Shown: one piece after another, positions 1 to 64,000 of the stretch
How the letters are laid out: the number at the start of each line of letters is the position of its first letter
How positions within the stretch are numbered: position 1 is the first letter of the stretch
IMG/VR virus record: IMGVR_UViG_3300032954_000005
Coordinates: 1 to 64,000 of that record
DNA: 64,000 nt
Source: a virus
Reading direction: 5' to 3' (one strand)
Translations under genes and position numbers: made by a program
Notes under the pieces: model-generated
The model's database searches: none
The model's input: only the letters and a program-made list of their open reading frames with translations
What the model was told of the DNA's origin: nothing

Positions 1-1966
1 TAAGTGGCCCTGGTTGTTTTCCCTTTTCAGTGACAGCATAACCCCTTGGTGATTCTGTTATTTGGAAGTTTTTTGTCTGAAAAAAGGGCTTATTTGTACT
101 GCTACCAGAAGTAAACTCCCCGCCCTCGTTGCGCGGGTGCTCCTCTTCCTTAAACTCCGCGTCACGGGTCGCGCGGCGCCACAGCGCCTGGAACAAGGGA
201 CGCAGGCCGCGCGCCACGGCGCGTCGATCGTCCTGGGTTTTGCGCGCCCTGCGATCCGCGTGGCTTGCCAACGCCGCGCCCAGCGCGCGCAGGCCCGCGT
301 CCCTTGTCTCGGGCGCCGGGGCGGTCGACGTCCACAGCCGTCTGACCGTCGCGCGCACCGCGTCCGTCACCGAGCGCTGCGCCTCCAGCTCTTCGGGAGC
401 TGCCTCGGGCTCAATGTTTTCCTCCGCGCCCTCGCCGGGCGGGAGCTGAAGCGGCTCCTCGCTCCCGGCGCCCAGCAGGCCCTCCATCCCGGGCTGCGCG
501 ATGTCGTTCGTCGCCTCAGCAATGTCCTCGTCGGTGATGTTCGTGCCGAAGCCCGTCACGTCAGCCGCCTGCTTAATCTCCTGGAGGCACGTCCGGCGGC
601 CGATGATACCCGCGTTGAACAGCGCCGTCACGGATGCTGTCATGCCGTTCGCCAGCTCCGCCATCTCCTTGTTTGTCAAGGTCCGCGTCGGAAGCCAGCG
701 GTAGTCAAAGTCGTCGGGAATCTCCCCCAGGGTCGACATCGCGATCACCGGCAGCAGCTTGTCGAGCTGCGGCGAAACCTCCCGCGCCTGCTTCGACGCC
801 AGCAGCCCGTGGTAGAGGTACTCGTCCCCCTCGTTCGACTGGCTCAGGCCCGTGGGCGTGCGCCCAAACAGGCGGCTGAACGGGTACTCGGTCGCGCCGC
901 AGATGTCGAGCATGAACGACTGGTACACGTCGTTGATCCCCGGGAAGCTGTACTGGTGAGTCTCCAGCCCGCCCTTCTCAGGAAGTATCAGCATGCTCTG
1001 GTTTGAGATCAGCTGGTTCTGCACCTGGAGCGCCGCCATCAGGCGCTGCGTCGCGAGGCCCGATGACCCAGCCCCCGCGAGGAGCTGCGCCAGGTCAGGC
1101 TGCTTGTAGGCCAGGATGTTCGCCCGGAAGATAAGGTTCGCGATGTTCCAGCTCGTGTTATCCCGCTTGCGCAGCTCCTCGTAGATGATCTCGTAGACCG
1201 AAATCCCCCACATCTGCTCGACCTGCTTCTCCCAGTTCGGGAGGTCGCCGCCGATGAACCGCAGGATGCGCGAGCAGTGCACGTTGAACGTTCTAGTCGG
1301 GGACTGCGTCGTGACCTGGTAAAACTCAGGGAGCCCGAAGTCAGCGCAGTTCTCCACGTCGTCCACGCGCTTCGCCCCCGGGTAGATCCCGCTCCAGCGG
1401 TCGAACACCAGGAGCCCGCGGTACGTGTCGAGGCCCACGTCGTCGTAGTCCAGCGGCTGGTCGAGGATCTCCTCGTGCCCCTTGATGATGATCAGCGCCG
1501 CCGCCCCGCCGAACAGGCGCCCCCACTTCAGCGCCCGCAGCAGCGCCGCGTTGGTCTGCGTCTTTCGAAGAACCTTATCAAACTTGTCGATCTGCTGCGG
1601 CGTCGCACCGCTGGTCAGCGCGTAGCCGTTCTTCAGCATGTCCTCGGCCATGCAGTCCACGATCTTCCGCGCGATCCAGTTCGACCGGTAGAGCGACTGC
1701 ATCAGCACGTAGTTGCGCGTCAGCCGCGTCAGCGGGTAGGCCGTCGACTCCAGGAGCGACGGCGTGCCGAGCCCCATGCGCGCCAGCGTATTGACGAAGG
1801 CGTCGAGCGTCTGCGCGTCGACCGTGTTCAACGGCTGCGATCGCGTCAGCGAGGGCGCGACCTGCCGCGCTACGCGCGCATCGAGGGCCGCCGCGTCCTC
1901 CAGCAGACGCTGCGCCTCCGACGCATCCACGGTCGGAACGTCCGCCAGCATGATCCGATTATCCAT
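1..1966 (-). CDS. Phage portal protein (DUF1073-like) with C-terminal extension; 3' end outside window
   Basis: Not in the ORF track; translated by hand from ATG 1966: DAFVNTLARMGLGTPSLLESTAYPLTRLTRNYVLMQSLYRSNWIARKIVDCMAEDMLKNG, typical of DUF1073 portals. The same frame is open at the window edge (...DAEFKEEEHPRNEGGEFTSG...). Confidence 0.85.
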   Translation of the reverse strand, partial: MDNRIMLADVPTVDASEAQRLLEDAAALDARVARQVAPSLTRSQPLNTVDAQTLDAFVNTLARMGLGTPSLLESTAYPLTRLTRNYVLMQSLYRSNWIARKIVDCMAEDMLKNGYALTSGATPQQIDKFDKVLRKTQTNAALLRALKWGRLFGGAAALIIIKGHEEILDQPLDYDDVGLDTYRGLLVFDRWSGIYPGAKRVDDVENCADFGLPEFYQVTTQSPTRTFNVHCSRILRFIGGDLPNWEKQVEQMWGISVYEIIYEELRKRDNTSWNIANLIFRANILAYKQPDLAQLLAGAGSSGLATQRLMAALQVQNQLISNQSMLILPEKGGLETHQYSFPGINDVYQSFMLDICGATEYPFSRLFGRTPTGLSQSNEGDEYLYHGLLASKQAREVSPQLDKLLPVIAMSTLGEIPDDFDYRWLPTRTLTNKEMAELANGMTASVTALFNAGIIGRRTCLQEIKQAADVTGFGTNITDEDIAEATNDIAQPGMEGLLGAGSEEPLQLPPGEGAEENIEPEAAPEELEAQRSVTDAVRATVRRLWTSTAPAPETRDAGLRALGAALASHADRRARKTQDDRRAVARGLRPLFQALWRRATRDAEFKEEEHPRNEGGEFTSGSSTNKPFFQTKNFQITESPRGYAVTEKGKQPGPL

Positions 1967-2300
1967 TTCGCACCGTCACCGTCGCCTTCTCCTCCCAGTG
2001 CGCCACGCCGGCGCTCGTGCTGTTCGCGTCCACCACCAGCGTGTAGTTCGCACCCAGGGTCGTCGCGAGGTCCGTACCCAGCACCACCGTCTGGTATACT
2101 CCTGCCCCCTCGTGTACGAGAACGACGCCCGTCAGCCCCGCCACGGGTGCGCCGCCGTAGCCGTTCACGCGCCCCTGGTAGAGCGTCGCGGTGACCAAGG
2201 CGTCCGTCACCGGGTCACCCGTCACCCCGTTCACCACCGGCCCCCACTGAAGTGTCTGGTCGTTCCCCAGGGTAAACACGAACGTGAACGGCAGGATCAT
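1959..2300 (-). CDS. Hypothetical beta-rich virion-associated protein
   Basis: 113 aa ORF overlapping both neighbours. Confidence 0.6.
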   Translation of the reverse strand: MILPFTFVFTLGNDQTLQWGPVVNGVTGDPVTDALVTATLYQGRVNGYGGAPVAGLTGVVLVHEGAGVYQTVVLGTDLATTLGANYTLVVDANSTSAGVAHWEEKATVTVRNG

Positions 2301-2665
2301 GCTGACACCCCCGCTCCCTGGGCGATCAGGTTCGGAACCAGGCTCGCCCGCGCGCAGACGAGGCAGTTGATCTCCCGCATCTCAAACGCGTAGTCGGCAC
2401 CGCGAACGTAAACGTTCCACCCCTGGTCGTTCTGGTCGCGCAGCCTCACCCCGATGGGCTGGTCGGTGAAGGCGACCGGCGAGTTGAAGAACGTGCCGTC
2501 GTCGTTCACCCCCACCTGCCACGCGAGGCTCACGCCGTCGCTCAGCTCGAGGGTGATCGCCACCCCCGCCGCGGGAGTGGCGTTCAACGCCGGGGTCCCG
2601 TCCGCGGCCACGTACACCGTGACCGCCCAAACGGTTAAGTTCTCCGACCTAAGGTAGAGGCTCAT
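2297..2665 (-). CDS. Hypothetical protein
   Basis: 122 aa ORF, stop/start overlaps with neighbours. Confidence 0.6.
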   Translation of the reverse strand: MSLYLRSENLTVWAVTVYVAADGTPALNATPAAGVAITLELSDGVSLAWQVGVNDDGTFFNSPVAFTDQPIGVRLRDQNDQGWNVYVRGADYAFEMREINCLVCARASLVPNLIAQGAGVSA

Positions 2666-5600
2666 CAGTGAACGATCGCGCTGTTAAACCTACCGCTGTT
2701 GATGGTTTTGACCACGTTCGACGTGGCGAACGTGTAGAGCGCCCCAAAGTTCGAGTTACACCGCTCCTGGCTGACGATACCCGCGTCGCTCTCCGACCGC
2801 GGCGCGGCGTAGTAGGTCACGCCCGCGCCCGCGTTGTTGATCACCACCACGTGCTGCCACGTCCAGTCGTTGACCTTCGTGTTCAACGTCGAGTCGAGCG
2901 AGAGCTGCGCACAGTTGTTCGGGTCCGTCCCGTACGCCACCCAGTTATGCGGCGCCGACTCCGGGGTAAGCCAGGTGAACGTGCACCCCACGGAGTTACA
3001 GTTTGAAATCACGGGAGTCCCCACCCGCGCTCCCCCGGAGACGTTGAAGTTAAACGGGTACGTCGCGTCCCCCACGGTCGAGGCGATCGTGCACGGCCAC
3101 GCCTCCCCGCTGTTGCACGGGTTCGAGTCCTGGAACACCCCGTAGGGCGCGTACACGTGCCCGTTGACGGTCGTGACGCGCGCCCCGTTGCGCACCTGAA
3201 GGTAGTCGTAGTAGTTCCGCTGCTGCCCCAGCGCCTTAGGCGCGTACACGCTCGACGGGCTGTTGAAGGCGTTCCCAAATACCAGGTCCCCGCGCGTGCG
3301 GTACGTCGCGTTCGAGGTCAGCGCGTACAGCCACGCGAACGGGGTCGCGTTCAGCAGGTTCAGCTCGGTCGTCGTGTAGTCGAACGGCATGAACGGCGGA
3401 AAACTCGCCCCCGTGTAAAGAAAAGCCGCCGGGTCGCCCGCGTTGTAGCCCGTTGACCCGCAAACCGCCCCCGGTGTCGTGCACCACTCGTGCGCCCACG
3501 ACCAGTCCAGGTACGCCTTCACCGCCGTGGGAATCTCAGGGTGATAACGGTTGAATAGTAGCTCCTTGTTGTAGTAGTTGATCAGCGACTCCACCAGGAG
3601 GCCGTTGTACAGCGTCTTCGCCGCCGTCCCCAGCACGAAGCTGTTCGACTGGTAGTCCACGTCCGCGTAGCTGCGAAGGTTAATCGCCTCTTCTAAAATA
3701 GCCAGCTGCGAGTCGACCCGCGTCTTCTCCATGACGTCAGTAGTGCCGTTGATAAGGTCGCCGGCGTCGGAGTACTGCAGCATGTCGCTCACGAACCGCA
3801 CGTCAAACCCGTCCGCCACCACAGCGTACTTGTAAGCGTTGGGAAGCGCCGCCCCTGTGCTTGTGTAGAACTGCGCGAGAGCGTTCGCGTCGTTCGCCAC
3901 CACGGCGCTTCCCCCGCCGCACCCGGCCTGCGTGCTCCCCTTGCACTTCAGGTCGTTCGTGCGGTAGTAGTCCATCAGCATCGAAAAGTTCGTCGTCGCC
4001 GACCACTGCTGAAGATAGTTAGGGGACACCTGTAAAAAATTCCGAAACGGGTCTAGGTTCGCCTGCGCGCACTTGTAGTGCATCTGCGATGTTCCCACGT
4101 TGAAGTAGCTGGTGCCGTTCGCGTCGCTTACCGTCGACCCCCACGCCGTCGCCGACGCCCAGCTGGGCGCCGTCCCCGCGGAGGTCGACGCGCCGTTGAT
4201 TCCCCCGATCGCTCCCCCGCCCGTGGGAAACGTGTAGTAAACGTAGCCCCCACTGTTCCCCGTCACGGGCTTGATAAGCGTCCCGTACGGGTACGCGTGG
4301 TTCGCCTGCCAGTCCATCGCGACCGCCCCTACGAGGTCCCCCTGGCCAAGCTCCTCGCGCGAGCCATCGTAGTAGTAGAGCCCGACGTTCGACGCCGGGT
4401 AGGCTCCGTTGTCCAGCACGCCCTGTGAGTAACGCCACAGCTGCCCCACGTTCGTCGCAGCGCAGTAGTCCCAGGAAAAGTAGCCCATGAACCCCTGGGA
4501 GTTCACCTGGTTGTTGATCGCAGGAAACGAGGTCGCCTTCATCTCCGAAAAGGTCGGCGATGCCAGCACGGTAAACGCGTAGTTCGCCGCCGCGCCTGCG
4601 CCCACATCGACACCTCCCGTGATCCCCTGCATCGTAAGCTTAAACGTGTACGCGCCGGGTGTCGTCGTCCCGCTCGTCGTCTTTACCCAGACAAAGTTCT
4701 GCGTCGTGTAGCTCGGCGTTCCCGTCCCGTTGTCGAACGAGTCGAGCCCCACCTGGTAGTCAGCCGCGTAGTCGCACGGAGCGGTGGGCCCGCAGGACGT
4801 GGCGGTGTAAAGGTAATCCGTCGATGGGGACCCCGACTGGTAGCTGAGCAGGCTCGTAACAACCCAGAACGAAACGCCGTCCACGCAGCTCCCGCCGTGG
4901 GTGGTCAAGGCGCACGTGTGGTCCGACCCATCGTTGAGAATCGCCTGCTTCAGGTAGATCTGGCTCGTGGCGACACCCGCCACCTTCGCGGTCGCCAGCT
5001 GAATTGGAAACGCGTGCCCCAGGTAAACGCTGGGAGGACCAAACGTGTAGAGCCTCAGGTCGTAGGAGCCCGCCGGGTTCGCCTCCACGGGGGTCAGCGG
5101 CATGAGCATTCCGCCCCCGCCCACGATGTCCACCAGGTGCCCGAGGGTCGCGTAACCACCCGTGTCCGTGCGGATGGACGCCACCCAGAAGCCCCACACC
5201 TGGTCGAACGCGCTGTTGTACGCATCCACCAGGGGGAACACCTTCTTAACCTTCACCGCGTGCGTGGTCACCGAGTCCCCCGCCGCTCCGGTCAACGGGC
5301 ACGGGTCGACGACGGCGCAGGCCCAGCGCTCCGGGTTGATCCCCAGGCTGTTGTAGATGTTCCGCGACATCACCACGCGTGAGTCGGAGGCGTGCGCCGA
5401 CCGCCAGCCCACGCAGACCTCGGTCGCGTCCGCGGGCGCGCAGCCCGTGATCGCCTTGTACGTCGAAACGTCGGGCGCCCAGTAGAGCGTCGTGTTCGCC
5501 CCGTACGCCTGCGCCAGCCCGGGCGTGATGGTCAGGGTTACCGGCCCGGCGCCCGTCGCGGTCACGATGCGGTAAAGGTCCGTGTGGTTCGAGTTCTGTG

Positions 5601-5814
5601 ACAGCGTAAACCTGCTCCCCACGGTGGGCGCGTTCGTTCCCGCCTGGATGACAATCGTCGTCGTGCCCGCGTTGTACGACGCCATCAGCATCCAGCCCAC
5701 GGCGCCGTCCTGGTTCGTCAGCTCCACGTTGTTCGTGTTGTTAAGGTCCTGCGCCCAGGCGCAGCCCATGCTCAGCAACAGAACCCCGAATGTCGCCGTT
5801 AAACGTAAGCGCAT
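2665..5814 (-). CDS. Large signal-peptide protein; possible glycan-degrading receptor-binding protein with C-terminal FN3-like domain
   Basis: 1049 aa. N-terminus MRLRLTATFGVLLLSMGCAWAQ; aromatic helical region (PFAWLYALTSNATYRTRGDLVF) suggestive of an alpha/alpha-barrel; many Cys pairs. Confidence 0.6.
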   Translation of the reverse strand: MRLRLTATFGVLLLSMGCAWAQDLNNTNNVELTNQDGAVGWMLMASYNAGTTTIVIQAGTNAPTVGSRFTLSQNSNHTDLYRIVTATGAGPVTLTITPGLAQAYGANTTLYWAPDVSTYKAITGCAPADATEVCVGWRSAHASDSRVVMSRNIYNSLGINPERWACAVVDPCPLTGAAGDSVTTHAVKVKKVFPLVDAYNSAFDQVWGFWVASIRTDTGGYATLGHLVDIVGGGGMLMPLTPVEANPAGSYDLRLYTFGPPSVYLGHAFPIQLATAKVAGVATSQIYLKQAILNDGSDHTCALTTHGGSCVDGVSFWVVTSLLSYQSGSPSTDYLYTATSCGPTAPCDYAADYQVGLDSFDNGTGTPSYTTQNFVWVKTTSGTTTPGAYTFKLTMQGITGGVDVGAGAAANYAFTVLASPTFSEMKATSFPAINNQVNSQGFMGYFSWDYCAATNVGQLWRYSQGVLDNGAYPASNVGLYYYDGSREELGQGDLVGAVAMDWQANHAYPYGTLIKPVTGNSGGYVYYTFPTGGGAIGGINGASTSAGTAPSWASATAWGSTVSDANGTSYFNVGTSQMHYKCAQANLDPFRNFLQVSPNYLQQWSATTNFSMLMDYYRTNDLKCKGSTQAGCGGGSAVVANDANALAQFYTSTGAALPNAYKYAVVADGFDVRFVSDMLQYSDAGDLINGTTDVMEKTRVDSQLAILEEAINLRSYADVDYQSNSFVLGTAAKTLYNGLLVESLINYYNKELLFNRYHPEIPTAVKAYLDWSWAHEWCTTPGAVCGSTGYNAGDPAAFLYTGASFPPFMPFDYTTTELNLLNATPFAWLYALTSNATYRTRGDLVFGNAFNSPSSVYAPKALGQQRNYYDYLQVRNGARVTTVNGHVYAPYGVFQDSNPCNSGEAWPCTIASTVGDATYPFNFNVSGGARVGTPVISNCNSVGCTFTWLTPESAPHNWVAYGTDPNNCAQLSLDSTLNTKVNDWTWQHVVVINNAGAGVTYYAAPRSESDAGIVSQERCNSNFGALYTFATSNVVKTINSGRFNSAIVH

Positions 5815-5816
5815 GC

Positions 5817-8800
5817 TCAGTTGACGATTAGGTAGCTAAAGCACGCCGGGTTGGTGGCCGGCGCCGCCACGAGCCCGATCGTAAAGCTTGTTCCCGCCGT
5901 GCGCGCGGTCACCACGGGTGACCCCAGCGTAAGCGGCGACGTGGTATCACAGGTCACGCCCAAACGCGCGCCCAGGCTCTGGTCCTCGGTAAGTAAGATC
6001 TGACTGTTCGCCGTCACGGCGGTCGTGTCCACCACCACCGTCGTCGCGCTCGCCGCAACGACCACGGCGCCACTCGTGGCGGCGCCGCAGACCGCGGGGC
6101 TCCCCGCGCTGGCGCAGTTCGCCGTTTGGTACCCGGTGATCGCCGTATGCGTAAACGTTCCGCCGCTGTACGCGCAGACGTGCGTCGCGTCGCCGCACGG
6201 GCTGGGGATCGCTACCGCCGTCGGCGCCGCTAAGCTTCCCGTGCCGTTCATGACGATCGTGTTTGCGGCCTGCTTCGCAAAGTTCGCCAGCGGAAGCGCG
6301 TTGTACGCAAACAGCGAGTCGGTCCAGGTGCACGTGCTCAGGGTACAAGAAAGGTACATCAGGTCGTTCCCGGCGGGCGCCCCCACCGGGGCGTTGAGAA
6401 TATAGTTGCTCGTCGCCTTCGTCCCGAGGGTCGTCATGCCCCCGCTCGCGCCGTTAAATAACGTCAGCGTTCCCGAGTGCGTTGCGTCCCCCAGGGTCGG
6501 CGTGCGCGTCAGCGCGGGAGTCGTGCCCGCGAGGATCATGCCCGCGGAGCCCGCCACGTCCAGCGTCGTATTCGAGGATGTTCCCCCCACCACGACCGTT
6601 GCGTTCGGACTCGTGATCGTGTCACCACCCGCCCCGGCAGGTGTGTCACAGCCCGTGCCGCCCGAGCCCTGGTAGGGATAGCACTTCGCGCCCACCGCGG
6701 CGACGGCCGACAGTGGGCTCCCGCCTAAAACGTAGCCCGACAACGTCGTCCCCGTGCCCGTGCCGCCCTGGCCTACGGGAAGCGCCGCCGACAGGTGCGT
6801 CGCGTTCACCGTCGGGTTCGGATAACTCCCGCTAAGGTCCCCCGACGCCGCGCCGTTCGGCGGAAGCGCCGTGGGCGGCGCCCCCGCGTCGGTCAGCTGA
6901 ATGATGTTCGTCGAGACGGTCACCCCCACGAGGTCCCCCGTCGTCGGGGGCGTCGCGAACCCCTTGACGATGCTCGACGAGATCGCGCCCGACGCCCAGG
7001 TAGTGAAGGCCCCCGACGCCCCGTTGTACTCTGTCAGCGTCCCGGAGTGCGTTGCGTCCCCCAGGGTCGGCGTGCGCGTCAGCGCGGGAGTCGTGCCCGC
7101 GAGGATCATGCCCGCGGAGCCCGCCACGTCCAGCGTCGTGTTTGTCGGGGTTCCGCCCACGGTCAGGGTGCCATTCGGGGTCGTGATCGTGTCGCCCCCG
7201 CCGCCCCCGCCGCAGCTCTGCTGCGTCCACGTGTTCGTCGAGGAGCACTCGTAGAGGTTACAGCCCGCGGTCGCGTCAGTCGCGAAGTACAGCTGGCTTA
7301 CCGAGCAGGTCGCGGGCCTGCTGGCCGCTAGGCCGTACAGAAACGTATTCTGAAAATCGGAGCTTCCGTCGTTGTTGTGTCCCAGGCCCACCAACGCCGG
7401 GCTGTTGTGGTTCAGCGCGAGCACCGAGCTATCAAGCAGCAGGTTGCCGTAGATGGACTGCGTGCCCACAGAGTTGGCGACGTCAGCACCGCCGCTGTCC
7501 CCGTTCCGGGTCGATGCCGGGTCCACGTTGGTTACGATCGCGGTCGCGCCCCCCGCGGTGTACACGCCCCACGTGTGGTTCCCACCCGAGGGCGTCAGGT
7601 TCCAGTACGGGTGATCCACCTTGAGAACGGCCGTCGAGGCCGATGACGGGCAGCCCGCCTGGTTCATCTGGTACGCGTGGGAGCCGGTGACCGCCCCGGT
7701 GTTGATCGACGTGATTCCGGTAAAGCTGTACACGCTGTTGTTCGGGTACGCCCCGGTCGAGCAGTCCAGCCCCGCGAACTCGTCATCGTTCGAGACGAAC
7801 GTGCTGTCGCTACCGTACACCGTATTCTGCTGCGTCCCGCCGTTCCGATACACGACCACGTCAGCCTGGCCAACCGCGTACAGGTTCGTAAACTTAAAAT
7901 TTTTCGTCGGGGCCGTGCTGTCGCCGCCGATGGGAGCGGTCAGGCAGCTTGTGGTCGGGGTTATGTAACCCACCCCGTGGGTAAGTAAGTTCGTGGTGCC
8001 GTTCGTGTTCAGCAGGTACGACGACCCACCGCAGGACGCTGATCCCGTCACGATCTGCGCCTGGTAAGGGTTATCGCAGATCGAGTCGACCGTAACGTTT
8101 TTTAAGCCGCTCAGGCTGGGGAGCAGCGCGGAGCCGCAGTCGTACAGCACGGACGCCGGGTTCCCGCAGCTTAACGTAACGGTGTCGCCGCTCGCCAAGG
8201 TTCCGAACGCCATCGCGGTCAAGAGGGCCGTACAGCGGTCGGCGTTCGTGTTCGTGGCCGCGTCGTAAACCGTAGGAGACCCCGTCGCGTGGTAGACGAT
8301 GACCCCGCCGTTCACCAGCCCTGGACCTGCCTGGATCGTGGACGTGGGCCCTGTAGGGGAGGTGATGGTCACGCCACCCGTGCCTACCAGCGTAGTAATT
8401 CCAGCGCCTGCGCTGCCTGAATAAGGGCATTCACCGCCGACGCCCAACAAACAGTGCAGCTTATTGTCGCTTCCCAGGTAAAGCCCGAAGTCGACGCCCC
8501 CGTCCAACGTTGGTGTCCCGGACTGCTTCCAGCCCTCCCACAGGGAGGGCGTCGCGCTCGACCCGACCTGAACGCCCGCGTCGAAGTAGGTCTCCTGCGC
8601 AAAATGCTGGCCCGACGCGTTCAGAAACGCCTTGGAGGCCAGGTCCGCGGGTAGGTTCGTCACCTGACTCTCCGCGATGTTCGCGCTCAGGCCCCCGGCC
8701 GTCCCCGTCGTGCTGGCGGTGTTGTTCGGGATGTCGGCCGACTGTAGCACGGGAAGCTGCGCGTGTGGAAGCGTCCCCGTCGTGAGGTCGGACGCCGACC

Positions 8801-9914
8801 CGGAGGTCGCGACCGCCGTCAGCGCGGGCTTGTTCTTAATAAACGACCCGCCCGACGCGGCGTTCCAGTCAACGTACGCCGCCGCGAGCCCACCCGCCGT
8901 CCCCGTCGTGTTCGCGCCGTTGTTTGGAATGTCCCCCGACTGTAGCGCGGGAAGCTGCGCGTGGGGAAGCGTCCCCGTCGTAAGGTCCGACGCGCTGATT
9001 GTCACGTTCGAGGTCAGCGCGTGCCCGTTGACGGTCAGGCTTGAGGGCACCTTTCCGTTCAGCTGCGTCTGAACGCTCGACGTCGGGTCGAGGTACCCAA
9101 ACGTCGTGGGCGTGACCCCGTCCACCGTCTTGTTCGTCAGCGTCTGCGTGTCGGTCGTTCCCACGATCGCCCCCGCGGGAAGCGTCGGCTTGTTCGCAAT
9201 CGACGCCCCGCCCGAACCAGCGTTCCAGTCGATATACTGGCTGGTGAGCCCGGCGGCCGTCCCGGTGGTCGACTGGTTCCAGGTCGGCGCCTCCGACAGC
9301 TTCAGCTTCGCCGACGCGTCTAGCCCGGCGTACCCTGACGCCGCGTCCTTCGCCGCGACGTTCTCCGGGGTGTAACCAACGTAGGACGACACGCTCGGCA
9401 GGAAGTTCGCGGGGAGCGGGTTCAAGGCGTTGTACGTCGCTCCCCAGGACTGCGACCCCGTGTAGGCCGGGACCCCCGCGTTCGCGGGCCAGGACTGCGA
9501 GCCCGCGCAGGAGATCGAAAACGCCGGAGCGGTGCCTGACACGGTACAGTTGACGAAGTTGAGCGTCCCCGCCGTCGACAGCGTTCCGTAATCGACCCCA
9601 TTGTTCTGGAAACCGATCGACGCGACCCCCGACGACCCGCCGCCAAACAGCGGCTTCCACGTGTAGGTGTTGTCCGTATTTTCCGTACACACCTGCGCCA
9701 CGTCGGCGACCCCCGACCCGCCGCGCACGAAGTTCATAAGACCCGCGTTGGGGTGCGTGTTGTCGCAGTTCGCCGCATAGTTCTTCAGGGTAAGCTGCGT
9801 GAACGTGTTCAGCGCCGTAAAGTTGTTCGCGCCCTCGCGCACCGCCGTCGTGTAGGTCTGGGCGAGGGCCAGAAGGGGCAGCCAAAGGAGCAGCAGGGTA
9901 AGCTTCGTCTTCAT
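5817..9914 (-). CDS. Long tail fibre-like protein with signal peptide
   Basis: Likely start ATG 9914 (MKTKLTLLLLWLPLLALAQ). G/T/S/A-rich, with fibre motifs (GTTDTQTLTNKT, ASGDLSGSYPNPTV) and internal repeats. Confidence 0.75.
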   Translation of the reverse strand: MKTKLTLLLLWLPLLALAQTYTTAVREGANNFTALNTFTQLTLKNYAANCDNTHPNAGLMNFVRGGSGVADVAQVCTENTDNTYTWKPLFGGGSSGVASIGFQNNGVDYGTLSTAGTLNFVNCTVSGTAPAFSISCAGSQSWPANAGVPAYTGSQSWGATYNALNPLPANFLPSVSSYVGYTPENVAAKDAASGYAGLDASAKLKLSEAPTWNQSTTGTAAGLTSQYIDWNAGSGGASIANKPTLPAGAIVGTTDTQTLTNKTVDGVTPTTFGYLDPTSSVQTQLNGKVPSSLTVNGHALTSNVTISASDLTTGTLPHAQLPALQSGDIPNNGANTTGTAGGLAAAYVDWNAASGGSFIKNKPALTAVATSGSASDLTTGTLPHAQLPVLQSADIPNNTASTTGTAGGLSANIAESQVTNLPADLASKAFLNASGQHFAQETYFDAGVQVGSSATPSLWEGWKQSGTPTLDGGVDFGLYLGSDNKLHCLLGVGGECPYSGSAGAGITTLVGTGGVTITSPTGPTSTIQAGPGLVNGGVIVYHATGSPTVYDAATNTNADRCTALLTAMAFGTLASGDTVTLSCGNPASVLYDCGSALLPSLSGLKNVTVDSICDNPYQAQIVTGSASCGGSSYLLNTNGTTNLLTHGVGYITPTTSCLTAPIGGDSTAPTKNFKFTNLYAVGQADVVVYRNGGTQQNTVYGSDSTFVSNDDEFAGLDCSTGAYPNNSVYSFTGITSINTGAVTGSHAYQMNQAGCPSSASTAVLKVDHPYWNLTPSGGNHTWGVYTAGGATAIVTNVDPASTRNGDSGGADVANSVGTQSIYGNLLLDSSVLALNHNSPALVGLGHNNDGSSDFQNTFLYGLAASRPATCSVSQLYFATDATAGCNLYECSSTNTWTQQSCGGGGGGDTITTPNGTLTVGGTPTNTTLDVAGSAGMILAGTTPALTRTPTLGDATHSGTLTEYNGASGAFTTWASGAISSSIVKGFATPPTTGDLVGVTVSTNIIQLTDAGAPPTALPPNGAASGDLSGSYPNPTVNATHLSAALPVGQGGTGTGTTLSGYVLGGSPLSAVAAVGAKCYPYQGSGGTGCDTPAGAGGDTITSPNATVVVGGTSSNTTLDVAGSAGMILAGTTPALTRTPTLGDATHSGTLTLFNGASGGMTTLGTKATSNYILNAPVGAPAGNDLMYLSCTLSTCTWTDSLFAYNALPLANFAKQAANTIVMNGTGSLAAPTAVAIPSPCGDATHVCAYSGGTFTHTAITGYQTANCASAGSPAVCGAATSGAVVVAASATTVVVDTTAVTANSQILLTEDQSLGARLGVTCDTTSPLTLGSPVVTARTAGTSFTIGLVAAPATNPACFSYLIVN
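6463..7196. repeat. Intragenic direct repeat of about 165 bp (6463-6626 and 7033-7196)
   Basis: Near-identical DNA encoding GDTIT.PN.T..VGGT..NTTLDVAGSAGMILAGTTPALTRTPTLGDATHSGTLT twice, offset 570 bp. Confidence 0.9.
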
Positions 9915-9918
9915 CTTT

Positions 9919-10140
9919 TTAAGGTATGCACACCTTGTACTCACACGGCCACTGCCAGCCGTGATAGGTTGGGTGGTCCGCGTTGTCCGAGTAGCCCGAC
10001 GCACCCACCGCAACTCCTGGCGAGCCGTCCGGCTTCTGAAACAGGACGTTATTTCCGCTGAAGCCCGTTACGATGCCGCCGATCGCCGTAGGAACGAAGA
10101 TGTCGCCTACCTGGATTTCGCGTCCGTTGAGGTCTGTCAT
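9919..10140 (-). CDS. Hypothetical protein
   Basis: 73 aa ORF overlapping the upstream stop. Confidence 0.55.
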   Translation of the reverse strand: MTDLNGREIQVGDIFVPTAIGGIVTGFSGNNVLFQKPDGSPGVAVGASGYSDNADHPTYHGWQWPCEYKVCIP

Positions 10141-10517
10141 TTACGCTTCGCCTCCTCCTCGATGCGCTTGTCCGCCTCCTGGAGGTCGTGGATCTCCTGG
10201 TCCACCGCCCGCCAGTGCTCCAGCGCCACATCCTTGTTCATCTTGCCGTCCTGAAGCACGATGATCTCCTGCTGCTGCTGCGCCACCTGGTCCATCACGC
10301 CGCGAATCTGGATGATTCCGCCCAGCGCGGGGATGATGAGCGACAGCGCCCACGCGATGAGAATCTGCCAGCCCGCGAACCGAGGCTTATGGTTTTCCCC
10401 GAGGGACCGCCTCACGACCTCGGCGATCTGGCCAAGCTGAAGCTCGGTAAACACAGGAACGGCGTGGTTCGACGACGAAGTTACGCGGGGGTTCACCTCG
10501 TCAGCTCCCCAGTCCAA
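10137..10517 (-). CDS. Single-TM coiled-coil membrane protein (possible lysis accessory protein)
   Basis: Hydrophobic segment WQILIAWALSLIIPALGGII followed by a Q/E-rich coil; start uncertain. Confidence 0.5.
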   Translation of the reverse strand: MDWGADEVNPRVTSSSNHAVPVFTELQLGQIAEVVRRSLGENHKPRFAGWQILIAWALSLIIPALGGIIQIRGVMDQVAQQQQEIIVLQDGKMNKDVALEHWRAVDQEIHDLQEADKRIEEEAKRK

Positions 10518-10550
10518 TCGCTACGTTTGCCGTCATCAGGCTACATCCTC

Positions 10551-12161
10551 CTACTTAATTCGCAAGCCCGAGTCCACCCAGCTCCCACCCGAGCAGGAGC
10601 AGCCCGTTCCCCGGCACATGCTCCCCGCCGACGCCCCGCCCGAGCAATAATACAGGATATTCGTCCCGCCCGCCTTGACGTAGTAGCCGCTGACCGTCCC
10701 ATTGTCGGCGTGGATCGACGCGCCCGCGCCCGCGGATCCCGATGAGTCGACGAAGATGTCGGCGGTCGTGTCGGCGGGGACGGTATACGGCGTGGCGTGG
10801 GTCGTCGTGTCGGTGTACGTGACGACGTTGTAGCCCGAGAAGCTCCCGCCGATGTTCGTCCCGCTGCAGGGCAGCGCCAGCGCCACCTGGTACCACGTCG
10901 CGCCGTCCGCCGAGACGATGAGGTCGGCGGACTGATACCACGGGTAACAGACGAACGTGACCGTGTTGTTCGGCGAAGCGTTTCCATTCGTAATGTGGGC
11001 CGACGCCCCCGGCTTCGTTCCCAGGCCGTTGTCGTGCCCCACGATTTCGTAGTAAACGGTCGTCGACCCCGTCGTGTTGGGCAGGATGGTCGGCGCCGCG
11101 ATCGCGTTCGCCTTCCCGGTCACGATCCGCCCGTTGAACCCGGTGCCTCCGTTCAACGTGTTCCCGGCGAGGGTCCAGAGCTTACCCGCCCCGACGATCA
11201 CGCTTCCCGTGGTGTTACAGTCCTGGTCGCCGCAGTAAAAGTAGCCCGCCAGCGTGCTAAGGCTCACCGTCGGGTACGCCGTCGTGTCGTTGTCCGTCCA
11301 GTTGCAGTACTCGTTCGGCGCGTTAGCGGGGGTCAGCTCCTCGCACGCGCTAAATGAGCTCAGGACGCCGCCCGACACATGGGTTGGCGTCGACACCGGC
11401 CCGACCTTGCTGCTGTCGCTCGTGAACAGCGCATCGGCCGCGGCGCACGGGTACGCGCCCCGCGAGATGATGACGTTGCTGTAGCCGCCCATGTACTGTC
11501 CTGTGGCCGCGGCGGTCGCTTCCGTCCACGTCAGGTAGTTGTAGTGCGCGCTGTCGATCTGGTCAGCCGACCACGCGCCAGGGGCGGAGCAGGAGATGGG
11601 CAGCGAGTACCCTGAGTTGGAGTCGACGAAGCGAAACCAGTAGCACGCGCCCGACGGGCTTCCTGTCCCCACGTGCGTAACGGTCGCCGGGCACTGCGTC
11701 GGGTCGGGGAGCTGGTACGTGTTCAGCCTTCCCTGGGTGACGAGACCCCCCACCGCGTCATACATCAGCACCGGGACGGAAAAATCAGCCTGCCCCTTGG
11801 TCGTCGGCCACGGGCTCAGCCAGGGGCGGTACGTCAGCTGCTTTGAGTAGCTGGGGTCGGAGGGCGTTCCGTCGGGCTTTAGGAAAATCCAGTCGAGCTC
11901 ACCGGTGTTCTGCATCTGCGTCTTAAAGTAGCGGTAGGTCGCGCTCCCGCCGCCCACGGTGACCGGGCCCTTCGTCAGGAGGCTGGGAAGCGCCTGCCCG
12001 CCCGACAGGTAAGAGTCGAGCGAAAGAAAATTCTGGTTCACGACCGTGTCCCAGTTCGCCGCGTTGTGCGACGGAAGCGTGAGCCCCAGGTTGGGCGTGG
12101 TGCTCTGCGCCCCCGCGGCGAGCGCCGCGAGCAAAAATAGGATAATGCACATTATTTTCAC
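10551..12161 (-). CDS. Cys-rich fibre/spike-like protein with signal peptide
   Basis: MKIMCIILFLLAALAAGAQ followed by STTPNLGLTLPSHNAANWDTVVNQNFLSLD, a motif common at fibre N-termini. Confidence 0.7.
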   Translation of the reverse strand: MKIMCIILFLLAALAAGAQSTTPNLGLTLPSHNAANWDTVVNQNFLSLDSYLSGGQALPSLLTKGPVTVGGGSATYRYFKTQMQNTGELDWIFLKPDGTPSDPSYSKQLTYRPWLSPWPTTKGQADFSVPVLMYDAVGGLVTQGRLNTYQLPDPTQCPATVTHVGTGSPSGACYWFRFVDSNSGYSLPISCSAPGAWSADQIDSAHYNYLTWTEATAAATGQYMGGYSNVIISRGAYPCAAADALFTSDSSKVGPVSTPTHVSGGVLSSFSACEELTPANAPNEYCNWTDNDTTAYPTVSLSTLAGYFYCGDQDCNTTGSVIVGAGKLWTLAGNTLNGGTGFNGRIVTGKANAIAAPTILPNTTGSTTVYYEIVGHDNGLGTKPGASAHITNGNASPNNTVTFVCYPWYQSADLIVSADGATWYQVALALPCSGTNIGGSFSGYNVVTYTDTTTHATPYTVPADTTADIFVDSSGSAGAGASIHADNGTVSGYYVKAGGTNILYYCSGGASAGSMCRGTGCSCSGGSWVDSGLRIK

Positions 12162-12302
12162 GGCCGCGCAACCATCCTTCCACCAAGAATTTTTCGCGTG
12201 TTTTGGAGGTACGGGTACTGGCCCTCTTTGAGCAGGTCGGAAGCCGTGACCGTGACCATGCCACCAACGTTCTCGAAGATCATTCGCGGCGAGTTTGGCA
12301 TC

Positions 12303-15300
12303 TTAGTTCACCGGCTGAACACTCAGCCCTACAAGCTGTATTGCTGTACCCTGCGCTCCGCCGAAGGTGCTGCCCGTGAGTGTAGGCGTTCCGCTGCAAG
12401 TCGCCGTTCCGCTATGTACGGTCGCACCCGTCACAGATGTGCAGGCGTAGCCCGTGTTGGTGATCGTAATCGCTCCCGGTGTCCCGCCACTGACTGCAAT
12501 AGTGCCAGACGCCCCGGTGCAGGTCGGCGTAAAAGTGTCGATGGTGCAGGAACCCGTTCCCGAGAACGATCCGCCAGAACTGTAAGTGGTAGTTGAAAGG
12601 CCAGTCGCGGAGAAGAACAATTCGACTTGGGCATTGTAGCTGCCCGTTCCGGGTGCGGTCGGCTGCGCTGTAGCATTGACCGTTCCGGCGGTAGACGACG
12701 GCATGACGATAGCCGTGTAATCCGAAATAACGTGACCATCGGCTGCAGCGGTTGCCGTCTCCTGAAAGGTTACTGATGCTAGGTACTTCGTTATAGCATT
12801 ACCGAGCGCCATCGTCTGCTGCGGATTGACCGCCAGCGTACTCCCGTTGTACAGACGCAGAGTGAGCGTAGGGGCGGTAGTCGGAGTCCAGATGGCAAAA
12901 TCGGCGCGTATCAGCAGTTGCTTGCCGGCAGAAGTAAAGTAGTTCGCGCTTACCGGGTAGTTGGTAGCAAACGTGGCAATCGTGCCACCACTAATGGGGT
13001 CCGTTACGTTAGGACAGCTCGTCGCGCCACCAATAAAAGTTACTGAGGTATCGCCTGCGTGCGCACTAATACAGTCACTGGATGGAACCTGCACGTTTGC
13101 CGTCTGCGCCAGCGCCGCACCTACCGGAATAATGGGAAGCTGATTCCACGTTCCGGGGGTTCCGGCGGAAACACACGTCCACCCGGCCACGCCGCTCCCA
13201 GCCGGGGCTGTGTTCCAAACCGTATCGCCTACGTTGTGTGCTCCGCTAATGGGCACCGCCGTTCCATAGGAGACATTGAACCATGTCGTGCCGCCACTCT
13301 TCGCCGTCCACGCGGAGGCGTTCGTGCCGTCCTTGAAGGTCGAGCCCGCAACCACGGCGTTCGACGGAAACATGGCCGTGGTCAAAGCTAGAGCGTTTTG
13401 CGTCAGGCCATCAATCAAGATCGTCGAGCCAGAACCTGCATAGACCGGGCCGACGTAGTTAGTGGTCGTGCCACCCGTAATTGAAACCGTTCCACCCTTG
13501 ATGTTAAGAACGCTGCCAGTCGTGCCGGACAGGTTATAGCCGTAGACCATCTGCGTCGTGCTCAGATCATCATGGATGTCATTGTTCTCCATGTACTGAG
13601 TCAGCGCGTTGCTGGGGTTGTATTCGTAGATACCCGCACGGTACGCCGAGGTCACGGTTGCAGACTTGGCGGAGCCGCAATTAAACAAATGGTTGTTCTT
13701 GATGACTGCGTTTGGGGTCGTTGCGGCGTTCCAGAAACATGCGCCCGTTGGGTTTATCGCCGTATTGCCATCGAACACGAAGTGAGTAACGGTAGTGCCG
13801 TTCACATCCATCAGTCCGAACGCCTGGCCTCCAGTAACATAGGTGGTCTCGCTTCCCGACTGCGCATCGTAGCCGTCGTACTCCACGAGGTTGCCTGTCC
13901 ACGACATGCTCTCGATGGGCAGGTTCGTAGAGCCGTCCGTATAGATGCCGCGTGGGTAGCCAGTCAGCGCTCCGCCGTTGCTTGGCTTAGTTGTCCACGA
14001 GGCGTTGGCGATCTTGATGTTGTTATTCGCTGCTATGACGTTGTGCAGTCCGTATCCAGAATTATGAGAGCTGTACGTTTCAGAAATGAGACGGATGCCG
14101 TTGTAGAGGTCTTTGCCGACATTGTTCGAGACGTTGATGAGCACACTGTCGGTAATAGCTACGCCCGTCACGTTCATAAACTGATAGAAGCCCACTGCGT
14201 GGTTTCCCTGAATGACTGTGTTGCCACTGTGAGTCTCAATCGCCGCCACACATCCGGCCTTGTTTATCGCGCAGAGAAAGTGATTGTTCGTAATAGAAAC
14301 ATCGTCATTCGTGGTGTAGACGATGGAAGAGTCGAACCAATACGTGCTCCCCGAAGTGTTGACCGAGAAAATGTTGTTATCTATGACGGTGTGATCGGTG
14401 TGGAGCGAGAAGGCATTGGCTGTAGCTAGGTCTATCAACTGCGAGTTCAGCACGCGGTTGTTGCTTCCCGAGGAGGCATAGAAAATCGTGCGCCGATAAG
14501 TCCCGGTGTTCGATGTAGTAGGGTTCCCGGTTGTGTTCGCATTCACGATCAGGTTACTGAACGTGACGTTGGAATACGCTCCGCCGTTGGTGCCAAAGAT
14601 GGATTGATAATCGCCTGTAGAGTCGGCAACCTTAACCCCACCTATACCTTGCCCCTCGAATGTCACACTTCCTCCCGACATAGCAATTAGATGGTCAGAA
14701 AGGTTTGAGGCTTGGGTGATGGTCACAACACATGGGAATAAGACTGTACCGGACGCGGCAATTGCGGCACTCGTGGCGGATTGCACCGCTGCCGTGCTAT
14801 CCCCACTGCCGCATGTTGCGCCATAGCCAACGACATTGAAAGTGCTTCCGGCTCCTCCTGCTGTGGCCTGACCCCACGTACCTGTTCCTGCCGTGATGTT
14901 CTGGCACGTCCACAACTGCCCTGTGGAGTTGACGAGGTTCCCCGGCGCTCCCTGTGGGCAACTCCCCGAGGGCGCGGCCGCCACAGTAATCACCGCGCTA
15001 GGCGGAAAATTCGGGTTCGGGCCGGGAAGCGCCTTCGCCGCGGCGCTCAGCACGGCGGAAAGGTCCTGCGTCGCGCCGTTTATCGTCGCGACGACCGACG
15101 CGCAGTACTGCCCGGTGCTGTCGCAGAAAGCGATGGTCCACGTGGTGTTCGCGGGCGTGATCCCCGCCGCCGACCAAAGGCGCTGCGTAAAGCTCCCGCC
15201 GCCGCTCAGGATGCCGCTGTAGTACTGCGGGGTCACCGCGCCGTCGCCCACGAACGTCGCGCGATCGACGCCCGTGTTGAGCGTGGCGGTCCACGTCCCG

Positions 15301-15416
15301 CCCGCGTACGCCTTCCCGTTCGGGTCGACGATCGTCGCACTGACCGTGGTGTACTGCTGCGCCCGCGCGGCCAAGGAAAGTAAAAACAGCGCGAGGAGCA
15401 AAAGCCTAGATCGCAC
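12303..15416 (-). CDS. Tail spike / depolymerase with right-handed beta-helix (pectate-lyase-like), with signal peptide
   Basis: MRSRLLLLALFLLSLAARAQ; FNVVGYGATCGSGDSTAAVQSA beta-helix entry motif; Asn-rich coils. Confidence 0.8.
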   Translation of the reverse strand: MRSRLLLLALFLLSLAARAQQYTTVSATIVDPNGKAYAGGTWTATLNTGVDRATFVGDGAVTPQYYSGILSGGGSFTQRLWSAAGITPANTTWTIAFCDSTGQYCASVVATINGATQDLSAVLSAAAKALPGPNPNFPPSAVITVAAAPSGSCPQGAPGNLVNSTGQLWTCQNITAGTGTWGQATAGGAGSTFNVVGYGATCGSGDSTAAVQSATSAAIAASGTVLFPCVVTITQASNLSDHLIAMSGGSVTFEGQGIGGVKVADSTGDYQSIFGTNGGAYSNVTFSNLIVNANTTGNPTTSNTGTYRRTIFYASSGSNNRVLNSQLIDLATANAFSLHTDHTVIDNNIFSVNTSGSTYWFDSSIVYTTNDDVSITNNHFLCAINKAGCVAAIETHSGNTVIQGNHAVGFYQFMNVTGVAITDSVLINVSNNVGKDLYNGIRLISETYSSHNSGYGLHNVIAANNNIKIANASWTTKPSNGGALTGYPRGIYTDGSTNLPIESMSWTGNLVEYDGYDAQSGSETTYVTGGQAFGLMDVNGTTVTHFVFDGNTAINPTGACFWNAATTPNAVIKNNHLFNCGSAKSATVTSAYRAGIYEYNPSNALTQYMENNDIHDDLSTTQMVYGYNLSGTTGSVLNIKGGTVSITGGTTTNYVGPVYAGSGSTILIDGLTQNALALTTAMFPSNAVVAGSTFKDGTNASAWTAKSGGTTWFNVSYGTAVPISGAHNVGDTVWNTAPAGSGVAGWTCVSAGTPGTWNQLPIIPVGAALAQTANVQVPSSDCISAHAGDTSVTFIGGATSCPNVTDPISGGTIATFATNYPVSANYFTSAGKQLLIRADFAIWTPTTAPTLTLRLYNGSTLAVNPQQTMALGNAITKYLASVTFQETATAAADGHVISDYTAIVMPSSTAGTVNATAQPTAPGTGSYNAQVELFFSATGLSTTTYSSGGSFSGTGSCTIDTFTPTCTGASGTIAVSGGTPGAITITNTGYACTSVTGATVHSGTATCSGTPTLTGSTFGGAQGTAIQLVGLSVQPVN

Positions 15417-15708
15417 GCCTTACCGCCTCCTCGTTGGCGCCCAGCCTCTCCATGAACCTCGCAAACTCAGTTTGGGCGCGGGCGCTCCTCGACCTGCGCT
15501 TTACGTTCGATGTCTTCGCCCCCTCCGCGTCGAGCGTCTTCGCGTTCGCGGGCGGAACGACGGGGGCGACGATCTCCAACCGAAGCGCGATCACCCCGTC
15601 GCTGGGGGTCACCTCCCGCTGCAGGCGCTTGAAGCGCGCGGAGTCGACGCCGAACGCCCGCACCATCTCATCGAGGTAGGCCAGGAGAAGCTTTTCGTCC
15701 TTCGTCAT
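15406..15708 (-). CDS. Hypothetical protein
   Basis: Start MTKDEKLLL at 15708 overlaps the terL stop (ATGA). Confidence 0.55.
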   Translation of the reverse strand: MTKDEKLLLAYLDEMVRAFGVDSARFKRLQREVTPSDGVIALRLEIVAPVVPPANAKTLDAEGAKTSNVKRRSRSARAQTEFARFMERLGANEEAVRRAI

Positions 15709-17090
15709 GCCTGCTGTAGCCTCCACGGCGCCAGCTTCGTGTGTACGCCGTACCGAAGGCAATCCTCCGGGTCGTCGTCCTTCTTCAGCGGCTGCTCCAC
15801 CCCGCGCGCCGCGGCCTTTTCGTCCCACTGGTAGTTCGGCAGGTGCGCGACCAGGACGGGACAGTTGTCCTTGTGAATCCTGATCAGGCGCCGCGTGAGC
15901 GCTGACGACACGGTGCGGATTCCGTCCATCACGTCGTTGTTCGCAATACAGTACCAGATTCCACGCTGAACGAGCTCCGCCTCGAACGACGCGCACTCCG
16001 GGGGAAGAATCACCTGCGCGTCGGGCGCGACGTTCTTGTTGCCCGGCTCCCAGCGGCCCGTCGCGTGGTTGAAGCGCGCGTGAAGAAACTCCTCCAGGTC
16101 GTCGGCGTACTGGGCATCGGTTTTTTGGCGCACGGTCTGCTGCGTGTGCGAGTCGCGCGGAACCCAGCGCGCGTCGTCGTGGTCGAAGGTCGACGCGTGC
16201 GAGTCCCACACGTACTCACGCTCCACCCAAAGCGTCTTCCCGTCGTCGAAGATGTCGAAGTACACCTGCGGGTGGTCGGTCCCGTAGTCCACGGGCACGT
16301 ACCGTTCAGCGTAGCCCCCCGCGACGAGGAGCCCCTTCGGGCGCGTCGCGTCGTCGTACAGCAAATCGTCCGACCACGAGTCGCGATAGATCGCACCCGA
16401 CGCCACGACCCACCGGCCGAGGACGAAGCGCTCACGAAACACGCCCGCGTACAGCGAGTTGAGGTACGCCTTGTACGCCTCCGACACGTGCGGGTTGTCG
16501 GCGAGCGTAAAGTGCATGCTGAACAGCGTCCCAGCGTCGATCAGCTTACGGTTGTCGAGAAGCTCCTTCTTCACGTAGTGCTGCGGATTGTCGGGGTTCG
16601 TCGTGAAGTAGGCGCGCGCGTTGTCGGGCGACATGCGGTTGAGGAGCATCATCACGAACGACTTCGGCATCAACGTCAGCTCGTCGCCGATCACGCGCCC
16701 CACGGTCGCGCCGCGCACGTACTTCTCCGACCCCTCGTCCTTCGCGCCCATCACGAGCCACCGCGAGCCGAACAGCGTAAGCTCTCCCGACTGTCGGTTA
16801 TAGGTGTAGTTCTCCGGCCCGATCAGCGTGAACAGGTCGTTCAGCACGTTCGTGTAGATCGTCTGCTTCGACACGCCGGTGAAGAGGCCGACGCCCCCCA
16901 CGTCGTAGCGCGTGAGCGCCAATGCCTTCGGGTGAAGCGCCCAGGTCTTCGCCGAGCGCACCGCGCCGTGAAGGACGTTGATGCGCGCGTCGTACTCAGG
17001 CGGGCGCAGCGCGAAGCGCGCCACGCGCGGCGTGAACGGCTTCAGCGCAGACATAAGAAGCAGCGCGTAAAGAAAAGGTAAGGCGCGCAC
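15705..17090 (-). CDS. terL: Terminase large subunit (PBSX/Terminase_6-like)
   Basis: Walker A GAVRSAKT, Walker B VIGDE, TTNPD coupling motif, nuclease VDYG and C-terminal DDDPEDCLRY. Confidence 0.93.
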   Translation of the reverse strand: MRALPFLYALLLMSALKPFTPRVARFALRPPEYDARINVLHGAVRSAKTWALHPKALALTRYDVGGVGLFTGVSKQTIYTNVLNDLFTLIGPENYTYNRQSGELTLFGSRWLVMGAKDEGSEKYVRGATVGRVIGDELTLMPKSFVMMLLNRMSPDNARAYFTTNPDNPQHYVKKELLDNRKLIDAGTLFSMHFTLADNPHVSEAYKAYLNSLYAGVFRERFVLGRWVVASGAIYRDSWSDDLLYDDATRPKGLLVAGGYAERYVPVDYGTDHPQVYFDIFDDGKTLWVEREYVWDSHASTFDHDDARWVPRDSHTQQTVRQKTDAQYADDLEEFLHARFNHATGRWEPGNKNVAPDAQVILPPECASFEAELVQRGIWYCIANNDVMDGIRTVSSALTRRLIRIHKDNCPVLVAHLPNYQWDEKAAARGVEQPLKKDDDPEDCLRYGVHTKLAPWRLQQA

Positions 17091-17115
17091 ATTTAGCCTT
17101 CGAGCGTGATCCTAC

Positions 17116-17381
17116 CTAGCCGACCAGCTCCTCGAGCTCCCGCCAAAAGCTTCTGCGCAACCACGAGGTTCGACTGCGCGGAGGAGTGAAAGGCGACGAT
17201 CCCCACCGGCTGCGTAGCTTCCTTCGGCTCCCCCGACGAGCCCCTGCCCGCGGCAGCGGTCGAGCAGGCTTCGAAGGCGCACTGAGACGTTCGCCGAAAG
17301 TTCGTCGAGCTCGCGCGCCACGCCATGAAGCGACGCGTCGTTAGGTATCTTGGTGGGGATTGAATCGTTTAGAACGAGCAT
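17116..17381 (-). pseudogene. Small ORF interrupted by two apparent +1 G insertions (pseudogene or sequencing error)
   Basis: Removing one G from each of two G runs gives MLVLNDSIP...GLVGEPKEATQPVG...QKLLAELEELVG*. Confidence 0.4.
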
Positions 17382-17403
17382 ATTGATTCTCCTTCTTTGT
17401 TTG

Positions 17404-17733
17404 TCATTGAACCTTCGGTCCTTCCCCCGTGGAAGACGGCACATCATCGGTGGCGGGGACCGCGATCTCGCCGAACTGCCGCTCGTACTCACGCAGCTGA
17501 TTCACGAGCGCCGCGCAGAACGCCTTCGCGTGCGCGGGGGTCATCACGACGTTCGCGCGCAGCGCGTGGCGCATCGCGGGCTTCGGGAACCTGACGGTCA
17601 CGACCTCGCTGAGCAAAAACCGAAAGTCCCAGGCCGTGGTCTGCACCTGCGCGAAGTTACAGTACGCCGCCGCGGCGATCGCATCCCCCTCGAGGGGTGT
17701 CATTACGAACAGGTCGTCAGGCTTCGTCGTCAC
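17404..17733 (-). CDS. DUF3467-like protein
   Basis: YCNFAQV..T.WDFRF.....VVMTPAHAKAF...L...LREYERQFGEI pattern. Confidence 0.75.
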   Translation of the reverse strand: MTTKPDDLFVMTPLEGDAIAAAAYCNFAQVQTTAWDFRFLLSEVVTVRFPKPAMRHALRANVVMTPAHAKAFCAALVNQLREYERQFGEIAVPATDDVPSSTGEGPKVQ

Positions 17734-18262
17734 CAGGTTTCTCCTTCGTCAGTATAGCGTACTGCTTCCTAAACTCCGCGAGGAGGTCGTCCAAGGCGCC
17801 GCGGTCCTTAAGCTCGCCCTCGAACAGCTTGAGGTACTTCCCGAGCATCTCGAGCGCGGGCACGCGGTTCGCCAGCTTATACTTAACGATCGCCCCGTCC
17901 GAGGACACGTCGATCGCGGCGAGGGCATAGGCCGTCGTCTGGTCGAGCTCGTTGACGCGCTTGAGGGAACCGTCGAAGGCGTACACGTTGCGTGGGTCGT
18001 AGAACGCGATCCTCGCGAGGTGCCGCAGCACGTTCTCCGGCGTAACGTCGAGCGCGACGGGCTCCGCCACGCGCTCACGGCGTTCGCAGAGGGCGCGGCG
18101 CGCCTCCTTATCCTCGTCCCATCGGGTCGCGGCATGCGTTTCCGGGGGAGGATCTGGCCCGGCGCCGCGACGCCACAAAGATGGTGCAGCACCACGCCCT
18201 CTGCGCGCGTCGCCAGCGGTCGTAGGCGGAGCGTCCTTATTCTTTTCACGTTTACGGGCCAC
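17717..18262 (-). CDS. terS: Terminase small subunit
   Basis: DVTPENVLRHLARIAFYDPRNVY..DG.LK and YKLANRVPALEMLGKYLKLFE; upstream of terL. Confidence 0.8.
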   Translation of the reverse strand: MARKREKNKDAPPTTAGDARRGRGAAPSLWRRGAGPDPPPETHAATRWDEDKEARRALCERRERVAEPVALDVTPENVLRHLARIAFYDPRNVYAFDGSLKRVNELDQTTAYALAAIDVSSDGAIVKYKLANRVPALEMLGKYLKLFEGELKDRGALDDLLAEFRKQYAILTKEKPGDDEA

Positions 18263-18269
18263 ACCGTCT

Positions 18270-18545
18270 CTAGCGCGTCCTCATCTGCCACACGATGACC
18301 CCGGCCGAGGGGCGTTGGTGCCACGCGCTGCGAAATTCGCCGTTGTGCCAAGCGAGCTCGTCGAGGGGCTTAGGAGGAGGAAGAAGCTGGAGGGCGACGA
18401 TCGTCGAGTCGTCGTCGGTAGCGGTAAAAATGCGGTACCGGCCCTGACGCGCGCGAACCGCGGCGTCGGCGCGCGTAACGTAAAAGAGCGCGGGATCAAC
18501 CCGCGGGTTCACGTCGCTCGCGAAGACAGCGATGGTCTTGGCCAT
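18270..18545 (-). CDS. Hypothetical protein
   Basis: 91 aa first ORF of the leftward operon. Confidence 0.55.
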   Translation of the reverse strand: MAKTIAVFASDVNPRVDPALFYVTRADAAVRARQGRYRIFTATDDDSTIVALQLLPPPKPLDELAWHNGEFRSAWHQRPSAGVIVWQMRTR

Positions 18546-18630
18546 TTTTTAGCAGGACCGCCGTCGGTCGGGCGGGGCGACGAAGCAGCAACGCGCTGCG
18601 CTCATTTTAGCTTTGGAACGGCGAAGGTCA

Positions 18631-18659
18631 AATGTAGCACAGGGGTGGAAAATTGTAAA
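18631..18659 (-). promoter_or_regulatory. Sigma70-like promoter for the packaging/structural operon
   Basis: Minus strand TTTACA-17 bp-TACATT with TG extended -10. Confidence 0.65.
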
Positions 18660-18693
18660 CAACAAAATGCGAAGCGCGCGGCGCGGGGCTCTT

Positions 18694-19227
18694 GTTATCA
18701 CGTTATCACGTTATCAATAAAAATATAGGTTAAGGTAGGATATAGGGGTAGATTAACAGTTAATGTTTGTGTTAACTGTTTGGAGCGTAATAATATACCG
18801 GTAGGTAGGCTACAGGCCTTAAAAAGTTGATAACGTGATAACGTGATAAAAATCACTATTTTGTGACTCATCGTAGGCCATATGTGATAACGTGATAATG
18901 ACAAAAGCCGCGCCCCTGCGGGCTGCGCGCTCAGAATTTATCACGTTATCACTTAAAACTGAGTTTTAAGGCGCCTGGGCTCCCCTAAAAACGATCGTGA
19001 TAATAAGTGCACAAACGCGCACGATTCTTTACGTCGCGGGCCGGGACTTTTCGTTTTTCGGCCAATTTTTAGGCCCCCAAAATTGAAATTTTCGTTATCA
19101 CGTTATCACCTTAGTGTTAAGCTCCGACCAGGCCTAGCCTTTTCGCCCGTTCTATTGATAAAATGTGATAAAACTATTTTCGCGAACCGGCCCCGTCGAT
19201 TTATAAATTAAGGTGATAACGTGATAA
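18694..19227. repeat. AT-rich region with about 17 GTTATCAC/GTGATAAC 8-mer iterons; putative replication origin or pac region
   Basis: Blocks at 18694-18716, 18828-18849, 18884-18898, 18938-18952, 18996-19003, 19093-19109, 19156-19171 and 19213-19227, in both orientations, between the terS operon and the primase operon. Confidence 0.8.
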
Positions 19228-19238
19228 AAACTTTGTGG

Positions 19239-19268
19239 TTTACAACGAGTCCGCCGCAGGTTTATTAT
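19239..19268 (+). promoter_or_regulatory. Sigma70-like promoter for the replication operon
   Basis: TTTACA-18 bp-TATTAT. Confidence 0.55.
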
Positions 19269-19309
19269 TTAATTTCTTTAATAAAGTCCTCTCGCGAAAG
19301 GAAAAACGC

Positions 19310-19588
19310 GTGGCCGTTAACGTTCGCTCGCTTCTTGCGTCGCTCGATCGCCGCCCCGCCTCTGAGCTTTTTCCACCCGTGACGTTCGGCGTCCAAAGGT
19401 ACGGGCGCCCGCACCAGGCGCTCGGCTACAAGACGGGCGAGGCGCTCGCGCGCCACGTTCGCGCCGCTCACCCCGACCTCGCGGCGCCTGACCCGGCGTG
19501 CGCAGCCTGCCGCGAGATCCAACAACGCTCCGACGCTCTAAAAAAGGATAAAAGATGCCCGTCGTCAACTGGATCAACCTCCCCCTGA
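19310..19588 (+). CDS. Hypothetical protein (possible zinc-binding H..H..CxxC)
   Basis: GTG start downstream of AAAGGA; HVRAAH...CAAC. Confidence 0.5.
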   Translation: MAVNVRSLLASLDRRPASELFPPVTFGVQRYGRPHQALGYKTGEALARHVRAAHPDLAAPDPACAACREIQQRSDALKKDKRCPSSTGSTSP

Positions 19589-19920
19589 ACGTCGAGCTGT
19601 CGTCGGCGCTCGACGAGCTGGTGTATGAGTACAATAAGATCTACCTCGAGCGCGCCCGTCGCGCGATCGCTGCTAACACCCCCGCCGAGCTTGAGGAGGC
19701 GAAGCTGCGCCTTCGCCGCCCGACGCGCCTCTCGGTCGCGCTTGGGCTCCTCGCCCACGCCCTTCGGCGCGATGGGCTCACACCCGCGCGGATGGCTGAG
19801 CTCCTGGCCGACGCCCCGCCCCCCGCGCGCCCTGACCTTAAGCGACGAGCGGAGTTTCACGCTACGACCGCCGTCATGTGTAAACCCCGCCGCGCGCGCC
19901 GTCCACGCGCCGCCGCGTAG
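19555..19920 (+). CDS. Hypothetical basic protein
   Basis: 121 aa ORF directly before the primase gene. Confidence 0.55.
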   Translation: MPVVNWINLPLNVELSSALDELVYEYNKIYLERARRAIAANTPAELEEAKLRLRRPTRLSVALGLLAHALRRDGLTPARMAELLADAPPPARPDLKRRAEFHATTAVMCKPRRARRPRAAA

Positions 19921-19926
19921 GCGCCC

Positions 19927-22032
19927 GTGGCCAGGCGGTCCCCAGCACCGAACGCTGCTCCCGACGTGCACGCGCTCGCGCGGAAAAAGCTCGCCGCCTC
20001 GGGGCTTGACGCGCGCGACGCGCGCCTCCTCAGGGTCGAGGCGTGCTCCGCTGATGTGCTCGACAGGCGCCTGAACGCCGCGCACGGGCGCGCCGGGCTC
20101 TGGCTTCCTTACTTCGAGCTCGACGGGAAGGTGAACTGCTTCGGGCGCGCGCGCTTTCTCGAGCCCCCGCCTGGGTTCGCGGGGCTCGTCGAGAAGCCCC
20201 AGAAGTACGCGCAGCGCGCGGGAACGACCAACCACTTCTACCTTCCGCCCTTCGCCGACTGGCGAAAGATCGCGAAGGACGTCGAGACCCCCGTCATCTT
20301 TACCGAGGGGGAGCTAAAGGCCGCCGCCGCGTCGAAGGCGCAGCTCCCGGCGATCGGGCTCGGGGGCGTGTACAGCTTTTTGTCGAAGGGCAGGCTTCTC
20401 GACGACTTCAAGTGGTTCGAGTGGCGGGGGCGCGCCGCCTACGTCGTGTTCGACTCCGACGCTGCGCTGAAACCCCAGGTGCTCCAGGCGGAGAACGCCC
20501 TCGCCGAGAAGCTTCTCGAGCTCGAGGCGCGCCCCTACGTCCTGCGCCTGCCGGGCGACCCTGACAACGAACAGGAAAAGGTCGGGCTCGACGACTACCT
20601 CGTCGTTCACGGGGCGGACCGTTTCTTCAAGCTCCTGACAGAGTCGTCGATCCTCTACGAGGGGGCGCGTGAGCTTTTTCAGCTGAACGCCGAGGTGCTG
20701 GTGATTCGCAACCCGGCCTGCGTCCTCGAGCTCGTGACCGACCACCGGCTCTCGGTGTACGAGTTTACGCGCCTGAACTACGCCAACCGGCGGTACCTGA
20801 AGCCCACGGGAAACGCGAAGAAGGGTGCGGCCCAGTACCAGGAGGTGTCCGCCCCCGACGCGTGGCTCCAGTGGCCGGGGCGCAGCGAGGTGCGAAACTG
20901 CGTGTACAAGCCCGGGGAGCAGCGCATCATCGGGCGATCGTTAAACCTGTGGCGCGGGTACGGGGTTGAGCCAAAGAAGGGAGATGTCGGGCCCTGGCGC
21001 GAGCTCCTCGACGTCCTGTTTTGCCCGGACGAGGCGGCGTCGCGCGAGTACTTCGAGCGGTGGCTCGCGTATCCGCTCCAGCACCCGGGGACGAAGCTGA
21101 CGGTCGCCGTCATGGTCTGGGGCGCCGACACCGGGACGGGGAAGTCGATGGTCGGCGAGACGATGAAGCGGATCTACGGTGCGAACTACGCGATGATCGG
21201 CTCCCAGCAGCTTCACTCCTCGTTCAACGAGTGGGCGGAGGCGAAGCAGTTCATCATGGTCGAGGAGCTCGAATCGTCGGAGAACAAGCGCTCGGTCGCC
21301 GACCGGTTTAAGACCATGATCACGCAGCGCGAGGTGCGGATCGAGCGCAAGTATATCTCGTCGTACGTCCTGCCCGACTACACCAACTACTACTTTACGT
21401 CGAACCACGCCGACAGCCTGTTCATCGAGGATAAGGACCGTCGTTACTTTATCCACGAGGCCTCGCAGCCGCCCGCCCCCGCGAAGTTTTATGACGCGTA
21501 CGTGCGCTGGCTCGACGAGGAGGGCGCTGCCGCGCTCTTCGACTACCTTCTTCGGCTCGACCTGAAGGGGTTTAACCCGTTTGGGCACGCCCCCGAGACG
21601 CGCGCGAAGCTTGACATGCGCGACATCGGGCGCTCGGACCTCGCCGCCTGGGTCGCGACGCTGCGTGAGGCCCCGGAGACGGTGCTCACCGCGGCGGGTA
21701 AGCCCGCCGACTTTGACCTCTGGACGATCGAGGAGCTCCTGCAGGCGTACGACCCGCTTGGCGCGTCGCGCGTGACCGTGAACGGGCTCGCCCGCGCGCT
21801 GCGCAAGGGCGGCTTTCGCAAGGTGTACGGCGGGAACATCCTGCCCGGCCTCGGGCGCCGGGTCTGGGCCATCCGCCACGAGGAGAAGTATGCGGCTCAC
21901 GCCGGGTACCAGGAGCTGTACCGGGCGTACTGCGCGCCGCGCGGGATCCAGCCCGTGAACTTCAACACCGCGCGCGCGGCGCTGGCCGAGCAGCGGCGGC
22001 GTAAGCATGAGAGCGCGAGGGGAGAAAAGTGA
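19927..22032 (+). CDS. Primase-helicase (Toprim DUF3854-like plus D5/SF3 NTPase)
   Basis: Toprim motifs TEGELKA, VFDSD, GLDDYL; Walker A GADTGTGKS; FTSNH; DRRYF. Confidence 0.9.
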   Translation: MARRSPAPNAAPDVHALARKKLAASGLDARDARLLRVEACSADVLDRRLNAAHGRAGLWLPYFELDGKVNCFGRARFLEPPPGFAGLVEKPQKYAQRAGTTNHFYLPPFADWRKIAKDVETPVIFTEGELKAAAASKAQLPAIGLGGVYSFLSKGRLLDDFKWFEWRGRAAYVVFDSDAALKPQVLQAENALAEKLLELEARPYVLRLPGDPDNEQEKVGLDDYLVVHGADRFFKLLTESSILYEGARELFQLNAEVLVIRNPACVLELVTDHRLSVYEFTRLNYANRRYLKPTGNAKKGAAQYQEVSAPDAWLQWPGRSEVRNCVYKPGEQRIIGRSLNLWRGYGVEPKKGDVGPWRELLDVLFCPDEAASREYFERWLAYPLQHPGTKLTVAVMVWGADTGTGKSMVGETMKRIYGANYAMIGSQQLHSSFNEWAEAKQFIMVEELESSENKRSVADRFKTMITQREVRIERKYISSYVLPDYTNYYFTSNHADSLFIEDKDRRYFIHEASQPPAPAKFYDAYVRWLDEEGAAALFDYLLRLDLKGFNPFGHAPETRAKLDMRDIGRSDLAAWVATLREAPETVLTAAGKPADFDLWTIEELLQAYDPLGASRVTVNGLARALRKGGFRKVYGGNILPGLGRRVWAIRHEEKYAAHAGYQELYRAYCAPRGIQPVNFNTARAALAEQRRRKHESARGEK

Positions 22033-22253
22033 TGGACGATATCAGGGTAAACGTGGAAACGCGCGTAAGCCCTCTACCGGGGTGGGTGAATAAGCGGGTG
22101 CGGGTCGAGGGGCACTGGTTGGGTGACTTTGAGGGAACGCTCGCCGAGGCGGGGCGCGCGCTCGCGATCGTTCGCAACGGCGAGGGCGTGGCGCGTGAGG
22201 TGTGCTACCTTCGCGGGGTCACGTTCACCTTTCTCGAAAGGAGCATGCTATGA
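22029..22253 (+). CDS. Hypothetical protein
   Basis: 74 aa, coupled to the primase stop. Confidence 0.5.
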   Translation: MMDDIRVNVETRVSPLPGWVNKRVRVEGHWLGDFEGTLAEAGRALAIVRNGEGVAREVCYLRGVTFTFLERSML

Positions 22254-22453
22254 TCAACGCCCTGGGCTACGTCATCAAGTGTCAGAACCGGATCGAGCTC
22301 GGGAACGGCGCGACGACGACCTGCACCCTCGACGAGGGGCACGCCGGCGCGTGCGCGCCCCCGCGCCCGCCCTGCGACCTCTGCCTCAGGCTCGTCGAGT
22401 ACTGGCGGGAGCACGACGCGCGTGAGAAGAAGAAAATGGAGGCGCAACCGTGA
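22250..22453 (+). CDS. Small Cys/His-rich protein
   Basis: AGGAG RBS, ATG 22250, CTLDEGHAGAC motif. Confidence 0.5.
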   Translation: MINALGYVIKCQNRIELGNGATTTCTLDEGHAGACAPPRPPCDLCLRLVEYWREHDAREKKKMEAQP

Positions 22454-22995
22454 GGCCGCTTTTCGTATTGTTGCTGCTGGTGGGCTGCGCGACGGCCCAG
22501 GACGACGCTCCGCCGATGACCCGCCTAACGCTCTTTCCCAACGTTTTACGTTCCCAGGGCACGAAGGAGCTGTACGTCAACGACGTTGACTGCTCAAAGG
22601 ATTGGGCGTACTGCGAGGAGCAGCTAAAGAGCCTCATGGCTGCGCCTACGCCCGCGGCGTCGCAGTGTTCCGCCGATATGCCTCATTGCGTGATTGGCGA
22701 CCCGGCACCGTGGCTCTATGTGCCGCAGCAGTGGGATACCCCGTTCACTTGTACCTATGTGCTCCAAACCCATACGTTTCAAGCCGACCTGAAGGCTCCC
22801 GCGCCTGAGCCGTTCGACGTGCCGGCGGTTGGACATCCTGACCCATGTGGGCCTAACCCCGCTCACAGGAACACAACTGCGGACTTTTGTAATTCAAGAA
22901 CGCCGCTGTGGACTTGTGCCGACCCGCTCCGCATCCTGTTAACGAGCGAAGATGGCAAGCATCACTGCTATGCCTTTTGGATGGTGAAACCATGA
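22450..22995 (+). CDS. Exported Cys-rich protein (signal peptide, possible lipoprotein)
   Basis: MRPLFVLLLLVGCATAQ. Confidence 0.6.
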   Translation: MRPLFVLLLLVGCATAQDDAPPMTRLTLFPNVLRSQGTKELYVNDVDCSKDWAYCEEQLKSLMAAPTPAASQCSADMPHCVIGDPAPWLYVPQQWDTPFTCTYVLQTHTFQADLKAPAPEPFDVPAVGHPDPCGPNPAHRNTTADFCNSRTPLWTCADPLRILLTSEDGKHHCYAFWMVKP

Positions 22996-23210
22996 AAACC
23001 GCTGTCTATGTTTTGGGGTTGTTACTTGCCTACCTGTATGTCATCAACGGGCAAGCCTACATTGCGTACCTCTGGCCTTCTCGCTCAGGAGAATGGGACG
23101 CAGGAGTTACTTACAAAGTAGTCATAACTTACGTCGAGGGCGGTGAGCATACTTTTGCCGCTACCAAGATTCGTCCGCCTTTTCGATTCGTGCCGAGGAT
23201 GAAACCATGA
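22992..23210 (+). CDS. Small membrane/exported protein
   Basis: MKTAVYVLGLLLAYLYVING; ATGA coupling. Confidence 0.5.
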   Translation: MKTAVYVLGLLLAYLYVINGQAYIAYLWPSRSGEWDAGVTYKVVITYVEGGEHTFAATKIRPPFRFVPRMKP

Positions 23211-23512
23211 GCGCCCTATTATGGCTTCTCTTCGGAATAGGATCAGGCCCGATGCCGCCTCCACCACAGGGACAACACCAAATCTTACTGATAGACAAAA
23301 CTTTATTTTTTACTGCAGATGGGACATTAGTATCTCCGCTGCACAATGCTGCTTGCATGATGCGGCATATTACGCTTCCATCCACGTATCCCCAAACTCC
23401 ACCAGTATCTTACATAGTGCTGACATGCAAAACAGCCAAAGCCGTTTGCCAAACACTATTAGGGCAGCCTTGCAGGTGGACTTATTATGCGGAGGTTCGC
23501 AATGAGCGATAG
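23207..23512 (+). CDS. Exported hypothetical protein
   Basis: MSALLWLLFGIGSGP; N-terminus paralogous to the ORF at 25561. Confidence 0.55.
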   Translation: MSALLWLLFGIGSGPMPPPPQGQHQILLIDKTLFFTADGTLVSPLHNAACMMRHITLPSTYPQTPPVSYIVLTCKTAKAVCQTLLGQPCRWTYYAEVRNER

Positions 23513-23650
23513 CCCCGCACTCATCTGCTTAACCTGTAAAGAGCACAAGCCACGATTGCTGTTATGCCAACAATGCAGCAAGGGCTTGTGCGAGAACTGC
23601 TATTACAGGCACAGCGCCTGTGAAGTTACTGGCGAAAGGAAGAGATGCAA

Positions 23651-24367
23651 ATGAGCGATAAGCACCAACTTGCAGTGAAATATGCCGAGTCTATAGCTGG
23701 TAAAATCACTACCCTTGACGTACTCACAGACCTATTTGAGCGAGCCATCGACGAGGCGGAGGGCACAATGAGCGATAGCCTATGGGAACTAGCGGCTTGC
23801 GGCAGACATGCTGATCGTTATGGAGAAGAAAATTGGGGGTGGGATATAACGTGTCGGCACTGCCAACGTAACTATACTAACCTATCTGAACACGCCGCCG
23901 CCGAGGTCTCACGCGCAACCGAAGGGCTGCAAGCGGAAATACTCAAGCGTGGGAATCAGTGCGCCGTTTCAATCACAGGCTTTCCCGAAGATGCCAACAT
24001 AGCAGACATTAAGACGGCTCTTGCCGCAATAGACGCTGCTTTGCAGCTTGGCATAGAACGTAACAACGAACGAAACCAGTTGCAAGCGGAGTGCGAGAGG
24101 CTGCGGGAGAAGCTACAGTTTCTCAGCCTTCACGCAAGGATGTTATTGAATAAGTTAGAGGAGCACAAAGACCATCGGCACCTAGAAGAAGGTGCGTTAT
24201 GGCAAGCTGTGAAAATGATTGACGCTGCGCTCTCGGAGCCAGCCCCGGCCAAACCTCCCTGCTGGTTTATGAACCATGAGGAGAGTCTGAAGCCCGAGAT
24301 ACAGGTATGCCCATTTTGCAACAAGCCACGGTCGGAGTGGGAGCCAGCCCCAAAGGAGAAACCATGA
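23651..24367 (+). CDS. Hypothetical mosaic protein with coiled coil and CxxC motifs
   Basis: Long ORF in a lower-GC island. Confidence 0.55.
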   Translation: MSDKHQLAVKYAESIAGKITTLDVLTDLFERAIDEAEGTMSDSLWELAACGRHADRYGEENWGWDITCRHCQRNYTNLSEHAAAEVSRATEGLQAEILKRGNQCAVSITGFPEDANIADIKTALAAIDAALQLGIERNNERNQLQAECERLREKLQFLSLHARMLLNKLEEHKDHRHLEEGALWQAVKMIDAALSEPAPAKPPCWFMNHEESLKPEIQVCPFCNKPRSEWEPAPKEKP

Positions 24368-24771
24368 GTGACGGTATGAGCGACAACTGTGGGATGAGGT
24401 CAGAAGCATCTGCCAACAACTACGCTGACCCTACACCCCAGCAGCAGATGGAAGCGAGAGCGCGGGACTGCCTTACTAAATTGCAGCAGCAGTTTGGTTC
24501 CTCAACCGCTCCACGTGGGCTAGTCGTTAGGGCGGAGAATGTAGTAACAGCAATGTGTACCTTCGCCCTGCGCGAGATCGAGGCACAGAACAGGCAGGAA
24601 GCAACCCGATGTGACCGCCATTGGCTTTCTGGTCTCCGGTATGGTTGGAATATGGGCCAACTCAACGACCGGGCCGCATACATTGAAGCGCAGGAGTGTA
24701 GAGAGCGTGAAATCAGGGCATCGCATCCTAACCCCAGCCCCCCAGGGAGGGAAAATGAAAGTGATAGTTGA
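24364..24771 (+). CDS. Hypothetical protein
   Basis: AAGGAG RBS and ATGA coupling at 24364. Confidence 0.55.
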   Translation: MSDGMSDNCGMRSEASANNYADPTPQQQMEARARDCLTKLQQQFGSSTAPRGLVVRAENVVTAMCTFALREIEAQNRQEATRCDRHWLSGLRYGWNMGQLNDRAAYIEAQECREREIRASHPNPSPPGRENESDS

Positions 24772-25171
24772 ATTTAATGTACCAAATGGTGTTCCGTTTC
24801 GCAGTGAAGATGCCGAGGATGAGTTTTTGGAGCACGTGGCCGAAGCATCAGAGGGCTGCTTTATGGAATACGAGACGGGAGTTCCACACTTGGTCGAAGC
24901 CCAAATATTATCTATCAAGTGTGAACCAAAAGCTAACCTGCGTCTGGATGAGCAACGCTTGTTAATGGAAGCTCAAGCATCCGTGCGCGACAAGAGCAAG
25001 TCTGTAAATCCATACGATGTTATTGACGTGCTCTCTCGTCTCTCAGAGTTGCGGGAACGCGACAAGGATAAGCGCGAGTTCGCAGCGGAGCAACTGAAGG
25101 AGTTGGCGGCTGACGCCACACGCGACTATGCTAGGGTTCTCCGCGCCCGCGCCGAGGAACTACTGAAGTGA
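24755..25171 (+). CDS. Hypothetical protein
   Basis: GGAGG RBS, ATG 24755. Confidence 0.55.
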   Translation: MKVIVEFNVPNGVPFRSEDAEDEFLEHVAEASEGCFMEYETGVPHLVEAQILSIKCEPKANLRLDEQRLLMEAQASVRDKSKSVNPYDVIDVLSRLSELRERDKDKREFAAEQLKELAADATRDYARVLRARAEELLK

Positions 25172-25560
25172 CGCGCGCACCTGCGCACGGAAGGGGGTGA
25201 ACAAACTGAAGATGGAAACTCCAGATATACGCGCAATACGTGTAAGTCGAGCGTCCCAGTACCCGGCCCCATGATCGGCGGCGTCGTGGGCAGCGGGAGA
25301 CAAGAGCCGCCAAACTGAAAGGAGCCATACATTTTCTCCCCCGCACAGATGCCAGGCCGGCCTAGTTCCAACTCGAACCTGTATCGTGAGATCGTGGCGA
25401 TCGTAAAAGCCACGGGATCTCACAAGATGCGCTTTCTCACACCTGAGGAGCGCATGAGATTCCATTGGAATTTCGCGCGGGTGGCCCGCGAAAACGGACT
25501 GAAGGCATTCTGGCGGGGGCTATGGTTGACGGTGTACGAGAGAAAGTCGAAGGGGATGCC

Positions 25561-25830
25561 ATGACAATTCTACTCTGGCTGTTATTCGGAATCGGCGCGG
25601 GCCCGACGTTACCGATGCCGAAGATTGAAGCGCCTGGGCCTCCGGTCACGGCTGCGCTCTATGCTTCATTCATTCGCGCTCGGGCGACAGCTATTCAGGA
25701 CGGTTGGCCTGTTGTTTCATGGGAAGCCAGTGCAGACGGGAAACATTGGGAAACAATCAGGAACTTGCCGCCGCCAGTATGGCTGAAATCGGCAGCACTG
25801 GCTGAGGCCATGCGGAAAGGGAAGAAATGA
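25561..25830 (+). CDS. Exported hypothetical protein
   Basis: MTILLWLLFGIGAGP. Confidence 0.55.
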   Translation: MTILLWLLFGIGAGPTLPMPKIEAPGPPVTAALYASFIRARATAIQDGWPVVSWEASADGKHWETIRNLPPPVWLKSAALAEAMRKGKK

Positions 25831-26076
25831 GCTTGGCGGAAGAAGTTGCAAAGCTGGCATTCCAGCAAGGCGATACTTGGCGGCAAATGGTCATGTGGGC
25901 AGTTGACGAGACTCTGGAACGCGCTGCGCAGGAGTGGCGACAAGTTCGCAACCGAACCGCATGAGACGGCGATGCAGATCGGCGGTGACGTTTGTGCTCA
26001 ACGTGTTCGCGCACTGAAGAGCCGCGCAAACGAAAGAGCTAACCAAGAGATTCGCGCCCTGAAGAGCAAGCCATGA
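25827..26076 (+). pseudogene. Small ORF with an apparent +1 frameshift near 25936
   Basis: MSLAEEVAKLAF...LERAAQE continues as CDKFATE...CAQRVRALK if one G is removed from GAGTGGCGAC. Confidence 0.4.
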
Positions 26077-26307
26077 GCGCACACATGGACATGTTATGAA
26101 CGCTGAAGAATGCCGGGATGAACGAGATTCTTTTGACTATCTCCGTAAAGAGGCAGTTGAACCTATTGAACTGCTGATGAAGCTGCGCGCGGAGGCGACG
26201 AAATGAGAATGAAGCGGTACTGGCCCGAGCCGCTTCTCCACGAGGAGTGGGAGGACGACGTGGCGTATTATTGGAACAACTACTGGTGCTGGTGAGGGGA
26301 GAAAAAA

Positions 26308-26637
26308 ATGGACACGAATCAATGGTACTTGGCGAACGAGGCGCGGTTCAGCGTCTACGACGCCGAGGGGAACTTCAAGAGCTTCGACGCGCAGGCGATG
26401 CTTCAGGCCTTCGCCGACGCGCTGCGCGCCGAGAAAAAACTAGCAACCTATCAAGTGCTGACCCACGAGTCGGCGGGGCGCCTGGAGCTGATGGTTAACG
26501 CCCACGCCGCTGATGGCTGGCGCCTCGTTAAGGGGGGAACGTACGGCCTCCAGTGCCTCAGGTCAAACGCGTTCGACCCGAAGCTCGTGACCCAGGTGAT
26601 CGAGCACGTGGCGTGGCTGGAGCGGGAGGTTGAGTGA
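26308..26637 (+). CDS. Hypothetical protein
   Basis: 109 aa ORF with RBS. Confidence 0.55.
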   Translation: MDTNQWYLANEARFSVYDAEGNFKSFDAQAMLQAFADALRAEKKLATYQVLTHESAGRLELMVNAHAADGWRLVKGGTYGLQCLRSNAFDPKLVTQVIEHVAWLEREVE

Positions 26638-26948
26638 CCCTCTATGCGATCCTTGAGCTTCCCCCGGGGGCGACGCGCGAGGAGCTCCACGCGCGGTGGA
26701 AAAGCCTAAGCGGCCTTTGGCACCCCGACCGCGCCGACGGAGGGGACGTCGAGCGGTACAAGGAGCTCCAGGAGGCGTACGCCGTCCTAAAAAACGACGA
26801 GGCGCGCGCGGTGTACGATCGCCGCCTGCGGATGGACGGCGCGAACTGCCCGGCGTGCGCGGGTGCGGGCCGCGTCCAGCGGACGCTGTCCTTCACCCGC
26901 GTGGAGAACGTCGCTTGTGCTGCGTGCGCGGGCACCGGACGAAGATGA
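26634..26948 (+). CDS. J-domain protein with mini zinc finger
   Basis: TLYAILEL...WHPDR...ELQEAYAVL...R..YD; two CxxCxGxG repeats. Confidence 0.85.
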   Translation: MTLYAILELPPGATREELHARWKSLSGLWHPDRADGGDVERYKELQEAYAVLKNDEARAVYDRRLRMDGANCPACAGAGRVQRTLSFTRVENVACAACAGTGRR

Positions 26949-27386
26949 ACGCGCGCATTCTCGCGATCGCGCACTGCGTGGAGATGATGACGTGGGCGAT
27001 CGAAATGCAGAACGAGCACCGCGCGCTCATCGCCGTCGTGGGAGAGCTCGACTGGTACTTTGAGCTTCATGACTTGCTGTACGAGGAGGTAAAAATTATG
27101 CCGCAGCAAACTGAAGACTTTATCTGCGCGTACTGCGCCGCTGCGTGCCGCGTTACGCGCCTGCTCTCGCTCGAGCTGTACCTCGAGCACCTTGACGTGG
27201 CGCACCCGGAAGAAGCGCAGCTGCCCACTTCCCTGCTGGTGCTCTTCGAGCGCGACGCCAGTTGGCACGAGCGCTGGCGCCGTCACCGCGAGCGCCACCA
27301 CTACGTTCACCACACGTTCCCCGCGCGGTTAGCTATCGCGTGGGGGAAACCGCAACCTTTAACCCGTACCTCCTAGGAGAAGTAAA

Positions 27387-27716
27387 ATGTTTAACCTGAA
27401 CCTTGGGTTCACCGTCGCGGCCACGGACAACGTGGTCGATAAGAACAACAACCTCGTCCTGAACGCGACGCAGACCGGGCAGGCGTGGTCGGTCGCCGAC
27501 CCGTCGATCGCGACCGTCGTCACCAACCCCGACGGAAGCGCGACCTTCACCCCCGTGGCGGTGGGCTCCACCACCGCGTCGGTTACCGCGACCGTCACCG
27601 CCCCGGGCTTCGGGCCCACGCAGCTGTCGGGGTCTGACACGCTGAACGTCGTCGACACCCCCGCGGGCCTCCAGATCGTGTGGGGCGCGCAAACGCAGAC
27701 GGCGAAGAAGGCCTAG
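27387..27716 (+). CDS. Ig-like (Big_2-type) domain protein
   Basis: WSVADPSIATV....G.......VGSTTASVT motif; AGGAG RBS. Confidence 0.7.
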   Translation: MFNLNLGFTVAATDNVVDKNNNLVLNATQTGQAWSVADPSIATVVTNPDGSATFTPVAVGSTTASVTATVTAPGFGPTQLSGSDTLNVVDTPAGLQIVWGAQTQTAKKA

Positions 27717-27736
27717 CTTTTTCTACCTTTAACCTA

Positions 27737-27766
27737 GCGCGGAGCCTTCAAAAAGAGGTTCCGCGC
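27737..27766 (+). terminator. Hairpin (probable terminator)
   Basis: GCGCGGAGCC-loop-GGTTCCGCGC after the Ig-like gene, followed by AT-rich sequence. Confidence 0.5.
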
Positions 27767-27783
27767 GACAAATTAAATTTTTA

Positions 27784-27812
27784 TTTACAAAGTTATTCGG
27801 CCGAATTATAAT
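27784..27812 (+). promoter_or_regulatory. Near-consensus sigma70 promoter
   Basis: TTTACA-17 bp-TATAAT with AT-rich upstream element. Confidence 0.75.
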
Positions 27813-28182
27813 TGACGTCGAAGCTTAAACTAAAGAAAACGAGGACAAACCTACCTTTGAAGCTCAAGCCCCACGCCTTCGTGGCGGCTCTCTTCCGCGG
27901 GGGCTGCGACCGCTGCGGGCGCCCGCCTGACGACCTCGCGCACGCCGGCGAGCTGCGCGTGATCGCGCCCGTGTATGCCCTCGAGACCGTGCGCTACGGG
28001 ACGGCGAAGGCGCCCGGGAACGTCGCGTGGGTAGAGGGCACGGAGCTTACGCTGGTGGTGGGAATGAATGGCACCAAGTACGTGTACCTGGGGCGCGTGA
28101 CGGAGAAGCAGATCCGCCGAAGCAATCACCTGCGCTACACCTACCACCCCACGCAGGCGATCGAGCTTGACGGAGACTTGAT

Positions 28183-28374
28183 ATGATCATCGTGTTCATC
28201 GCGTTTATGGAAAAGATCAGCGGCCGCGAGATGCTTATCGAACTAGGAAGCATTGAAAGTGTATTTCAAGACGTGACCTGCGTTCTCATAAAGACGAAGT
28301 CCGGTCAAAGCTTTCAGGTCACGAACCCTTACGCTCAGATACTGGAGCGCCTAACCCGAAAAATACCAACGTAG
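28183..28374 (+). CDS. Small hypothetical protein
   Basis: 63 aa, GGAG RBS. Confidence 0.5.
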   Translation: MIIVFIAFMEKISGREMLIELGSIESVFQDVTCVLIKTKSGQSFQVTNPYAQILERLTRKIPT

Positions 28375-28395
28375 TTCTTAAAAGGAGAACATCGT

Positions 28396-28890
28396 ATGAA
28401 GAAGCTACTATCGATAATCGCGGTTACGCTAGCCGTCGCCCTGACGCTCGCCACGTGGACGGCGTGCACGGGGCTCAACGCGAGCAACGCCAAGATCTGG
28501 CTCACGGCGGCGACCAACGCCTTCGTTGCCGGGATGTCACTGTACAACCCGGGCTGGAGCGGGACGGCGATCGTCACCGACGTCAACAACGCCATCGCCG
28601 CGTGGGAGGTCGGCGCGGGCTGGCAGAACAACGTGATCGTGGAGCTGAACCAGGCGCAGAAGGACGTTCTCACCATCCAGGGCTGCAACAGCAAGTGCCA
28701 GGGGCTCACCACCATCTTCCTGGGGTTCATCGAGACGGGGATTCAGCTGGCGCAGCAGTCCTCGAAGTCACCCGTGCCCGCCTCGGCGTCGCGCGTCGCT
28801 CTCCCGGCGGGCACGCACGCCTACGCGAGCTACGATGACTACAAGCGGGAGTGGAACGCTCAGGCGCCGCCCGTGGCGAGGCTGAAGTAA
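28396..28890 (+). CDS. Putative lipoprotein/exported protein
   Basis: MKKLLSIIAVTLAVALTLATWTAC; AAGGAG RBS. Confidence 0.65.
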   Translation: MKKLLSIIAVTLAVALTLATWTACTGLNASNAKIWLTAATNAFVAGMSLYNPGWSGTAIVTDVNNAIAAWEVGAGWQNNVIVELNQAQKDVLTIQGCNSKCQGLTTIFLGFIETGIQLAQQSSKSPVPASASRVALPAGTHAYASYDDYKREWNAQAPPVARLK

Positions 28891-28893
28891 GCC

Positions 28894-29880
28894 ATGAAAC
28901 CAGGCGCGATCGTTCAGCTCAGGTCGGGAGGGCCGCCGATGACGGTCCTCCGCGTTTATAGCAACAACGTCGTTCAATGCCGGTGGTTTAGCGGCAACGA
29001 CATGCGCGTAGACATGCTTCCCCTGGCGACGTTAAAGGAGATGGTGACATCCTCGCCGCTCCTCGCTGCCCCGTACGGCGCGGCCTCGGGCGCCCGCCGG
29101 TACGGCGCGCGCAAGGACGCGGCGGACGTGCGCGACCTCAGGCTCAGCCTGAGCGCGCTGTCGCCGCTGCCTACGCCGCCGTCGCATGACGAGTCGCGGT
29201 GGCTGGGCCCGGTGCGCGATCAGGGGGCGGAGTCGTCGTGCGTCGGCCACGCCTGGGCCGCGCACGCCAGTTGGCTGTTTAACAAGTTTGGCGATAAGGG
29301 GTCGCTCGACTTCAGCCCTCAGTTTCTTTATTACCTCGCGCGCCAGCTCGAGGGGACGCTTCCCGCTGACGGCGGGTGCCAGGTGCGGTCGGGCGCGAAG
29401 GCGCTTAATCAGTACGGGGCGGCGCTGGAGACGGACGACCCCTACGAGGCGTCGACCCTGAACCAGGCGCCGACGATCGCGGCCGTCAAGGACGCGCTCA
29501 ATTTCAAGGGCGGCGCGTACCATCGCCTCACGAGCGTTCTCGACATGAAGGCGTGCCTCGCCTCGGGCTACGCGTTCGTAGACGGGATCGAGGTCTACGC
29601 CAGCTTCGAGTCGGCGGCGGTCGCGCGATCGGGCGAGGTGCCGCTGCCTAACGCCGCGGCGGGTGAGTTCTACTTAGGCGGCCACTGCGTGCTGACGTTC
29701 GGGTACGACGACAACCACGTGAACCTGGACTCGACACGCGGCGCGTTCCACAAGCGCAACTCGTGGGGCGCGGCGTGGGGAGAGGGCGGGGACTTCTGGC
29801 TTCCGTACGCTTACATGCAGAAGTACCTGATGGACGCCTGGGTCCTGCACCTCGGGCCGGCGTGGGTAAAAAAGCCGTGA
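28894..29880 (+). CDS. Papain-like C1 cysteine peptidase with N-terminal DUF2158/YodC-like domain
   Basis: DQGAESSCVGH (Gln/Cys), GGHCV (His), KRNSWG..WG..G (Asn); N-terminal GAIVQLRSGGPPMTV...VQCRWF. Confidence 0.85.
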   Translation: MKPGAIVQLRSGGPPMTVLRVYSNNVVQCRWFSGNDMRVDMLPLATLKEMVTSSPLLAAPYGAASGARRYGARKDAADVRDLRLSLSALSPLPTPPSHDESRWLGPVRDQGAESSCVGHAWAAHASWLFNKFGDKGSLDFSPQFLYYLARQLEGTLPADGGCQVRSGAKALNQYGAALETDDPYEASTLNQAPTIAAVKDALNFKGGAYHRLTSVLDMKACLASGYAFVDGIEVYASFESAAVARSGEVPLPNAAAGEFYLGGHCVLTFGYDDNHVNLDSTRGAFHKRNSWGAAWGEGGDFWLPYAYMQKYLMDAWVLHLGPAWVKKP

Positions 29881-30476
29881 GCGGCTCCGACCTTAGCACC
29901 GCGGAGGCCGTCGCCTTTTTAACGATGGTGACGGTGACGGCCGCAGTGGTGGCCGTGGCGGCGGCGCTCGTGGTAGGCGCCGTCGTCTTAAGGATAATCA
30001 GGTGAGCGAACTTTGCCACAACCCGCCGCGCGTTGACTGCGCGGCGTGCTGCGCGCTGGTCAACCAAAGAAACGCCGCGCAGCGCGCGTGCCCGCACTGC
30101 CTGAGCGGACACGGCACGCTCGTCTGCGACTGCGGGTGCCCGCACGCCGACCACGTGCGCGGCGGCGGGTGTCGTAGGCATAACGACTGCGACGCGTACA
30201 GCCAGCGGCTCCTGAACAGGCGCGCGGGTGTAGACAAGAGCGCGCCGCTGGCCGCACGGCGCAGCGCTGCCTTGGAGGACGTATGAGTTTGAATCAAAAC
30301 GAAGAGCTTCAGGGTGTTGGATGCTACTGCTGCGGTGCGCCGTTTGAGAACGGTAATAAGACCTGCGACTGCACGCTCGCGATGTGCCAAGATACGTCGG
30401 GATTGCGTTGCTGCAACTGCTGCGAGCACGGGCACCCGGAGCTAGTAACGAATCTATCTTAAGAAAGCGAGGACAA

Positions 30477-30908
30477 GTGAAGAAGGTTGAGGAGTTCAAG
30501 GTTCCCAAGCAGCTGCCGAAGTCGCTGGCGCAGTGCGCCGACCTCCTGTACCTGGCGCGGCAGCAGCGGCTCGAGGTGCAGAAGCGGGTGGACGCGATCC
30601 AGGAGCTTGAGGTGAGGCTCAAGGACAGGATCATCGCGGAGCTCCCGAAGTCCGAGGCCTCGGGGATCAGTGGGCGCGTGGCGCGGGCGCAGCTCGACCG
30701 CAAGTCCGTTCCCCAGGTGTCGGAGGAGGCGGGCGGGTGGCCCGCTTTCTACGCGTTCGTCGCGCGGGAGAAGGCGTTTGACCTCCTGCAGCGCCGCTTG
30801 AACGAGGCGGCGGTGAAGGAGCGGTGGGAGAACAAGAAGCGAGTGCCGGGCGTGACGGCGTTTCACGTCGTCACCGTCAGCTGCACGAAGCTGGGAGGGA
30901 AGAAATGA
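30477..30908 (+). CDS. Conserved-looking phage replication-module protein
   Basis: GTG 30477 after GAGGA; W.AFYAFV....AFDLLQRRLN..AVKERW pattern. Confidence 0.65.
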   Translation: MKKVEEFKVPKQLPKSLAQCADLLYLARQQRLEVQKRVDAIQELEVRLKDRIIAELPKSEASGISGRVARAQLDRKSVPQVSEEAGGWPAFYAFVAREKAFDLLQRRLNEAAVKERWENKKRVPGVTAFHVVTVSCTKLGGKK

Positions 30909-32110
30909 ATTCGGACCTTAAAAGCTTAGAAATTCTACGCGTGCTTGAGGGGCGCGCGCGCCTAAAGGGCGCAGAGAGCTTCGTGAAGCGCTTAAGCGAA
31001 ACCGGCTGTTGGTTTCAGGCCGATTATCTCTACCAAGCAAGGAAGCGCGTGCTGCGCCGGCGGCGGTTCGTCGCCACGCGGCGATACCGGTACCCGCGGG
31101 GGTCTCGGTGAGCAACGTGGAGAAGCTCGTGGCGACGCTTCAGAAGGACAAGGAGCTTGAGCGCCGCCTGCTTAGGCTATCGCCTAACGACCATGCCGCG
31201 ATCGCACGGGCGCTTCAGCAGAACCCGGTCACGGCGGCGCAGCTGAGGCTCCTTTACGACCGCGTCGCCGTGGCGAAAACCTCCGACGAGGTGATCAACC
31301 TTCTCGGCGCGGCGCTTCAGTTCGGGGTCACGCTAGGGTACCTGATCGGGAAACCGGAGGAGCTGTATGCCGTCTGACGTGAACGCGGCGATCGAGCGTG
31401 AGCGGCTCGTACGTCTGCAGGAGCTTTATGAGGCGCGGCGCGCCCAGTGGCGGCGCGAGGCCGCGGCGCACGTCTGGCGGTGCGACCTTTCGCGGGAGCG
31501 TCCAGGCTTTTGGAGGCGTTTAATTCAACGATGGAGGACGAAGTGAAAACGGAAATCTACCGGGAGGGTGACCTCCTGATTATTCAGCGGCAGGCTGAGC
31601 CGTTTAGCGGCGCGCTGCTGGTGCTTCCCGCGCAGCGGGTGCACCTCGACGACGGGAAGCTTAGCTACCAGGGAAACGCGGTACGACTTTACGAAAGGAG
31701 GAAAGATGGCGCAGCGCGCTAAGACGAAGCTTCCGCCCAAGACGATGAAGTTCGAGGTGTGGGTCGACGACAAGCCCGCGGACGGCGAAGACTACCTGGC
31801 GACCGCCGACATCGCTGACCGCTTAAAGAACGTGGACCTAGGCGTGGCCGGGGTCAGCGTGGGGCGCGCGCTGTTTCAGAACAACGTCACGCGTAACGGC
31901 GACGCCACGCCGGAGCCTGAGCGATGAATAGTGAAGAACGTTTACGGCGCATCGCCTTTTACGCGAATAAGGTGCTAGAGATTTCACTCCTTAATACGCG
32001 TGTGAGCTACCTAGCTGACAATATTCGCATGTTGGCGGTCGCGTCTGACCAAGTTCTTTTCGCTAATTTAACAAATTTCGCAGACTCAGATTTGAATAAG
32101 GAGAACGCAG

Positions 32111-32917
32111 ATGCCGACAAAGCAAAAACCAGTAACAAGTAACTCCCTAACCAAGTGGGACCAGCGCCTCGCTGACCTCGCCAAGAAAAAGGTGCAGACG
32201 GTCGCCGACATCGGGGGCGGCGCGTTCATCTCGATCAAGGCGGGCGTGATGACGTGGAACGGCGCCGAGATCCCCGGAAACAAGGCGAACGTCGTGATCC
32301 TGTGCGACACGAAGGAGAACGACTACTACACGGGCGGGTTCGACCCGGACAACATCGCCGTCCCGGACTGCTTCGCGTTCGGGCAGACGCTCGCCGAGAT
32401 GCGCCCACACGAGCTGGCGACGAACCCCCAGGGCGGCGAGTCGGGCGGCTGCCGTGACTGCCCGCAGAACGAGTTCGGCACCTCGGATCGCGGGAAGGGG
32501 AAGGCGTGCCAAAATCGTATCCGCATGGCGCTGATCACGGAGGGCGACCTGAAGAAGGACATCGCTACCGCCGAAGTGGCGTACCTAAAGATCCCGCCGA
32601 CGTCCCTCAAGGGGTACGCGGGATACGTGCGCGATTTAGAAGCCACGTATCAGCGCCCGACGTTCGCCGTTGTGACTGAGGTGGCGGTCGTTCCCGACGC
32701 GAAGACGCAGCTCAAGGTAACGTTCAAGCTCGTGTCGACGATCGACGACGCCGACGTGCTTGAGCAGCTCTTCAACCGAAGCGAGCGGGTGGCGAAGGAG
32801 ATTGACTTCCCCTACCAGCCCATCGCGGAGGACGCCGCCCCCGCGCCGCGGAAGCCGCTCAAGGGGCAGCGCGCGCCCGCTCAGCCGGCGCAGCCCGCGC
32901 GCGGCGCGCGGCGGTAA
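32111..32917 (+). CDS. Putative ssDNA-binding/annealing protein
   Basis: YY...FDPDN...PDC, C..CPQNEFGT...GKGKAC.N; typical position upstream of the polymerase. Confidence 0.65.
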   Translation: MPTKQKPVTSNSLTKWDQRLADLAKKKVQTVADIGGGAFISIKAGVMTWNGAEIPGNKANVVILCDTKENDYYTGGFDPDNIAVPDCFAFGQTLAEMRPHELATNPQGGESGGCRDCPQNEFGTSDRGKGKACQNRIRMALITEGDLKKDIATAEVAYLKIPPTSLKGYAGYVRDLEATYQRPTFAVVTEVAVVPDAKTQLKVTFKLVSTIDDADVLEQLFNRSERVAKEIDFPYQPIAEDAAPAPRKPLKGQRAPAQPAQPARGARR

Positions 32918-33807
32918 AGGTGTCCAGCTGTTGGGACAGCAAAGGCTGTTTGTAGCGCGATTAGATCGTGTGCAACCAGTACAACTGCCAACGAATACGC
33001 AATGGCAGCTTAAAGTGACGGCAGGGGCGCGGACTAATACGCGCCCTGGTCGTTCGGAGGTTTTAATGTGAAAGAAGAGGCTTGTCCGCACTACAGCACC
33101 GTTACAGCGCGTACGTGCCGCGTTATGTTCTTTGAGTGCCGCGGCGCCGGGTGCTACTACCGCGGGTGCGAGCCGTGCATCGAGGAGCACGAACGAACGT
33201 GCCCAGAGGTGCTATTAACGCGAAAGCGCGAGGCGCCCGCGAAGGATGACGTATGAACGCGCCGAAGCGAACCCGCTTTCTTCATTCGCCCACGCCCGGC
33301 ACGCTCCTGTTTGAGCCGGGGCTGACGGTGAACCTGACGCTCTTACCGCATCCACGCCCGGTGCTTGGGCTGCTGTTCTGCCGGCACCGCGACCGCGGGC
33401 ACTTTACCTGGGTCAACGCGACAGCGCACTGGGCGGTGACGGGCGACTACTGCCGCGCGTGCTTCCGCGTGCTGCGGTGGGAAAGGATCTACTGATGAGC
33501 GACGACCGCTACGTGTGGATGAATGCGCGCTACCGCGGCCGGTGCCACGAGTGCAGGCGCGCGATCGCCACGGGCGAGCGCATGCTGTACGACGCCCTTG
33601 ACCGCGTGGCGTACTGCGAGGAGCACGGCGAGGAGATCCAGCCAGGAGTGGTGAAATGACAGAAAAGCAATGGGCCTTACTTTGTAGGTTTATGCTCACC
33701 GCGCTGCGCTTAATCGCATTGACCGCGGCTAAGCTTGAGGTCGAGATCGCCCAAGACGTCAGAGGTGATTTTTACCGGCTAAAGGAAGACCTAACAAGCG
33801 AGCTGAG

Positions 33808-35712
33808 ATGAGCGCGCCCAAGGTCACGATCGTCGACTTCGAGACGGAGCGGATTCAGCCGCGGCCGCACTATCCTCCTAAGCCCGTGGGCGTGGCGCTG
33901 CGCTACCCCGGGCGGCGGGCGAAGTACCTGGCGTGGGGGCACTCGTCGGGGAACAACACGACGCGCGACGCGGCCGTGCGCGAGCTGCGCGACGTGTGGC
34001 ACGGCGATCTTCTTTTTCAGCACGCGAAGTTCGACCTCGACGTGGCGGAGACCCACCTCGGGCTGCGCCCGCCGCCCTGGGACCGCGTTCACGATACGAA
34101 GTACCTTATCTTCTTCCGCGACCCGTACGCGCCGTCACTGTCGCTGAAGCCGAGCGCTGAGCGCCTCCTGGGCATCAAGCCCGAGGAGCGCGATCGCCTG
34201 CGGGAGTGGGTGCTCGGGCATGTGCCCGAGGCGCGCCGGAAGCCAACAGAGTGGGGCGCGTACATCGCGCGCGCCCCGGGGAACATCGTGGCGCCTTACG
34301 CGTGCCAGGATGTTGACGATACTGCAGCGCTGTTCGACCACCTGTGGCGTGAGGTGGTCGAGGGCTGGTCGATGCGTGAGGCGTACGACCGCGAGCGCCG
34401 GCTCATGCCGATCCTCCTTGAAAATGAGCGCGCGGGTGTGCGCGTCGACCTCGACGCGATGCGGCGCGACCTCGTCGTTTATAAGAAGGCGCTCGAGACG
34501 GCGGACGCGTGGCTACGTAAACGCTTAGGCCTACCAAGGGACGCAAACATCGACAGCGACCCGCTGATGGCGCAGGCGTTCGTCAACGCGCGGGTCGTTA
34601 CCGGCCTCAAGCGCACCGCGCCTACGAAGAAGTTTCCCGACGGGCAGCCGTCGGTGTCGGGAAAGAACCTCACGCCCGACATGTTCCTCGACCCGCAGGT
34701 GGCGTCGGCGTACGCATATCGCAATAAGCTGTCGACGTGCCTGGGGACGTTTCTTGAGCCCTGGATCGAGCTGGCGCAGGAGTCGGCTGGCGACCCGCGC
34801 ATACATACCTCGTGGAACCAGGTACGCGCGTCGGAGTCGGGTGGAAAGTCGTCGGAGGGCGCGCGCTCGGGCCGCATGTCGAACCAGCCCTCGCTGTCGA
34901 ACGTTCCCGTGGACTGGTCGAAGGCGAAGGGAGAGGGGTACGTCCACCCTGGGTTCCTCAAGGTTCCAAAGCTTCCGCTCATGCGCGTCTACTTCCTGCC
35001 CGACCCCGGGGAGCGGTGGGGAAAGCGCGACTACAACGGGCAGGAGCTGCGCATCCTCGCCCACTACGAGGACGGGCCGCTCCTCGCGCGTTATCAGGCG
35101 AACCCGCTCGTCGACATCCACCAGGAGGTGCGGGAGGGGTTCATTCAGTACGCGAACGTCGACCGCCCCAGAAAGTCGGTAAAAAACGCGAACTTCGCCG
35201 ACATCTACGGCGAGGGCATCGGCCAGCAGGCCACGACCCTGGGAATCAGCGTGGCGCAGATGCGTCTGCTGCGCCACATCAAGGACACGCAGCTCCTGCC
35301 CGGCGTGGCGTCGCTGCGCCACGAGCTGATGCGGATCTGGAAAACGGGCGGCGCGATTAGGACGCTGGGCGGGCGGGAGTACTACTGCGAGCCCGCGCGG
35401 TTCGTTAAAAAGCAGAACCGGGTGATGGACTTCGCGTACAAGGCGCTGAACTACCTCATCCAGCCCTCGGGGGCCGACATGATCAAGCAGTCGATCATCG
35501 ACTATCATGAGCACCCGAAGAGAGAAGCGCGGTGGCTGCTCTCGGTCCACGACGAGAACGACGCGTCGATGCCGCGGTCGAAGGCTGGGCACCGGGAGCA
35601 GCAGCGCGTCCTTGCCGAGGCGATGGAGGGCGCGTTTAAGCTCGACCTGAAGATTATTACGGACGGCGAGAGCGGGCCCAACTGGGCCAAGCTCGAAAAG
35701 TGGGAGGACTAG
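33808..35712 (+). CDS. DNA polymerase, family A (3'-5' exonuclease plus polymerase)
   Basis: ExoI DFET, ExoII HAKFD, ExoIII YACQD; motif A DYNGQELRILAH, motif B RKSVKNANFADIYG, motif C VHDE. Confidence 0.95.
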   Translation: MSAPKVTIVDFETERIQPRPHYPPKPVGVALRYPGRRAKYLAWGHSSGNNTTRDAAVRELRDVWHGDLLFQHAKFDLDVAETHLGLRPPPWDRVHDTKYLIFFRDPYAPSLSLKPSAERLLGIKPEERDRLREWVLGHVPEARRKPTEWGAYIARAPGNIVAPYACQDVDDTAALFDHLWREVVEGWSMREAYDRERRLMPILLENERAGVRVDLDAMRRDLVVYKKALETADAWLRKRLGLPRDANIDSDPLMAQAFVNARVVTGLKRTAPTKKFPDGQPSVSGKNLTPDMFLDPQVASAYAYRNKLSTCLGTFLEPWIELAQESAGDPRIHTSWNQVRASESGGKSSEGARSGRMSNQPSLSNVPVDWSKAKGEGYVHPGFLKVPKLPLMRVYFLPDPGERWGKRDYNGQELRILAHYEDGPLLARYQANPLVDIHQEVREGFIQYANVDRPRKSVKNANFADIYGEGIGQQATTLGISVAQMRLLRHIKDTQLLPGVASLRHELMRIWKTGGAIRTLGGREYYCEPARFVKKQNRVMDFAYKALNYLIQPSGADMIKQSIIDYHEHPKREARWLLSVHDENDASMPRSKAGHREQQRVLAEAMEGAFKLDLKIITDGESGPNWAKLEKWED

Positions 35713-35922
35713 AGTGAAGCACAAGGGCTGCGGCGGCGAGGTGATTTTCGATGCTGATGAGGTATTTTTCAAAGGATACCGCTTTACTGGAGAAGAGGCA
35801 AAGCAGTTCGGCGCGTTCGTTTCGGCGACTGTTTGCCTGAGATGCAAGCAAGAGGTTATCGGCGACCGCGATGATTGACCTGGGAGAGAACGAATTTATG
35901 TACAATGAGACGAAGGAGAAGA

Positions 35923-36627
35923 ATGCCAACCCCTAAGCTGGTGACGATTACGGCGTGGTCGTACTCGCGCTACAACGACTACGTAAAGTGCCCGGCGCTC
36001 GCGAAGTACAAGCATGTGCTGCGCATCCCCGAGCCCTCTAACCATGCCATGGAGCGTGGCGGCGTGATCGATCAGCTCGCGGCGGACTACGCGCTGAAGA
36101 AGTTGCCCGCAGCGCCCGTGCCCGCGGAGCTCGCGCGGTTCGCGGAGGAGTTCAAGCTGCTGCGCCGGGAGAAGTCGCTCGTGGCGCAGGCGGAGTGGGC
36201 GTTCACCGCGACGTTCGACCCCTGCGGGTGGAAGGACTGGGGGCGCGCCTGGGTCAGGATCAAGACGGACCTCCACTACCTGACGGGCAGGGGGAAGGCG
36301 TGCGTCGTCATCGACGTCAAGACTGGGCGCGAGTACCCGGAGCACAAGAAGCAGCTGTCCCTCTACGCCCTGGGGGCGTTCCTCACGTACCCGAACGTCG
36401 AGCGGGTAACGGTGGCCGATTGGTACGTTGACCAGGGAACGATCGGGGGGCCGGAGGCGTGGGAGTGCAATCAGCTCGACGCGCTGAAGCTGGAGTGGAT
36501 CAAGGCGACGAAGCGCCTCCTCAGTGACACGGCGTTCGCACCCACGCCCGGCCCGCAGTGCAAGTGGTGCTTCTTCCGGAGGAGCAACGCGGCGGCGGGC
36601 GGCGGGCAGTGCAAGTTTGACGGCTAA
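35923..36627 (+). CDS. PD-(D/E)XK Cas4-like exonuclease
   Basis: WSYSRY....KCP, KTD, IDVKTG, QLSLYA, C-terminal CKWC..C. Confidence 0.85.
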   Translation: MPTPKLVTITAWSYSRYNDYVKCPALAKYKHVLRIPEPSNHAMERGGVIDQLAADYALKKLPAAPVPAELARFAEEFKLLRREKSLVAQAEWAFTATFDPCGWKDWGRAWVRIKTDLHYLTGRGKACVVIDVKTGREYPEHKKQLSLYALGAFLTYPNVERVTVADWYVDQGTIGGPEAWECNQLDALKLEWIKATKRLLSDTAFAPTPGPQCKWCFFRRSNAAAGGGQCKFDG

Positions 36628-36634
36628 GGAGGGT

Positions 36635-36964
36635 ATGACGATGCGTTGCTTCTACTGTGGCACCGTGCTGACGACGGCCCCCGCGGCGCGCAGTCCGCGC
36701 CGGGCAAGTGTAGATCACCTTACGCCGTTGAGCCGGGGCGGGCGCGATAAGCGCAACAACAAGGTGCGGGCGTGCCAGGCGTGCAACCGCGACAAGGGTC
36801 CGCTGACGCTCGAGGAGTACCGCGTAATTAAGTTGTTTCGCGCGGGCAAGCTTAACACTAATAGCTTGGACAGTCTTCAACTTGTAGATCGCCCCTGTTA
36901 TGAGTTTTGGGGCGAGCGGCAGCTTCGTGAGCGGAAGGAAAAAAACGCTGAATGCGATTCATAA
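36635..36964 (+). CDS. HNH endonuclease
   Basis: CFYCG...VDHLTPLSRGG...N...ACQACN..K. Confidence 0.9.
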   Translation: MTMRCFYCGTVLTTAPAARSPRRASVDHLTPLSRGGRDKRNNKVRACQACNRDKGPLTLEEYRVIKLFRAGKLNTNSLDSLQLVDRPCYEFWGERQLRERKEKNAECDS

Positions 36965-37278
36965 TGAAGCGAGAGTCGGCGATCGAGCAGAACATCGTCA
37001 GCTACTCCCTGGAGAGGTACCGCGTGGGGTCGATCAAGCTCAACGTGATGTCGAACGCTGGTTACCCCGACCGCCTCTTCCTGTTCCCCAGGCGCCCGAC
37101 GTGGCTGGAGATCAAGAAGCCCGGGGAGGAGCCGACGCCCCTCCAGTACACGCGCCTCCAGGAGCTTGAACAGCTGGGCTACACGGCGGCGTGGGTCGAC
37201 AACGAGGCGGATGGGCGCGCGTTCGTCGATCGCTGCGCGACGTTGGCGTTACGCAAGAGGAAAGATGCTAAACGATAA
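36964..37278 (+). CDS. VRR-NUC nuclease
   Basis: ESAIE...GYPDR...WLEIK.PGE.PTPLQ. Confidence 0.85.
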   Translation: MKRESAIEQNIVSYSLERYRVGSIKLNVMSNAGYPDRLFLFPRRPTWLEIKKPGEEPTPLQYTRLQELEQLGYTAAWVDNEADGRAFVDRCATLALRKRKDAKR

Positions 37279-38755
37279 CGGAGCAATTACGCCGCAGGAG
37301 TGGAGGCCGGAGCCCTACCAGGTGCACGGCGTGGAGTTCTTGGTCGGGCAGGGCGCCGCGGGCCTCTTCTTCCCGCCCGGCATGCGAAAGACGTCGGTCG
37401 TGCTCAAGGCCCTGAAGACGCTGCGCGACGCCGAGCAGGTCGGGTCGGCGCTGGTGGTCGCGCCGCGCCGCCCCTGCCACCTCGTGTGGCCGCGTGAGAT
37501 CCAGAAGTGGCGTGAGTTCAACGACCTCACGTACGTCGTCCTTCATGGCCTGACCGAGAAGCAGCGCGGGCGCGCGCTCGAGGAGAAGGAGAGAAAAGAT
37601 TTATACATCATCAATCCGGACGGGCTCCCCTGGCTCCTCAAGGACAAGCTGCGGCTCCGCCGGCTGGGGATCGACGTGCTAATTGTGGATGAAAGTAGTA
37701 AGTTTAAGCACGCGAACACGCAGCGCTTCAAGCTGGTGAAGCCGTTCCTTCCGCAGTTCAAGCGGCGCTACATCATGACGGGAACGCCCAACCCGAACGG
37801 GTACCTCGACCTTTTCGGGCAGATCTACCTCCTCGACCTGGGGGCGGCGCTGAGCCCGTACTACTCGCACTACCGCAACACCTACTTCTACTCGGTCGAC
37901 AAGTTCGGCTGGAAGTGGAACCTGATGCCCGGCGCTGACCAGCTGATCCAGAGGCAGATCAAGCCGCTGATCCTCTGCCTCGACGACAAGGACTACATCA
38001 AGCTTCCGCGGTTCGTCGGGACGGCGGGCGACGCGACGGAGCACCAGATTCGGGTGGAGCTCCCGCCCGACGCGCGTAGAATCTACGACCAGCTCGAGGA
38101 AGACATGATCGCGCGCGTGGGGGGCGAGACCGTGCTGGCGGTGAACGCGGGTGTCGTCACCCAGAAGTGCGCGCAGGTGGCGAATGGTGGCATCTACTAC
38201 GATGAGGCGCCGGGGGCGGACCTGCGCGAGCGCGCGCCGCGCCGGACGGTGCAGCTGCACGACGCGAAGACCGAGGCGCTTCAGGAGCTGATCGACGAGC
38301 TGAACGGCGCGAGTCTTCTCGTGCTGTACGACTATCATCACGACCTGGAGCGGCTAGCAGCCGCGTTCTTTCCCAGGGTACCATTGAAGGACGTTCCCTA
38401 CATCGGCGGGCAGGTGACTGACCGGCGCACCGCCGAGCTGTGCGACCGCTGGAACGCGAACCAGCTCCCGCTTCTTCTCGGTCACCCCGCGGCGATGGGG
38501 CACGGGCTGAATCTCCAGGACGGCGGGCAGCACATCTGCTGGTACTCGATCCCGTGGGACCTCGAGCTGTACGATCAGACGAACCGCCGCGTCAGGCGTA
38601 GCGGGTCACGCCACGCGCGGGTGTTCGTTCACCACCTGGTGGCGGAGGCGACGGTGGACGTGGCGAAGATGGCGGCGCTGCGCCGCAAGGATAAGACCCA
38701 GCGCGGGCTCCTTGACGCGCTGCGGGAGTACATTGGCAAGAAGAAAGGACGATGA
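37265..38755 (+). CDS. SNF2-family helicase
   Basis: PGMRKT, IVDESS, MTGTP, GHGLNLQ, Q...RVRRSG. Confidence 0.9.
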   Translation: MLNDNGAITPQEWRPEPYQVHGVEFLVGQGAAGLFFPPGMRKTSVVLKALKTLRDAEQVGSALVVAPRRPCHLVWPREIQKWREFNDLTYVVLHGLTEKQRGRALEEKERKDLYIINPDGLPWLLKDKLRLRRLGIDVLIVDESSKFKHANTQRFKLVKPFLPQFKRRYIMTGTPNPNGYLDLFGQIYLLDLGAALSPYYSHYRNTYFYSVDKFGWKWNLMPGADQLIQRQIKPLILCLDDKDYIKLPRFVGTAGDATEHQIRVELPPDARRIYDQLEEDMIARVGGETVLAVNAGVVTQKCAQVANGGIYYDEAPGADLRERAPRRTVQLHDAKTEALQELIDELNGASLLVLYDYHHDLERLAAAFFPRVPLKDVPYIGGQVTDRRTAELCDRWNANQLPLLLGHPAAMGHGLNLQDGGQHICWYSIPWDLELYDQTNRRVRRSGSRHARVFVHHLVAEATVDVAKMAALRRKDKTQRGLLDALREYIGKKKGR

Positions 38756-39111
38756 CGATGTCGGGTTTCGTGGTAGTAAAACTGCGGTGGCCCAGGTCGG
38801 TGCCGCTTGACCAGATTAGCGAGAAGTTCCTGCAGGGCATGCTCGACCGCATGGCGATGGGGTTCCACACCTATGGTCATGTTATGCGTGACGAGAATGT
38901 GCCCGACGCACTGGCGTCCCTCGACGTGCGGCTGAAGAAGTACCGCGTCACCGGGAACACTGAGTTCCTGATGGACTGCGCGAACTTCTGCATGATGGAG
39001 TTTATGCGCCCGTCGGTCGAGGACGCGTACTTCGAGCCGACAACGAAGCGGGAGAGTCCGGGCGCGGTTCTCCTCGACAAGCGGCGGGTGAAAGGCAAGG
39101 AGGACTACTAA
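38752..39111 (+). CDS. Hypothetical protein, possibly an all-alpha nucleotide pyrophosphatase-like protein
   Basis: RMAMGFHTYG...GNTEFLMDCANFCMME; first gene of the nucleotide-modification cluster. Confidence 0.5.
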   Translation: MTMSGFVVVKLRWPRSVPLDQISEKFLQGMLDRMAMGFHTYGHVMRDENVPDALASLDVRLKKYRVTGNTEFLMDCANFCMMEFMRPSVEDAYFEPTTKRESPGAVLLDKRRVKGKEDY

Positions 39112-39244
39112 TGAAGATCGTACGGCCGTACATGCGAATGCTGACGACGGGCGACGTCTTATTCGTCAGGCACCGTCTTGCGTCGTACACCCAGGAGGAC
39201 ATCGAACCTGAGGGGCGCCAGATCGACAACCTAAGGAGGGCGCG

Positions 39245-40009
39245 ATGAGGATTGGAATTATCGGAAACGGGGTTCTCGGGTCCACGCTTCACAGGTGGTT
39301 CCGTGAAAAATTTGTTGACGTTGCAGTCTACGACGCGAACCCTGAGCGGTCGCTGAATACGTTCGACGAGGTGGCGGCGGCCGACTGGGCGTTTATCTGC
39401 ATCAACATCCTCGACAACTGCGCTTCGTTGGAGTCACGTTGGTCGCTGCTTAACTTGACGCGTGAGCTTTCGAGGGTGAAGACGATCGTTGTGCGCACGA
39501 CGGTCGTTCCGGGAACAACCGACTTTCTTCGCACGCGGACGGGGTTGACGATCCTGTTTTGGCCCGAGTTCCTGGTCGAGCGCGCGCCGTGGCGGTCGTT
39601 CTCCGAGCCTGCGCTTCAGGTCGTCGGCGCGGCGCGGGAGGACCTTGCAGTCGCCTATACGCTGCAGCGGATGGCGCCCGCCGCGAGCTGCTGCGCGCGC
39701 GTCGTTACGCCGCGCCAGGCGGAGATTCTAAAGCACGCGCTCAACGCGTGGCTCGCGACAAAGGTGAGCTTCTTTAACCAGCTCTACGACTACTTCGGCG
39801 ACGACCTTGGGCCGGTGGTCGAGGCTCTGCGGCATGAGCCGCGCGTGGGCGCGACGCACATGGACCAATATCAGGACGGCTACCGCGGCTGGGGCGGCAA
39901 GTGCTTCACGAAGGACGTTCCTGCGCTCGCCGCGCTCACAAAGGGAACGATCCTCGATGCGGTCGTAAAGTATAACGACGCGCTGATAAGGAAGGGAGAG
40001 AAGGGATGA
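39245..40009 (+). CDS. UDP-glucose/GDP-mannose 6-dehydrogenase family protein (short form)
   Basis: GNGVLG Rossmann motif, RTTVVPGT, PEFL, AEILKH..N, catalytic GWGGKCFTKD; no C-terminal domain. Confidence 0.88.
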   Translation: MRIGIIGNGVLGSTLHRWFREKFVDVAVYDANPERSLNTFDEVAAADWAFICINILDNCASLESRWSLLNLTRELSRVKTIVVRTTVVPGTTDFLRTRTGLTILFWPEFLVERAPWRSFSEPALQVVGAAREDLAVAYTLQRMAPAASCCARVVTPRQAEILKHALNAWLATKVSFFNQLYDYFGDDLGPVVEALRHEPRVGATHMDQYQDGYRGWGGKCFTKDVPALAALTKGTILDAVVKYNDALIRKGEKG

Positions 40010-41040
40010 GGATACTCCTAACGGGCTTCAACGCCCGCTCGACGGGCTCCAAGCTTCTGCGGATGACGTACGTATCGACCTCGGGCGCGCTCCTCCGCGG
40101 CCTCAGCGACCTCGGGCACGAGGTCGACATGCGCCCTCCCGTGTTCGGGGAAGACCTGTCGGCGTACGACCTCGCGCTCATCGCGCTCGCCCTCCTGGGG
40201 GCGCGCGGGACGTACCACCACGAGAAGTGCGCATGGGTCTTAAAGGCGATGGCGGACCGCTGCGTCCTCTACTTCGACGACTGGTCGACGTACCTCCTCG
40301 CCTACGACATGGACTACCGCCTCAACGTGATCCGCGACAAGTACCTCAGGTGGCGCGGCTGGGAGAACCTCCCGAGGAACGTGCGCACGACGCTCGTCGA
40401 GGAGATGAACCGTATCATCTCTCCCTCCTGCCCGTGGCCGCTCCTTCTTCCGACGTTCGCGTGGGGCGACCACTCCCTGATCACAACAGCGCGCCCCGGG
40501 TTCGCGCTTCACCCGTCGCGGGTGTACACGCTCGACCCGACCTACCTCGCAGAGCTTCCCCCGGTTCCCGTTCCCGCTCCCGCGGCGCGGCGCGAGCACG
40601 CGTGGGTGCACGCGACCCTCCAGGACAACGACCGCTGGCTCGAACGCCAACAGTGCGGGTGGCCCGTGAAGCGCTTCGGGAACGTTCGCCTCGGTGACCC
40701 GTGCGTGGACGAAGAGATGGTCGTCAACGAGTACGCGCGCGCGTGGGGCATAACCTGCCCAGAGTATAAGATCTCCGGCTCCGGCTGGTGGCGCATGCGT
40801 TACCACTACGCGGCCGCACTGGGGTGTGTGATGCTGACGACGGGGGCCGACGCTCGAGCGCTGGGCGAGGCGTTTCAGTTCACCGCGCGTGACTACGAGG
40901 CGATGGCTCTGAAAAGGCTGCGGGAGGTCGCGCAAGCGCAGGGCGATCGCGTACGCGAAACGATGGACACGCGCAGGCAGGCGCTCGCGAAGCTCGCGCG
41001 CATGGTCGACGATAACGCACGGAAAAGGAGATCACGTTGA
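40006..41040 (+). CDS. GT-B glycosyltransferase resembling T4 beta-glucosyltransferase (putative DNA glycosyltransferase)
   Basis: Size (344 aa) and pattern L.DLGHEVD...DLSAYDL, LYFDDW, KRFGN, WW..R..AA..GCV parallel T4 BGT; gene context. Confidence 0.6.
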   Translation: MRILLTGFNARSTGSKLLRMTYVSTSGALLRGLSDLGHEVDMRPPVFGEDLSAYDLALIALALLGARGTYHHEKCAWVLKAMADRCVLYFDDWSTYLLAYDMDYRLNVIRDKYLRWRGWENLPRNVRTTLVEEMNRIISPSCPWPLLLPTFAWGDHSLITTARPGFALHPSRVYTLDPTYLAELPPVPVPAPAARREHAWVHATLQDNDRWLERQQCGWPVKRFGNVRLGDPCVDEEMVVNEYARAWGITCPEYKISGSGWWRMRYHYAAALGCVMLTTGADARALGEAFQFTARDYEAMALKRLREVAQAQGDRVRETMDTRRQALAKLARMVDDNARKRRSR

Positions 41041-42140
41041 AGCCCGTACTTTTAATCAACAGCTACGCCGGGTCGCTGAACATTGCGGCCCACGCCGTCG
41101 GGGCGAAGATCGTCGGCTCCTACGAGGACTGCGGGTTCGGGCTCAGCGCGCAACAGCTCAACTATCCGGGCCTCGACTACCGCGCGACGACCGCCGACTG
41201 GCCGCGGCGTCCTGACCTCGCGGGTTGCGTTGTGATCGCGCACCCGCCCTGCGCAGCGTTCTCCGTAATAAATAGTTCATACGGTAAAGATATTCGTGGA
41301 GTTAAAGCTAATAGCTTTCAGCCGCACAAGGTCGTGATGCGGTACGCGCTCGGCGCGGGTTGTGATGGGCTGGCGATCGAGTCGGTGCCGGGTGTGCTGC
41401 GCGCCGCGTCCGTGTACCTCGATTACGCGCGCCGCTACCGGTACAATGCGTTCTTCGTGAAGCTGAACTCCGTGACGTTCGGTTGTCCTCAGTGGCGCCC
41501 GCGTGTCTGGATTCTCTTCAGCCGCGAGCCCGCGCTCGCCGTGGAGTACACGCCGAACGTTCAGCCGCTGTCAACCGTCATGCGCGTGAAGGGGACGCCC
41601 GACTTTAACACGATCTTTTACCAGAAGACGATCGCCGCCTTGGCGAAGATCACGCGCGTGTCGGAGAACGAGGCCTACGAGACGCTCTACTCGGGCGAGC
41701 GCATCGCTACCGTTCGCAAAATTGTTCAAGATACATACGGAGAAAAAATACATGAGCGTTGGCTTCAAGCGTGCGGAAGTTTTTTCGACATGCATTATCC
41801 GCGCGTTGTAAGCTCAGAACGTTGGGCGACGACGATCCTGCACAGCACGTTCTTCGTCTGTCACGGGCGCCCGCTCTTCGTCGAGGAGTACGAGGGAATC
41901 ATGGGGTTCCCGCGCGATTGGCGGTGGCCCGACAAGCTGCGGCGCAGCTACAAGCTTTACCTCTCAAAGGGCGTCTGCCCGCCCGTCGCGGCGTGGGTGC
42001 TGCGCGCTTTGGGCGAGGAACCCGCGCACCCGAACCTGCAGCTGCTTCCACGGCAGCTGTGCGACATCACCGTTACCCAGAAAGAGGCCGTCGAGCTTCT
42101 TACGCAGCAGCGAAGGAGAAAAAATGCGGGCGTTAAATAG
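41037..42140 (+). CDS. Divergent DNA cytosine-C5 methyltransferase-like protein
   Basis: Motif IV HPPCAAFS, VI IESV, VIII PQWRPRV, IX MGFP, X KGVCPPVA; motif I degenerate (INSYAGS). Confidence 0.8.
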   Translation: MKPVLLINSYAGSLNIAAHAVGAKIVGSYEDCGFGLSAQQLNYPGLDYRATTADWPRRPDLAGCVVIAHPPCAAFSVINSSYGKDIRGVKANSFQPHKVVMRYALGAGCDGLAIESVPGVLRAASVYLDYARRYRYNAFFVKLNSVTFGCPQWRPRVWILFSREPALAVEYTPNVQPLSTVMRVKGTPDFNTIFYQKTIAALAKITRVSENEAYETLYSGERIATVRKIVQDTYGEKIHERWLQACGSFFDMHYPRVVSSERWATTILHSTFFVCHGRPLFVEEYEGIMGFPRDWRWPDKLRRSYKLYLSKGVCPPVAAWVLRALGEEPAHPNLQLLPRQLCDITVTQKEAVELLTQQRRRKNAGVK

Positions 42141-43053
42141 GGTCGTCATCGTTGAGGGGCCAGACGGCGCGGGCAAGACCACGCTGTGCCGTGAGCTGAA
42201 GGAGCGCTACCGCGAGTGGGGAGCGTCCGTCGCCCCGATCATGGAGCACGAGGGCGTGCCCGCGGCGGGCGTCGACCCGTTCACCAGCTATACGGAGAAG
42301 CTCCTGCGCTACCTGACGGCGCGCGTCCCGCGCGTCCTCGACCGCTTCCACCTCGGGGAAACGGTCTACGGCCCGATCTGCCGCGGCGAATCGAAGCTGG
42401 GCGCCTACGGCGTGCGCCTTCTCGACCGCCTCTGCGCGGCGTACGGCGTCGCGATCATCGTCGCGCTTCCCGCGCGCGCGACGTGCGTCGCGAACTGGCG
42501 CCTGAAGGATGACTACGTCAAGACGGAGGCGACGTTCAGTGCGGTCTATGACGCCTACGTGTCCTTAAAATTTCGCTACCTAGCCTACGACTACGAACGC
42601 GAGGGTAGCCTGACGGATCTCTTCGAGTATCTAAATAAGCCGCGGCCGACGCTTCCGCTGGGGGCGGCGGGGAGCCCCGCCGCGCGCGTCCTCCTCGTGG
42701 GCGAGCGCCCGAATGGGGCGCTTGACCTGCCGTTCCACGCGCTCACGAACAGCTCACGCTATCTAAACGACGCCCTCGAGCGGGCGGGGCTCCCTGAGTA
42801 CGCGCTCGCCCTGGCCAACGCGCGCCGCTGGGACAACCAGCCGTTCGACCTGCACGCGTTGGCCGCGCAGCTACCGAACCTGCGGCTCGTCGTTCCACTG
42901 GGAAACGTCGCGGCGCGCGCCGTTCACGCGCTGGCGCACAACGGGGTCGACGTTCTCCCGCTTCCCCACCCGCAGCACTGGAAGCGGTTTCACGCGCGGG
43001 AGGCTGAGGCCTATGTTCAAATGCTCAAGGAGGTGAAGCGTGTCGCGCTTTAA
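42124..43053 (+). CDS. dNMP kinase fused to a uracil-DNA-glycosylase-like domain
   Basis: N-terminal VEGPDGAGKTT and LDRFHLGE.VYG; C-terminal VLLVGERP, LGNVA, LPHP. Confidence 0.8.
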   Translation: MRALNRVVIVEGPDGAGKTTLCRELKERYREWGASVAPIMEHEGVPAAGVDPFTSYTEKLLRYLTARVPRVLDRFHLGETVYGPICRGESKLGAYGVRLLDRLCAAYGVAIIVALPARATCVANWRLKDDYVKTEATFSAVYDAYVSLKFRYLAYDYEREGSLTDLFEYLNKPRPTLPLGAAGSPAARVLLVGERPNGALDLPFHALTNSSRYLNDALERAGLPEYALALANARRWDNQPFDLHALAAQLPNLRLVVPLGNVAARAVHALAHNGVDVLPLPHPQHWKRFHAREAEAYVQMLKEVKRVAL

Positions 43054-43894
43054 CCAGGTCAGTGAAACGTTTGGGCAGGCGTGGTACAACCTCGTTGACC
43101 ACATCGTCTACGAGGGGAAGGTCACGTGCCCCCGCGGGCTCGAGACGCGTGAGACGACGGCCGTGTCCCTGACCGTGACAAACGCCCTTCAAAACGTGCT
43201 CGTCGACCCGACGCGCAACCTGAACTACAGGTTCATGGTCGCCGAGTGGCTGTGGATCACCGCGGGGCGCGCAGACGTCGCCTCGATCGCCGCGTTCAAC
43301 AAGGAGGTCGCGAAGTTCTCGGATGACGGCATAACGTTCGCGGGAGCCTACGGGCCGCGGCTCCTTCCTCAGTGGCCGTGGCTCCTGTCGCTTCTTCGGC
43401 GCGAGCCCGACACGCGCCAGGCGGTGGCGACGATCTTCACGCCCACGCCCGCGTCGTCGCGCGACGTCCCCTGTACGCTCTCCCTCCAGCTCTTGCGGCG
43501 CGACGCGCGCCTCCACGCGATCGTCACGATGCGCAGCAGTGACGTGTGGCTGGGGCTCCCCTACGACTTCTTTAACTTTTCGATGCTCCTCGCGTCGTGC
43601 GCCGCGGCGCTCGAAATCGACGTGGGCGCGTTGACCTTTAACCTCGGGTCGTCGCACCTGTACGCGGCGAACCTCGACGCGGCGCGCGAGGTGCTGCGGA
43701 GGCAGGAGACGACGACCCTCCCGTCGCCGCGGCTTCCGCGGTACGTGACGGCGACCGCGGCGGAGGTGACCCTCCTGGACGTGGACCTCGTCAACGGCCT
43801 GAGCGCGGAGCGCCTGCCCGTTTATTACGACGCGCTCCACGTCGCGAAAACCCGCCGGGAGGCGCTGGAGGTGCTGCGTGCCGCGCGAAAGTAA
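43040..43894 (+). CDS. Thymidylate synthase homologue, probably dCMP hydroxymethylase/methylase
   Basis: GAYGPR, DTRQA, catalytic DVPCT, MRSSDVWLGLPYD (Asp at the E. coli ThyA Asn177 position), SSHLY. Confidence 0.85.
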   Translation: MSRFNQVSETFGQAWYNLVDHIVYEGKVTCPRGLETRETTAVSLTVTNALQNVLVDPTRNLNYRFMVAEWLWITAGRADVASIAAFNKEVAKFSDDGITFAGAYGPRLLPQWPWLLSLLRREPDTRQAVATIFTPTPASSRDVPCTLSLQLLRRDARLHAIVTMRSSDVWLGLPYDFFNFSMLLASCAAALEIDVGALTFNLGSSHLYAANLDAAREVLRRQETTTLPSPRLPRYVTATAAEVTLLDVDLVNGLSAERLPVYYDALHVAKTRREALEVLRAARK

Positions 43895-44342
43895 AAACGC
43901 GTACTACCTCGCGATGCTCGCGCTCGTCGCGACGCGCGGCACGTGCCCGCGGCGGCGGGTGGCGGCGATCCTCACCGACGCGGAGGGGCGCGTCCTCGCA
44001 ACCGGGTACAACGGGCCCCCGCCCGGATACCCGCACTGTATCGACGACCCGTGCCCGGGGGCAAGGGACGCGGCGGGGGACACGTCGCGCTGCGTCGCCA
44101 TCCACGCCGAGCAGAACGCGATCGTCCAGGCGGGGCTGGGCGGAAACCTGGCGCGGGCGCGGCACCTGTACACGTCGGCGTCGCCGTGCTTCTCGTGCTG
44201 TAAGCTGCTGTGCGCGCTTCCCGCGCTGTGGGAGATCTACGCGCTCGACCTGTACCCCGACGCCGCGGGCCTCGACCTGCTGCGGCGCAGGAGAATTAAG
44301 CTTTTCGTTAAGACCAACGACGGCCTAAAGGAGATCTTATGA
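43878..44342 (+). CDS. dCMP deaminase
   Basis: TC.RR.V.A, TGYNG, HAEQNA, PCFSC zinc motifs. Confidence 0.92.
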   Translation: MPRESKNAYYLAMLALVATRGTCPRRRVAAILTDAEGRVLATGYNGPPPGYPHCIDDPCPGARDAAGDTSRCVAIHAEQNAIVQAGLGGNLARARHLYTSASPCFSCCKLLCALPALWEIYALDLYPDAAGLDLLRRRRIKLFVKTNDGLKEIL

Positions 44343-44926
44343 ACGACGACTACACCGCGTGGGAGCTGGTACGCGCGTTCCACCTGCGGTACGGCCACGC
44401 TGCGCCCGACGCGCTGACCGCTCTTTCGCCCGAGGTGCGGCTTCTTCGGCAGCGCCTAATTTTGGAAGAGCTCGGCGAGCTCGCGGTCGCCGTTCACCAG
44501 CGCGACCTCATCAAGATCGCCGACGCGGGGTGTGACCTCGCGTACGTCCTTCACGGGACGGCGGTCGCCGCGGGCAAGCTCTCGCGCTCGATGTGGACGT
44601 ATGACCCGGTAAAGAGCGCGATCGAGCGGCCGTCGCTCACGCGGGTCGCGCTGAGCGCCGCGACGTGCTGCGCGAAGCTCGACACCGACGGCGTCGCGTA
44701 CTACGTGGAGGCGGCCGTCCTCGACGTGGGGCTGCTGCTGCGGAGTCTTCGGATTCCGTTCGAGGCGTGTTTTCGCGAAGTGCACGCGTCGAACATGACG
44801 AAGGCCGTTCCCAGCGCGACGAAGCCCGGTGAGAAGTACGGCGACGGCGAGAAGACTGGGAAGGGCGCGACGTTCGTCCCGCCTGACCTGCGCGCGATTC
44901 TTCGCGACGCGGGACTTACAGTTTAG
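44339..44926 (+). CDS. MazG-like (PRA-PH type) NTP pyrophosphohydrolase
   Basis: VRAFH, LILEELGEL, IADAGCDLAYV, FREVHASNMTK. Confidence 0.85.
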   Translation: MNDDYTAWELVRAFHLRYGHAAPDALTALSPEVRLLRQRLILEELGELAVAVHQRDLIKIADAGCDLAYVLHGTAVAAGKLSRSMWTYDPVKSAIERPSLTRVALSAATCCAKLDTDGVAYYVEAAVLDVGLLLRSLRIPFEACFREVHASNMTKAVPSATKPGEKYGDGEKTGKGATFVPPDLRAILRDAGLTV

Positions 44927-44942
44927 AAACTCCTTAACCAAC

Positions 44943-44972
44943 ATCGGCGGGCATCGAGCGACGCCCGCCGAT
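44943..44972 (+). terminator. GC hairpin ending the replication/modification operon
   Basis: ATCGGCGGGC-loop-GCCCGCCGAT; no strong U tract. Confidence 0.4.
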
Positions 44973-45004
44973 ATTGCCCCGCCTGATTCGCAGCCCGTAA
45001 CCCG

Positions 45005-45067
45005 TTGAAAATAAAGAAAATAAATCTTTAATTATTTTGTGTACAACGCTGAGAAAGGGTTTAGAAT
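45005..45067 (+). promoter_or_regulatory. Promoter with AT-rich upstream element driving the ribozyme-punctuated operon
   Basis: A/T tract 45005-45038, TGTACA-16 bp-TAGAAT; shares TACAACG...GGTTTA with the promoter at 19239. Confidence 0.55.
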
Positions 45068-45437
45068 TATCTTTCCTTACGGAATGGTTGTTCGGTTCGT
45101 TGAAAACAAAGGCAGGCGCGTAGGGCCCGAGAGAATCGGAGCCGCTCAGGGTGGTGCCTATCGTCGCGACGACGAGGGATGCAAGCGGGGCAGGCGCGGC
45201 CGGAATACGAAGCTGAAAAGCAAGACGCGGAGAATACGACGACGCGGGCGGCGCGAAAAACGGATGCTGTGAGCGAACGCGGGAGGCGAGGTCACGAAGG
45301 TCGACCTCAACGGCGGGAGCGGGCAATATGGTTCGGTCGCGGGGTGGGCGTACGGGTTGCGGACGTTGGCTGCTTTCAGTCGCACGAACTTTTCAAAACG
45401 TGTGAAGCCCCGCACCGGCATCGGGCGGGCAAATTTT

Positions 45438-45499
45438 GCAGAGGACGACCGCGGCGCAGACCGCGGCGGAATGCGCGGCCCAGGTTCCAAGCCCTGGGC
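45438..45499 (+). ncRNA. Twister ribozyme copy 1 (permuted, variant)
   Basis: GCA-GAGGA-P1 hairpin-G^AA-TGC...CCAGG-TTCCAAGC-CCTGG; G instead of U at the cleavage site and altered T2 spacing. Confidence 0.65.
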
Positions 45500-45548
45500 G
45501 ACATTTAACCCCAAGCGACGCGGCGCACGTACCGCGAAGGAGAACAGT

Positions 45549-45815
45549 ATGATGAATCAATACAAGTGCAGCAACTGTCACAGCTCCAACCTTCACCAAA
45601 GCAAGAGCAGCGAGCACGACGTTGTCTGTAACGACTGCCACATGACGACGGACAAGGTCACTGCCCTGAAGGCGCCCTGGGCGTACTGCGGTTTCGACGA
45701 GGTTCACGTGCCGCAGCACGACGGGGCAGAGCGCATCATCACCCGAAAGCAGGCGAAGGCGGAGGGAATCAAGCTCGCGCCTTACAAGTATTTTTACACA
45801 GCTTTGAAGTTCTAA
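45549..45815 (+). CDS. Small zinc-ribbon protein
   Basis: AAGGAG RBS; CSNC...CNDC. Confidence 0.7.
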   Translation: MMNQYKCSNCHSSNLHQSKSSEHDVVCNDCHMTTDKVTALKAPWAYCGFDEVHVPQHDGAERIITRKQAKAEGIKLAPYKYFYTALKF

Positions 45816-45816
45816 G

Positions 45817-45878
45817 CGCAGAGGACGACGATCGCCACGCGATCGTCGTAATGCGGCGCGCCGGTTCCAAGCCCGGCG
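45817..45878 (+). ncRNA. Twister ribozyme copy 2 (type-P5-like permutation)
   Basis: CGCA-GAGGA-CGACGATCGC/GCGATCGTCG-T^AA-TGCG-GC..CCGG-TTCCAAGC-CCGG; predicted cleavage 45849/45850. Confidence 0.88.
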
Positions 45879-45930
45879 GGTTCGTATAATAACGATGCGA
45901 CGCGGCGCACGTACCGCAGAGGAGAGCAAG

Positions 45931-47448
45931 ATGAACACAACGCAGTTCAGTCCGCTTCAGCAGCGCATCTTCAAGTTCGTCGCGGAGGAAACCGGGAACG
46001 CATCGATCGAGGCGGTCGCCGGGTCAGGCAAGACGACCACGATCGTGGCCGCCGCGTCGTACCTTCCGCCAACGTCGCGCAACCTCTTTCTGGCGTTCAA
46101 CAAGTCGATCGCCGAGGAGCTCGCGACACGCCTTCCCGCGCACGTCACGGCGAAGACGTTGAACAGCCTTGGGCACGGCGCGTGGGCCGCAAAGCTCCGC
46201 CCAGCCCGCCTAAAGCTCGACGCCAACAAGACGCGCGCCATCCTCGATAAGCGCGTCGTCGAGGCAGACAGAAAGCTGTACGGCTCCCTGGTGACGCGCC
46301 TCGTTGCGCTGGCGAAGTCCGCGGGCCTCGCACCCGCGGGTGCCCCAAACGCATATCCCCTGGTGGACGACACCCTCGATGCGTGGCTCGACATGATCGA
46401 GTACCACGACCTGGAGGTGCCCGAGGAGGGAAACGTCAACCGCGCGATCGACCTGGCGCGCAAGGTGCTCAGCGAGTCGATTCGGCAGGCGTTTCTTGGC
46501 TGCATCGACTTTGACGATCAGATCTACATGACGGTGGTCTACCGCGCTCCGATGAGCAGGTTTGACTTCGTGTTTGTCGATGAGGCGCAGGACCTTAACT
46601 GCATCCAGCACCAGCTGATTGCGATGGCAATCAAGTCGGGCGGTCGGCTCATCGCGGTGGGGGACCCCCGCCAGGCAATCTACGGCTTTCGTGGGGCGGA
46701 TGCGTCGAGCATGGAAAACCTGCAGCGGCGCTTTCGCACAGTAACGCTTCCGCTGTCGATCAGCTACCGCTGCCCACAGGCCGTGGTCCGCGAGGCGCAG
46801 AAGCTGGTTTCGCACATTCAGTCAAGCGAGACGGCGCCCGTCGGGGTTGTTGAAACGCTTGACGCGTACAACGCCGATACGTTTAACGACAGCGACGCAA
46901 TCGTGTGCCGCAACGCGCGACCCCTGGTCGCGCTCGCCTTCCAGCTGATTCGCGCCGGGCGTGGCTGCCGCGTCCTTGGGCGGGACATTGGCCAGGGCCT
47001 TCAGGCGCTCATAAAGAAGATGAACGCGGCCGACGTTGACGCGCTCGAGACCAAGCTTGACGCCTACCTCGACCGTGAAACGCGCCGCCTGCTCGCGAAG
47101 AACCAGGACGCGAAGGTCGCGGCGCTCGAGGACAAGGTCGACACCATCCGCCTGTTTATCGACCAGCTGGGCGAGGACGAGCGGACGATCGACGCGCTGT
47201 TTGGGAAGATCGACGCACTGTTCACCGACAACGGCCACGGAAAGCTTACGCTGTGCACCGTCCACAAGGCGAAGGGCCTCGAGTGGGAGCGCGTGTTCAT
47301 CCTCGACGCGCACCTCATGCCGTCGAAGTACGCGCGACAGGATTGGCAGCTGGCGCAGGAGACGAACATCCACTACGTGGCGATCACTCGCGCGAAGCGC
47401 GAGCTGCGCTACATCGACAGCGAAGGATTCAAAGCTAAGAAGCAGTAA
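45931..47448 (+). CDS. UvrD/Rep-like SF1 helicase
   Basis: AVAGSGKT, DEAQD, VGDPRQAIYGFRG, SYRCP, TVHKAKGLE, YVAITRA. Confidence 0.93.
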   Translation: MNTTQFSPLQQRIFKFVAEETGNASIEAVAGSGKTTTIVAAASYLPPTSRNLFLAFNKSIAEELATRLPAHVTAKTLNSLGHGAWAAKLRPARLKLDANKTRAILDKRVVEADRKLYGSLVTRLVALAKSAGLAPAGAPNAYPLVDDTLDAWLDMIEYHDLEVPEEGNVNRAIDLARKVLSESIRQAFLGCIDFDDQIYMTVVYRAPMSRFDFVFVDEAQDLNCIQHQLIAMAIKSGGRLIAVGDPRQAIYGFRGADASSMENLQRRFRTVTLPLSISYRCPQAVVREAQKLVSHIQSSETAPVGVVETLDAYNADTFNDSDAIVCRNARPLVALAFQLIRAGRGCRVLGRDIGQGLQALIKKMNAADVDALETKLDAYLDRETRRLLAKNQDAKVAALEDKVDTIRLFIDQLGEDERTIDALFGKIDALFTDNGHGKLTLCTVHKAKGLEWERVFILDAHLMPSKYARQDWQLAQETNIHYVAITRAKRELRYIDSEGFKAKKQ

Positions 47449-47453
47449 AGGGA

Positions 47454-47512
47454 CGCAGAGGACGCCGGCGATCGCCGGCGTAATGCGGCAGGCTGGGTTC
47501 CAAGCCCCCGGC
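47454..47512 (+). ncRNA. Twister ribozyme copy 3
   Basis: CGCA-GAGGA-CGCCGGC/GCCGGCG-T^AA-TGCG-GC..GGG-TTCCAAGC-CC; predicted cleavage 47481/47482. Confidence 0.88.
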
Positions 47513-47561
47513 GCGCAGAACACCAAGCGAGGCGGCGCGTGTACCGCCGAAGGAGAATGAA

Positions 47562-47741
47562 GTGACTAGCAAGCAAAAGAGCCAAAACTTCAAGCTGCGT
47601 ACAGCCTTGAAGCTGATCAAGCTGCACATCACGGAGGAGGCGAACGATCAAAACCGCCACCTTCACAACGCCGTTCAGCTCATCGTAGACGTGGCGAGGG
47701 AGCATAACCTTTTAATTGAGGAGGTGCGCCGTGCAGGTTGA
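47562..47741 (+). CDS. Small hypothetical protein (59 aa)
   Basis: GTG start after AAGGAG, translated by hand. Confidence 0.55.
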   Translation: MTSKQKSQNFKLRTALKLIKLHITEEANDQNRHLHNAVQLIVDVAREHNLLIEEVRRAG

Positions 47742-48222
47742 GATCGGGCAGGGCGGCAGGCTTACCACCGCCGCGGACGCGCTGAACTTCATCCTGGCCG
47801 GGAACGCCGTGTTCACGCTGGTGTCCCGGGCGACGAGCGCGCGGTACACCTACAAGGTGTCGCGCGCGGTCGACCGCGTGGGCAGGCCCAGCGCGACGCT
47901 GTTCAAGGAAGACACCGCCGGCCCGGTCTACTTCGTTTCGCTCCTGGCCGGGCCGGACAACACGGCGGACTACGTCTACCTTGGAATCATCCGGGACGGC
48001 GCGTTCCGTCTGACGCAGAAGAGCAAGCTGACAACCGCGTCGAAGCCCGTCCAGGCGTTCACGTGGACGCTCACGCGTCTGCTCCTCAGCCACCTTCCCC
48101 TGAACGTCGAGGTGTGGCACACGGGCAGGTGCGGGCGCTGCGCGCGGCTCCTCACCGTACCCGAAAGCGTGGCGCGCGGCATCGGCCCAGAGTGCGCGGC
48201 GCGAATGGATGGCGCCGCGTGA
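47731..48222 (+). CDS. DUF6011-like zinc-finger protein
   Basis: GRCGRCARLLTVPESVARGIGPECA. Confidence 0.8.
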   Translation: MQVEIGQGGRLTTAADALNFILAGNAVFTLVSRATSARYTYKVSRAVDRVGRPSATLFKEDTAGPVYFVSLLAGPDNTADYVYLGIIRDGAFRLTQKSKLTTASKPVQAFTWTLTRLLLSHLPLNVEVWHTGRCGRCARLLTVPESVARGIGPECAARMDGAA

Positions 48223-48530
48223 GCGGGCTGTATTTGCTCCACTTCGAGCCGCGGTATAGGCACGCCGGGCACTACCTTGGTTACGCAAAAAACATCTCCC
48301 AACGTGTTGCAGAGCATCGTGCGGGAAGAGCGCGAACGCCGCTGACTACGGCCGCGGCGCGCGCCGGGTGCTGGATGTTCCTGGTGCGCACGTGGGAGGG
48401 CGGGACACGCGACGACGAGCGCAGGCTCAAGGGCACGTCGCGCCCAACTACGGGAAGAACGGGCAGCCTCGCACGCCTCTGCCCGGCGTGCGCGGCGCTC
48501 AAACAGAAAGGAGAACGAAGTGGAAGTTGA
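48219..48530 (+). CDS. GIY-YIG family nuclease
   Basis: LYLLHF....RHAGHYLGYA....RVAEH...ERRLK. Confidence 0.75.
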   Translation: MSGLYLLHFEPRYRHAGHYLGYAKNISQRVAEHRAGRARTPLTTAAARAGCWMFLVRTWEGGTRDDERRLKGTSRPTTGRTGSLARLCPACAALKQKGERSGS

Positions 48531-48760
48531 GCAGCTGATCGAATTTTTATCGACCGTAACAGACAAGGAGGTGCGCATGGCGCAGCAGACGTTGTGCAGG
48601 GGGCCTGCGGGTATTCACCGCATCACGCGGGAGGGCGTCGCGCCCGGCTACCGCTGGCGCTGCGTGGACTGCAACGGGCAGTTCAAGATCGCGCCATCAG
48701 CCTACAACCTAGACCTGGCGCGCGAGCGTCAGCTTAACCAAACAACGAAAGCGAGGTAGC

Positions 48761-48943
48761 ATGAACGTCTCAATCAAGAACGGTGTTCTCACGATCACCA
48801 TCCCCGTCAACAAGGACCCGCTCCCGGAGTCGAAGTCGAAGAAATCGCTCGTCGTCGCCTCCACCAACGGAAACGTCGTGACCAAGGAGCTTGTCAACGG
48901 CAAGCCCCTGGTCATCGGCCTCAACGCCTACGTGAAGGTGTAA
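48761..48943 (+). CDS. Small hypothetical protein
   Basis: GAGG RBS; L.ITI......SKS.KS..VASTNGN...IGLNAY. Confidence 0.7.
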   Translation: MNVSIKNGVLTITIPVNKDPLPESKSKKSLVVASTNGNVVTKELVNGKPLVIGLNAYVKV

Positions 48944-48946
48944 CTT

Positions 48947-48990
48947 CGCAGAGGACGGCGCGCGCAGTACGGCGCGCCGTAATGCGGCGG
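48947..48990 (+). ncRNA. Truncated twister ribozyme copy 4 (P1/P2/L1 only); 44-bp exact repeat of 49187-49230
   Basis: Identical 44-mer CGCAGAGGACGGCGCGCGCAGTACGGCGCGCCGTAATGCGGCGG; no P4/L4 hairpin follows. Confidence 0.8.
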
Positions 48991-49024
48991 AAAATAAGGC
49001 GAAGCTTAAGCTAAAGGAGGCAGT

Positions 49025-49186
49025 GTGATTACAGAGCTGAAAGCCGTGGAAACTGCTATGCGCAGCTTTATCAGCAATTGGAGCCAAGGGCTAAAAGATG
49101 ATGGGCTTTTCGACAAAGCTCGTGCGATCGCTGACAGCCTTTCAAATCTAGCTGCTGCGATTGAATCCAGCGAGGACAACGTATAA
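49025..49186 (+). CDS. Small lower-GC hypothetical protein (53 aa)
   Basis: AAGGAGG RBS, GTG start, TAA directly before ribozyme copy 5. Confidence 0.6.
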   Translation: MITELKAVETAMRSFISNWSQGLKDDGLFDKARAIADSLSNLAAAIESSEDNV

Positions 49187-49249
49187 CGCAGAGGACGGCG
49201 CGCGCAGTACGGCGCGCCGTAATGCGGCGGTCGCGGTTCCAAGCCCGCG
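49187..49249 (+). ncRNA. Twister ribozyme copy 5
   Basis: CGCA-GAGGA-CGGCGCGC/GCGCGCCG-T^AA-TGCG-GC..CGCGG-TTCCAAGC-CCGCG; predicted cleavage 49220/49221. Confidence 0.88.
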
Positions 49250-49279
49250 CACGCAGAGCCTAGAAAAGGAGGTAGTACA

Positions 49280-49471
49280 ATGTACCAGCGAATCATAAGG
49301 CAGACCCTGGGCTGTAACGCGCTGATGGCGGCGCTCGTCGAGGGCGTCATCCGCCAGGAGGCCCCCAACCACAACCTGGACGCGCTGTCGCGCGTCGAAC
49401 TCGAGGACGCGATCGTGACGGCGTACCGCGTCGTCGAGTACGGCTACAACGTCGTCATCGGGGAGGCGTAA
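49280..49471 (+). CDS. Hypothetical protein
   Basis: AAGGAGG RBS, 63 aa. Confidence 0.65.
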   Translation: MYQRIIRQTLGCNALMAALVEGVIRQEAPNHNLDALSRVELEDAIVTAYRVVEYGYNVVIGEA

Positions 49472-49472
49472 C

Positions 49473-49796
49473 GTGGCGACGAACAAGGTGCACCAGAAGG
49501 ACGTGCGCGTCGGCGCGGTCTACGCCGTGAAGGTCAGCGGCGCGATCGCGCCCGTGCGCATCGACGCACGGGACGAGTACTTCATTCGCGGTAAAAAGCT
49601 CGTGCGCTGGAATGGTACGAGCCTACGCACGAACCTGAAGGTCTACGTGCGCAGCGCCGCGAAGCTGCGCTACGAGCTTATTAGATGCGAGGGCGGGTGC
49701 GGGCGCTGGATTGAAAAGCTCACCACGCCCTCACGGTGCAGGGCCTGCAAGGGCCGCGCGCTCATCAACGAGGAAAATAATGCGGCGCCCTCGTAG
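49473..49796 (+). CDS. Hypothetical protein with C-terminal Cys cluster
   Basis: 107 aa; V.VGAVY.VKVSG pattern. Confidence 0.6.
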   Translation: MATNKVHQKDVRVGAVYAVKVSGAIAPVRIDARDEYFIRGKKLVRWNGTSLRTNLKVYVRSAAKLRYELIRCEGGCGRWIEKLTTPSRCRACKGRALINEENNAAPS

Positions 49797-49987
49797 AAAG
49801 CGCCGCCACCTGACCCTTGAGGGAGTAGTCGCGCGCGCCCTGCGCGACTACCTCCTGGGCGTCCGCCGCGGCGACGCGTCGCGGACGCCGCGCGCCCGCG
49901 CGCGAACCCTCGAGCGGCGCGGCCCGCGCTACGGCTACCGCCGCCGCGTCAACAACCCCCTGAGCTGGTTTTGAAAAAGGAGAACGC

Positions 49988-50290
49988 ATGAACCTGTCGG
50001 CGCTACTACGCAACGCGGCGCAGAAGCTGTTTTACCGCACAAGGCACGAGGCCCAGTTCAGCGACCAGCAGCGCGCCGCGCAGGCCGTTGCCCAGGAGAA
50101 GGCGGCGGAGGCTGAGCAACACGAAACGTTTAAGGACGCGCGCCCACTCCACCACGGCAACAAGCGGACGCGAGGAGGCGGCACGGCGCGCTGCCGCTGC
50201 GCATCGAAGGCGCTCATTCCCGTGTGGTGCCCGCGGCACCGGGCCTACGTGCTGAACGGCGCCGCCGACCGCGAGCTGACTCACAAATAA
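49988..50290 (+). CDS. Hypothetical protein
   Basis: AAGGAG RBS, 100 aa. Confidence 0.6.
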   Translation: MNLSALLRNAAQKLFYRTRHEAQFSDQQRAAQAVAQEKAAEAEQHETFKDARPLHHGNKRTRGGGTARCRCASKALIPVWCPRHRAYVLNGAADRELTHK

Positions 50291-50293
50291 TTA

Positions 50294-50322
50294 TTTCAAT
50301 TTTACGCGGCCTGTGGTACAAT
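50294..50322 (+). promoter_or_regulatory. Extended -10 promoter
   Basis: TTTCAA-17 bp-TACAAT with TG at the extended -10 position. Confidence 0.55.
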
Positions 50323-50385
50323 GGTCGTCGTTGAACAAACCATCCGGCGCCGACCGCGCCGCTCAAAATCAAAAGGAGAACCACC

Positions 50386-50688
50386 ATGCCAACCGAAACC
50401 GCCACCCCGCGCGCGAAGTTCACGTCCGTCGCGCCCACGAAGAAGACGAAGAAGAGCGCGAAGGCCGTGAAGAAAAGCGCGTCGACCGGCGCGCGCAGCA
50501 CGTACGCCACGGACCAGCGGAAGATCAAGGTACTGGCGAAGGAAAACCCCAAGCGGAAAGGGTCAGCAGCCTACCAGCGCTTCGAGCTGTACAGGAAGTC
50601 GACGACCGTCGCCGACTTCATCGCGAAGGGCGGGCGCACGATCGACCTCGCGTATGATCAGTCTCATGGGTTCATCAAGCTGGATTAG
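50386..50688 (+). CDS. Basic putative DNA-binding protein with Lys-rich N-terminal tail
   Basis: KKTKKSAKAVKK tail plus ENPKRKGSAAYQRFELY...DLAYD..HGFI domain; AAGGAG RBS. Confidence 0.7.
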   Translation: MPTETATPRAKFTSVAPTKKTKKSAKAVKKSASTGARSTYATDQRKIKVLAKENPKRKGSAAYQRFELYRKSTTVADFIAKGGRTIDLAYDQSHGFIKLD

Positions 50689-50768
50689 GTAAACCACGTC
50701 GGGTCTCTAAAACGCGCCCCTGGGTCACCGGAGCGCACTAGCGACAGGCCTTACGCGCCCGTCGCCGC

Positions 50769-50798
50769 GGCCCTGGCCAACGCGGCCAGGGCCTTTTT
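50769..50798 (+). terminator. Rho-independent terminator
   Basis: GGCCCTGGCC-AACGC-GGCCAGGGCC-TTTTT between convergent arms. Confidence 0.85.
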
Positions 50799-50950
50799 AA
50801 GGCCCAATATATGACCTAAAGTCAACTATGATGGCCCAGGCGCGTCCCGATTTGAGAGGCTTAGGAAAACCGCACGTCGTCCCGGGCGGGGCGTTGAGGA
50901 GTGAGCCGGCCGGCACAGGCCGTGACGTCTGCGCGTCGCGGCGATCGCGC

Positions 50951-51286
50951 CTACTGCTGTACCAGGTTGGTCGGCGTCAGCGGAATGTTCTTCACGTCCA
51001 CCTGGTTCGACGGCAGCGACTCAAGCTGCGTGGCGTTGTCCACCGCTGTCACCTGATAGCAATATCGCCCCACAGCGAGACCCACGTCCACGTAAGTCTT
51101 GGGAACGATCCCCTCTTTTACGGCCGCGAACTGCGGGTTCTGCGCGCACGCCTGTGGCGCACGGTAAAGCGTGTAGGTCACCGAGTTCGGCGGGTTCTGC
51201 GTATCCTGCCACGCCAAGGTGACCGACGCCGCAAACACGTTGCCGCCGTAGAGCAAGGAAGCGAACAGCATAAGTTTCACAAGCAT
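50951..51286 (-). CDS. Fibronectin type III domain protein with signal peptide
   Basis: GGAGG RBS; MLVKLMLFASLLYGGNVFAA then SVTLAW...Y.LYR...YVD...YCYQVTAVD...ES.PSN. Confidence 0.75.
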   Translation of the reverse strand: MLVKLMLFASLLYGGNVFAASVTLAWQDTQNPPNSVTYTLYRAPQACAQNPQFAAVKEGIVPKTYVDVGLAVGRYCYQVTAVDNATQLESLPSNQVDVKNIPLTPTNLVQQ

Positions 51287-51320
51287 TTCATCGAACCTCC
51301 AAGCGGTGCGTTTAGTCCTG

Positions 51321-52907
51321 TCATGGCTGAGTGCATCCTGTCCCATAAATATAGTCGAGACAGACGGCTCCGTAATACCAGTCGGCACCAGTACTCCAAG
51401 TGTCGTTGCCCCCATTGCCAAGGTGTATTTGATCTGCGGGGCCACCGCCAGAAATGGTACAGCTAGAAGTAATGTGCAAAAGCAATGGTGGACTAGCGCC
51501 GCATCCTGTATAAATATAGATTTCGTGCTGCCCCGCTTGGTGGTATTTATTAACAACAAAATACTTAGAGTTTGCCGCCCATAAATTTGTGCCAGTGTAC
51601 GTAGGAGTACCACCGCACTTGGGTTCCATTTGCCACGGATGTGCTGCGCCTGCGCCCCAAGCCAGATTGACATAATCAGCGTTCCCTGTGTTATCACCGC
51701 CGAAAATAACAAACGAATCTAACCCGCAACTACCACCCGGACAGGCACTGGATACTCCGGGTGATGCCGTAGTTTGGATACACGTACTCGCTGTCGTGTC
51801 TCCATTTGTAGTATCAAAGTAAAGAGCTAACCCGCCTGCTGTACCACTAGCATGATCTAGGCCAAGAGTATTGCTTCCAGCGCCGGTTCCAGAATAAAAC
51901 GGGCAACTACGGGTGGTCGCCAGCGGCTGATATGCAGAAGTATTACAAGACAATCCAGTGCCAGAACCTGAGAAAACTATTCCCGGAGGATGAGCCAGCT
52001 TATCTGCATTGGGCTGGGCCTGATCTCCATAAGTTGATGCTTGCACTGTTCCTGTAGTAAACGAGGAGCCACACCCGTTCCAGTCAATAATGGCTGAGGC
52101 TCCGCAAGTTCCAGCATGGTTCTGCCCATAAGCTGCCATGCCGATGCCATAGCTTACCGATGAAGCATCAGTGTATGGGCCAGTCGTAGCTGTTTTTGTG
52201 GTCTGAACCCAGTGCTCCGAGTATAGGTTATTGGTGTTGGCGTCTAAAGTAAAATTTGTTCCTGCTGTGTTTGTGCCGCTCTGAATCTGCCCCGCCGAAA
52301 TCACAATTTCATTGTTCGCAAATGGAGTATAGCTATTGCCGTTAGCAGGGTTAGTGGATGTATTGGTTCTCGATTGCATGACGCTGGAATCCAGCGCATA
52401 GGTTGATGGCGTTCCCCTGAGTTCTTCGCAATAGATTCCACCATTGGTTTCGGCAGGTGAGTAGGTCAGCGTAATGGTGGTATCCGAGGCGGCAACATTT
52501 TCTTTGTAGTAGGAGCCATAAACATAAGAGTGATCTTGACGGCGCAAGCGGCTGATTTCTGGCAAATACACGCCGCTATTTACGTTGTCGGCAACCGAAG
52601 TAAAGGTTGCGCTGTTGCTGTATTTAATGTCGCAACGGATAACGCTTCCGGCATTTGGAGTACCAATATCAACCACAACGGTTGTAGAGCTTGACGAGGC
52701 ATTATCTGTGAAATTGTTAACCCCAACGGTGATCGCGGGATAGCCGGATATCGGCAGGGTAGGAGCAGGAAATGAAATTCCAAGCTGCGGGTCTATGCCA
52801 ACCCTTACCCATTCGTCCGAAATAGGGTCATAGTAAGTCCACGGCTCGGCACTCGCCGCGGCACAAAGAAGTATCAGTATGATAACAAATAGTACAGCCC
52901 GTCTCAT
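51321..52907 (-). CDS. Signal-peptide, Cys-rich receptor-binding-like protein (lower GC)
   Basis: MRRAVLFVIILILLCAAASAE; beta-rich. Confidence 0.65.
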   Translation of the reverse strand: MRRAVLFVIILILLCAAASAEPWTYYDPISDEWVRVGIDPQLGISFPAPTLPISGYPAITVGVNNFTDNASSSSTTVVVDIGTPNAGSVIRCDIKYSNSATFTSVADNVNSGVYLPEISRLRRQDHSYVYGSYYKENVAASDTTITLTYSPAETNGGIYCEELRGTPSTYALDSSVMQSRTNTSTNPANGNSYTPFANNEIVISAGQIQSGTNTAGTNFTLDANTNNLYSEHWVQTTKTATTGPYTDASSVSYGIGMAAYGQNHAGTCGASAIIDWNGCGSSFTTGTVQASTYGDQAQPNADKLAHPPGIVFSGSGTGLSCNTSAYQPLATTRSCPFYSGTGAGSNTLGLDHASGTAGGLALYFDTTNGDTTASTCIQTTASPGVSSACPGGSCGLDSFVIFGGDNTGNADYVNLAWGAGAAHPWQMEPKCGGTPTYTGTNLWAANSKYFVVNKYHQAGQHEIYIYTGCGASPPLLLHITSSCTISGGGPADQIHLGNGGNDTWSTGADWYYGAVCLDYIYGTGCTQP

Positions 52908-55057
52908 CGGAGCACCGCCCAATTCACCACCATAGATGAAGGAGTAATAGGCCCACTAGTACTGTTGCACACCTTGAAATTCACGTGGTCAGCAGTTGGA
53001 TAGGCATAGAGATTGAGTAGCGCTCCGGTTGCGCTCACTCCCCAGCCTGTGTAGCCTGTTGGGTCGGCGTTCGGCGTGTACTCAATCCTGTCTGTCGTTA
53101 GGACTCCCGTAGCCGTTCCACCATCAATGGCACTCGTACAGGTATTGTTGGTCACCGCGCCCGGGTTGATCGTGGCCGTTCCGCTGGCTATACGTACAGG
53201 AGCCGCAACGCATGACCACGTGTGAGTCGAAGTGTTGTAGAGGTCGGCCCCGCTGGTGCAGATCGGCATGGATACCGCTGTCGGAGCCGCACTGCCTCCA
53301 GTTGCGTTTATTACTACCGTGTCAGCAGCTTGGGCGGCTATGTCGGTCAAGGCAACGGTTGCGCAAGTCGGACGCCCGGAACTGTCAATCGAGCGAGTAA
53401 ATTGGTTGGTGCAGGTTCCGCCTGGAGTGTTGCCGTTGACCTTTACGACTGAAACCGCGTTGCTACCGCTGGTCGTCGCGTCACCGCTTAACTCTGCCCC
53501 AGTGAAGGGCGAAGCCCCGCGCAGGATGCCAGTTGGAGCACTCGACGGAATCTGCGCCTCTTGTGCCGTCGTAGTGATCGTTGAAGCTGCGTCCTGCACC
53601 GCAACGTGACGATTCGTAGTGAGTGCGGAGACCGTAAAATCGAAAGACTGATTCGCCGCATTTCCAAGGAACAAGTCGCCAAAAGGCAGGGGGGCCGTGC
53701 CAAGATTCTTGGCTGCGGCCACCGCCGGGGTTATACTTTCCGTTGCTGTGATAGTTGTGCCGTTATCGTTGAGGTGGGCTGCACCGAATCCGCCAGAGCC
53801 GTCATTGTCCTGCAGGTCGCCAGAACTGCCGCCAGGAGAGCCGCCACCACCCCCTGCGTCGCAGCCCGTGCCCCCGCTACCACCGTATAGGTATCCCTTG
53901 GAGCCGCATGAAAATAATGCAGTAACGTCAGTGGCCGTAGCGGCAGACAGTACTCCCGTCGTGGTGGTGTTTTTAAGTAGGCCCGTGGCCAGCGCGCCTA
54001 GGAATTGCGCACCCGATAAGCCGGCGTCTGACGTTCCCTGAACGATGAAGGCGTTGGCGAAGGGGACGTTCGCAGAGCCGTCCACGCTGTTCCCCGCCAG
54101 GCTCCTCGCCGTCGCCCACTTCGCTGCGCTACCCGTCGTATCTTGGTTCAGCGTGGGAAAGTCGCCGGCGACGGCGATCGAAAGAACGCCTGTCGTCGTT
54201 GTGTTCTTCAGAATACCGGTTGAGAGCGCGCCAAGAAACTGAGCGCCGGATAAGCCAGCATCAACTGTACCCTGAACAACGAACTTATTAGAGAACGCGA
54301 CGTTCGCAGAGCCGTCCACGCTGTTCCCCGCCAGGCTCCTCGCCGTCGCCCACTTTGCCGCGGACGTTGCGTTGATCGCGCCCGTTCCGGTCGCGTCTAA
54401 GGTTGAGCCGTTGCCAACGTGGAGCGTCTGACCCGCGTTCGTTCCCGACGTCACTGTGTTCCACGCGGCCGAACCCGCCGCTCCCGGCCCAACTAAGAGC
54501 GGTACGCCACTGTTACAAGAATACAGGTCCCCTGTGGTTGAGTCCGTAATCAGCTGGCTACCAAAGCACGACGGCGGTACGCCGGGATATGACAGCGAGC
54601 CGCCGGAGCCCTGCGCTAGGGTCTCAGTGGTGGTGACCGTCACCGTGGGAGCGGTGCCCCCGGAGAACGTAGGCACCAGCTTGAAGTAGTCGTAGACGTT
54701 AGAAAACGTCACGGCCTGGTTCCCCGTCGAGGTCGACGTGTAGGTCGCAGCCACGCTGTCGCACGCGCCGCCCGCGAGGCAGCCCTGGATTGGGATCGAC
54801 ATCGCGGCGGGGGAGCCCGTGATGCTGATCCCGAAGTTTACCACGAGCGCTCGGATGTTGTTGTTTACGGTGATCGCCGTCCCGCTGACGGTCACCTTCT
54901 GCGCTGGGTTAACGCAGCTCGACGGCGTCGCCACGTACGACCCGCCTGGCGACCCGACTACGTTCAGCACGCAGTCCGTCGGCGCCTGCGCGTAACCATA
55001 AGCGCCGAGCCCGCTTAGCAGACCCAACAGCAGTAGGCCCAGCGTTCTAATTTTCAT
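52904..55057 (-). CDS. Tail fibre-like protein with signal peptide
   Basis: MKIRTLGLLLLGLLSGLGAYGYAQ; fibre repeat SAAKWATARSLAGNSVDGSANV twice. Confidence 0.75.
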   Translation of the reverse strand: MKIRTLGLLLLGLLSGLGAYGYAQAPTDCVLNVVGSPGGSYVATPSSCVNPAQKVTVSGTAITVNNNIRALVVNFGISITGSPAAMSIPIQGCLAGGACDSVAATYTSTSTGNQAVTFSNVYDYFKLVPTFSGGTAPTVTVTTTETLAQGSGGSLSYPGVPPSCFGSQLITDSTTGDLYSCNSGVPLLVGPGAAGSAAWNTVTSGTNAGQTLHVGNGSTLDATGTGAINATSAAKWATARSLAGNSVDGSANVAFSNKFVVQGTVDAGLSGAQFLGALSTGILKNTTTTGVLSIAVAGDFPTLNQDTTGSAAKWATARSLAGNSVDGSANVPFANAFIVQGTSDAGLSGAQFLGALATGLLKNTTTTGVLSAATATDVTALFSCGSKGYLYGGSGGTGCDAGGGGGSPGGSSGDLQDNDGSGGFGAAHLNDNGTTITATESITPAVAAAKNLGTAPLPFGDLFLGNAANQSFDFTVSALTTNRHVAVQDAASTITTTAQEAQIPSSAPTGILRGASPFTGAELSGDATTSGSNAVSVVKVNGNTPGGTCTNQFTRSIDSSGRPTCATVALTDIAAQAADTVVINATGGSAAPTAVSMPICTSGADLYNTSTHTWSCVAAPVRIASGTATINPGAVTNNTCTSAIDGGTATGVLTTDRIEYTPNADPTGYTGWGVSATGALLNLYAYPTADHVNFKVCNSTSGPITPSSMVVNWAVLR
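53950..54360. repeat. Tandem 234-bp (78 aa) intragenic duplication
   Basis: GACGTTCGCAGAGCCGTCCACG... at 54065 and 54299. Confidence 0.85.
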
Positions 55058-55680
55058 CGCGTTTCCTTTCCTGCCGGGACTCCCGGCAACTTAAATTTCG
55101 TCGCTTCGCCAACAATTGAGCCAAAGGCGTGCGCTGCCCCCGCCTGGTAGTACACCGTGATCGAGACGTAGTCGAGGCCCGCCGTCTCCGAGGCGTCGCT
55201 GTTCTGGTTGTGCACCGCGATCGTTAGGCCGAACGAGCTGTCGTCGACCGTCGCCCCCATCGGCGAGCTGACGCCCCAGACGTCGGTCGGCGAGCCGTAG
55301 GTGGCGGTCGACGGCCCGGGCAGCCAAAGTCCCAGCGCCGCCTTGTTGTTTCCGATGGCGACGCCCCCGGACTGAAGCTGAACAGTGTAGTCGCTCAGGT
55401 CCCCGAAGCCCGTAAGGTCCGAGCGGTAAACCGTCACCACAATTCCCTGGATTAGAGCCCCCGCGGGGACGGTAAACCCGAAGCCCTTCGTGACGTTGTT
55501 CGCCGAGTTCGAGCTGGGCAGGATCGACTTCGATGCATACTGGCCGTCCCGCACGAAGATGTACGTCGGGTTCGCCCACCCGCCCGCGGTCACCGTCGGC
55601 CCATTCGGGCCCTGGGAGAGTTGCCCCAGAGCCGCTGCGGCGCTAATCGTTAGAAAAAGTAACGCGCGTATCAGCTTCAT
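55054..55680 (-). CDS. Signal-peptide beta-sandwich protein
   Basis: MKLIRALLFLTISAAAALGQ; FGF.VP.GA.I.GI.V and YGSPTD.WG patterns. Confidence 0.65.
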   Translation of the reverse strand: MKLIRALLFLTISAAAALGQLSQGPNGPTVTAGGWANPTYIFVRDGQYASKSILPSSNSANNVTKGFGFTVPAGALIQGIVVTVYRSDLTGFGDLSDYTVQLQSGGVAIGNNKAALGLWLPGPSTATYGSPTDVWGVSSPMGATVDDSSFGLTIAVHNQNSDASETAGLDYVSITVYYQAGAAHAFGSIVGEATKFKLPGVPAGKETR

Positions 55681-56366
55681 GGAACCGAGCACCTCAGGGC
55701 CATCGTGGCGTGCTGTAACGTGGTCGCGGAGAGGACATAAAACGAGATCAGCGTGTTCTGAGCGACGCTCGTCGACCAGCCCTCCGCCGCGATATTAAAG
55801 TCCTGCGACTTGTAGGCCGATGAGATCACGGGATAGTGCCCGTTTACGATGCTCCCCGACGTGGGAAACAACGAGTAGCTGGTCGCCTGTACGTCCAGCG
55901 CGATCGAACCCGAAAGGTCGATCGAAAGAAGCGTCCAGCCCTGAAGGGTACAGGCGAAGGGCACCTCGAGCGTTCCCTTCCAGCCCGTAGTGATTGGTGA
56001 CCCCCCGCCGTCGAGCACCATCGTTATGTCCTTGTACGTCGTGATGGGAACGATCTGCGCGCTCCCGTTCGTGCCCAGCTGAACGGAGCTCACGCCCGCG
56101 CCCGAGGAAATCAGCACGGGCGAGGTCACGGACGTGGCGGCGGAGACCGTCCCGGCGCTCAACGCGGTGATCGTCGCGGCGGGGGTCGTAACCGACGTGT
56201 TCGCGCTGAGCGTCGTCACCGTCGCCGCCGCGGGGGTGGTGCCCCCGATCACGGTGCTGTCGATCAGCGAGTTAAAGAGGTGCACGGCGTTCATGTTTGA
56301 GTAGCTGAGCGCTGCCACGCCGATCGCGCAAAGTAGCGCCAGGGCTAACCAGTAATATCTTTTCAT
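55677..56366 (-). CDS. Signal-peptide fibre-associated protein
   Basis: MKRYYWLALALLCAIGVAALS; DGGGSPITTG.KG C-terminal domain. Confidence 0.65.
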   Translation of the reverse strand: MKRYYWLALALLCAIGVAALSYSNMNAVHLFNSLIDSTVIGGTTPAAATVTTLSANTSVTTPAATITALSAGTVSAATSVTSPVLISSGAGVSSVQLGTNGSAQIVPITTYKDITMVLDGGGSPITTGWKGTLEVPFACTLQGWTLLSIDLSGSIALDVQATSYSLFPTSGSIVNGHYPVISSAYKSQDFNIAAEGWSTSVAQNTLISFYVLSATTLQHATMALRCSVP

Positions 56367-56368
56367 TA

Positions 56369-56944
56369 TTAAGCTCCCATCATTGGGCCCACCGCGCGGA
56401 GGTTGTTGTCTGGGCAAACCCTGAACCTTTGGATTCCGTACTGGTTCGCCGTGGGCCAAACTGAGCCCCCGCCCAGCACGTTCGCGGGCCACGCGACCGT
56501 GCGCCCGCCCACGCCGTCCTGCTGAAATTGAAACTCGATCGGGAGTCCAGGGGTCGCGTGGATCACCGTGGGTGCGGTGACGTTCCCCGTCAGCAGCATG
56601 TAGAAGTTCCAGCCCAGCGAGCAGTCGAACACCGGGTTGGCGCTGTAGGGGACGACGATGATCCCCGTGATCAACGGAAGCGTCGAGTCCAGCAGCACCT
56701 GAAGGGTCGCCGCCAGGGTCGCGGTGCTGGCGTCAGAGGTAGAGTAGCCGTTGATCGCGAGCATCTGCCCCAGCGCCGCGCACATCACCGACCACTGGCG
56801 AAACATTTTGTTCATGCGCGCGGAGGGCATAATGTCGTCCACGGCGATCCCGTTTAGGCGCTGGGTGTCAGTAAGGTACGTCGAGTCGGACTCCTGGTTC
56901 GCCTCAGTCGGGTTCCACTCCAAAAAGTTTGTGCTTGACGGCAT
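56369..56944 (-). CDS. Short tail-fibre base/adaptor (no signal peptide)
   Basis: N-terminal baseplate-attachment-like segment (SARMNKMFRQ.SVM.AALGQ); C-terminal QQDGVGGRTVAWP. Confidence 0.7.
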   Translation of the reverse strand: MPSSTNFLEWNPTEANQESDSTYLTDTQRLNGIAVDDIMPSARMNKMFRQWSVMCAALGQMLAINGYSTSDASTATLAATLQVLLDSTLPLITGIIVVPYSANPVFDCSLGWNFYMLLTGNVTAPTVIHATPGLPIEFQFQQDGVGGRTVAWPANVLGGGSVWPTANQYGIQRFRVCPDNNLRAVGPMMGA

Positions 56945-56956
56945 TTAGTTCGTCCT

Positions 56957-57595
56957 TTAGGCCGCGTGCCCCAGGTCGGCGCCCGCGATAAACGAGTTGC
57001 TTAGGTCCGCGCCAAAGATCGGCGTCTCACTGAAGATATAGTTGATCAGCACCCCCTCGGGGCGCGGCACGATCAGGTCGTGAGTGATTATCTCCTCGAT
57101 GATCGACGTGAACGAGCCGGTGAGGATGACGTTGAACGTCATGTCCTGGTTGTCCTGCACCACCAGCCGCCCGTTAGGAAATAGGCCCAGCCAGAGTTGC
57201 TGTAGGCCGTCGATCGTGCCGTTCCACGTGTTCCGCCCGATCTGCGCCTGGAGCAGGATCCGGTAGGTCGCGTCGTCGAGGATCGGGGACCCCGACGTCG
57301 GCTGAAACGGAAGCGTTCGGCTTACCCCCACGATCTCGCCGAGAACGTCGAGCTGCGCCCCCACCGCAGTCGCCAGGTCAAACGCGTTGAAAAAGCTGTA
57401 CAGGCAGTTGGTGATGTCGTCCAAAAACTGAAGCGCCGCCGCGGCCCACGCTAAGAGCTTCTGGGACTGCTGGTACTGCGACGTAAAACGCGCCAGGTAG
57501 TACGAGACAGGCTCGGAAAAGGTCGGTTCCCCCCCGCCCCCGTACGGCCCCACGCCGTAGCCCCCCGCACCGTAGCCGATGAAGGTTGGTGGCAT
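56957..57595 (-). CDS. Baseplate wedge protein (DUF2612-like)
   Basis: FDLATAVGAQLDVLGEIVGVSR, LDDATYR, PRPEGV. Confidence 0.85.
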   Translation of the reverse strand: MPPTFIGYGAGGYGVGPYGGGGEPTFSEPVSYYLARFTSQYQQSQKLLAWAAAALQFLDDITNCLYSFFNAFDLATAVGAQLDVLGEIVGVSRTLPFQPTSGSPILDDATYRILLQAQIGRNTWNGTIDGLQQLWLGLFPNGRLVVQDNQDMTFNVILTGSFTSIIEEIITHDLIVPRPEGVLINYIFSETPIFGADLSNSFIAGADLGHAA

Positions 57596-59019
57596 TAGAC
57601 CAGATTCACCGTAACGTTTCCCGTCACGCCCTGTGTTACCTCGTTAAAGTTCACCCCGACGTCCAACGTCTGCGCCGCACCGCTCGCCGTGATGTTTACG
57701 GTGGCGCCCGTTCCCACTCCCGCCCCGGTTTCAAGAAGCGCCACACCCGTCGCCGTCACGTAGTCCGTACCCGTTTGGATCAGTGAGATGCCCGTGATGT
57801 TTCCGCTTCCCCCCACCGAGGTCACCTTGACCTGGGCCGCGTTGCTGGAGTTATTTTGGTTAACGATCAGGACGTCGTTGACCGCGTAGCCCGTGCCCGC
57901 CGCGTTGATCGTCGCCGTCTGCAGGAGCCCGGAGTGTGCCAACGTCAGCGAACGAATGGAGAAGGTAGGTGCCTCAAGGCTCCCAGCCTGCGCCATCACG
58001 TAGGCGCTCAGCGCGCTCAGCGTCAGCGGCTCCCCGATCTGTAGCGAGTTAAGGTAGCCGACGATCGCCGCCTGAACCGCCGCCTGGGTGGCGCTGTTGT
58101 TGCCGCTGATGATGTGGACTTGCGCCACGACCACGATCGCAACATACGTCGGGCGGTCGAAGCGGATGGTCGTCACGAAGCCCGTGTATGGGTCGGTGAT
58201 CGCCACCGAGGAGGCGCCGTTGGTGTAGCACCCGGGGGTCTTATTGTTGTAGATCGTCTGCGCGACGTTCTGGTCGGTGTCCCCTTCGACCACCGCGGTT
58301 ATGGAGTGGGGCGGATTCCCGTAGATGTCGGTGGCGCCCGTCGGGTTCTCCGCCACCGTCGCGCGCGTCACGTTAGGCAGCGCCTTAAGCCCGGCCAACG
58401 TCCCGTCCACGCGCGTCTGCGAGGGAAGCGCCACGCTCAGGTAAAACCGCGCCCGGAGCTGCGCGTCCGTCTCGATGGGTTGCCCAATCGCCGCCGCGCC
58501 CGCGTTGTTGACCGTGCTCCAGCCCGCGGTGGGATTGTTGATGATACTGATGGTGCTCGGCGCAGCGGAGACCGCGCCCAACGTCTCGCACGTCGCGGTC
58601 ACGTCGATCGTGCCGCTCATGGGGATGGTCACCGTTGAGGGAAGGTCCCAGAGAAACCCGTTCACGTCGCGCGCCACGCCGTTCGCAATCACGGTATTCG
58701 CCGTCCCGGTGATGGTCAAGGTCACGGAGCTCGCGGTCGCCTGCTTGCGCGCGATCCCAGACAGCTTCACGATCCCGTCGAGCCCCGCTCCCACCGCGGT
58801 CGCCGGGCTGCGGTTGAGGTAGACCAGCTGAAGCCCCTGAAGCGTGTCATTGATCTTCAGGCAGACGGTGGAGATCCACTGGTACTCTGCCGCGTCGTTC
58901 CCCACGTACGCACCCGGTCCGTAGATGCTCTGAAACGAGTTCAAAAGAGAGTTGAGAATGTCGAGGTACTGCGAGATCGTGAGTCCCGCGGCGCCGATCG
59001 TCGGCGGCGTGTACGCCAT
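57595..59019 (-). CDS. Baseplate J-like protein
   Basis: A.GAGLD...GIARK.AT.S, ETDAQLRAR, PPHSI..VVEG. Confidence 0.9.
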   Translation of the reverse strand: MAYTPPTIGAAGLTISQYLDILNSLLNSFQSIYGPGAYVGNDAAEYQWISTVCLKINDTLQGLQLVYLNRSPATAVGAGLDGIVKLSGIARKQATASSVTLTITGTANTVIANGVARDVNGFLWDLPSTVTIPMSGTIDVTATCETLGAVSAAPSTISIINNPTAGWSTVNNAGAAAIGQPIETDAQLRARFYLSVALPSQTRVDGTLAGLKALPNVTRATVAENPTGATDIYGNPPHSITAVVEGDTDQNVAQTIYNNKTPGCYTNGASSVAITDPYTGFVTTIRFDRPTYVAIVVVAQVHIISGNNSATQAAVQAAIVGYLNSLQIGEPLTLSALSAYVMAQAGSLEAPTFSIRSLTLAHSGLLQTATINAAGTGYAVNDVLIVNQNNSSNAAQVKVTSVGGSGNITGISLIQTGTDYVTATGVALLETGAGVGTGATVNITASGAAQTLDVGVNFNEVTQGVTGNVTVNLV

Positions 59020-59420
59020 TAAAAGCTCCCCGCGCTGGGCGGCTGCGGCATGTTGGTCACGACCACCGCGCCGAACTGCGTTTGAACCACGGCATAAAAG
59101 TCGAAGGTAAGTGTCGCACGGTTAAAGCTCGCGTAGAGGGACTGAATCCCGTTAGGAAGCACGTAGGGCGTACCCAGGATGCGCTGCTGGATCAGCAGCG
59201 TAATCTTCTGCTGGTTCGCCGGGCTCGCGCTCGCGCCTAAAATCTGCTGCCACAGCGGAAGCCCGTCGAGCGTGTTCTCCCACCACTCCCCCACGAAGAG
59301 CAGCAGCCGCGTCTGAATTGCCTGCGCCACCGCGTCCACGTCCGTCAGGTAGTTCGCCCGCCCCTGCCCGTAGATGGGGTCGTGGTTCGCGTCCAGCTTC
59401 CGATAAAGGATGGTCGCCAT
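59019..59420 (-). CDS. Baseplate wedge/sheath initiator (gp25-like)
   Basis: YRKLD...D..G, AVAQAIQTRLLLF.GEWW. Confidence 0.8.
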   Translation of the reverse strand: MATILYRKLDANHDPIYGQGRANYLTDVDAVAQAIQTRLLLFVGEWWENTLDGLPLWQQILGASASPANQQKITLLIQQRILGTPYVLPNGIQSLYASFNRATLTFDFYAVVQTQFGAVVVTNMPQPPSAGSF

Positions 59421-60122
59421 TTAGACCACGCCTCCCGTGTCGCCGCTTCCCGGCTGGACGCCGCTGTGCTTGTGGCTCAAAAAAACCTTGCCGTCGATCG
59501 TCGTGTTGTCGCCGATGGAAACGGCGGAGTTCCCGATGGTCACCTGATCGCTTCCCGTGATGTTAACGGTCTGCGCCGTGACGTTGATCGTTCCCGTCTC
59601 GACCTCCAGGTTGAGCTCCTGGTCAGCGTAGTCGAGCGTGATGACCACCTTCCCGTCGTCGCTGCGCAGCTGACAGTTGTCTGGATCATAGTTCTGAATT
59701 ACATTGGGCTTTGACCAGCAGCCTAGGATCGCAAAGGGGTCCGACAGGCTGTGCCGGCGTGGCACCAGCGGGTCCTGAACTTCCCCGGACTGCCACCACG
59801 TGTCGATGCACGCGTCGGCGAAGACCAGCAGGCACTCGTCCCCCGGCTGGACCGGGATGGTCAGCGAAAATCCACCGCCGCGCGGGAGCACCACGGGGAC
59901 GTCGGCCAGGTCGGGTATCTCCTCCGTCACCAGCTCCTGGTTTTGAATCGTCACCTCGCGCAGCGCCACGCTCACCACGGCCAGCTGCGTGTCAGCGTCA
60001 AAGCTCCGAACGATGCCCGGCACCGCCACGCGCAGCGCGCAGCTAAGCTGCCAGAGCGGCAGCCGGTACTTGTTGACGTCGATTCCCAGCCGGGTCGGAA
60101 AGTTTACCTGCGGCGTCGACAT
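59421..60122 (-). CDS. Baseplate central spike (Gp138-like)
   Basis: DVPV..PRGGG, GDECLLVFAD..ID.WW, RRHSLSD, C-terminal HKH metal motif. Confidence 0.88.
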   Translation of the reverse strand: MSTPQVNFPTRLGIDVNKYRLPLWQLSCALRVAVPGIVRSFDADTQLAVVSVALREVTIQNQELVTEEIPDLADVPVVLPRGGGFSLTIPVQPGDECLLVFADACIDTWWQSGEVQDPLVPRRHSLSDPFAILGCWSKPNVIQNYDPDNCQLRSDDGKVVITLDYADQELNLEVETGTINVTAQTVNITGSDQVTIGNSAVSIGDNTTIDGKVFLSHKHSGVQPGSGDTGGVV

Positions 60123-61102
60123 TACTGCCCCCAGCCTAAGAGCAGCAGCGCTGCGTTCGTCACCCCGTGCACCTCGCTGTACCACTGCGGGCCGCGGGTG
60201 TCCCCCACGTGGCGCACCGCCGCTACCTTGTAGATGCCGTCCTGGTCGAGGATGCTGACCCTCTGCCCGATTTGCGCTTTGATAAATCTGATCACGCTGT
60301 TGTCAATCTTCGCCTGCTGCGGTGGGTACTGCACTTTAAGCCTAGGATCTAAAAGCACGCGAAAGCTAAGGCCGTCCTGCGTCTGCTGAGGGACGCCGAC
60401 GATCGACCCGGGGGCCGACGCCACCTGCCCGCTTAGGCTGGGCGGGGAGTACGTAAAAATTTCCCCGCTCGTCGCGCTGTCGCTCAGGTCGCTCAGGACG
60501 AGGCCGTCGTCATCCACGTAGTAGGCGTACTGGTTGTCGGCCGCGACCCACGCCAGGAACTCGTCGGGAGTCCCAAAGATGGTCTGCGCCCGTGGAAACT
60601 GCGTCGGCTTAATTCCCTTGGGAATCGTCACGTTGCCCAGCGGGTTAAGCGCCTCCTCCACGATGCGCCTCACCAGCTGCGCCTGCGTCGCGTAGGCCGA
60701 CTGCGCGAAGCTGACGAAGTTGTTGCCCAGCTTGTCGGGACCAATGACGCAGTGAAGGGTCATCTTAAAGTCCACCACGTTGTCCCGTTCCCAGAACGGC
60801 TGAAACAGCTTGCCCTTGAAGATCTGTCCGTAGTTGCCGTTTTCGTACCCCGCGCTGACGGTCACCGTCATGCCCTTTTGTAGCAGCGTTTCAGTGGTCT
60901 TCGTGTTCAGGTTGTAGAGCACGATGTCCCCGTACCAGAACTGCACGTAGCCGGGCTGCAGGATGTCGAACGTCGCGCGCAGGTTCGACGTTTCGTTGAT
61001 GGGCGGGTCAAAGATCGCATTCCCGTCCGCGTCGAGCACCTGGATCTCCCACCGGCGCAGGTACCCTGTGGCGCCCGTCGGCTGCTGCGCGGTCGCGCTC
61101 AC
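60122..61102 (-). CDS. Baseplate hub protein
   Basis: YLRRW, LYNLN, AGYENGNYGQIFKG, GDTRG..WY. Confidence 0.8.
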   Translation of the reverse strand: MSATAQQPTGATGYLRRWEIQVLDADGNAIFDPPINETSNLRATFDILQPGYVQFWYGDIVLYNLNTKTTETLLQKGMTVTVSAGYENGNYGQIFKGKLFQPFWERDNVVDFKMTLHCVIGPDKLGNNFVSFAQSAYATQAQLVRRIVEEALNPLGNVTIPKGIKPTQFPRAQTIFGTPDEFLAWVAADNQYAYYVDDDGLVLSDLSDSATSGEIFTYSPPSLSGQVASAPGSIVGVPQQTQDGLSFRVLLDPRLKVQYPPQQAKIDNSVIRFIKAQIGQRVSILDQDGIYKVAAVRHVGDTRGPQWYSEVHGVTNAALLLLGWGQ

Positions 61103-61452
61103 GGCGTGGGCTGGTCCCCCCACACCAGCACGTAGCCGTCGCCCAGGTTGGTGTTGTCAGGAGAGTCGAACGCCGAGGAGGTGTCGTTCCCCGTGTTGAT
61201 CACGTACGCGCTCCCGATGCCTAGGTAGCCGTACTGCCCCAGGATGTTTGCCGCCGGCCACACGCCCGTCAGCAGCGGCACGCTGTCCAGCAGCAGATTA
61301 CCACTCGCGTCGCTGATCGACAGCACCCAGTAGTCAGCCATCTCGCTGTAGCGCAGCGCGCAGTTCAGCGTTACGGTTTTCCCGTTGACGTCGACCGTCA
61401 CCCGAAAGTTCTGGTTCGGCGCGTTGGTCAGCGGCACAACCTGGTTGCTCAC
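61099..61452 (-). CDS. Baseplate-associated protein
   Basis: PLT..PNQ.F, W.L.I.D..G..L...VPLLTG...L.QY.YLGIG. Confidence 0.7.
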   Translation of the reverse strand: MSNQVVPLTNAPNQNFRVTVDVNGKTVTLNCALRYSEMADYWVLSISDASGNLLLDSVPLLTGVWPAANILGQYGYLGIGSAYVINTGNDTSSAFDSPDNTNLGDGYVLVWGDQPTP

Positions 61453-62201
61453 CGCGCAAGCCCCGTAAGCTGCGTGGCGAGCGACGACCACGTTCCCGCG
61501 CCCGGAATATTGGTTGCTTTCTCAACAATGTGCGTAAGTAACGAATCCTTAGGAAGCAGCGGCTGAAGCGACCCGTCGTGCGTTGCCTGAGACGTCTGGT
61601 CCCGCTGGCTCTGGGCCGGCAAAGGCTGCGTCGCCACGTTGACGATCGCCGGAATGATCTGCTGCAGGCTGATCACCGCCCGCAGGCCGCTGATCGTCTT
61701 ATGGTCGTCGATCACGATAATGTTCTCGATGATCATGTTCGTGTAGGTGCGCAGCCGCGTGGTCAACGTCAGCGGCTGGCGCGACGCCTGAACGCTTAAA
61801 AACGTGTTGTAGGCCGACACCGACTTCGGCCCGCTGGCGTACGCCTTTGCATCGTAGCTGTCCATCGCATCCGACATGCCCACGCTCAGCTCCACACGCG
61901 CCGGAAGCAGGTACATGTGATCGGTGATCGGCGCCCCCGACTGCGTCGGATGCTGCGTCGCCACAGCCGGCTGCTGATGCAGGAGACGCAGTACGGCGTC
62001 GAAGTAGTAGTTCGTGGTGCCGCTTCCCGTCGTGGTCGTCATCACCGCGAGGCTCGTCTGCGGGGGCGCGTTCGTCCACTGCGGCGGGCGCCACGGCCCG
62101 CGCTGCGTGCTGGGCGCAGGCGGGGGCGCGATCGAAAAACGCAGCACCGTCCACGGCGCTTCTAAATTTCCCAGGATCGACTGTGAGCCAAAGTTTCCCA
62201 C
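61449..62201 (-). CDS. Tail tube initiator / Dit-like protein
   Basis: FDAV, T.HP...GA.ITDH, TRLRTY.NM. Confidence 0.75.
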   Translation of the reverse strand: MGNFGSQSILGNLEAPWTVLRFSIAPPPAPSTQRGPWRPPQWTNAPPQTSLAVMTTTTGSGTTNYYFDAVLRLLHQQPAVATQHPTQSGAPITDHMYLLPARVELSVGMSDAMDSYDAKAYASGPKSVSAYNTFLSVQASRQPLTLTTRLRTYTNMIIENIIVIDDHKTISGLRAVISLQQIIPAIVNVATQPLPAQSQRDQTSQATHDGSLQPLLPKDSLLTHIVEKATNIPGAGTWSSLATQLTGLAR

Positions 62202-63860
62202 CTAGCGATAAACCCCCGTGGCCTGTGACAGCGTGCGCTGCGTCTTCTTTACCAGAGCGTCCTCGATCGCGTGAAGGACGACCGTCTCGATCTCCTCCTT
62301 TGACGCCCCGGGCTGCGTGATGTTAATGGTCACCCCTCCCACGTTAAGTTCCCGCTCCTCCACGTCGCGGGCATACTTTTGAACGCTCGCCGGGATCGCG
62401 CCGCCCGTGGCCAGCGCCCGCGCCAGCTTGTCGGGACCCCAGTTGTAAGCCTCCAGGGCGAGGGTCTCGTCCTTAAACTGCCTAAGCAGCTGCTGGTAGT
62501 AGCGAAGCCCGCCCGCGATGTTCTGCTCGTAGTTGAACGGGTCCTTCACCCCCTCGCGAAGCGCAGTGTCGGGCATCAGCTGCATCACGCCCTTCTCGCC
62601 TGATGTGCCCACAGCGTTGGGGTTAAAGTCTGATTCCTGCTTCGCGATGCCCAGGGCCAACCCAGGAGAGATCCCCAGGTTCTGCGCCGTGCTAATGATC
62701 GCCCTCACCACGCGGTCGCGCGTCTCCGCCAAGCTTTGTGCCATCGCGCCCGCGGGAACCCCTGGCGCGGGCGGCGCGGGCGGAAGCGTCGGGGGCCCGC
62801 CGATCGTCTCCTGCGGCATGGGCGTTTCGCCGTAACGGTTAAACAGGAACCACTTGGCCCAGTCAACGATCTGCTTATCCTCGCGGGTAACCCCCAGCGC
62901 CCCCGTCGCCCCCGGCGCGGGCGACCTAACGCCGGCGAGCTGGTCCACGCCTTGCCGAAACAGATCACCCGCCTTCTTAAACTCGCCGTGCCGCGCGGCG
63001 TCGAGCGCGTCGCCAAACTTGTCGAGCCCCTGAAACAGCAGCTTGATATCGGCCCACGTCGTCTTGATTGCCGCGTCCACGTCGTCGATCGCCTTTAGGA
63101 GCTTCTCAAAGGTAAGCGGCCCCGCGAGCGCCTTGTCGCCCGTCAGCTCGCTCACCATGTGAACGAGCCCGGTCGCGACCTCCCGCGCCGCGGCGCCCAG
63201 GTCCTTCGCGATCTGCCACGCCTCCTTGAGCGCCGGCACCAGGTCCGTCGCGATCCCCCGGGAGATCTCCGGGATGCGCGCGATAAAGTTGTTAAGGTAC
63301 TCGTCGAGCCGTTTCACGCCCTCCTGGCTGTCGAGCCCGAAGGCCCGCGCCAGGCTTACCACCACGCTCTGCCCCAAGTACTGAAACGCCACGCCCAGCT
63401 TCGTAAACTCAAAACGGATGTCGCGCAGATTGCGCATCTGCCGCTGGTAATCGCCGCCCAGCTGCTTTTGAAGTAAAGCCTGCTCCTGGATCAGCTCACG
63501 AAAGCGCTCACGCAGCTCAGGGTTCCACGCGATCTGGTCGAGGGAGTAGCCCAGCGCCTCGGACGCGATCTTCATCTTTTTCGCCGCGTCCACCGACATG
63601 TACATCTGCATCGCGTAGAGCTGAAAGTCAAGCTCCCCCTGGGACACGCTGTTTGCGAGCCCTACGGTCGCCGTGGCGATCGCCGCATACGCTCCGACGA
63701 TCGAACCCGTCAGCTTTACGAACATGTTGCCCAATCCGACGGTATGGTGCTCCACCTCCCGCTGTACCTTCGCCAGCGTCTGCTCGAACTGCGCCATCTG
63801 GTTGGTATCAATCTGCCAGCCCAGCGCGACGAGATAACTTTTGATGACGTCGGTGTCCAT
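62202..63860 (-). CDS. Tape measure protein with C-terminal lytic transglycosylase (SLT) domain
   Basis: IKSYLVALG N-terminus, helical body; QESDFNPNAVG..GEKGVMQLMP, NIAGG.RY, AYNWG. Confidence 0.88.
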   Translation of the reverse strand: MDTDVIKSYLVALGWQIDTNQMAQFEQTLAKVQREVEHHTVGLGNMFVKLTGSIVGAYAAIATATVGLANSVSQGELDFQLYAMQMYMSVDAAKKMKIASEALGYSLDQIAWNPELRERFRELIQEQALLQKQLGGDYQRQMRNLRDIRFEFTKLGVAFQYLGQSVVVSLARAFGLDSQEGVKRLDEYLNNFIARIPEISRGIATDLVPALKEAWQIAKDLGAAAREVATGLVHMVSELTGDKALAGPLTFEKLLKAIDDVDAAIKTTWADIKLLFQGLDKFGDALDAARHGEFKKAGDLFRQGVDQLAGVRSPAPGATGALGVTREDKQIVDWAKWFLFNRYGETPMPQETIGGPPTLPPAPPAPGVPAGAMAQSLAETRDRVVRAIISTAQNLGISPGLALGIAKQESDFNPNAVGTSGEKGVMQLMPDTALREGVKDPFNYEQNIAGGLRYYQQLLRQFKDETLALEAYNWGPDKLARALATGGAIPASVQKYARDVEERELNVGGVTINITQPGASKEEIETVVLHAIEDALVKKTQRTLSQATGVYR

Positions 63861-64000
63861 CAGCGGTTCCTTATTTCGTCCAGGTATGCGGCCTCGTTCA
63901 GCTTATTTTCCTCGATAACGTCAAGAAGCAGGTTGATCTCGATGAGGTCATCGACCGTGTAGGTGCCGTCCCACGTCTCGTGCTGCCGCCACAGTCCCGC
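63860..64000 (-). CDS. Tail assembly chaperone (partial, 5' end outside window)
   Basis: Hand translation ...LWRQHETWDGTYTVDDLIEINLLLDVIEEN...; position directly upstream of the tape measure gene. Confidence 0.65.
   Translation of the reverse strand, partial: AGLWRQHETWDGTYTVDDLIEINLLLDVIEENKLNEAAYLDEIRNR

Follow-up and report, generated by a model that had tools for sequence, protein, structure and literature searches.

Four large open reading frames (P0001 to P0004) lie on the minus strand between the terminase and portal genes of a contractile-tailed wetland myophage. The source record comprises 77,248 bp and is 100% complete according to CheckV; the window analyzed here is its first 64,000 nucleotides (Table 1). 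Within the operon the cluster has TerL, which is 85% identical to its counterpart in a related phage (L002), on its upstream side and the portal gene on its downstream side. A promoter-like site was found only upstream of the small terminase gene, and no promoter or terminator was found for the cluster itself, the genes of which are translationally coupled inside the terminase–portal operon. P0001 starts 2 nt after the P0002 stop, P0004 has a Shine–Dalgarno-like GAGGAGG 9 nt upstream of its start, and the true start of P0002 is the ATG at 9914 and not the TTG at 10013. Elsewhere, the window contains a full set of genes for replication and DNA modification, as is typical of lytic phages; the phage is a virulent-type myophage and the four genes are late genes. 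Its host phylum is probably Acidobacteriota, to which all of the best genome matches of the P0002 fibre module belong.

Table 1 Features of the left cluster and its neighbours (positions in the window)
Feature	Position (nt)	Strand	Residues	Description
Portal protein	2..1966	-		phrog_146, E 2.5e-106; downstream neighbour; continues at the other record end
Two small genes between P0001 and portal	2665-2297, 2300-1959			overlapping starts/stops
P0001	2665..5814	-	1049 aa	
P0001 signal peptide	5814-5752	-	1-21	
P0001 N-terminal part				beta-rich
P0001 middle			~440-840	helical
P0001 C-terminal end				FN3-like
P0002	5817..9914	-	1365 aa	ATG start at 9914; phrog_23008 tail fiber, E 9e-6
P0002 signal peptide	9914-9861	-	1-18	
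P0002 N-domain			~19-200	lineage-specific
P0002 shaft module	9239-8595 (residues 226-440)	-	~200-440	common tail-fibre shaft
P0002 remainder				Cys-rich central region; two ~65-aa repeats near 907 and 1097; weak K1-lyase_C-like C-terminal end
Small ORF	10137..10517	-	126 aa	one transmembrane segment; charged coiled-coil-like C-terminus; no PHROG family
P0003	10551..12161	-	536 aa	GTG start
P0003 signal peptide	12161-12108	-	1-18	
Small ORF between P0004 and P0003	12158..12301	-	47 aa	no signal, no family
P0004	12303..15416	-	1037 aa	GTG start; tailspike-type beta-helix
P0004 signal peptide	15416-15360	-	1-19	
P0004 N-terminal part			23-112; 119-129; 133-185	beta-sandwich; short helix; low-confidence linker (AF2)
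P0004 right-handed beta-helix	14849-13272	-	190-715	pLDDT >90
P0004 C-terminal part			773-1037	two beta-sandwich domains (AF2)
TerL (terminase large subunit)	15705..17090	-		phrog_2, E 2e-32; upstream neighbour; without signal peptide

The cluster lies outside the tail/baseplate module, with approximately 40 kb on the map separating it from the baseplate genes. It is absent from a further relative (G002), in which the slot is filled by unrelated small genes, and at the site of the 126-aa ORF a related phage has a non-homologous protein with a single transmembrane segment. This part of the late operon is a slot for variable cargo, in which the cluster forms a swappable cassette adjoining the terminase gene. 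Given that G002 holds unrelated genes there, the four proteins are dispensable for particle assembly in the clade. The GC3 of P0001 to P0003 matches that of the core genome; P0004 has foreign-looking codon usage (GC3 0.68 versus 0.85–0.88 in its neighbours).

Signal peptides and cysteine pairs

All four proteins begin with an n-h-c signal peptide that ends in an AxA-type cleavage site followed by Q, and the translations thereby confirm the basic-hydrophobic-AxA signals reported in the preliminary description. Each signal has one or two basic residues, an uncharged hydrophobic core of 13–17 residues and small residues at -3/-1, with predicted cleavage contexts (slash) of GCAWA/Q in P0001, LLALA/Q in P0002, LAAGA/Q in P0003 and AARA/Q in P0004. 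The sequence features of Sec and signal peptidase I substrates are thus present in all four. The N-termini contain no twin-arginine (RRxFLK-type) motif indicative of Tat and no conserved lipobox, the loose SMGC of P0001 being missing from its orthologues, which keep ...A/QDL. When a rule-based signal score was applied to the 104 called ORFs of the 77-kb genome, the four proteins scored 5.8–7.5; only 10 of the 104 scored 5.6 or more, none of them a head, sheath, tube, baseplate, terminase or replication protein, and four out of four positives would arise by chance with a probability of approximately 1e-4. In orthologues from related phages the signal is kept and the cleavage context is conserved, although the sequence has diverged, and Gln occupies +1 in 33 of 53 signal-bearing P0002 homologues.

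The closely spaced Cys pairs described at the outset are also borne out. The mature proteins contain 20 (P0001), 28 (P0002), 14 (P0003) and 17 (P0004) Cys, and core virion proteins of the phage have 0–1.3% Cys. Compared with random Cys placement, the residues fall into local sequential pairs (1-2, 3-4 and so on) in P0001 (P = 0.002) and P0002 (P = 0.007), with P = 0.08 for P0003 and P = 0.002 for P0004 after one odd Cys had been dropped post hoc. In P0001, 16 of the 20 Cys lie no more than 12 residues from their partner, and the Cys are invariant in its homologues. P0002 homologues with a signal have approximately threefold more Cys than leaderless ones (median 1.43% versus 0.49%, P = 5e-4); among the beta-helix homologues of P0004 the Cys content does not differ significantly between the two classes. 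The likely host phylum has the enzymes for disulfide formation, with DsbA-like genes in five of five and VKOR in four of five Acidobacteriota genomes that match the fibre module. The signals and paired cysteines together indicate that folding is very probably periplasmic and does not take place at the site of particle assembly. The earlier proposal of export to the periplasm for disulfide-bonded folding has therefore gained sequence support, and we regard Sec export with periplasmic oxidative folding of all four proteins as highly likely.

Domain architecture

The four bodies had been described as fibres or spikes, and this holds for P0004, through its beta-helix, and for P0002, through its fibre repeats; for P0003 an N-terminal motif hints at it, and in P0001 no such feature was seen. 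The AF2 model of P0004 (mean pLDDT 79.9) has structural matches (VIA) to the tailspikes of HK620 (Z 28.6; r.m.s.d. 3.3 over 428 residues) and Pam1 (Z 26.7) and to phi29 gp12 (Z 28.0), and Foldseek matches are tailspikes in PDB and BFVD and members of the pectate-lyase superfamily. Lyases and epimerases secreted by bacteria (RbmB, Z 25.4; AlgE) are just as close to its beta-helix, and many of its signal-bearing homologues consist of signal and helix only, the helix beginning directly behind the signal, and so look like secreted enzymes of ordinary bacterial type. Of 46 aligned homologues, 21 match PF12708; P0004 itself falls below the threshold and has no Pfam match at E 0.1. P0004 and P0094 of a related phage have in common their first 163 residues (50% identity) and their C-terminal domains, whereas the central beta-helix is swapped. 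Such conserved ends around an exchanged centre form the usual pattern of an anchored, swappable receptor-binding protein, which suggests that the N-domain may be an anchor.

P0002 has 84 mosaic homologues, the common part of which was mapped by BLAST, and a match to PF24146 (E 1e-4) below the cut-off. Its orthologue P0009 (73% identity) also has a signal. Residues 226-440 share 47–60% identity with ORFs that occupy the tail-fibre slot in related myophages, and the shaft module recurs in signal-bearing fibres encoded right after baseplate J, gpI-like and orf191-like genes (L006-L008, L014-L020; baseplate J 48% identity). Giant homologous fibres with signals are also found in Acidobacteriota chromosomes, where they sit beside terminase genes.

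The mature N-terminus of P0003 has a fibre-type motif, TPNLGLTLP...W...N.NF..LD, which also opens a leaderless tail fibre with a Gp53-like_C domain (P0043). With 60% identity, the P0003 N-domain matches a signal-bearing 176-aa protein of a related phage (L002:9007-9537), and it is also similar to a small leaderless protein encoded immediately after the baseplate genes in another (L020); no homologue of the whole protein was found, and the body is an orphan. P0001 has only two homologues (67% and 47% identity), both with a signal and the conserved ...A/QDL junction. No fold was recognizable, its AF2 model being of too low confidence for use (pLDDT 33), PDB and Pfam gave no relative, and nothing fibre-like was seen.

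All eight fibre-type proteins of the phage carry signals. The right-hand cluster (window 50951-56944) and the signal-bearing fibres behind the baseplate genes of L006-L008 and L014-L020 have the same signal type and the same Cys enrichment as the left cluster and have the shaft module in common with P0002; a 31-aa Cys-containing segment is common to P0002 and to the 717-aa protein. The right-hand cluster and the fibres of L006-L008 and L014-L020 occupy the canonical tail-fibre slot, whereas the left cluster lies between terminase and portal in a position that is not conserved. A leaderless small protein encoded after the baseplate genes, in which the N-terminal part is conserved and the C-terminal part varies, is a candidate receptor-binding protein.

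Proposed fates of the four proteins at lysis

We propose that the four genes encode Sec-exported, disulfide-stabilized proteins of tailspike and tail-fibre ancestry that act on host surface glycans. Our preferred reading of their fate is that at least one of the four docks on the particle at lysis (probability roughly 0.45). The genes would be co-transcribed with the terminase, portal and head genes, as suggested by the single strand, the tight or overlapping junctions and the promoter-like site. The precursors would cross the inner membrane by Sec, and signal peptidase I would be expected to cut after AxA and leave an N-terminal Gln. Host DsbA-like proteins and VKOR would form local disulfides, to which the pairing and conservation of the Cys and the enzymes of the likely host phylum point. 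The matured proteins would remain in the periplasm during the cytoplasmic assembly of heads and tails, and lysis would merge the two compartments, allowing P0002, P0004 and probably P0003 to dock via their mature N-terminal domains. Once docked, P0002 as a long fibre, P0004 as a depolymerase-type spike and P0003 would be accessory receptor-binding proteins; P0001 is more likely a soluble enzyme. Docking is favoured by the closest structural relatives of P0004 being virion tailspikes, by the recurrence of the P0002 shaft in signal-bearing fibres behind baseplate genes, by the conserved ends and swapped centre of P0004 and P0094, by mature N-domains like these heading leaderless phage fibres, and by the signals on all eight fibre-type proteins. 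It is disfavoured by the distance of the cluster from the tail module and its absence in G002, by the lack of anything fibre-like in P0001 and the orphan body of P0003, by the many P0004 homologues that resemble secreted bacterial enzymes, and by the leaderless post-baseplate protein, which could be the true receptor-binding protein. No virion docking partner was identified for the four proteins.

Alternatively, the proteins could fold in the periplasm and never join the particle, acting as free enzymes or binders that are released at lysis, or leak out earlier, and break down or bind the capsule, EPS or LPS surrounding the burst cell, which would free progeny from the matrix and keep them from being lost on debris. 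This is in keeping with the accessory position of the cluster at a distance from the tail genes and with its absence in G002, with the enzyme-like rather than fibrous look of P0001, with the likeness of the P0004 beta-helix to secreted enzymes, and with Sec export itself, which physically parts the proteins from the assembling particle. Halo-forming free phage depolymerases are known (PMC6116005). However, a 1365-aa fibre with a shaft common to baseplate-adjacent fibres has no obvious free use, and free P0002 and the virions would be competitors for one receptor. The conserved N-domain and swapped centre of P0004 and P0094 suggest an anchor, and the free phage depolymerases described are surplus tailspikes that lack a leader and are not known to be Sec substrates. 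Signals are listed for endolysins only in a review (PMC6116005). We consider a free role rather unlikely. If it were nevertheless the case, approximately 16% of a lytic phage genome would go to secreted proteins active on glycans. Such an investment would be large and unusual, and it would bear on phage movement within the polysaccharide matrix of soil and wetland Acidobacteriota.

As the preliminary description also proposed, the exported proteins might instead be decoys that, within an infected cell's envelope, bind the receptor or receptor precursors, blocking superinfection and sparing progeny from being wasted on debris, much as the T5 lipoprotein Llp masks FhuA. Export would indeed put receptor-binding-type domains in the envelope, and Llp is a precedent for an exported phage protein in such a role, but the cluster is in the late operon and exclusion genes are usually early. 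Four very large proteins would also be a costly mask, Sec alone leads to the periplasm and not to the surface where glycan receptors sit, and the four proteins have no lipobox or outer-membrane anchor, all of which make a decoy improbable. It is less probable still that the N-termini are not cleaved signals but membrane anchors or assembly helices, or that the virion pool comes from a leaderless cytoplasmic form. The signal calls do come solely from a rule-based score, but the cores are too short for a stable anchor and are followed by AxA and a Gln at +1 of the host type; orthologues keep the property and not the sequence, the high content of paired, conserved Cys is atypical of cytoplasmic phage proteins, and no internal start with a ribosome-binding site that could give a leaderless isoform was found near the cleavage sites. 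A reading as lysogenic-conversion cargo, with secreted adhesins or enzymes of host type that a temperate phage would bring for the benefit of its lysogen, could draw on the chromosomal fibre homologues in Acidobacteriota and the foreign-looking codon usage of P0004. It is barely credible given the translational coupling inside the terminase–portal operon, where the cluster has no promoter or terminator of its own, the core-like GC3 of P0001 to P0003, the lytic-type gene set of the window and the terminase genes that adjoin the chromosomal homologues themselves.

Textbook tailed-phage assembly takes place wholly in the reducing cytoplasm. Extending the docking reading, we tentatively suggest a two-compartment assembly, in which Acidobacteriota myophage particles are built in the cytoplasm without their outer host-recognition gear and the fibres snap onto the baseplate at lysis. 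Before lysis, Sec would export the spikes and fibres, which would be cut back to an N-terminal Gln and disulfide-bonded in the periplasm, and the left cluster would be a swappable, exported receptor-binding cassette that widens host range. If this is true, Sec-made, disulfide-stabilized receptor-binding proteins imply a second assembly compartment and a joining step at lysis, and host-matched signal peptides could be used for host-range prediction. Recombinant production would need periplasmic or oxidizing expression, and phage designs for soil or gut bacteria must allow for export. Annotators of viromes could easily take such genes for bacterial cargo.

Relation to known systems

We found no paper that describes Sec signals on tailed-phage fibres. 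The nearest parallel is in the cultured Cellulophaga phage phi18:3 (NC_021794), in which gp085-gp087 are three consecutive large proteins with Sec-type N-termini and a small residue/Q junction; their genes are separate from the main tail genes, and the terminase–portal genes follow a few kb downstream. Their annotation as structural or tail proteins from virion MS/MS, which could reflect co-purifying protein, favours docking. They differ from the four proteins in showing no sequence similarity to them and in having 0–3 Cys, the record is silent on signals, and the host belongs to Bacteroidota and the phage to another family.

The tailspikes of HK620 and Det7, the CBA120 TSPs and phi29 gp12 superpose on the P0004 beta-helix (Z 25–29 over 350–430 residues) and have the same overall plan of small N-domain, neck, beta-helix and C-terminal domain. 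However, they have no signal peptide, fold in the cytoplasm and are only 12–16% identical to P0004. Tailed-phage late proteins that use host Sec are known in the form of exported and SAR endolysins (fOg44 Lys44, P1 Lyz; PMC6116005). These are muralytic lysis enzymes, whereas the four proteins are 4–10 times larger and of receptor-binding type, and family profiles gave no lysozyme, amidase or transglycosylase domain in any of them. The MAT fibres of Bdellovibrio bacteriovorus combine a signal peptide, a conserved beta-rich N-domain of ~130 aa, a long phage-like trimeric fibre and a variable tip, some with disulfides (Caulton et al. 2024, PMC10769870). The order of signal, N-domain and fibre is as in P0004 and P0002, a resemblance of plan only; MAT fibres are cell-encoded and displayed on the predator's own surface, whereas the genes described here are in a phage late operon. 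The MAT fibres show that trimers of the tail-fibre type can be Sec substrates (PMC10769870).

Export signals and cysteines

The four large proteins of the left cluster (P0001–P0004) are very probably all exported and disulfide-folded in the periplasm, a reading well supported by their N-termini and cysteines. Translation of the ORFs bears out the Sec-type N-termini quoted in the preliminary description, with P0002 starting at the ATG at 9914 (MKTK...) and not at a TTG further upstream. All four N-termini show one or two basic residues, an uncharged hydrophobic core of 13–17 residues and small residues at −3/−1, followed by Gln. On a custom rule-based score, applied to the 104 called ORFs of the whole genome, these N-termini reach 5.8–7.5, and only ten ORFs score 5.6 or more; the other six are three genes of the right cluster behind the baseplate module, a lipobox protein at 22450, an ORF at 28396 and a head-module protein of 149 aa. 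None of the terminase, portal, capsid, sheath, tube, baseplate or replication proteins scores. Neither PEP-CTERM nor any other sorting signal is present at the C-termini of the four proteins. We found no internal start with a ribosome-binding site close to the predicted cleavage sites, and hence no evident coding for a leaderless isoform. The lipobox protein is a 181-aa product of the early/middle region with 10 cysteines and a signal of lipoprotein type (…LLLVGC), possibly an early product exported to act, for example, in exclusion or envelope modification.

The mature proteins contain 20, 28, 14 and 17 cysteines (P0001 to P0004), and the Cys content of core virion proteins is 0–1.3%. The close Cys pairs noted earlier hold up: sequential local pairing beats random placement (P = 0.002, 0.007, 0.08 and 0.002, the last value obtained after post-hoc removal of one odd Cys), while a simpler test, a Cys neighbour within 12 residues, is significant for P0001 alone. 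Among P0002 homologues, the 53 with a signal have a threefold higher Cys content than the 18 without (1.43% versus 0.49%, P = 5e-4), and in 33 of these 53 Gln occupies position +1. The top 150 relatives of P0004 include 40 signal-bearing and 93 leaderless proteins, which do not differ significantly in Cys content. Within the same protein families, predicted signals are thus present in some members and absent from others. The best genomic matches of the P0002 shaft module are all from Acidobacteriota (Acidobacteriaceae, Bryobacterales, Terriglobales and Terriglobus albidus), and DsbA-like proteins are encoded in five of five of these genomes and VKOR in four of five.

Probable late expression

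The viral record is 77,248 bp long and rated 100% complete, with its first 64 kb in the window, and its portal gene spans both record ends, hence a circularly permuted genome. The left cluster lies between the genes for the terminase large subunit and the portal. From about 18.5 kb to the portal every gene is on a single strand and lies −8 to +35 nt from the next, with one exception, a 288-nt gap separating the end of the terminase large subunit gene from the start of P0004, the sole sizeable gap of the operon, which holds no convincing ORF. The operon strand has promoter-like sites at just two places, 18.6 kb and, within the portal gene, ~0.6 kb, both outside the cluster, and its terminator-like sites are no more frequent than chance. 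The single strand, the tight junctions and the lack of promoter or terminator signals in the cluster argue that the cluster is expressed late, together with the genes for packaging and head, and against its being independently regulated lysogenic cargo.

Coordinates of features in the window and in related loci
Feature	Coordinates	Strand	Basis or remark
Terminase small subunit	18262–17717	minus	PHROG scan
Terminase large subunit	17090–15705	minus	PHROG scan
Operon gap	15417–15704		288 nt
P0004	15416–12303	minus	left cluster
P0003	12161–10551	minus	left cluster
Single-TM small protein	10137–10517	minus	ahead of long fibre gene
P0002	9914–5817	minus	left cluster
P0001	5814–2665	minus	left cluster
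Portal	1966–2	minus	PHROG scan
Replication and DNA-modification block	about 19.9–50 kb	plus	PHROG scan
Lipobox protein	22450–22995	plus	181 aa
Contractile-tail baseplate module (tape measure, hub, gpW-like, baseplate J, gpI-like)	51–64 kb	minus	PHROG scan
Right-cluster 717-aa protein	52904–55057		
orf191	56369–56944	minus	leaderless
orf191 relative	L020:4925–5887		related myophage
Signal-bearing fibre gene	L019:7413–10055		related myophage, 884 aa
Single-TM small protein	L002:9578–9988		related phage contig
Giant fibre and downstream ORF	L034:3621–12041		chromosome, ORF of 530–545 aa
Giant fibre and downstream ORF	L035:6930–15539		chromosome, ORF of 530–545 aa
Giant fibre and downstream ORF	L036:1641–14443		chromosome, ORF of 530–545 aa
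Giant fibre and downstream ORF	L043:210–11042		chromosome, ORF of 530–545 aa

A single-TM small protein is encoded ahead of the long fibre gene, and L002, a related phage contig, has a counterpart in this position. Their topologies are seemingly opposite and comparison ruled out homology; such proteins could be holin-like or assembly factors.

Particle attachment or free proteins

We favour the reading that P0002, P0004 and probably P0003 dock on the particle at lysis (probability roughly 0.45), because of positional homologues, the conservation of anchor-like domains and the cost to the phage of a free fibre. Fibre or spike bodies had been proposed for all four proteins, and this stands for the beta-helix of P0004 and the shaft repeats of P0002; P0003 has only a fibre-type N-terminal motif on an orphan body. 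The AF2 model of P0004 (pLDDT 79.9) has a signal helix, a beta-sandwich (23–112), a short helix and a linker, followed by a right-handed beta-helix (190–715) and two C-terminal beta-sandwiches. Its best match, P0093, is leaderless and starts with the N-domain that P0004 has behind its signal. PF12708 is matched by 21 of 46 P0004 homologues and does not reach threshold in P0004 itself. A three-copy complex prediction of the C-terminal domains (773–1037) scored 0.01, which is no answer and carries no weight either way. The mature N-terminal motif of P0003 (TPNLGL...W...N.NF..LD) also heads leaderless phage tail fibres, among them P0043 with its Gp53-like_C domain. P0002 is a 1365-aa fibre whose shaft repeats, at about 200–440, are common to 84 mosaic proteins, the remainder being lineage-specific. 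Residues 1207–1237 of P0002 are 55% identical to residues 568–598 of the right-cluster 717-aa protein; this 31-residue, Cys-containing segment also occurs in the L002 orthologue and may be a shared junction module.

Scanning IMG/VR for the P0002 shaft module yielded 31 loci; in 18 of them the matched ORF carries a signal and 6–36 Cys, compared with 1–6 Cys in leaderless matched ORFs. Ten loci (L006–L008 and L014–L020) are related myophages with a baseplate J 48% identical to that of the window phage. Four of these (L006–L008 and L020) have the signal-bearing fibre right behind J, gpI-like and orf191-like genes, the canonical tail-fibre slot, and the other six have it within the baseplate module; in L019, for example, its gene is flanked by orf254-like and gpW-like genes. 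In the window phage, the proteins behind the baseplate are all signal-bearing except orf191, so that, with signals in both clusters, all eight fibre-type proteins are predicted Sec substrates. The leaderless orf191, encoded by the first gene past the gpI-like baseplate gene, shares its N-terminal 160 residues (38% identity) with its L020 relative, and the C-terminal part is variable or extended in relatives, making it a candidate small receptor-binding protein or adaptor. We also considered a 229-aa signal-bearing protein as the severed outer half of a 320-aa leaderless L020 protein, and found no similarity; the N-terminal part of the L020 protein is matched by orf191 only.

The main rival to docking, that the left-cluster proteins act as free depolymerases or binders, is the somewhat less likely reading. 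The nearest structures to P0004 are virion tailspikes (HK620, Z 28.6; phi29 gp12, 28.0; Pam1, 26.7; Det7, 26.2), with secreted bacterial lyases close behind (for example RbmB, 25.4). For P0001, a free role is the likelier fate. Secondary structure suggests a beta-rich N-terminal part, a helical middle and an FN3-like end; its AF2 model, from a three-sequence alignment, has a pLDDT of 33.5.

In a review on phage enzymes that breach the envelope, endolysins are the only ones with described Sec signals (PMC6116005), a rumen-phage paper merely counts signal peptides, and we found no paper on Sec signals on tailed-phage fibres or spikes. The MAT fibres of Bdellovibrio, trimeric and phage-like, have both a signal and a beta-rich, conserved N-domain, and show that fibres of this kind can be exported (PMC10769870). 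Cellulophaga phage phi18:3 gp085–087, annotated in the record as structural from MS/MS, have clear signal-type N-termini by the rule-based score, like the left-cluster proteins, but show no similarity to them; they are the sole experimental hint we found of such proteins being present in particles.

Conservation and relatives

L002 (TerL 85% identical) encodes four signal-bearing counterparts of the left cluster: orthologues of P0001 and P0002 (the latter 73%), a 176-aa protein with a P0003-type N-domain, and P0094, whose first 163 residues (50%) and C-terminal domains are shared with P0004 but whose central beta-helix is different. L002 has its P0004-like gene in between the two terminase genes, small and large, not behind the large one, and in the further relative G002 (TerL 44–50% and portal 43% identical) the terminase–portal interval holds small genes only; hence the left cluster is accessory cargo in a variable late-operon slot. 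P0004 has a GC3 of 0.68, below the 0.85–0.88 of adjoining genes, which suggests recent exchange, and window GC falls to 0.58–0.60 at 12–16 kb. Together with the replaced beta-helix between conserved ends, this looks like a recent module swap.

Searching 5.8 billion proteins gave two P0001 homologues (67% and 47% identity), both with invariant Cys pairs, signals of differing sequence and a shared ...A|QDL junction, and none for P0003, an orphan but for its mature N-terminus. A tblastn search of 50,697 records of cultured phages gave no match for P0001 and P0002 and just short C-terminal patches for P0004. No relative emerged from IMG/VR scans in which P0004, P0001 or the P0001 alignment served as query, or from searches of PDB sequences with each of the four proteins and the P0001 profile. 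The ESM Atlas returned nothing for P0003 and, for P0001, a weak lead (0.79) to an FN3-type cluster of Acidobacteriota.

Shaft-module homologues in Acidobacteriota are giant signal-bearing, Cys-rich proteins of 1428–3065 aa, each followed on four chromosomes by a further ORF. In L034, L035 and L036 this ORF is a terminase large subunit (Pfam Terminase_6N/6C), an arrangement that echoes the terminase-adjacent clusters of the window phage and L002; the 543-aa ORF of L043 has no Pfam match. The four loci could be prophages or other phage-derived elements. In L034 and L036, genes for a HipA_2-type kinase and a DUF3037-like protein come next.

Follow-up and report, generated by a model that had tools for sequence, protein, structure and literature searches.

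An overlapping phage operon predicted to glycosylate 5-hydroxymethylcytosine, possibly with a hexuronate

An overlapping gene block downstream of the phage polymerase

We analyzed a 64,000-nucleotide stretch of DNA (here, the window) from a wetland phage of 77 kb with 63% GC and a family-A polymerase. Downstream of the polymerase and an SNF2 helicase lie nine open reading frames (ORFs; 38752 to 44926), all on the plus strand and each overlapping its neighbor by 4 to 17 nt (Table 1), in agreement with the overlapping cluster described in the original prediction. The lone apparent gap (39112 to 39244) is occupied by a 45-aa ORF, with a TAATG overlap on its upstream side and an ATGA overlap with the start of the UGDH-like dehydrogenase gene. 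The helicase stop overlaps the start of the 119-aa gene by 4 nt. Assignment of this gene (38752 to 39111) to the dehydrogenase was rejected, as it encodes a separate protein of a viral family. Pfam and PHROG searches with the 119-aa protein returned no match, and in the ESM Atlas it fell among viral clusters of hypothetical proteins at a score of 0.97. Of the clusters with a name, the nearest carry PRA-PH/MazG and scored only 0.83 to 0.85, a weak lead toward a MazG-like all-alpha nucleoside triphosphate (NTP) pyrophosphatase.

Table 1. Features of the operon and its upstream context
Feature	Coordinates	Strand	Evidence
Family-A DNA polymerase with 3'-5' exonuclease	33808..35712	+	PF00476 9.6e-35, phrog_17 1.1e-66
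SNF2-type helicase, opens overlapping gene chain	37166..38755	+	PF00176 2e-15, phrog_62 2.2e-118
119-aa protein, viral family without assigned function	38752..39111	+	ESM Atlas clusters
45-aa ORF, putative, bridges sole intergenic gap	39111..39248	+	Open translation
Short UGDH-like NAD-dependent dehydrogenase, 254 aa	39245..40009	+	PF00984 6.7e-12, phrog_9148 9.6e-29
GT-B glycosyltransferase (GT), 344 aa, proposed 5hmC-DNA glycosyltransferase	40006..41040	+	Fold of T4 beta-glucosyltransferase (BGT)
Divergent C5-cytosine-methyltransferase (C5-MTase)-like protein	41037..42140	+	PF00145 5.4e-08
Thymidylate-kinase-like + family-4-like UDG fusion, 309 aa	42124..43053	+	PF02223, PF03167 7.5e-08
Thymidylate synthase (TS) homologue, predicted dCMP hydroxymethylase (5hm-dCMP synthase)	43040..43894	+	PF00303 1.5e-21
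dCMP deaminase (predicted)	43878..44342	+	PF00383 4.3e-16, phrog_174 2.2e-31
MazG-like all-alpha NTP pyrophosphatase	44339..44926	+	PF01503 1.2e-09, phrog_671 1.8e-23

Eight of the original assignments stood, and two required correction. The C5-MTase-like protein, dCMP deaminase, and MazG-like enzyme named originally were each recovered by Pfam search. The first covers only positions 64 to 322 of its profile; its catalytic motifs are intact (PPC in HPPCAAFS, ESV, and QWRPR), and motif I is atypical (NSYAGSL). The deaminase carries the zinc motifs HAE (HAEQNA) and PCxxC (PCFSCC). The MazG-like protein matched the MazG-like dUTPase DR2231 weakly in the PDB (4.5e-04), and by analogy with T4 gp56 we propose that it acts as a dCTPase/dUTPase. 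The presumed deoxynucleoside monophosphate (dNMP) kinase accounts for only part of its ORF: residues 1 to about 170 are thymidylate kinase-like, and residues from about 180 to 309 form a UDG-superfamily domain of family-4-like type without Fe-S cysteines. Foldseek searches with an AF2 model of this fusion (pLDDT 92.0) matched UdgX and Thermus family-4 UDG (E about 1e-07) and thymidylate kinases (Tmk; about 1e-05). The P-loop, DRxH, G[DE]RxN..PF, N232, and HPQ are conserved, and the kinase domain is proposed to convert 5hm-dCMP to 5hm-dCDP.

Predicted synthase, glycosyltransferase, and sugar dehydrogenase

The TS homologue had been singled out for the Asp of its LGLPYD motif, which does align with N177 of ThyA. 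When aligned to Escherichia coli ThyA and T4 gp42, the protein keeps C146 and is identical to gp42 at positions 143 (D), 147 (T), 165 (M), 169 (D), and 177 (D). Under published signature rules, N177D selects for dCMP, L143D/E accompanies hydroxymethylation, and retention of D169 speaks against a 5-hydroxy-dCMP synthase; the 5-hydroxy-dCMP synthases have Asn at 169, and position 143 stays hydrophobic in methyl-forming enzymes (PMC13326640). Given the five gp42-matching positions, we predict synthesis of 5hm-dCMP rather than dTMP or 5-hydroxy-dCMP, which supports the original proposal that 5hm-dCTP is made before replication. The best PDB match was the CMP 5-hydroxymethylase MilA (2.5e-23).

The glycosyltransferase had been called BGT-like, and the structural check suggested for it bore this out. 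Its AF2 model (pLDDT 95.9; pTM 0.92) adopts a GT-B fold whose top Foldseek match is T4 BGT (1j39; E 8.6e-07). A BGT structure was also the best match by VIA (1nzd; Z 19.0; rmsd 3.8 Å; 304 residues), with T4 AGT at Z 16.3 and GT-B small-molecule and cell-envelope transferases, including SenB, PimA, and BshA, at Z 15 to 18. By sequence, the family resembles T4 BGT weakly (hhalign probability 20%), and the protein matched no Pfam family. The GT family comprises 553 representatives. In a set of 80 viral loci, each encoding a homologue of the GT and many of them short fragments, the C5-MTase-like protein was found in 52 (family HMM), PolA in 46, the deaminase in 40, the synthase in 38, and the kinase in 31. 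All 36 synthases with readable active-site motifs carry the gp42-like residues D/T/M/D/D; where the flank suffices, the GT family appears strictly linked to a gp42-type synthase. GT homologues elsewhere are fused to UDG domains and to C5-MTase-like domains, the latter from the same clade as the window protein. Because of this linkage and these fusions, DNA is the likely acceptor, and glycosylation of DNA, as originally predicted, gains support.

The NDP-sugar 6-dehydrogenase of the original prediction stood in part. The family profile found UDP-glucose dehydrogenases as its best PDB matches (2.6e-27), and the protein has an N-terminal Rossmann domain (GNGVLG), a central catalytic domain, and the motif GGKCFTKD. 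K163, K173, C220, K223, and D224 are invariant across short and full-length UGDH forms, and N178 is nearly so. The protein is, however, only 254 aa long, and a Pfam search did not find the C-terminal UDP-binding domain (PF03720). In canonical enzymes this domain binds the UDP moiety; therefore, the substrate of the short form may differ. The last 4 nt of the UGDH gene are also the first 4 of the GT gene (ATGA), and we take the two genes to be translationally coupled. In bacteria, the short family includes proteins fused to a LexA-type DNA-binding domain.

A proposed two-stage route and its alternatives

From the genes present, their folds, their active-site signatures, and their linkage, we infer the enzymatic activities, acceptor, and sugar of a T-even-like, two-stage route by which the operon would swap cytosine in phage DNA for 5-hydroxymethylcytosine (5hmC) glycosylated with a hexuronate (probability of roughly 0.55). 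Before replication, the TS homologue would hydroxymethylate dCMP to 5hm-dCMP, which the thymidylate kinase-like domain and then a host NDP kinase would convert to 5hm-dCTP. The MazG-like enzyme would clear competing dCTP and dUTP, the deaminase would supply dTMP synthesis, and the family-A polymerase, which belongs to the upstream context and would need to accept 5hm-dCTP, would insert 5hm-dCMP. On DNA, the BGT-fold enzyme would flip 5hmC out and place a sugar, most likely a hexuronate, on its hydroxyl, with the short UGDH supplying the NDP-hexuronate donor by oxidizing an NDP-hexose (UDP-glucose) of the host. The fused UDG domain probably excises uracil-type bases (U, perhaps 5hmU) arising from such a nucleotide pool. 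That the modified base is a glycosylated 5hmC we regard as quite probable; the chance that its sugar is a uronic acid we put at about even. This scheme leaves the conserved, tightly linked C5-MTase-like gene without explanation.

A different account, which we consider rather unlikely, is that 5hmC receives a neutral sugar supplied by the host (from UDP-glucose, for example) and that the UGDH serves elsewhere (virion or host-envelope glycans, or another step) or is inactive on NDP-sugars without the UDP-binding domain. Beyond the missing PF03720, the distribution of the short UGDH favors this account. Among the 80 GT-family loci, it occurs only in the window phage and in one other, L119 (8.5 kb from the GT), leaving 78 with none within 10 kb; most GT-family members therefore probably use another donor. 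Two close relatives, L086 and L088, lack it but have the C5-MTase-like gene, GT, kinase-UDG, synthase, and deaminase. Conversely, almost none of 80 short-UGDH loci hold a gp42-type synthase or a member of the BGT-like GT family, and many viral contigs encode a short UGDH with no DNA modification genes nearby. The GC3 of the UGDH gene (0.78) also lies somewhat below that of its neighbors (0.85 to 0.89), which suggests later insertion. Against this account stand the overlap of the UGDH stop with the GT start inside one operon and the conservation of all UGDH catalytic residues. The closest homologues of the GT (P0081; 50% identity) and of the short UGDH (P0009; 53%) are each recorded from just one Logan contig, 3130 bp long in both cases and probably shared. 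Other GT-family clades adjoin a different sugar-nucleotide enzyme, UDP-galactopyranose mutase, so donor-tailoring genes beside the GT form a pattern. As a weak lead, K74 and H202 are common to only the two UGDH-linked GTs. Together with sugar-nucleotide enzymes beside short UGDHs elsewhere, these observations keep a uronic acid donor role plausible, despite the absent UDP-binding domain and the very few GT-family loci concerned.

Those neighbors also bear on whether the short UGDH acts without a free NDP-sugar, oxidizing either the C6 hydroxyl of glucose already on 5hmC or the 5hmC hydroxymethyl group, giving formyl- or carboxy-cytosine either in DNA or in a nucleotide. Loss of the UDP-binding domain with retention of the four-electron oxidation set (Cys, Lys, Asn, and Asp) fits such a role, as do the LexA-type fusions. 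Yet of 98 neighbors scanned around short-UGDH homologues in other viral contigs, 23 were SDR epimerase/dehydratases, which act on NDP-sugars; 9 were GT2 and 6 GT1. The nearest homologue whose surroundings were available is flanked by three GT2 and two sugar-type methyltransferase genes. We know of no precedent for the UGDH family acting on a polymer-bound alcohol, and a LexA-type helix-turn-helix fusion is more simply a regulator. We judge this role improbable.

Slightly less credible still is the absence of any glycosylated cytosine, with a synthase that makes 5-methyl- or 5-hydroxy-dCMP or uses dUMP, or a GT that targets protein, lipid, or a small molecule, and a gene order due to nothing more than a common early operon. 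In favor of this reading, the GT could be assigned to no sequence family, SenB, PimA, and BshA score close to it, and active-site signatures are predictive rules rather than assays. Against it, all five diagnostic positions (D169 and 143 D included) match T4 gp42, the GT accompanies a gp42-type synthase wherever the flank suffices, its family includes fusions to C5-MTase-like and UDG domains, and T4 BGT and AGT are among its best structural matches.

Comparison with known modification systems

T-even phages make glucosyl-5hmC with the gp42 dCMP hydroxymethylase, gp1 dNMP kinase, gp56 dCTPase, Cd deaminase, and alpha- and beta-glucosyltransferases. The window operon resembles this set in its predicted two-stage logic, five synthase active-site residues, BGT-type GT-B fold, deaminase, and all-alpha NTP pyrophosphatase. 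It differs in that its GT is no relative of BGT at the sequence level, its kinase is thymidylate kinase-like and UDG-fused rather than gp1-like, and it has two further genes, for the short UGDH and the C5-MTase-like protein. The phage itself, with its 77 kb, 63% GC, and family-A polymerase, is not a T4-like myovirus.

RB69 and DLP3 build arabinosyl-5-hydroxycytosine with a dCMP-acting TS homologue, followed by a dNMP kinase, a phage-made NDP-sugar, and DNA glycosyltransferases (PMC13326640), the same components that we predict for the window phage. Their synthases, however, carry D169N and use flavin for direct C5 hydroxylation, whereas the window enzyme retains D169, and the sugar pathway differs. 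Another relative is Stenotrophomonas phage AXL3, whose gp27-gp31 block combines a synthase of the same signature with a dCMP deaminase, an NTP pyrophosphatase, and a kinase-UDG fusion that is 28% identical to the window protein (96% query coverage); the AXL3 region that we retrieved held no homologue of the window GT or short UGDH. AXL3 DNA resists 35 of 37 restriction enzymes and is cut only by two with A/T-only sites (PMC7504290), which by analogy may provide an experimental anchor in a relative for the glycosylated 5hmC model.

The original prediction did not recognize an anionic cytosine of this kind among the classic forms, a claim of novelty weakened by two earlier reports. DNA of Bacillus phage SP-15 contains dihydroxypentyluracil that is glucosylated and bears phosphoglucuronolactone, and its modification cluster includes a UDP-glucose dehydrogenase gene (PMC5977210). 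SP-15 is thus similar in placing a uronic acid on DNA, but it replaces thymine, links the uronate through a phosphodiester, and encodes a normal bacterial-type dehydrogenase. Reconstituted phage clusters yielded 5hmC hexuronate (433 amu, i.e., hmdC + 176) and Kdo adducts (Pyle et al., bioRxiv 2023.12.21.572611); the hexuronate product also counts in favor of the uronate part of our model. In that work, GT-B pathways often (about 28%) occurred with TS homologues; two HexA pathways (contigs 57 and 91) came from an MT/5mYOX-dependent screen using the E. coli sugar pool, and one needed a partner epimerase (bioRxiv 2023.12.21.572611). Those clusters likewise set DNA GTs (GT-A and GT-B fold) beside sugar-tailoring enzymes, whereas in the window phage 5hmC is predicted to come from a pre-replicative synthase, and the truncated UGDH is the phage's own. 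Anti-restriction DNA modification of this kind is already known, and some of the parts assembled here are unusual.

Operon layout and the nucleotide-level genes

The cluster under study lies within a long plus-strand operon, whose features are collected in the table below. From the SNF2 helicase gene to position 44926, successive genes all overlap by 4 to 17 nt, and the single apparent intergenic gap of the operon is filled exactly by a 45-aa open reading frame (ORF). Given these overlaps and the gap-filling ORF, the original prediction was correct in describing overlapping genes downstream of the polymerase. The IMG/VR record is 77,248 bp long and complete according to CheckV, the window being its first 64 kb, with a GC content of ∼63% in the window. 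Among public runs, the window's DNA is contained in two wetland metagenomes, and no RNA run is listed as containing it; a blastn search with the 6.2-kb cluster region found nothing among 50,697 phage records. Further along the operon, shortly past the cluster, three matches to the Twister-P5 ribozyme (52 to 59 bits; gathering score 37.6) occur at gene boundaries. In addition, an inorganic-pyrophosphatase-like domain (PF18823; 6.3e-30) was found among structural genes in the part of the genome past the window end (L166).

Features of the operon containing the cluster
Feature	Coordinates	Strand	Remark
Family-A DNA polymerase	33808-35712	+	Same operon, upstream of cluster genes
PD-(D/E)XK nuclease	35875-36627	+	Same operon
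HNH endonuclease	36524-36964	+	Same operon
SNF2 helicase	37166-38755	+	Directly before cluster genes
119-aa ORF	38752-39111	+	
45-aa ORF	39111-39248	+	TAATG overlap with upstream stop; ATGA overlap with UGDH start
Short UGDH	39245-40009	+	
Glycosyltransferase (GT)	40006-41040	+	
C5-methyltransferase-like protein	41037-42140	+	
Kinase-UDG fusion	42124-43053	+	
Synthase	43040-43894	+	
Deaminase	43878-44342	+	
MazG-like protein	44339-44926	+	
Twister-P5 ribozyme	45817-45876	+	Rfam RF02684
UvrD-type helicase	45895-47448	+	After cluster genes
Twister-P5 ribozyme	47454-47509	+	Rfam RF02684
Twister-P5 ribozyme	49187-49248	+	Rfam RF02684

The synthase, a thymidylate synthase homologue of 284 aa, matches the Pfam family PF00303 (1.5e-21), and among solved structures it scores best against the CMP 5-hydroxymethylase MilA (2.5e-23, compared to ∼1e-12 for true thymidylate synthases). 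[quoted passage not shown] The column of the catalytic cysteine (ThyA C146) is invariant, and the window protein is identical to gp42 at five active-site positions: Asp in place of ThyA Leu at 143, Thr in place of His at 147, Met in place of Gln at 165, Asp kept at 169, and Asp in place of Asn at 177. The Asp of the LGLPYD motif aligns with ThyA N177 and with the Asp of both gp42 and MilA; that of DVPC aligns with ThyA L143, likewise in gp42 and MilA; and that of MRSSD (ThyA D169) is invariant. N177D has been shown to select dCMP, an acidic residue at 143 accompanies hydroxymethylation and not methylation, and D169N is the mark of flavin-dependent 5-hydroxy-dCMP synthases (PMC13326640). On the basis of the five gp42-like positions and these rules, the protein reads as a 5-hydroxymethyl-dCMP synthase, which would use dCMP and methylene-tetrahydrofolate, as predicted from its sequence. 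The earlier assignment of the LGLPYD Asp as the dCMP determinant holds, and four further active-site positions now support it. A 5-hydroxy-dCMP synthase was rejected because D169 is retained.

The protein originally predicted to be a dNMP kinase has a thymidylate-kinase-like domain, but the whole protein is a fusion with a uracil-DNA glycosylase (UDG)-like domain (model pLDDT 92.0). Residues ∼1 to 170 fold like thymidylate kinases (Foldseek E ∼1e-05) and carry the P-loop (GPDGAGKT), the DR[YFH] motif (as DRFH; D73 and R74 invariant), and the LID arginines of that type. Residues ∼180 to 309 fold like family-4 UDGs and UdgX (Foldseek ∼1e-07; UdgX 6l5a, 1.3e-07; Thermus UDG 1ui1, 1.5e-07). The family's fold, motif A (G[DE]RxN), base-stacking Phe (PF), base-reading Asn (N232), and motif B His (HPQ) are all present, and these motifs are conserved across 23 homologues; the 4Fe-4S cysteines of family-4 UDGs are absent, with zero cysteine in residues 180 to 309. 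We also considered the aGPT-Pplase of thymidine hypermodification as an identity for this domain and rejected it, since Pfam and Foldseek match family-4 UDG/UdgX and the synthase signature is of the cytosine type. Stenotrophomonas phage AXL3 and Actinomycetia phage DSL-LC01 have the same fusion adjacent to the same type of synthase and a deaminase; according to tblastn, Pseudoxanthomonas phage PW916 and Bacillus phage G encode the fusion as well. AXL3 DNA resisted 35 of 37 restriction enzymes, the two that cut having A/T-only sites (PMC7504290); this phage is the sole experimental anchor for the module. The remaining nucleotide-level genes encode a deaminase with HAE and PCxxC zinc motifs and a 195-aa all-alpha pyrophosphatase of the MazG/PRA-PH type. 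The latter weakly matches the MazG-like dUTPase DR2231 and, by analogy with T4, may act as a dCTPase/dUTPase.

A BGT-fold glycosyltransferase and its probable acceptor

The GT matches no Pfam family, and its sole PHROG match is unannotated. A word-indexed protein search recovered 1 relative and a full HMMER scan 553 representatives, 80 of which supplied the alignment for an AlphaFold2 model (pLDDT 95.9, pTM 0.92). The model's best Foldseek match was T4 beta-glucosyltransferase (BGT; 1j39, E 8.6e-07), and VIA-align superposed it on BGT 1nzd with a Z score of 19.0 (rmsd 3.8 Å, 304 of 351 residues), on the selenosugar synthase SenB with 18.3, and on T4 alpha-glucosyltransferase with 16.3. The modeled protein has a two-Rossmann-domain GT-B fold that is superposable on BGT, with a nearly invariant DDW (D91-D92-W93) right after strand 86-90 as a candidate counterpart of the catalytic Asp of BGT (D100). 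However, comparing the profile of the 80 family sequences with T4 BGT by hhalign gave a probability of 20% over 71 columns, which does not place the two in one sequence family. Thus, as judged from the model, the predicted resemblance to BGT is one of fold, and the GT is outside the BGT sequence family.

K74 and H202 are two basic residues that, within the GT family, occur only in the window protein and in P0081, its nearest relative; all others have Gly and Leu, respectively. These two residues may contact a carboxylate. P0081 is also the other GT for which pairing with a short UGDH is probable. Among GT loci, those of the largest clade have, directly 3′ of the GT, a gene for a ∼340-aa protein without a Pfam match (L112, 11209 to 12234; equivalents in ∼30 loci), and a dUTPase_2 or MazG-like gene comes next. 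This ∼340-aa protein could be a second transferase.

Two independent lines of evidence, fusion proteins and synthase linkage, point to DNA as the acceptor of the GT. The GT family includes fusions of a C5-methyltransferase-like domain with the GT, of a C5-methyltransferase-like domain with UDG and GT (some with LAGLIDADG inteins), and of the GT with a dUTPase-type domain. Linkage was scored in 80 IMG/VR loci fetched with a 6-sequence GT alignment, in which we found a synthase homologue in 38, a deaminase in 40, a kinase in 31, and a polymerase in 46, the remainder being mostly short fragments. The gp42-like combination D/T/M/D/D was present in every synthase with readable active-site motifs (36/36). 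From the linkage to gp42-type synthases and the C5-methyltransferase-like/UDG fusions, we infer that 5-hydroxymethylcytosine (5hmC) in duplex DNA is the acceptor. The GT-synthase linkage agrees with a previous report naming thymidylate synthase homologues as the main associates of GT-B pathways for DNA glycosylation (bioRxiv 2023.12.21.572611). In two of the C5-methyltransferase-like/GT fusions (P0176 and P0221), a LAGLIDADG intein lies within the methyltransferase-like domain.

The short UGDH and the identity of the sugar

The 254-aa short UGDH, a UDP-glucose dehydrogenase-like protein, has a GNGVLG Rossmann motif (G7, G9, and G12 invariant) and the catalytic motif GGKCFTKD; when short and full-length members are compared, K173, C220, K223, and D224 never vary, and N178 hardly does. 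Its match to PF03721 is partial and under the family cut-off (2.9e-05). The UDP-binding domain PF03720 is absent, the chain ending ∼30 residues past the catalytic Cys. The original prediction of an NDP-sugar 6-dehydrogenase is supported by the Rossmann and catalytic motifs but not by the UDP-binding domain. PF03720 is likewise absent from ∼55 short homologues of shared architecture (248 to 306 aa) and present in the full-length ones; the family profile of the short form finds UDP-glucose dehydrogenases as its best solved-structure match (2.6e-27), and viruses often carry the short form (>517 tblastn-confirmed hits). Together with the conserved catalytic residues, these data indicate that the missing domain is not a truncation artefact. 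We rejected the 119-aa ORF as a UDP-binding domain supplied in trans, given that the PF03720 signal is absent there and in the neighbours of other short UGDHs. To our knowledge, how UGDH-like proteins without PF03720 bind a nucleotide sugar has not been asked. Patescibacteria (e.g., Collierbacteria; P0050 to P0056) have fusion proteins in which a LexA-type DNA-binding domain (PF01726) precedes a short UGDH that lacks the UDP-binding domain.

A role in sugar-nucleotide metabolism is favoured by genomic context. Of 98 neighbours of short UGDHs that were scanned on other viral contigs, 23 were NDP-sugar epimerase/dehydratases, 9 GT2, and 6 GT1 glycosyltransferases, and the closest short-UGDH homologue with context is surrounded by three GT2 genes and two methyltransferase genes. 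Across loci L004 to L083, SDR-type NDP-sugar epimerase/dehydratases and glycosyltransferases of the GT2 or GT4 type are the usual neighbours of short UGDHs.

A link between the short UGDH and the GT is favoured by three observations: the two genes overlap by 4 nt; their nearest homologues (P0009, 53% identity to the UGDH; P0081, 50% identity to the GT) are each recorded on one 3130-bp Logan contig, probably the same one, as judged from equal length and source; and another clade of the GT family adjoins UDP-galactopyranose mutase. Counting against a uronate, the short UGDH occurs in just 1 other of the 80 GT loci, 8.5 kb from the GT, while a synthase or GT is almost never present in 80 short-UGDH loci, and the UGDH lacks the UDP-binding domain. 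A metagenome scan for close short-UGDH relatives found nine loci, and the only one with context (L168) contained no synthase or GT homologue. Weighing these observations, we give the predicted uronic acid on cytosine a probability of roughly 0.5.

The C5-methyltransferase-like protein and comparison with known systems

The C5-methyltransferase-like protein retains motifs IV (HPPCAAFS, with the Pro-Cys nucleophile), VI (ESV, an ENV with N replaced by S), and VIII (QWRPR, for QxRxR), and P71, C72, E115, V117, R154, and R156 are invariant in comparison with its relatives and E. coli Dcm. Motif I is NSYAGSL (clade consensus [FY]AG[GS][FL]), compared to the usual S-adenosylmethionine motif FxGxG. 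The motif II acid, which likewise serves S-adenosylmethionine binding in this enzyme class, is present in the window protein (YED) and missing in one large subclade (RTGTL). The Pfam match begins only at profile position 64, and phmmer against the PDB returned nothing at an E value of 0.1 or better. The family HMM places such a protein within a few kilobases of the GT in 52 of the 80 loci, and several GT fusion proteins contain this same domain.

The T4 scheme gives no reason for a C5-methyltransferase-like protein in phages predicted to make 5hmC before replication. Its substrate may be residual cytosines, which it would methylate, or else 5hmC. We consider it improbable that the modified base in DNA is a substrate of either this protein or the truncated UGDH. 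If so, the C5-methyltransferase-like protein, the UDG-like domain, and the GT would form one post-replicative machine reaching beyond sugar addition to 5hmC, in which the first, with its intact covalent-catalysis apparatus and atypical cofactor motif, would work on 5hmC itself, and C5 could be activated, without S-adenosylmethionine, to undergo exchange or a further substitution. Independently of this or alongside it, an alcohol bound to DNA, and not an NDP-sugar, could be what the truncated UGDH oxidises. Either route, if true, would yield a cytosine derivative so far undescribed.

Glycosylated 5hmC protects phage DNA against both restriction enzymes and CRISPR nucleases, while type IV restriction targets it, and the range of sugars in use sets the scope of this arms race. 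With uronate as the candidate sugar, the operon offers in compact form a candidate natural route to an anionic cytosine, donor-forming enzyme included, and one 6-kb block holds every gene for a simple reconstitution. Three further outcomes may prove useful more widely: UGDH-like enzymes without a UDP-binding domain, which form a large family in phages, a recurrent kinase-UDG fusion beside gp42-type synthases, and a C5-methyltransferase-like clade that is tightly linked and sometimes fused to BGT-fold GTs, with a role unexplained by current schemes.

The general kind of system, in which a thymidylate synthase homologue makes a 5-hydroxymethylpyrimidine before replication and glycosylation follows it, is well known. 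The anionic sugar-acid cytosine, originally described as an unrecognised form, has precedents: reconstituted phage clusters gave 5hmC adducts with a hexuronate (433 amu, exactly hmdC + 176) and with Kdo (bioRxiv 2023.12.21.572611). In addition, the DNA of SP-15 bears a glucuronic acid derivative, and its cluster includes a UDP-glucose dehydrogenase (PMC5977210). What sets the window's cluster apart is that the donor-forming enzyme is apparently both phage encoded and truncated, that the kinase is fused to a UDG, and that the module includes a divergent C5-methyltransferase-like enzyme.

Follow-up and report, generated by a model that had tools for sequence, protein, structure and literature searches.

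The repeats that punctuate a rightward operon of replication and accessory genes in an uncultivated tailed wetland phage were identified as type-P5 twister ribozymes, an assignment from sequence that both the covariance-model scores and the covariation seen in P1, P4, and the pseudoknot T1 fully support. The window analyzed here is a 64,000-nt stretch of virus record IMGVR_UViG_3300032954_000005, which is rated 100% complete by CheckV. We consider it probable, at roughly 0.7, that four functional P5 twisters split the replication-operon transcript into separately stable and separately translated mRNAs, while the fifth copy is dead. The locus is a clean example of a known arrangement, and the element itself is of an established kind.

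Identity of the repeats

The repeats were compared with Rfam 15 using cmscan. The earlier note had described five copies on the + strand, and cmscan recovered each of them at its predicted position (Table 1). Three exceeded the gathering score of Twister-P5 (RF02684, 37.6 bits), namely Tw5 (58.8 bits, E = 1e-9), Tw2 (55.2 bits), and Tw3 (52.0 bits). The covariance-model check proposed in that note was thus passed by these three copies, and two fell just under the gathering score: Tw1 (35.2 bits, E = 3e-4) and the copy at 48947, whose match extends to 49007 (34.3 bits). With our own covariance model, R1, Tw1 reached 47.4 bits. No further Twister-P5 match was detected in the whole 77,248-nt virus record, and none in 14 control genomes.

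Within clan CL00120, Twister-P5 was the best family, in agreement with the P5-type permutation suggested earlier: P1 is closed by a loop (4–8 nt), and the ends are open beside P2 and P4. In the Rfam alignments, Tw2, Tw3, and Tw5 agree with the consensus at all upper-case positions in L1, at the cut site, and in L4, and the motifs AGAG, AAUGC, GC, GGU, and CAAGCC are all present in Tw1, Tw2, Tw3, and Tw5. The four cut sites predicted in the earlier note coincide with the N^AA position of the model counted on the sequence. The proposed joint change of L4 UCC and L1 GGA proved to be a true compensatory replacement, in which the G─C pair of the Rfam consensus of T1 is swapped for A─U (GGA/UCC); this state is constant among the window copies, and the G─C pair occurs in 12 of 52 related copies. 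The score of Tw1 under the Rfam cut-off, its G at position -1, and its shortened P2 count against this copy. The nucleotide 5′ of the twister cut has been described as non-conserved (PMC5408937).

Over 44 nt, the copy at 48947 repeats the 5′ part of Tw5 exactly (100% identity, spacing 240 nt). The observation that only four copies continue into the P4/L4 half was correct, and no L4 of the fifth was aligned by either the Rfam model or our own. Since this copy is a truncated duplicate, only four copies can be ribozymes. Judged from its sequence, the half copy is probably inactive. We considered whether the P4/L4 of Tw5, which lies 240 nt further downstream, could rescue it and rejected this, because only five tertiary pairs would hold the complex and the identical adjacent 5′ half competes for them.

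To assess covariation, we assembled 55 distinct copies drawn from 31 viral records (this phage plus 30 further viral contigs). Paired cells amounted to 96.3%, compared with 28–42% when the partners were slid. Changes on both sides were observed in 15 of 19 pairs, including all three T1 pairs, a result reached by none of 500 shuffles. All seven P1 pairs and all three P4 pairs changed on both sides, and T1 co-varied in each of its three pairs with 98.7% of cells paired. P2 was 98% paired and nearly invariant, and T2, at 96% paired, is uninformative because it is almost invariant.

A strong G+C-rich hairpin stands right after the gene in each case, and the P1 tails have folding energies of -14 to -20 kcal/mol, so we weighed whether the repeats are not ribozymes but ordinary palindromes between genes, for instance terminators or REP-like elements. 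This reading is very unlikely, to the point of near dismissal: no U-tract follows P1, the terminator scan was negative at the ribozyme sites, the copies above the cut-off have Rfam E-values of 1e-8 to 1e-9, and the pseudoknot covariation is beyond the reach of a simple hairpin.

Gene context and relatives

Table 1. Features of the ribozyme-bearing region (window coordinates).
Feature	Position	Strand	Remarks
AT-rich promoter-like stretch	45003..45070	+	probable start of the ribozyme-bearing transcription unit
Tw1, twister-P5 variant	45437..45496	+	G at position -1, 3-bp P2, one P1 bulge; predicted cut 45469/45470
Conserved leader motif GCGAC-GCGGCGCACGTACCGC	45515..45535	+	just 5′ of the gene J Shine-Dalgarno sequence
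Gene J, 88 aa, Zn-ribbon-like orphan	45549..45815	+	weak Zn_ribbon_8 match
Tw2, twister-P5	45817..45876	+	predicted cut 45849/45850; P4 extendable to about 45879
Gene K, UvrD-type superfamily 1 DNA helicase, 505 aa	45931..47448	+	Pfam UvrD-helicase 2.8e-23; phrog_1967 3.3e-108
Tw3, twister-P5	47454..47509	+	predicted cut 47481/47482
Genes L, M (DUF6011), N (GIY-YIG-like), O, P	47562..48943	+	five genes, no ribozyme between
Truncated twister	48947..48990	+	P2, L1, P1, UAA, P2′, GC only; without P4/L4
Gene Q, 53-aa orphan	49025..49186	+	between two 44-nt repeats; GC 0.48
Tw5, twister-P5	49187..49248	+	predicted cut 49220/49221
Genes R, S, T	49280..50290	+	3′ of the last ribozyme; kept in the closest relative

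The earlier note had allowed for transcription solely from the minus strand. All copies lie on the coding strand, which the UvrD helicase and DUF6011 genes identify as +, so that transcription would yield RNA in the ribozyme orientation. The non-overlapping intergenic gaps are exactly where the ribozymes sit, and the junctions within L–P overlap (47741/47731, 48222/48219, 48530/48520) or abut (48759/48761). The described spacing of 0–5 nt after a stop codon was confirmed, with a TAA plus 1 nt before Tw2 and 5, 3, and 0 nt before Tw3, the half copy, and Tw5. Placement at gene boundaries holds for these four copies, while Tw1 follows a non-coding, promoter-like region of ≈500 nt rather than a gene. 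With several twisters in sense orientation separating genes of one candidate phage transcription unit, the locus corresponds to the arrangement of Perreault et al. 2011.

The same placement was seen across the comparison set, in which 41 of the 55 copies have their start at -2 to 6 nt from the preceding stop codon, compared with 4.5% of random positions, when a stop is counted only if it closes an open frame of at least 60 codons. Outside the window, the figure was 38 of 50 copies. In most copies, a Shine-Dalgarno sequence and a start codon follow after 20–35 nt.

A consensus scan detected a single promoter-like site upstream, TGTACA-16-TAGAAT at 45040–45067 (9/12 consensus match), within an AT-rich island of a genome of 63% GC; the repeat CGTTGAAAA(T/C)AAAG occurs at 45003 and 45098. 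By consensus scan only, no terminator-like sites were found on the + strand from 45437 to 50769, and the window contains no tRNAs. The 16-mer core of the leader motif, at up to two mismatches, occurs only at 45520, 45902, and 47532, and the motif with its Shine-Dalgarno sequence has no exact match in other viral contigs. Its folding showed no unusual stability (z-scores 0.4 to 1.1), and we therefore do not claim it as a structured element. Neither gene J nor gene Q has relatives in viral contigs, and the GC content of Q lies below the 0.53–0.69 of the other genes.

The earlier note had suggested looking for the arrangement in related phages. The closest relative (contigs L037/L048) has a helicase 86% identical to that of gene K, eight twister copies, and counterparts of R, S, and T at 56%, 56%, and 60% amino-acid identity. 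The Tw1 orthologue (L037:1023–1081) shares with Tw1 both P1 and the short P2, and its P4 is compensated (CAG/CUG vs ACG/CGU). The positional orthologue of Tw2 (L037:4782–4836), directly upstream of the helicase, is fully compensated in both P1 and P4. In 79 more distantly related phages that carry this helicase family, no twister was found within 4 kb, and the 17 of these phages that were checked gave no Rfam match at all, with other ribozyme classes also absent from the same junctions, indicating that twisters are dispensable for this gene set. Helicase similarity to cultured phages (Pseudomonas, Dinoroseobacter, and Pseudanabaena phages) is weak, at 66–77% over 150–780 nt, and the phage thus has no annotated close relative. 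The exact variant was found in only 3 metagenome-assembled genomes among 185,579 species genomes.

Proposed processing of the operon transcript

Given the identity and architecture of the elements, twister chemistry and the gene layout suggest how cleavage might shape expression. Each twister would fold as RNA polymerase passes, forming P2, the P1 hairpin, P4, and the T1 and T2 pseudoknots, and would cut between N and AA. The predicted products comprise the leader and four mRNAs: one of ≈380 nt for gene J, one of 1632 nt for the helicase, one of 1739 nt for L-M-N-O-P-Q, and a distal one beginning with gene R. Since these units would hold 1, 1, 6, and 3 or more genes, the description “gene-sized units” in the earlier note does not apply to all of them. 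An upstream product would end in the G+C-rich P1 hairpin, 28–34 nt past the stop codon, and bear a 2′,3′-cyclic phosphate. The downstream product would start with a 5′-OH, with the P4 hairpin next, then a short leader and a Shine-Dalgarno site. The benefit is likely to be separate stability and translation of each segment, which would then depend neither on its neighbors nor on host RNases.

Whether a 5′-OH stabilizes or destabilizes an mRNA depends on the host RNases. In Bacillus, the product of the glmS ribozyme is degraded by RNase J1, which provides a precedent for a cleavage-driven destabilizing switch. The phage twisters might similarly turn genes down or time them, either because the host degrades the exposed ends or because cleavage is in competition with translation termination at the adjacent stop codon, in which case output would depend on translation or ionic conditions. 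A start of the ribozyme 0–6 nt past the stop in 41 of 55 copies fits such a scheme, as a terminating ribosome would, judging from the size of its footprint, occlude P2 and L1 as well as the beginning of P1; a salt-tuning idea has also been put forward for the HF1/HF2 hammerhead (PMC3088659). Nevertheless, the ribozymes carry no ligand-binding or sensor domain, the stable terminal hairpins of the products fit protection better than decay, and the tight spacing may reflect only the compactness of phage genomes. We regard a switch as rather improbable.

RtcB requires 5′-OH and 2′,3′-cyclic phosphate ends, and the predicted twister products would suit it. A host RtcB-type ligase could then join the segments between ribozymes into circular or spliced RNAs, a possibility raised by Perreault et al. 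2011 (PMC3088659). The chance of this appears remote, as the phage record contains no RtcB gene and there are no complementary sequences to join the ends. Perreault et al. also sought ligated products from hammerhead arrays and found none (PMC3088659).

The surroundings of gene Q raise a different question. The half copy, predicted to be the dead 5′ remnant of a duplication that accompanied insertion of Q, looks like a cassette-insertion scar together with that gene: the low-GC orphan is flanked by an exact 44-nt direct repeat of the ribozyme 5′ half. Contigs from two wetland DNA runs were short and of low depth, and none bridged the 240-nt repeat unit around Q. This phage and its closest relative share G, the helicase, and R-S-T, but the small genes in between are entirely different, each being bounded by twisters. 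Some copies within and between the two phages have nearly identical P1 sequences, and twisters are distributed patchily among phages of the same helicase family. These observations would fit twisters that serve mainly as portable cassette boundaries, offering ≈55 nt of homology for recombination between phages and between copies, and that persist by traveling with small accessory genes while cleavage has little or no selective role. We consider this account unlikely. Despite sequence drift, the stems and T1 are kept by compensatory changes, which argues that selection acts on the fold of a catalytic RNA rather than on identity of the DNA, and the diverged P1 and P4 leave less homology for recombination. 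Boundary function is, moreover, compatible with mRNA processing. A combined role, in which twisters both cut RNA and act as standard cassette boundaries whose recombination inserts, deletes, and swaps small genes, is a tentative possibility that we do not favor. If it were true, each incoming gene would bring its own processing site, the 44-nt repeat around Q would be a fresh recombination footprint, and the different twister-bounded genes of the closest relative would be the long-term result.

The preferred reading, self-processing of the operon mRNA, is not new and represents the standard hypothesis (Perreault 2011; Weinberg 2019). It was published for clustered prophage hammerheads (PMC3088659) and extended to twisters (PMC6765202), and cleavage of clustered hammerheads in a like context has been demonstrated both in vitro and in E. 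coli (PMC3088659).

The locus, a 3.8-kb operon that encodes a recognizable helicase and contains four intact ribozymes and one naturally dead copy, provides a compact test case. To our knowledge, the biological role of bacterial and phage twisters is still unproven. The whole operon could be cloned to ask if self-cleavage sets cistron stability and translation. The stop-adjacent, Shine-Dalgarno-followed placement and the apparent insertion of a ribozyme-flanked gene sharpen the hypotheses, and neither changes the class of the element.

Comparison with known systems

The twister class was described by Roth et al. 2014 and is reviewed in PMC5408937. As in RF02684, the window copies follow the order P2-L1-P1 hairpin-N^AA-P2′-T2-linker-P4/L4, with the conserved L1/L4 nucleotides and two pseudoknots, and three copies score well above the cut-off. 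They differ in the A─U state of T1, which lies within the family's own variation, in the G at -1 and 3-bp P2 of Tw1, and in the truncation of one copy.

Ribozyme-punctuated phage operons have been proposed since 2011 (Perreault et al. 2011, PMC3088659). The prophage hammerhead arrays reported there likewise place same-strand ribozymes between single genes or short blocks, flank genes that are not constant, and led to the same mRNA-processing hypothesis; an archaeal-virus hammerhead lies just upstream of a helicase gene (PMC3088659), as does a twister here. The arrays belong to another ribozyme class, however, and their cleavage is proven, whereas the present twisters are known from sequence alone.

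The polycistronic mRNAs of phage T7 are processed by host RNase III, yielding 5′-phosphate and 3′-OH ends. The resemblance to the twister operon lies in intergenic cuts that leave 3′ hairpins protecting against exonucleases. In T7, however, a host protein makes the cut, whereas a twister would cut itself and leave a 5′-OH and a 2′,3′-cyclic phosphate. The likeness is thus an analogy of function only and not one of family membership.

Twister-P5 copies in the window

The window was scanned with all Rfam 15 covariance models, and three matches exceeded the gathering score, all of them to Twister-P5 (RF02684, cut-off 37.6 bits) on the + strand. A permissive scan returned two more, the weaker copy Tw1 and a truncated half copy. 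The five positions that the earlier note had read from the sequence coincide exactly with the Rfam match coordinates, and the cuts it predicted, at 45469/70, 45849/50, 47481/82 and 49220/21, are the N^AA sites counted on the sequence. The five-copy observation is confirmed, and the identity of the copies as Twister-P5 ribozymes is supported. No further twisters were found in the remainder of the 77,248-nt genome or in 14 control genomes.

Features of the twister-bearing region
Feature	Position	Strand	Description
AT-rich island	45003-45111		promoter-like
Sigma-70-like element	45040-45067		TGTACA-16-TAGAAT
Tw1	45437-45496	+	Twister-P5, 35.2 bits, E 3e-4, permissive scan
Leader motif	45515-45535		5' of gene J
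Gene J	45549-45815	+	Zn-ribbon-like
Tw2	45817-45876	+	Twister-P5, 55.2 bits
Leader motif	45897-45917		5' of gene K
Gene K	45931-47448	+	UvrD-type helicase; phrog_1967, 3e-108
Tw3	47454-47509	+	Twister-P5, 52.0 bits
Leader motif	47527-47547		5' of gene L
Gene L	47562-47741	+
Gene M	47731-48222	+	DUF6011
Gene N	48219-48530	+	103 aa; weak GIY-YIG nuclease match, E 0.0015, below Pfam cut-off
Gene O	48520-48759	+
Gene P	48761-48943	+
Half copy	48947-49007	+	Twister-P5, 34.3 bits, permissive scan
Gene Q	49025-49186	+	orphan
Tw5	49187-49248	+	Twister-P5, 58.8 bits
Gene R	49280-49471	+
Genes S, T	3' of gene R	+
-10-like element	50317-50322		TACAAT, just upstream of gene U
Terminator-like hairpin	50769-50798	+	3' of gene U; strong, 10 pairs then TTTTT

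Tw1 deviates in having a G for U 5' of the cut, a 3-bp P2 stem and a bulge in stem P1. The nucleotide 5' of the twister scissile bond is less conserved or non-conserved (PMC5408937), and the closest relative carries an orthologue of Tw1 (L037:1023-1081) with an identical P1, an equally short P2 and a compensated P4 stem; on both grounds, Tw1 is probably active. The first 44 nt of the half copy (48947-48990) are identical to those of Tw5 (49187-49230), 240 nt downstream, after which the similarity ends. Loop L4 is missing from the half copy, and therefore neither pseudoknot, T1 or T2, can form; it is probably catalytically dead, while its P1 hairpin still forms (-19.7 kcal/mol). The 44-nt direct repeats enclose gene Q, which has a G+C of 0.48, compared with 0.53-0.69 in the other genes, and no relatives were found among viral contigs. 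The repeat and gene Q look like a scar left when a gene was inserted or duplicated at a ribozyme. Contigs from a second wetland metagenome match exactly up to the end of gene P and diverge at its stop (48942), before the half ribozyme; these low-depth contigs give a weak hint of a mosaic boundary there.

Covariation across viral contigs

When the GGA/UUCC variant was searched for as an exact pattern, 31 stretches in 30 other viral contigs matched; in these records, Rfam found up to 8, 6, 5 and 4 copies grouped on a single strand over a few kb. A local covariance model built from 20 copies was used to collect 55 distinct copies. Pairs were counted over the full structure, including both pseudoknots, with partners slid by 1-3 columns and 500 shuffles as controls. 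In the resulting alignment, which was fitted to the covariance model and favours structure, with the T1 pairs lying outside the model, 96.3% of the cells were paired, compared with 28-42% for the slid partners. Both sides had changed in 15 of the 19 pairs, and none of the 500 shuffles reached the observed pairing values. Covariation was seen in P1 (7/7 pairs), P4 (3/3) and T1 (3/3, with the variants GGA/UCC, GGG/CCC, GUG/CAC, GCA/UGC, UGG/CCA and CGG/CCG); T2 and most of P2 were invariant and hence uninformative. Because the T1 pairs covary across copies, the earlier claim that L4 UCC and L1 GGA have co-varied is correct relative to the family consensus; within the window these pairs do not vary.

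Placement of the ribozymes in the operon

The window comprises the first 64 kb of the IMG/VR virus record (completeness rating 100%), has a G+C of ~63%, and was found in DNA runs from wetland metagenomes only; a search for RNA runs containing 45300-49500 gave none. Tail and baseplate genes occupy the minus strand, and a long + strand block encodes a primase, a DNA polymerase, two helicases and a methyltransferase. A TAA stop codon precedes Tw2 by 1 nt, Tw3 by 5 nt, the half copy by 3 nt and Tw5 by 0 nt; no gene precedes Tw1. As a rule, the ribozymes abut a stop codon: a start -2 to 6 nt past the stop of an open frame of 60 codons or more was seen in 41 of the 55 distinct copies (38 of the 50 that lie outside the window), compared with 4.5% of 22,000 positions drawn at random from these loci. 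A ribosome terminating at an abutting stop would overlap P2 and L1. A Shine-Dalgarno sequence and start codon follow 20-35 nt after the ribozyme in most of the 55 copies. The overlapping or abutting junctions L/M, M/N, N/O, O/P and R/S have no ribozyme; gene N, with its weak GIY-YIG match, lies inside the ribozyme-bounded L-P block.

The spacers 3' of Tw1, Tw2 and Tw3 measure 52-54 nt. Between ribozyme and Shine-Dalgarno sequence, genes J, K and L alone carry a 21-nt leader motif with the core GCGGCGCACGTACCGC / GCGGCGC(AC/GT)GTACCGC. The motif was absent elsewhere in the window at up to 2 mismatches and from other IMG/VR contigs, and its folding energy was unremarkable. It may bind a protein or act as an operator of translation; alternatively, it may simply be a leader that was duplicated recently.

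Tw1 lies ~400 nt downstream of the sigma-70-like element in the AT-rich island. The island, set in a GC-rich genome, contains CGTTGAAAA(T/C)AAAG twice, 95 nt apart, and is a possible promoter and operator of the ribozyme-bearing operon. The 370 nt from the island to Tw1 are purine-rich and hold no convincing gene. A terminator scan found no + strand terminator-like site from Tw1 to 50769. The -10-like element and intrinsic-terminator-like hairpin around gene U suggest that a short transcription unit of its own follows the ribozyme operon.

Related phages, proposed processing and known systems

A search with helicase K recovered 80 loci in viral contigs, and twisters were found in one, IMGVR_UViG_3300031251_000054, the closest (86% amino-acid identity), which has eight copies. 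The two phages have genes G, K, R, S and T in common, and the relative retains a twister directly 5' of its helicase gene; the P1 and P4 sequences of that copy differ from those of Tw2 and still pair. The small genes between the shared genes differ, each bounded by twisters. In spite of a ~45-nt insertion in its P1 loop, one twister of this relative (L037:3083-3180) reaches 57.9 bits with the local model. The other 79 helicase loci (32-45% identity) had no twister within 4 kb, and the 17 of them scanned against Rfam gave no match of any kind. Therefore, the ribozymes are lineage-specific and associated with variable small-gene parts of the operon.

Twister cleavage leaves a 2',3'-cyclic phosphate upstream and a 5'-OH downstream (PMC5408937). 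The P1 hairpin (folding energies of -14 to -20 kcal/mol) and the cyclic phosphate would thus form the 3' end of every upstream product, and every downstream product would start with the 5'-OH, ahead of the P4 hairpin. Cuts at the four predicted sites would give a leader fragment and units carrying gene J (~380 nt), gene K (1632 nt), genes L-Q (1739 nt) and gene R onward. Such cleavage, and a resulting tuning of how stable or how well translated each unit is, is plausible but unproven.

Among the by-products of this analysis, the half-copy/Q-cassette footprint and the rule that the ribozymes abut stop codons stand out as the most useful. The processing model is not new, having already been proposed in the literature. 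In 2011 Perreault et al. reported prophages in which several hammerhead ribozymes flank single genes or short gene blocks, demonstrated cleavage both in vitro and in E. coli cells, and suggested that long phage transcripts are thereby processed into operon- or gene-length mRNAs (PMC3088659). A 2019 review extended this suggestion to twisters and noted that their role was still undefined (PMC6765202). The analogy to T7 RNase III processing drawn in the earlier note describes the mode of operation well, but the twisters of the window do not belong to the T7 system.
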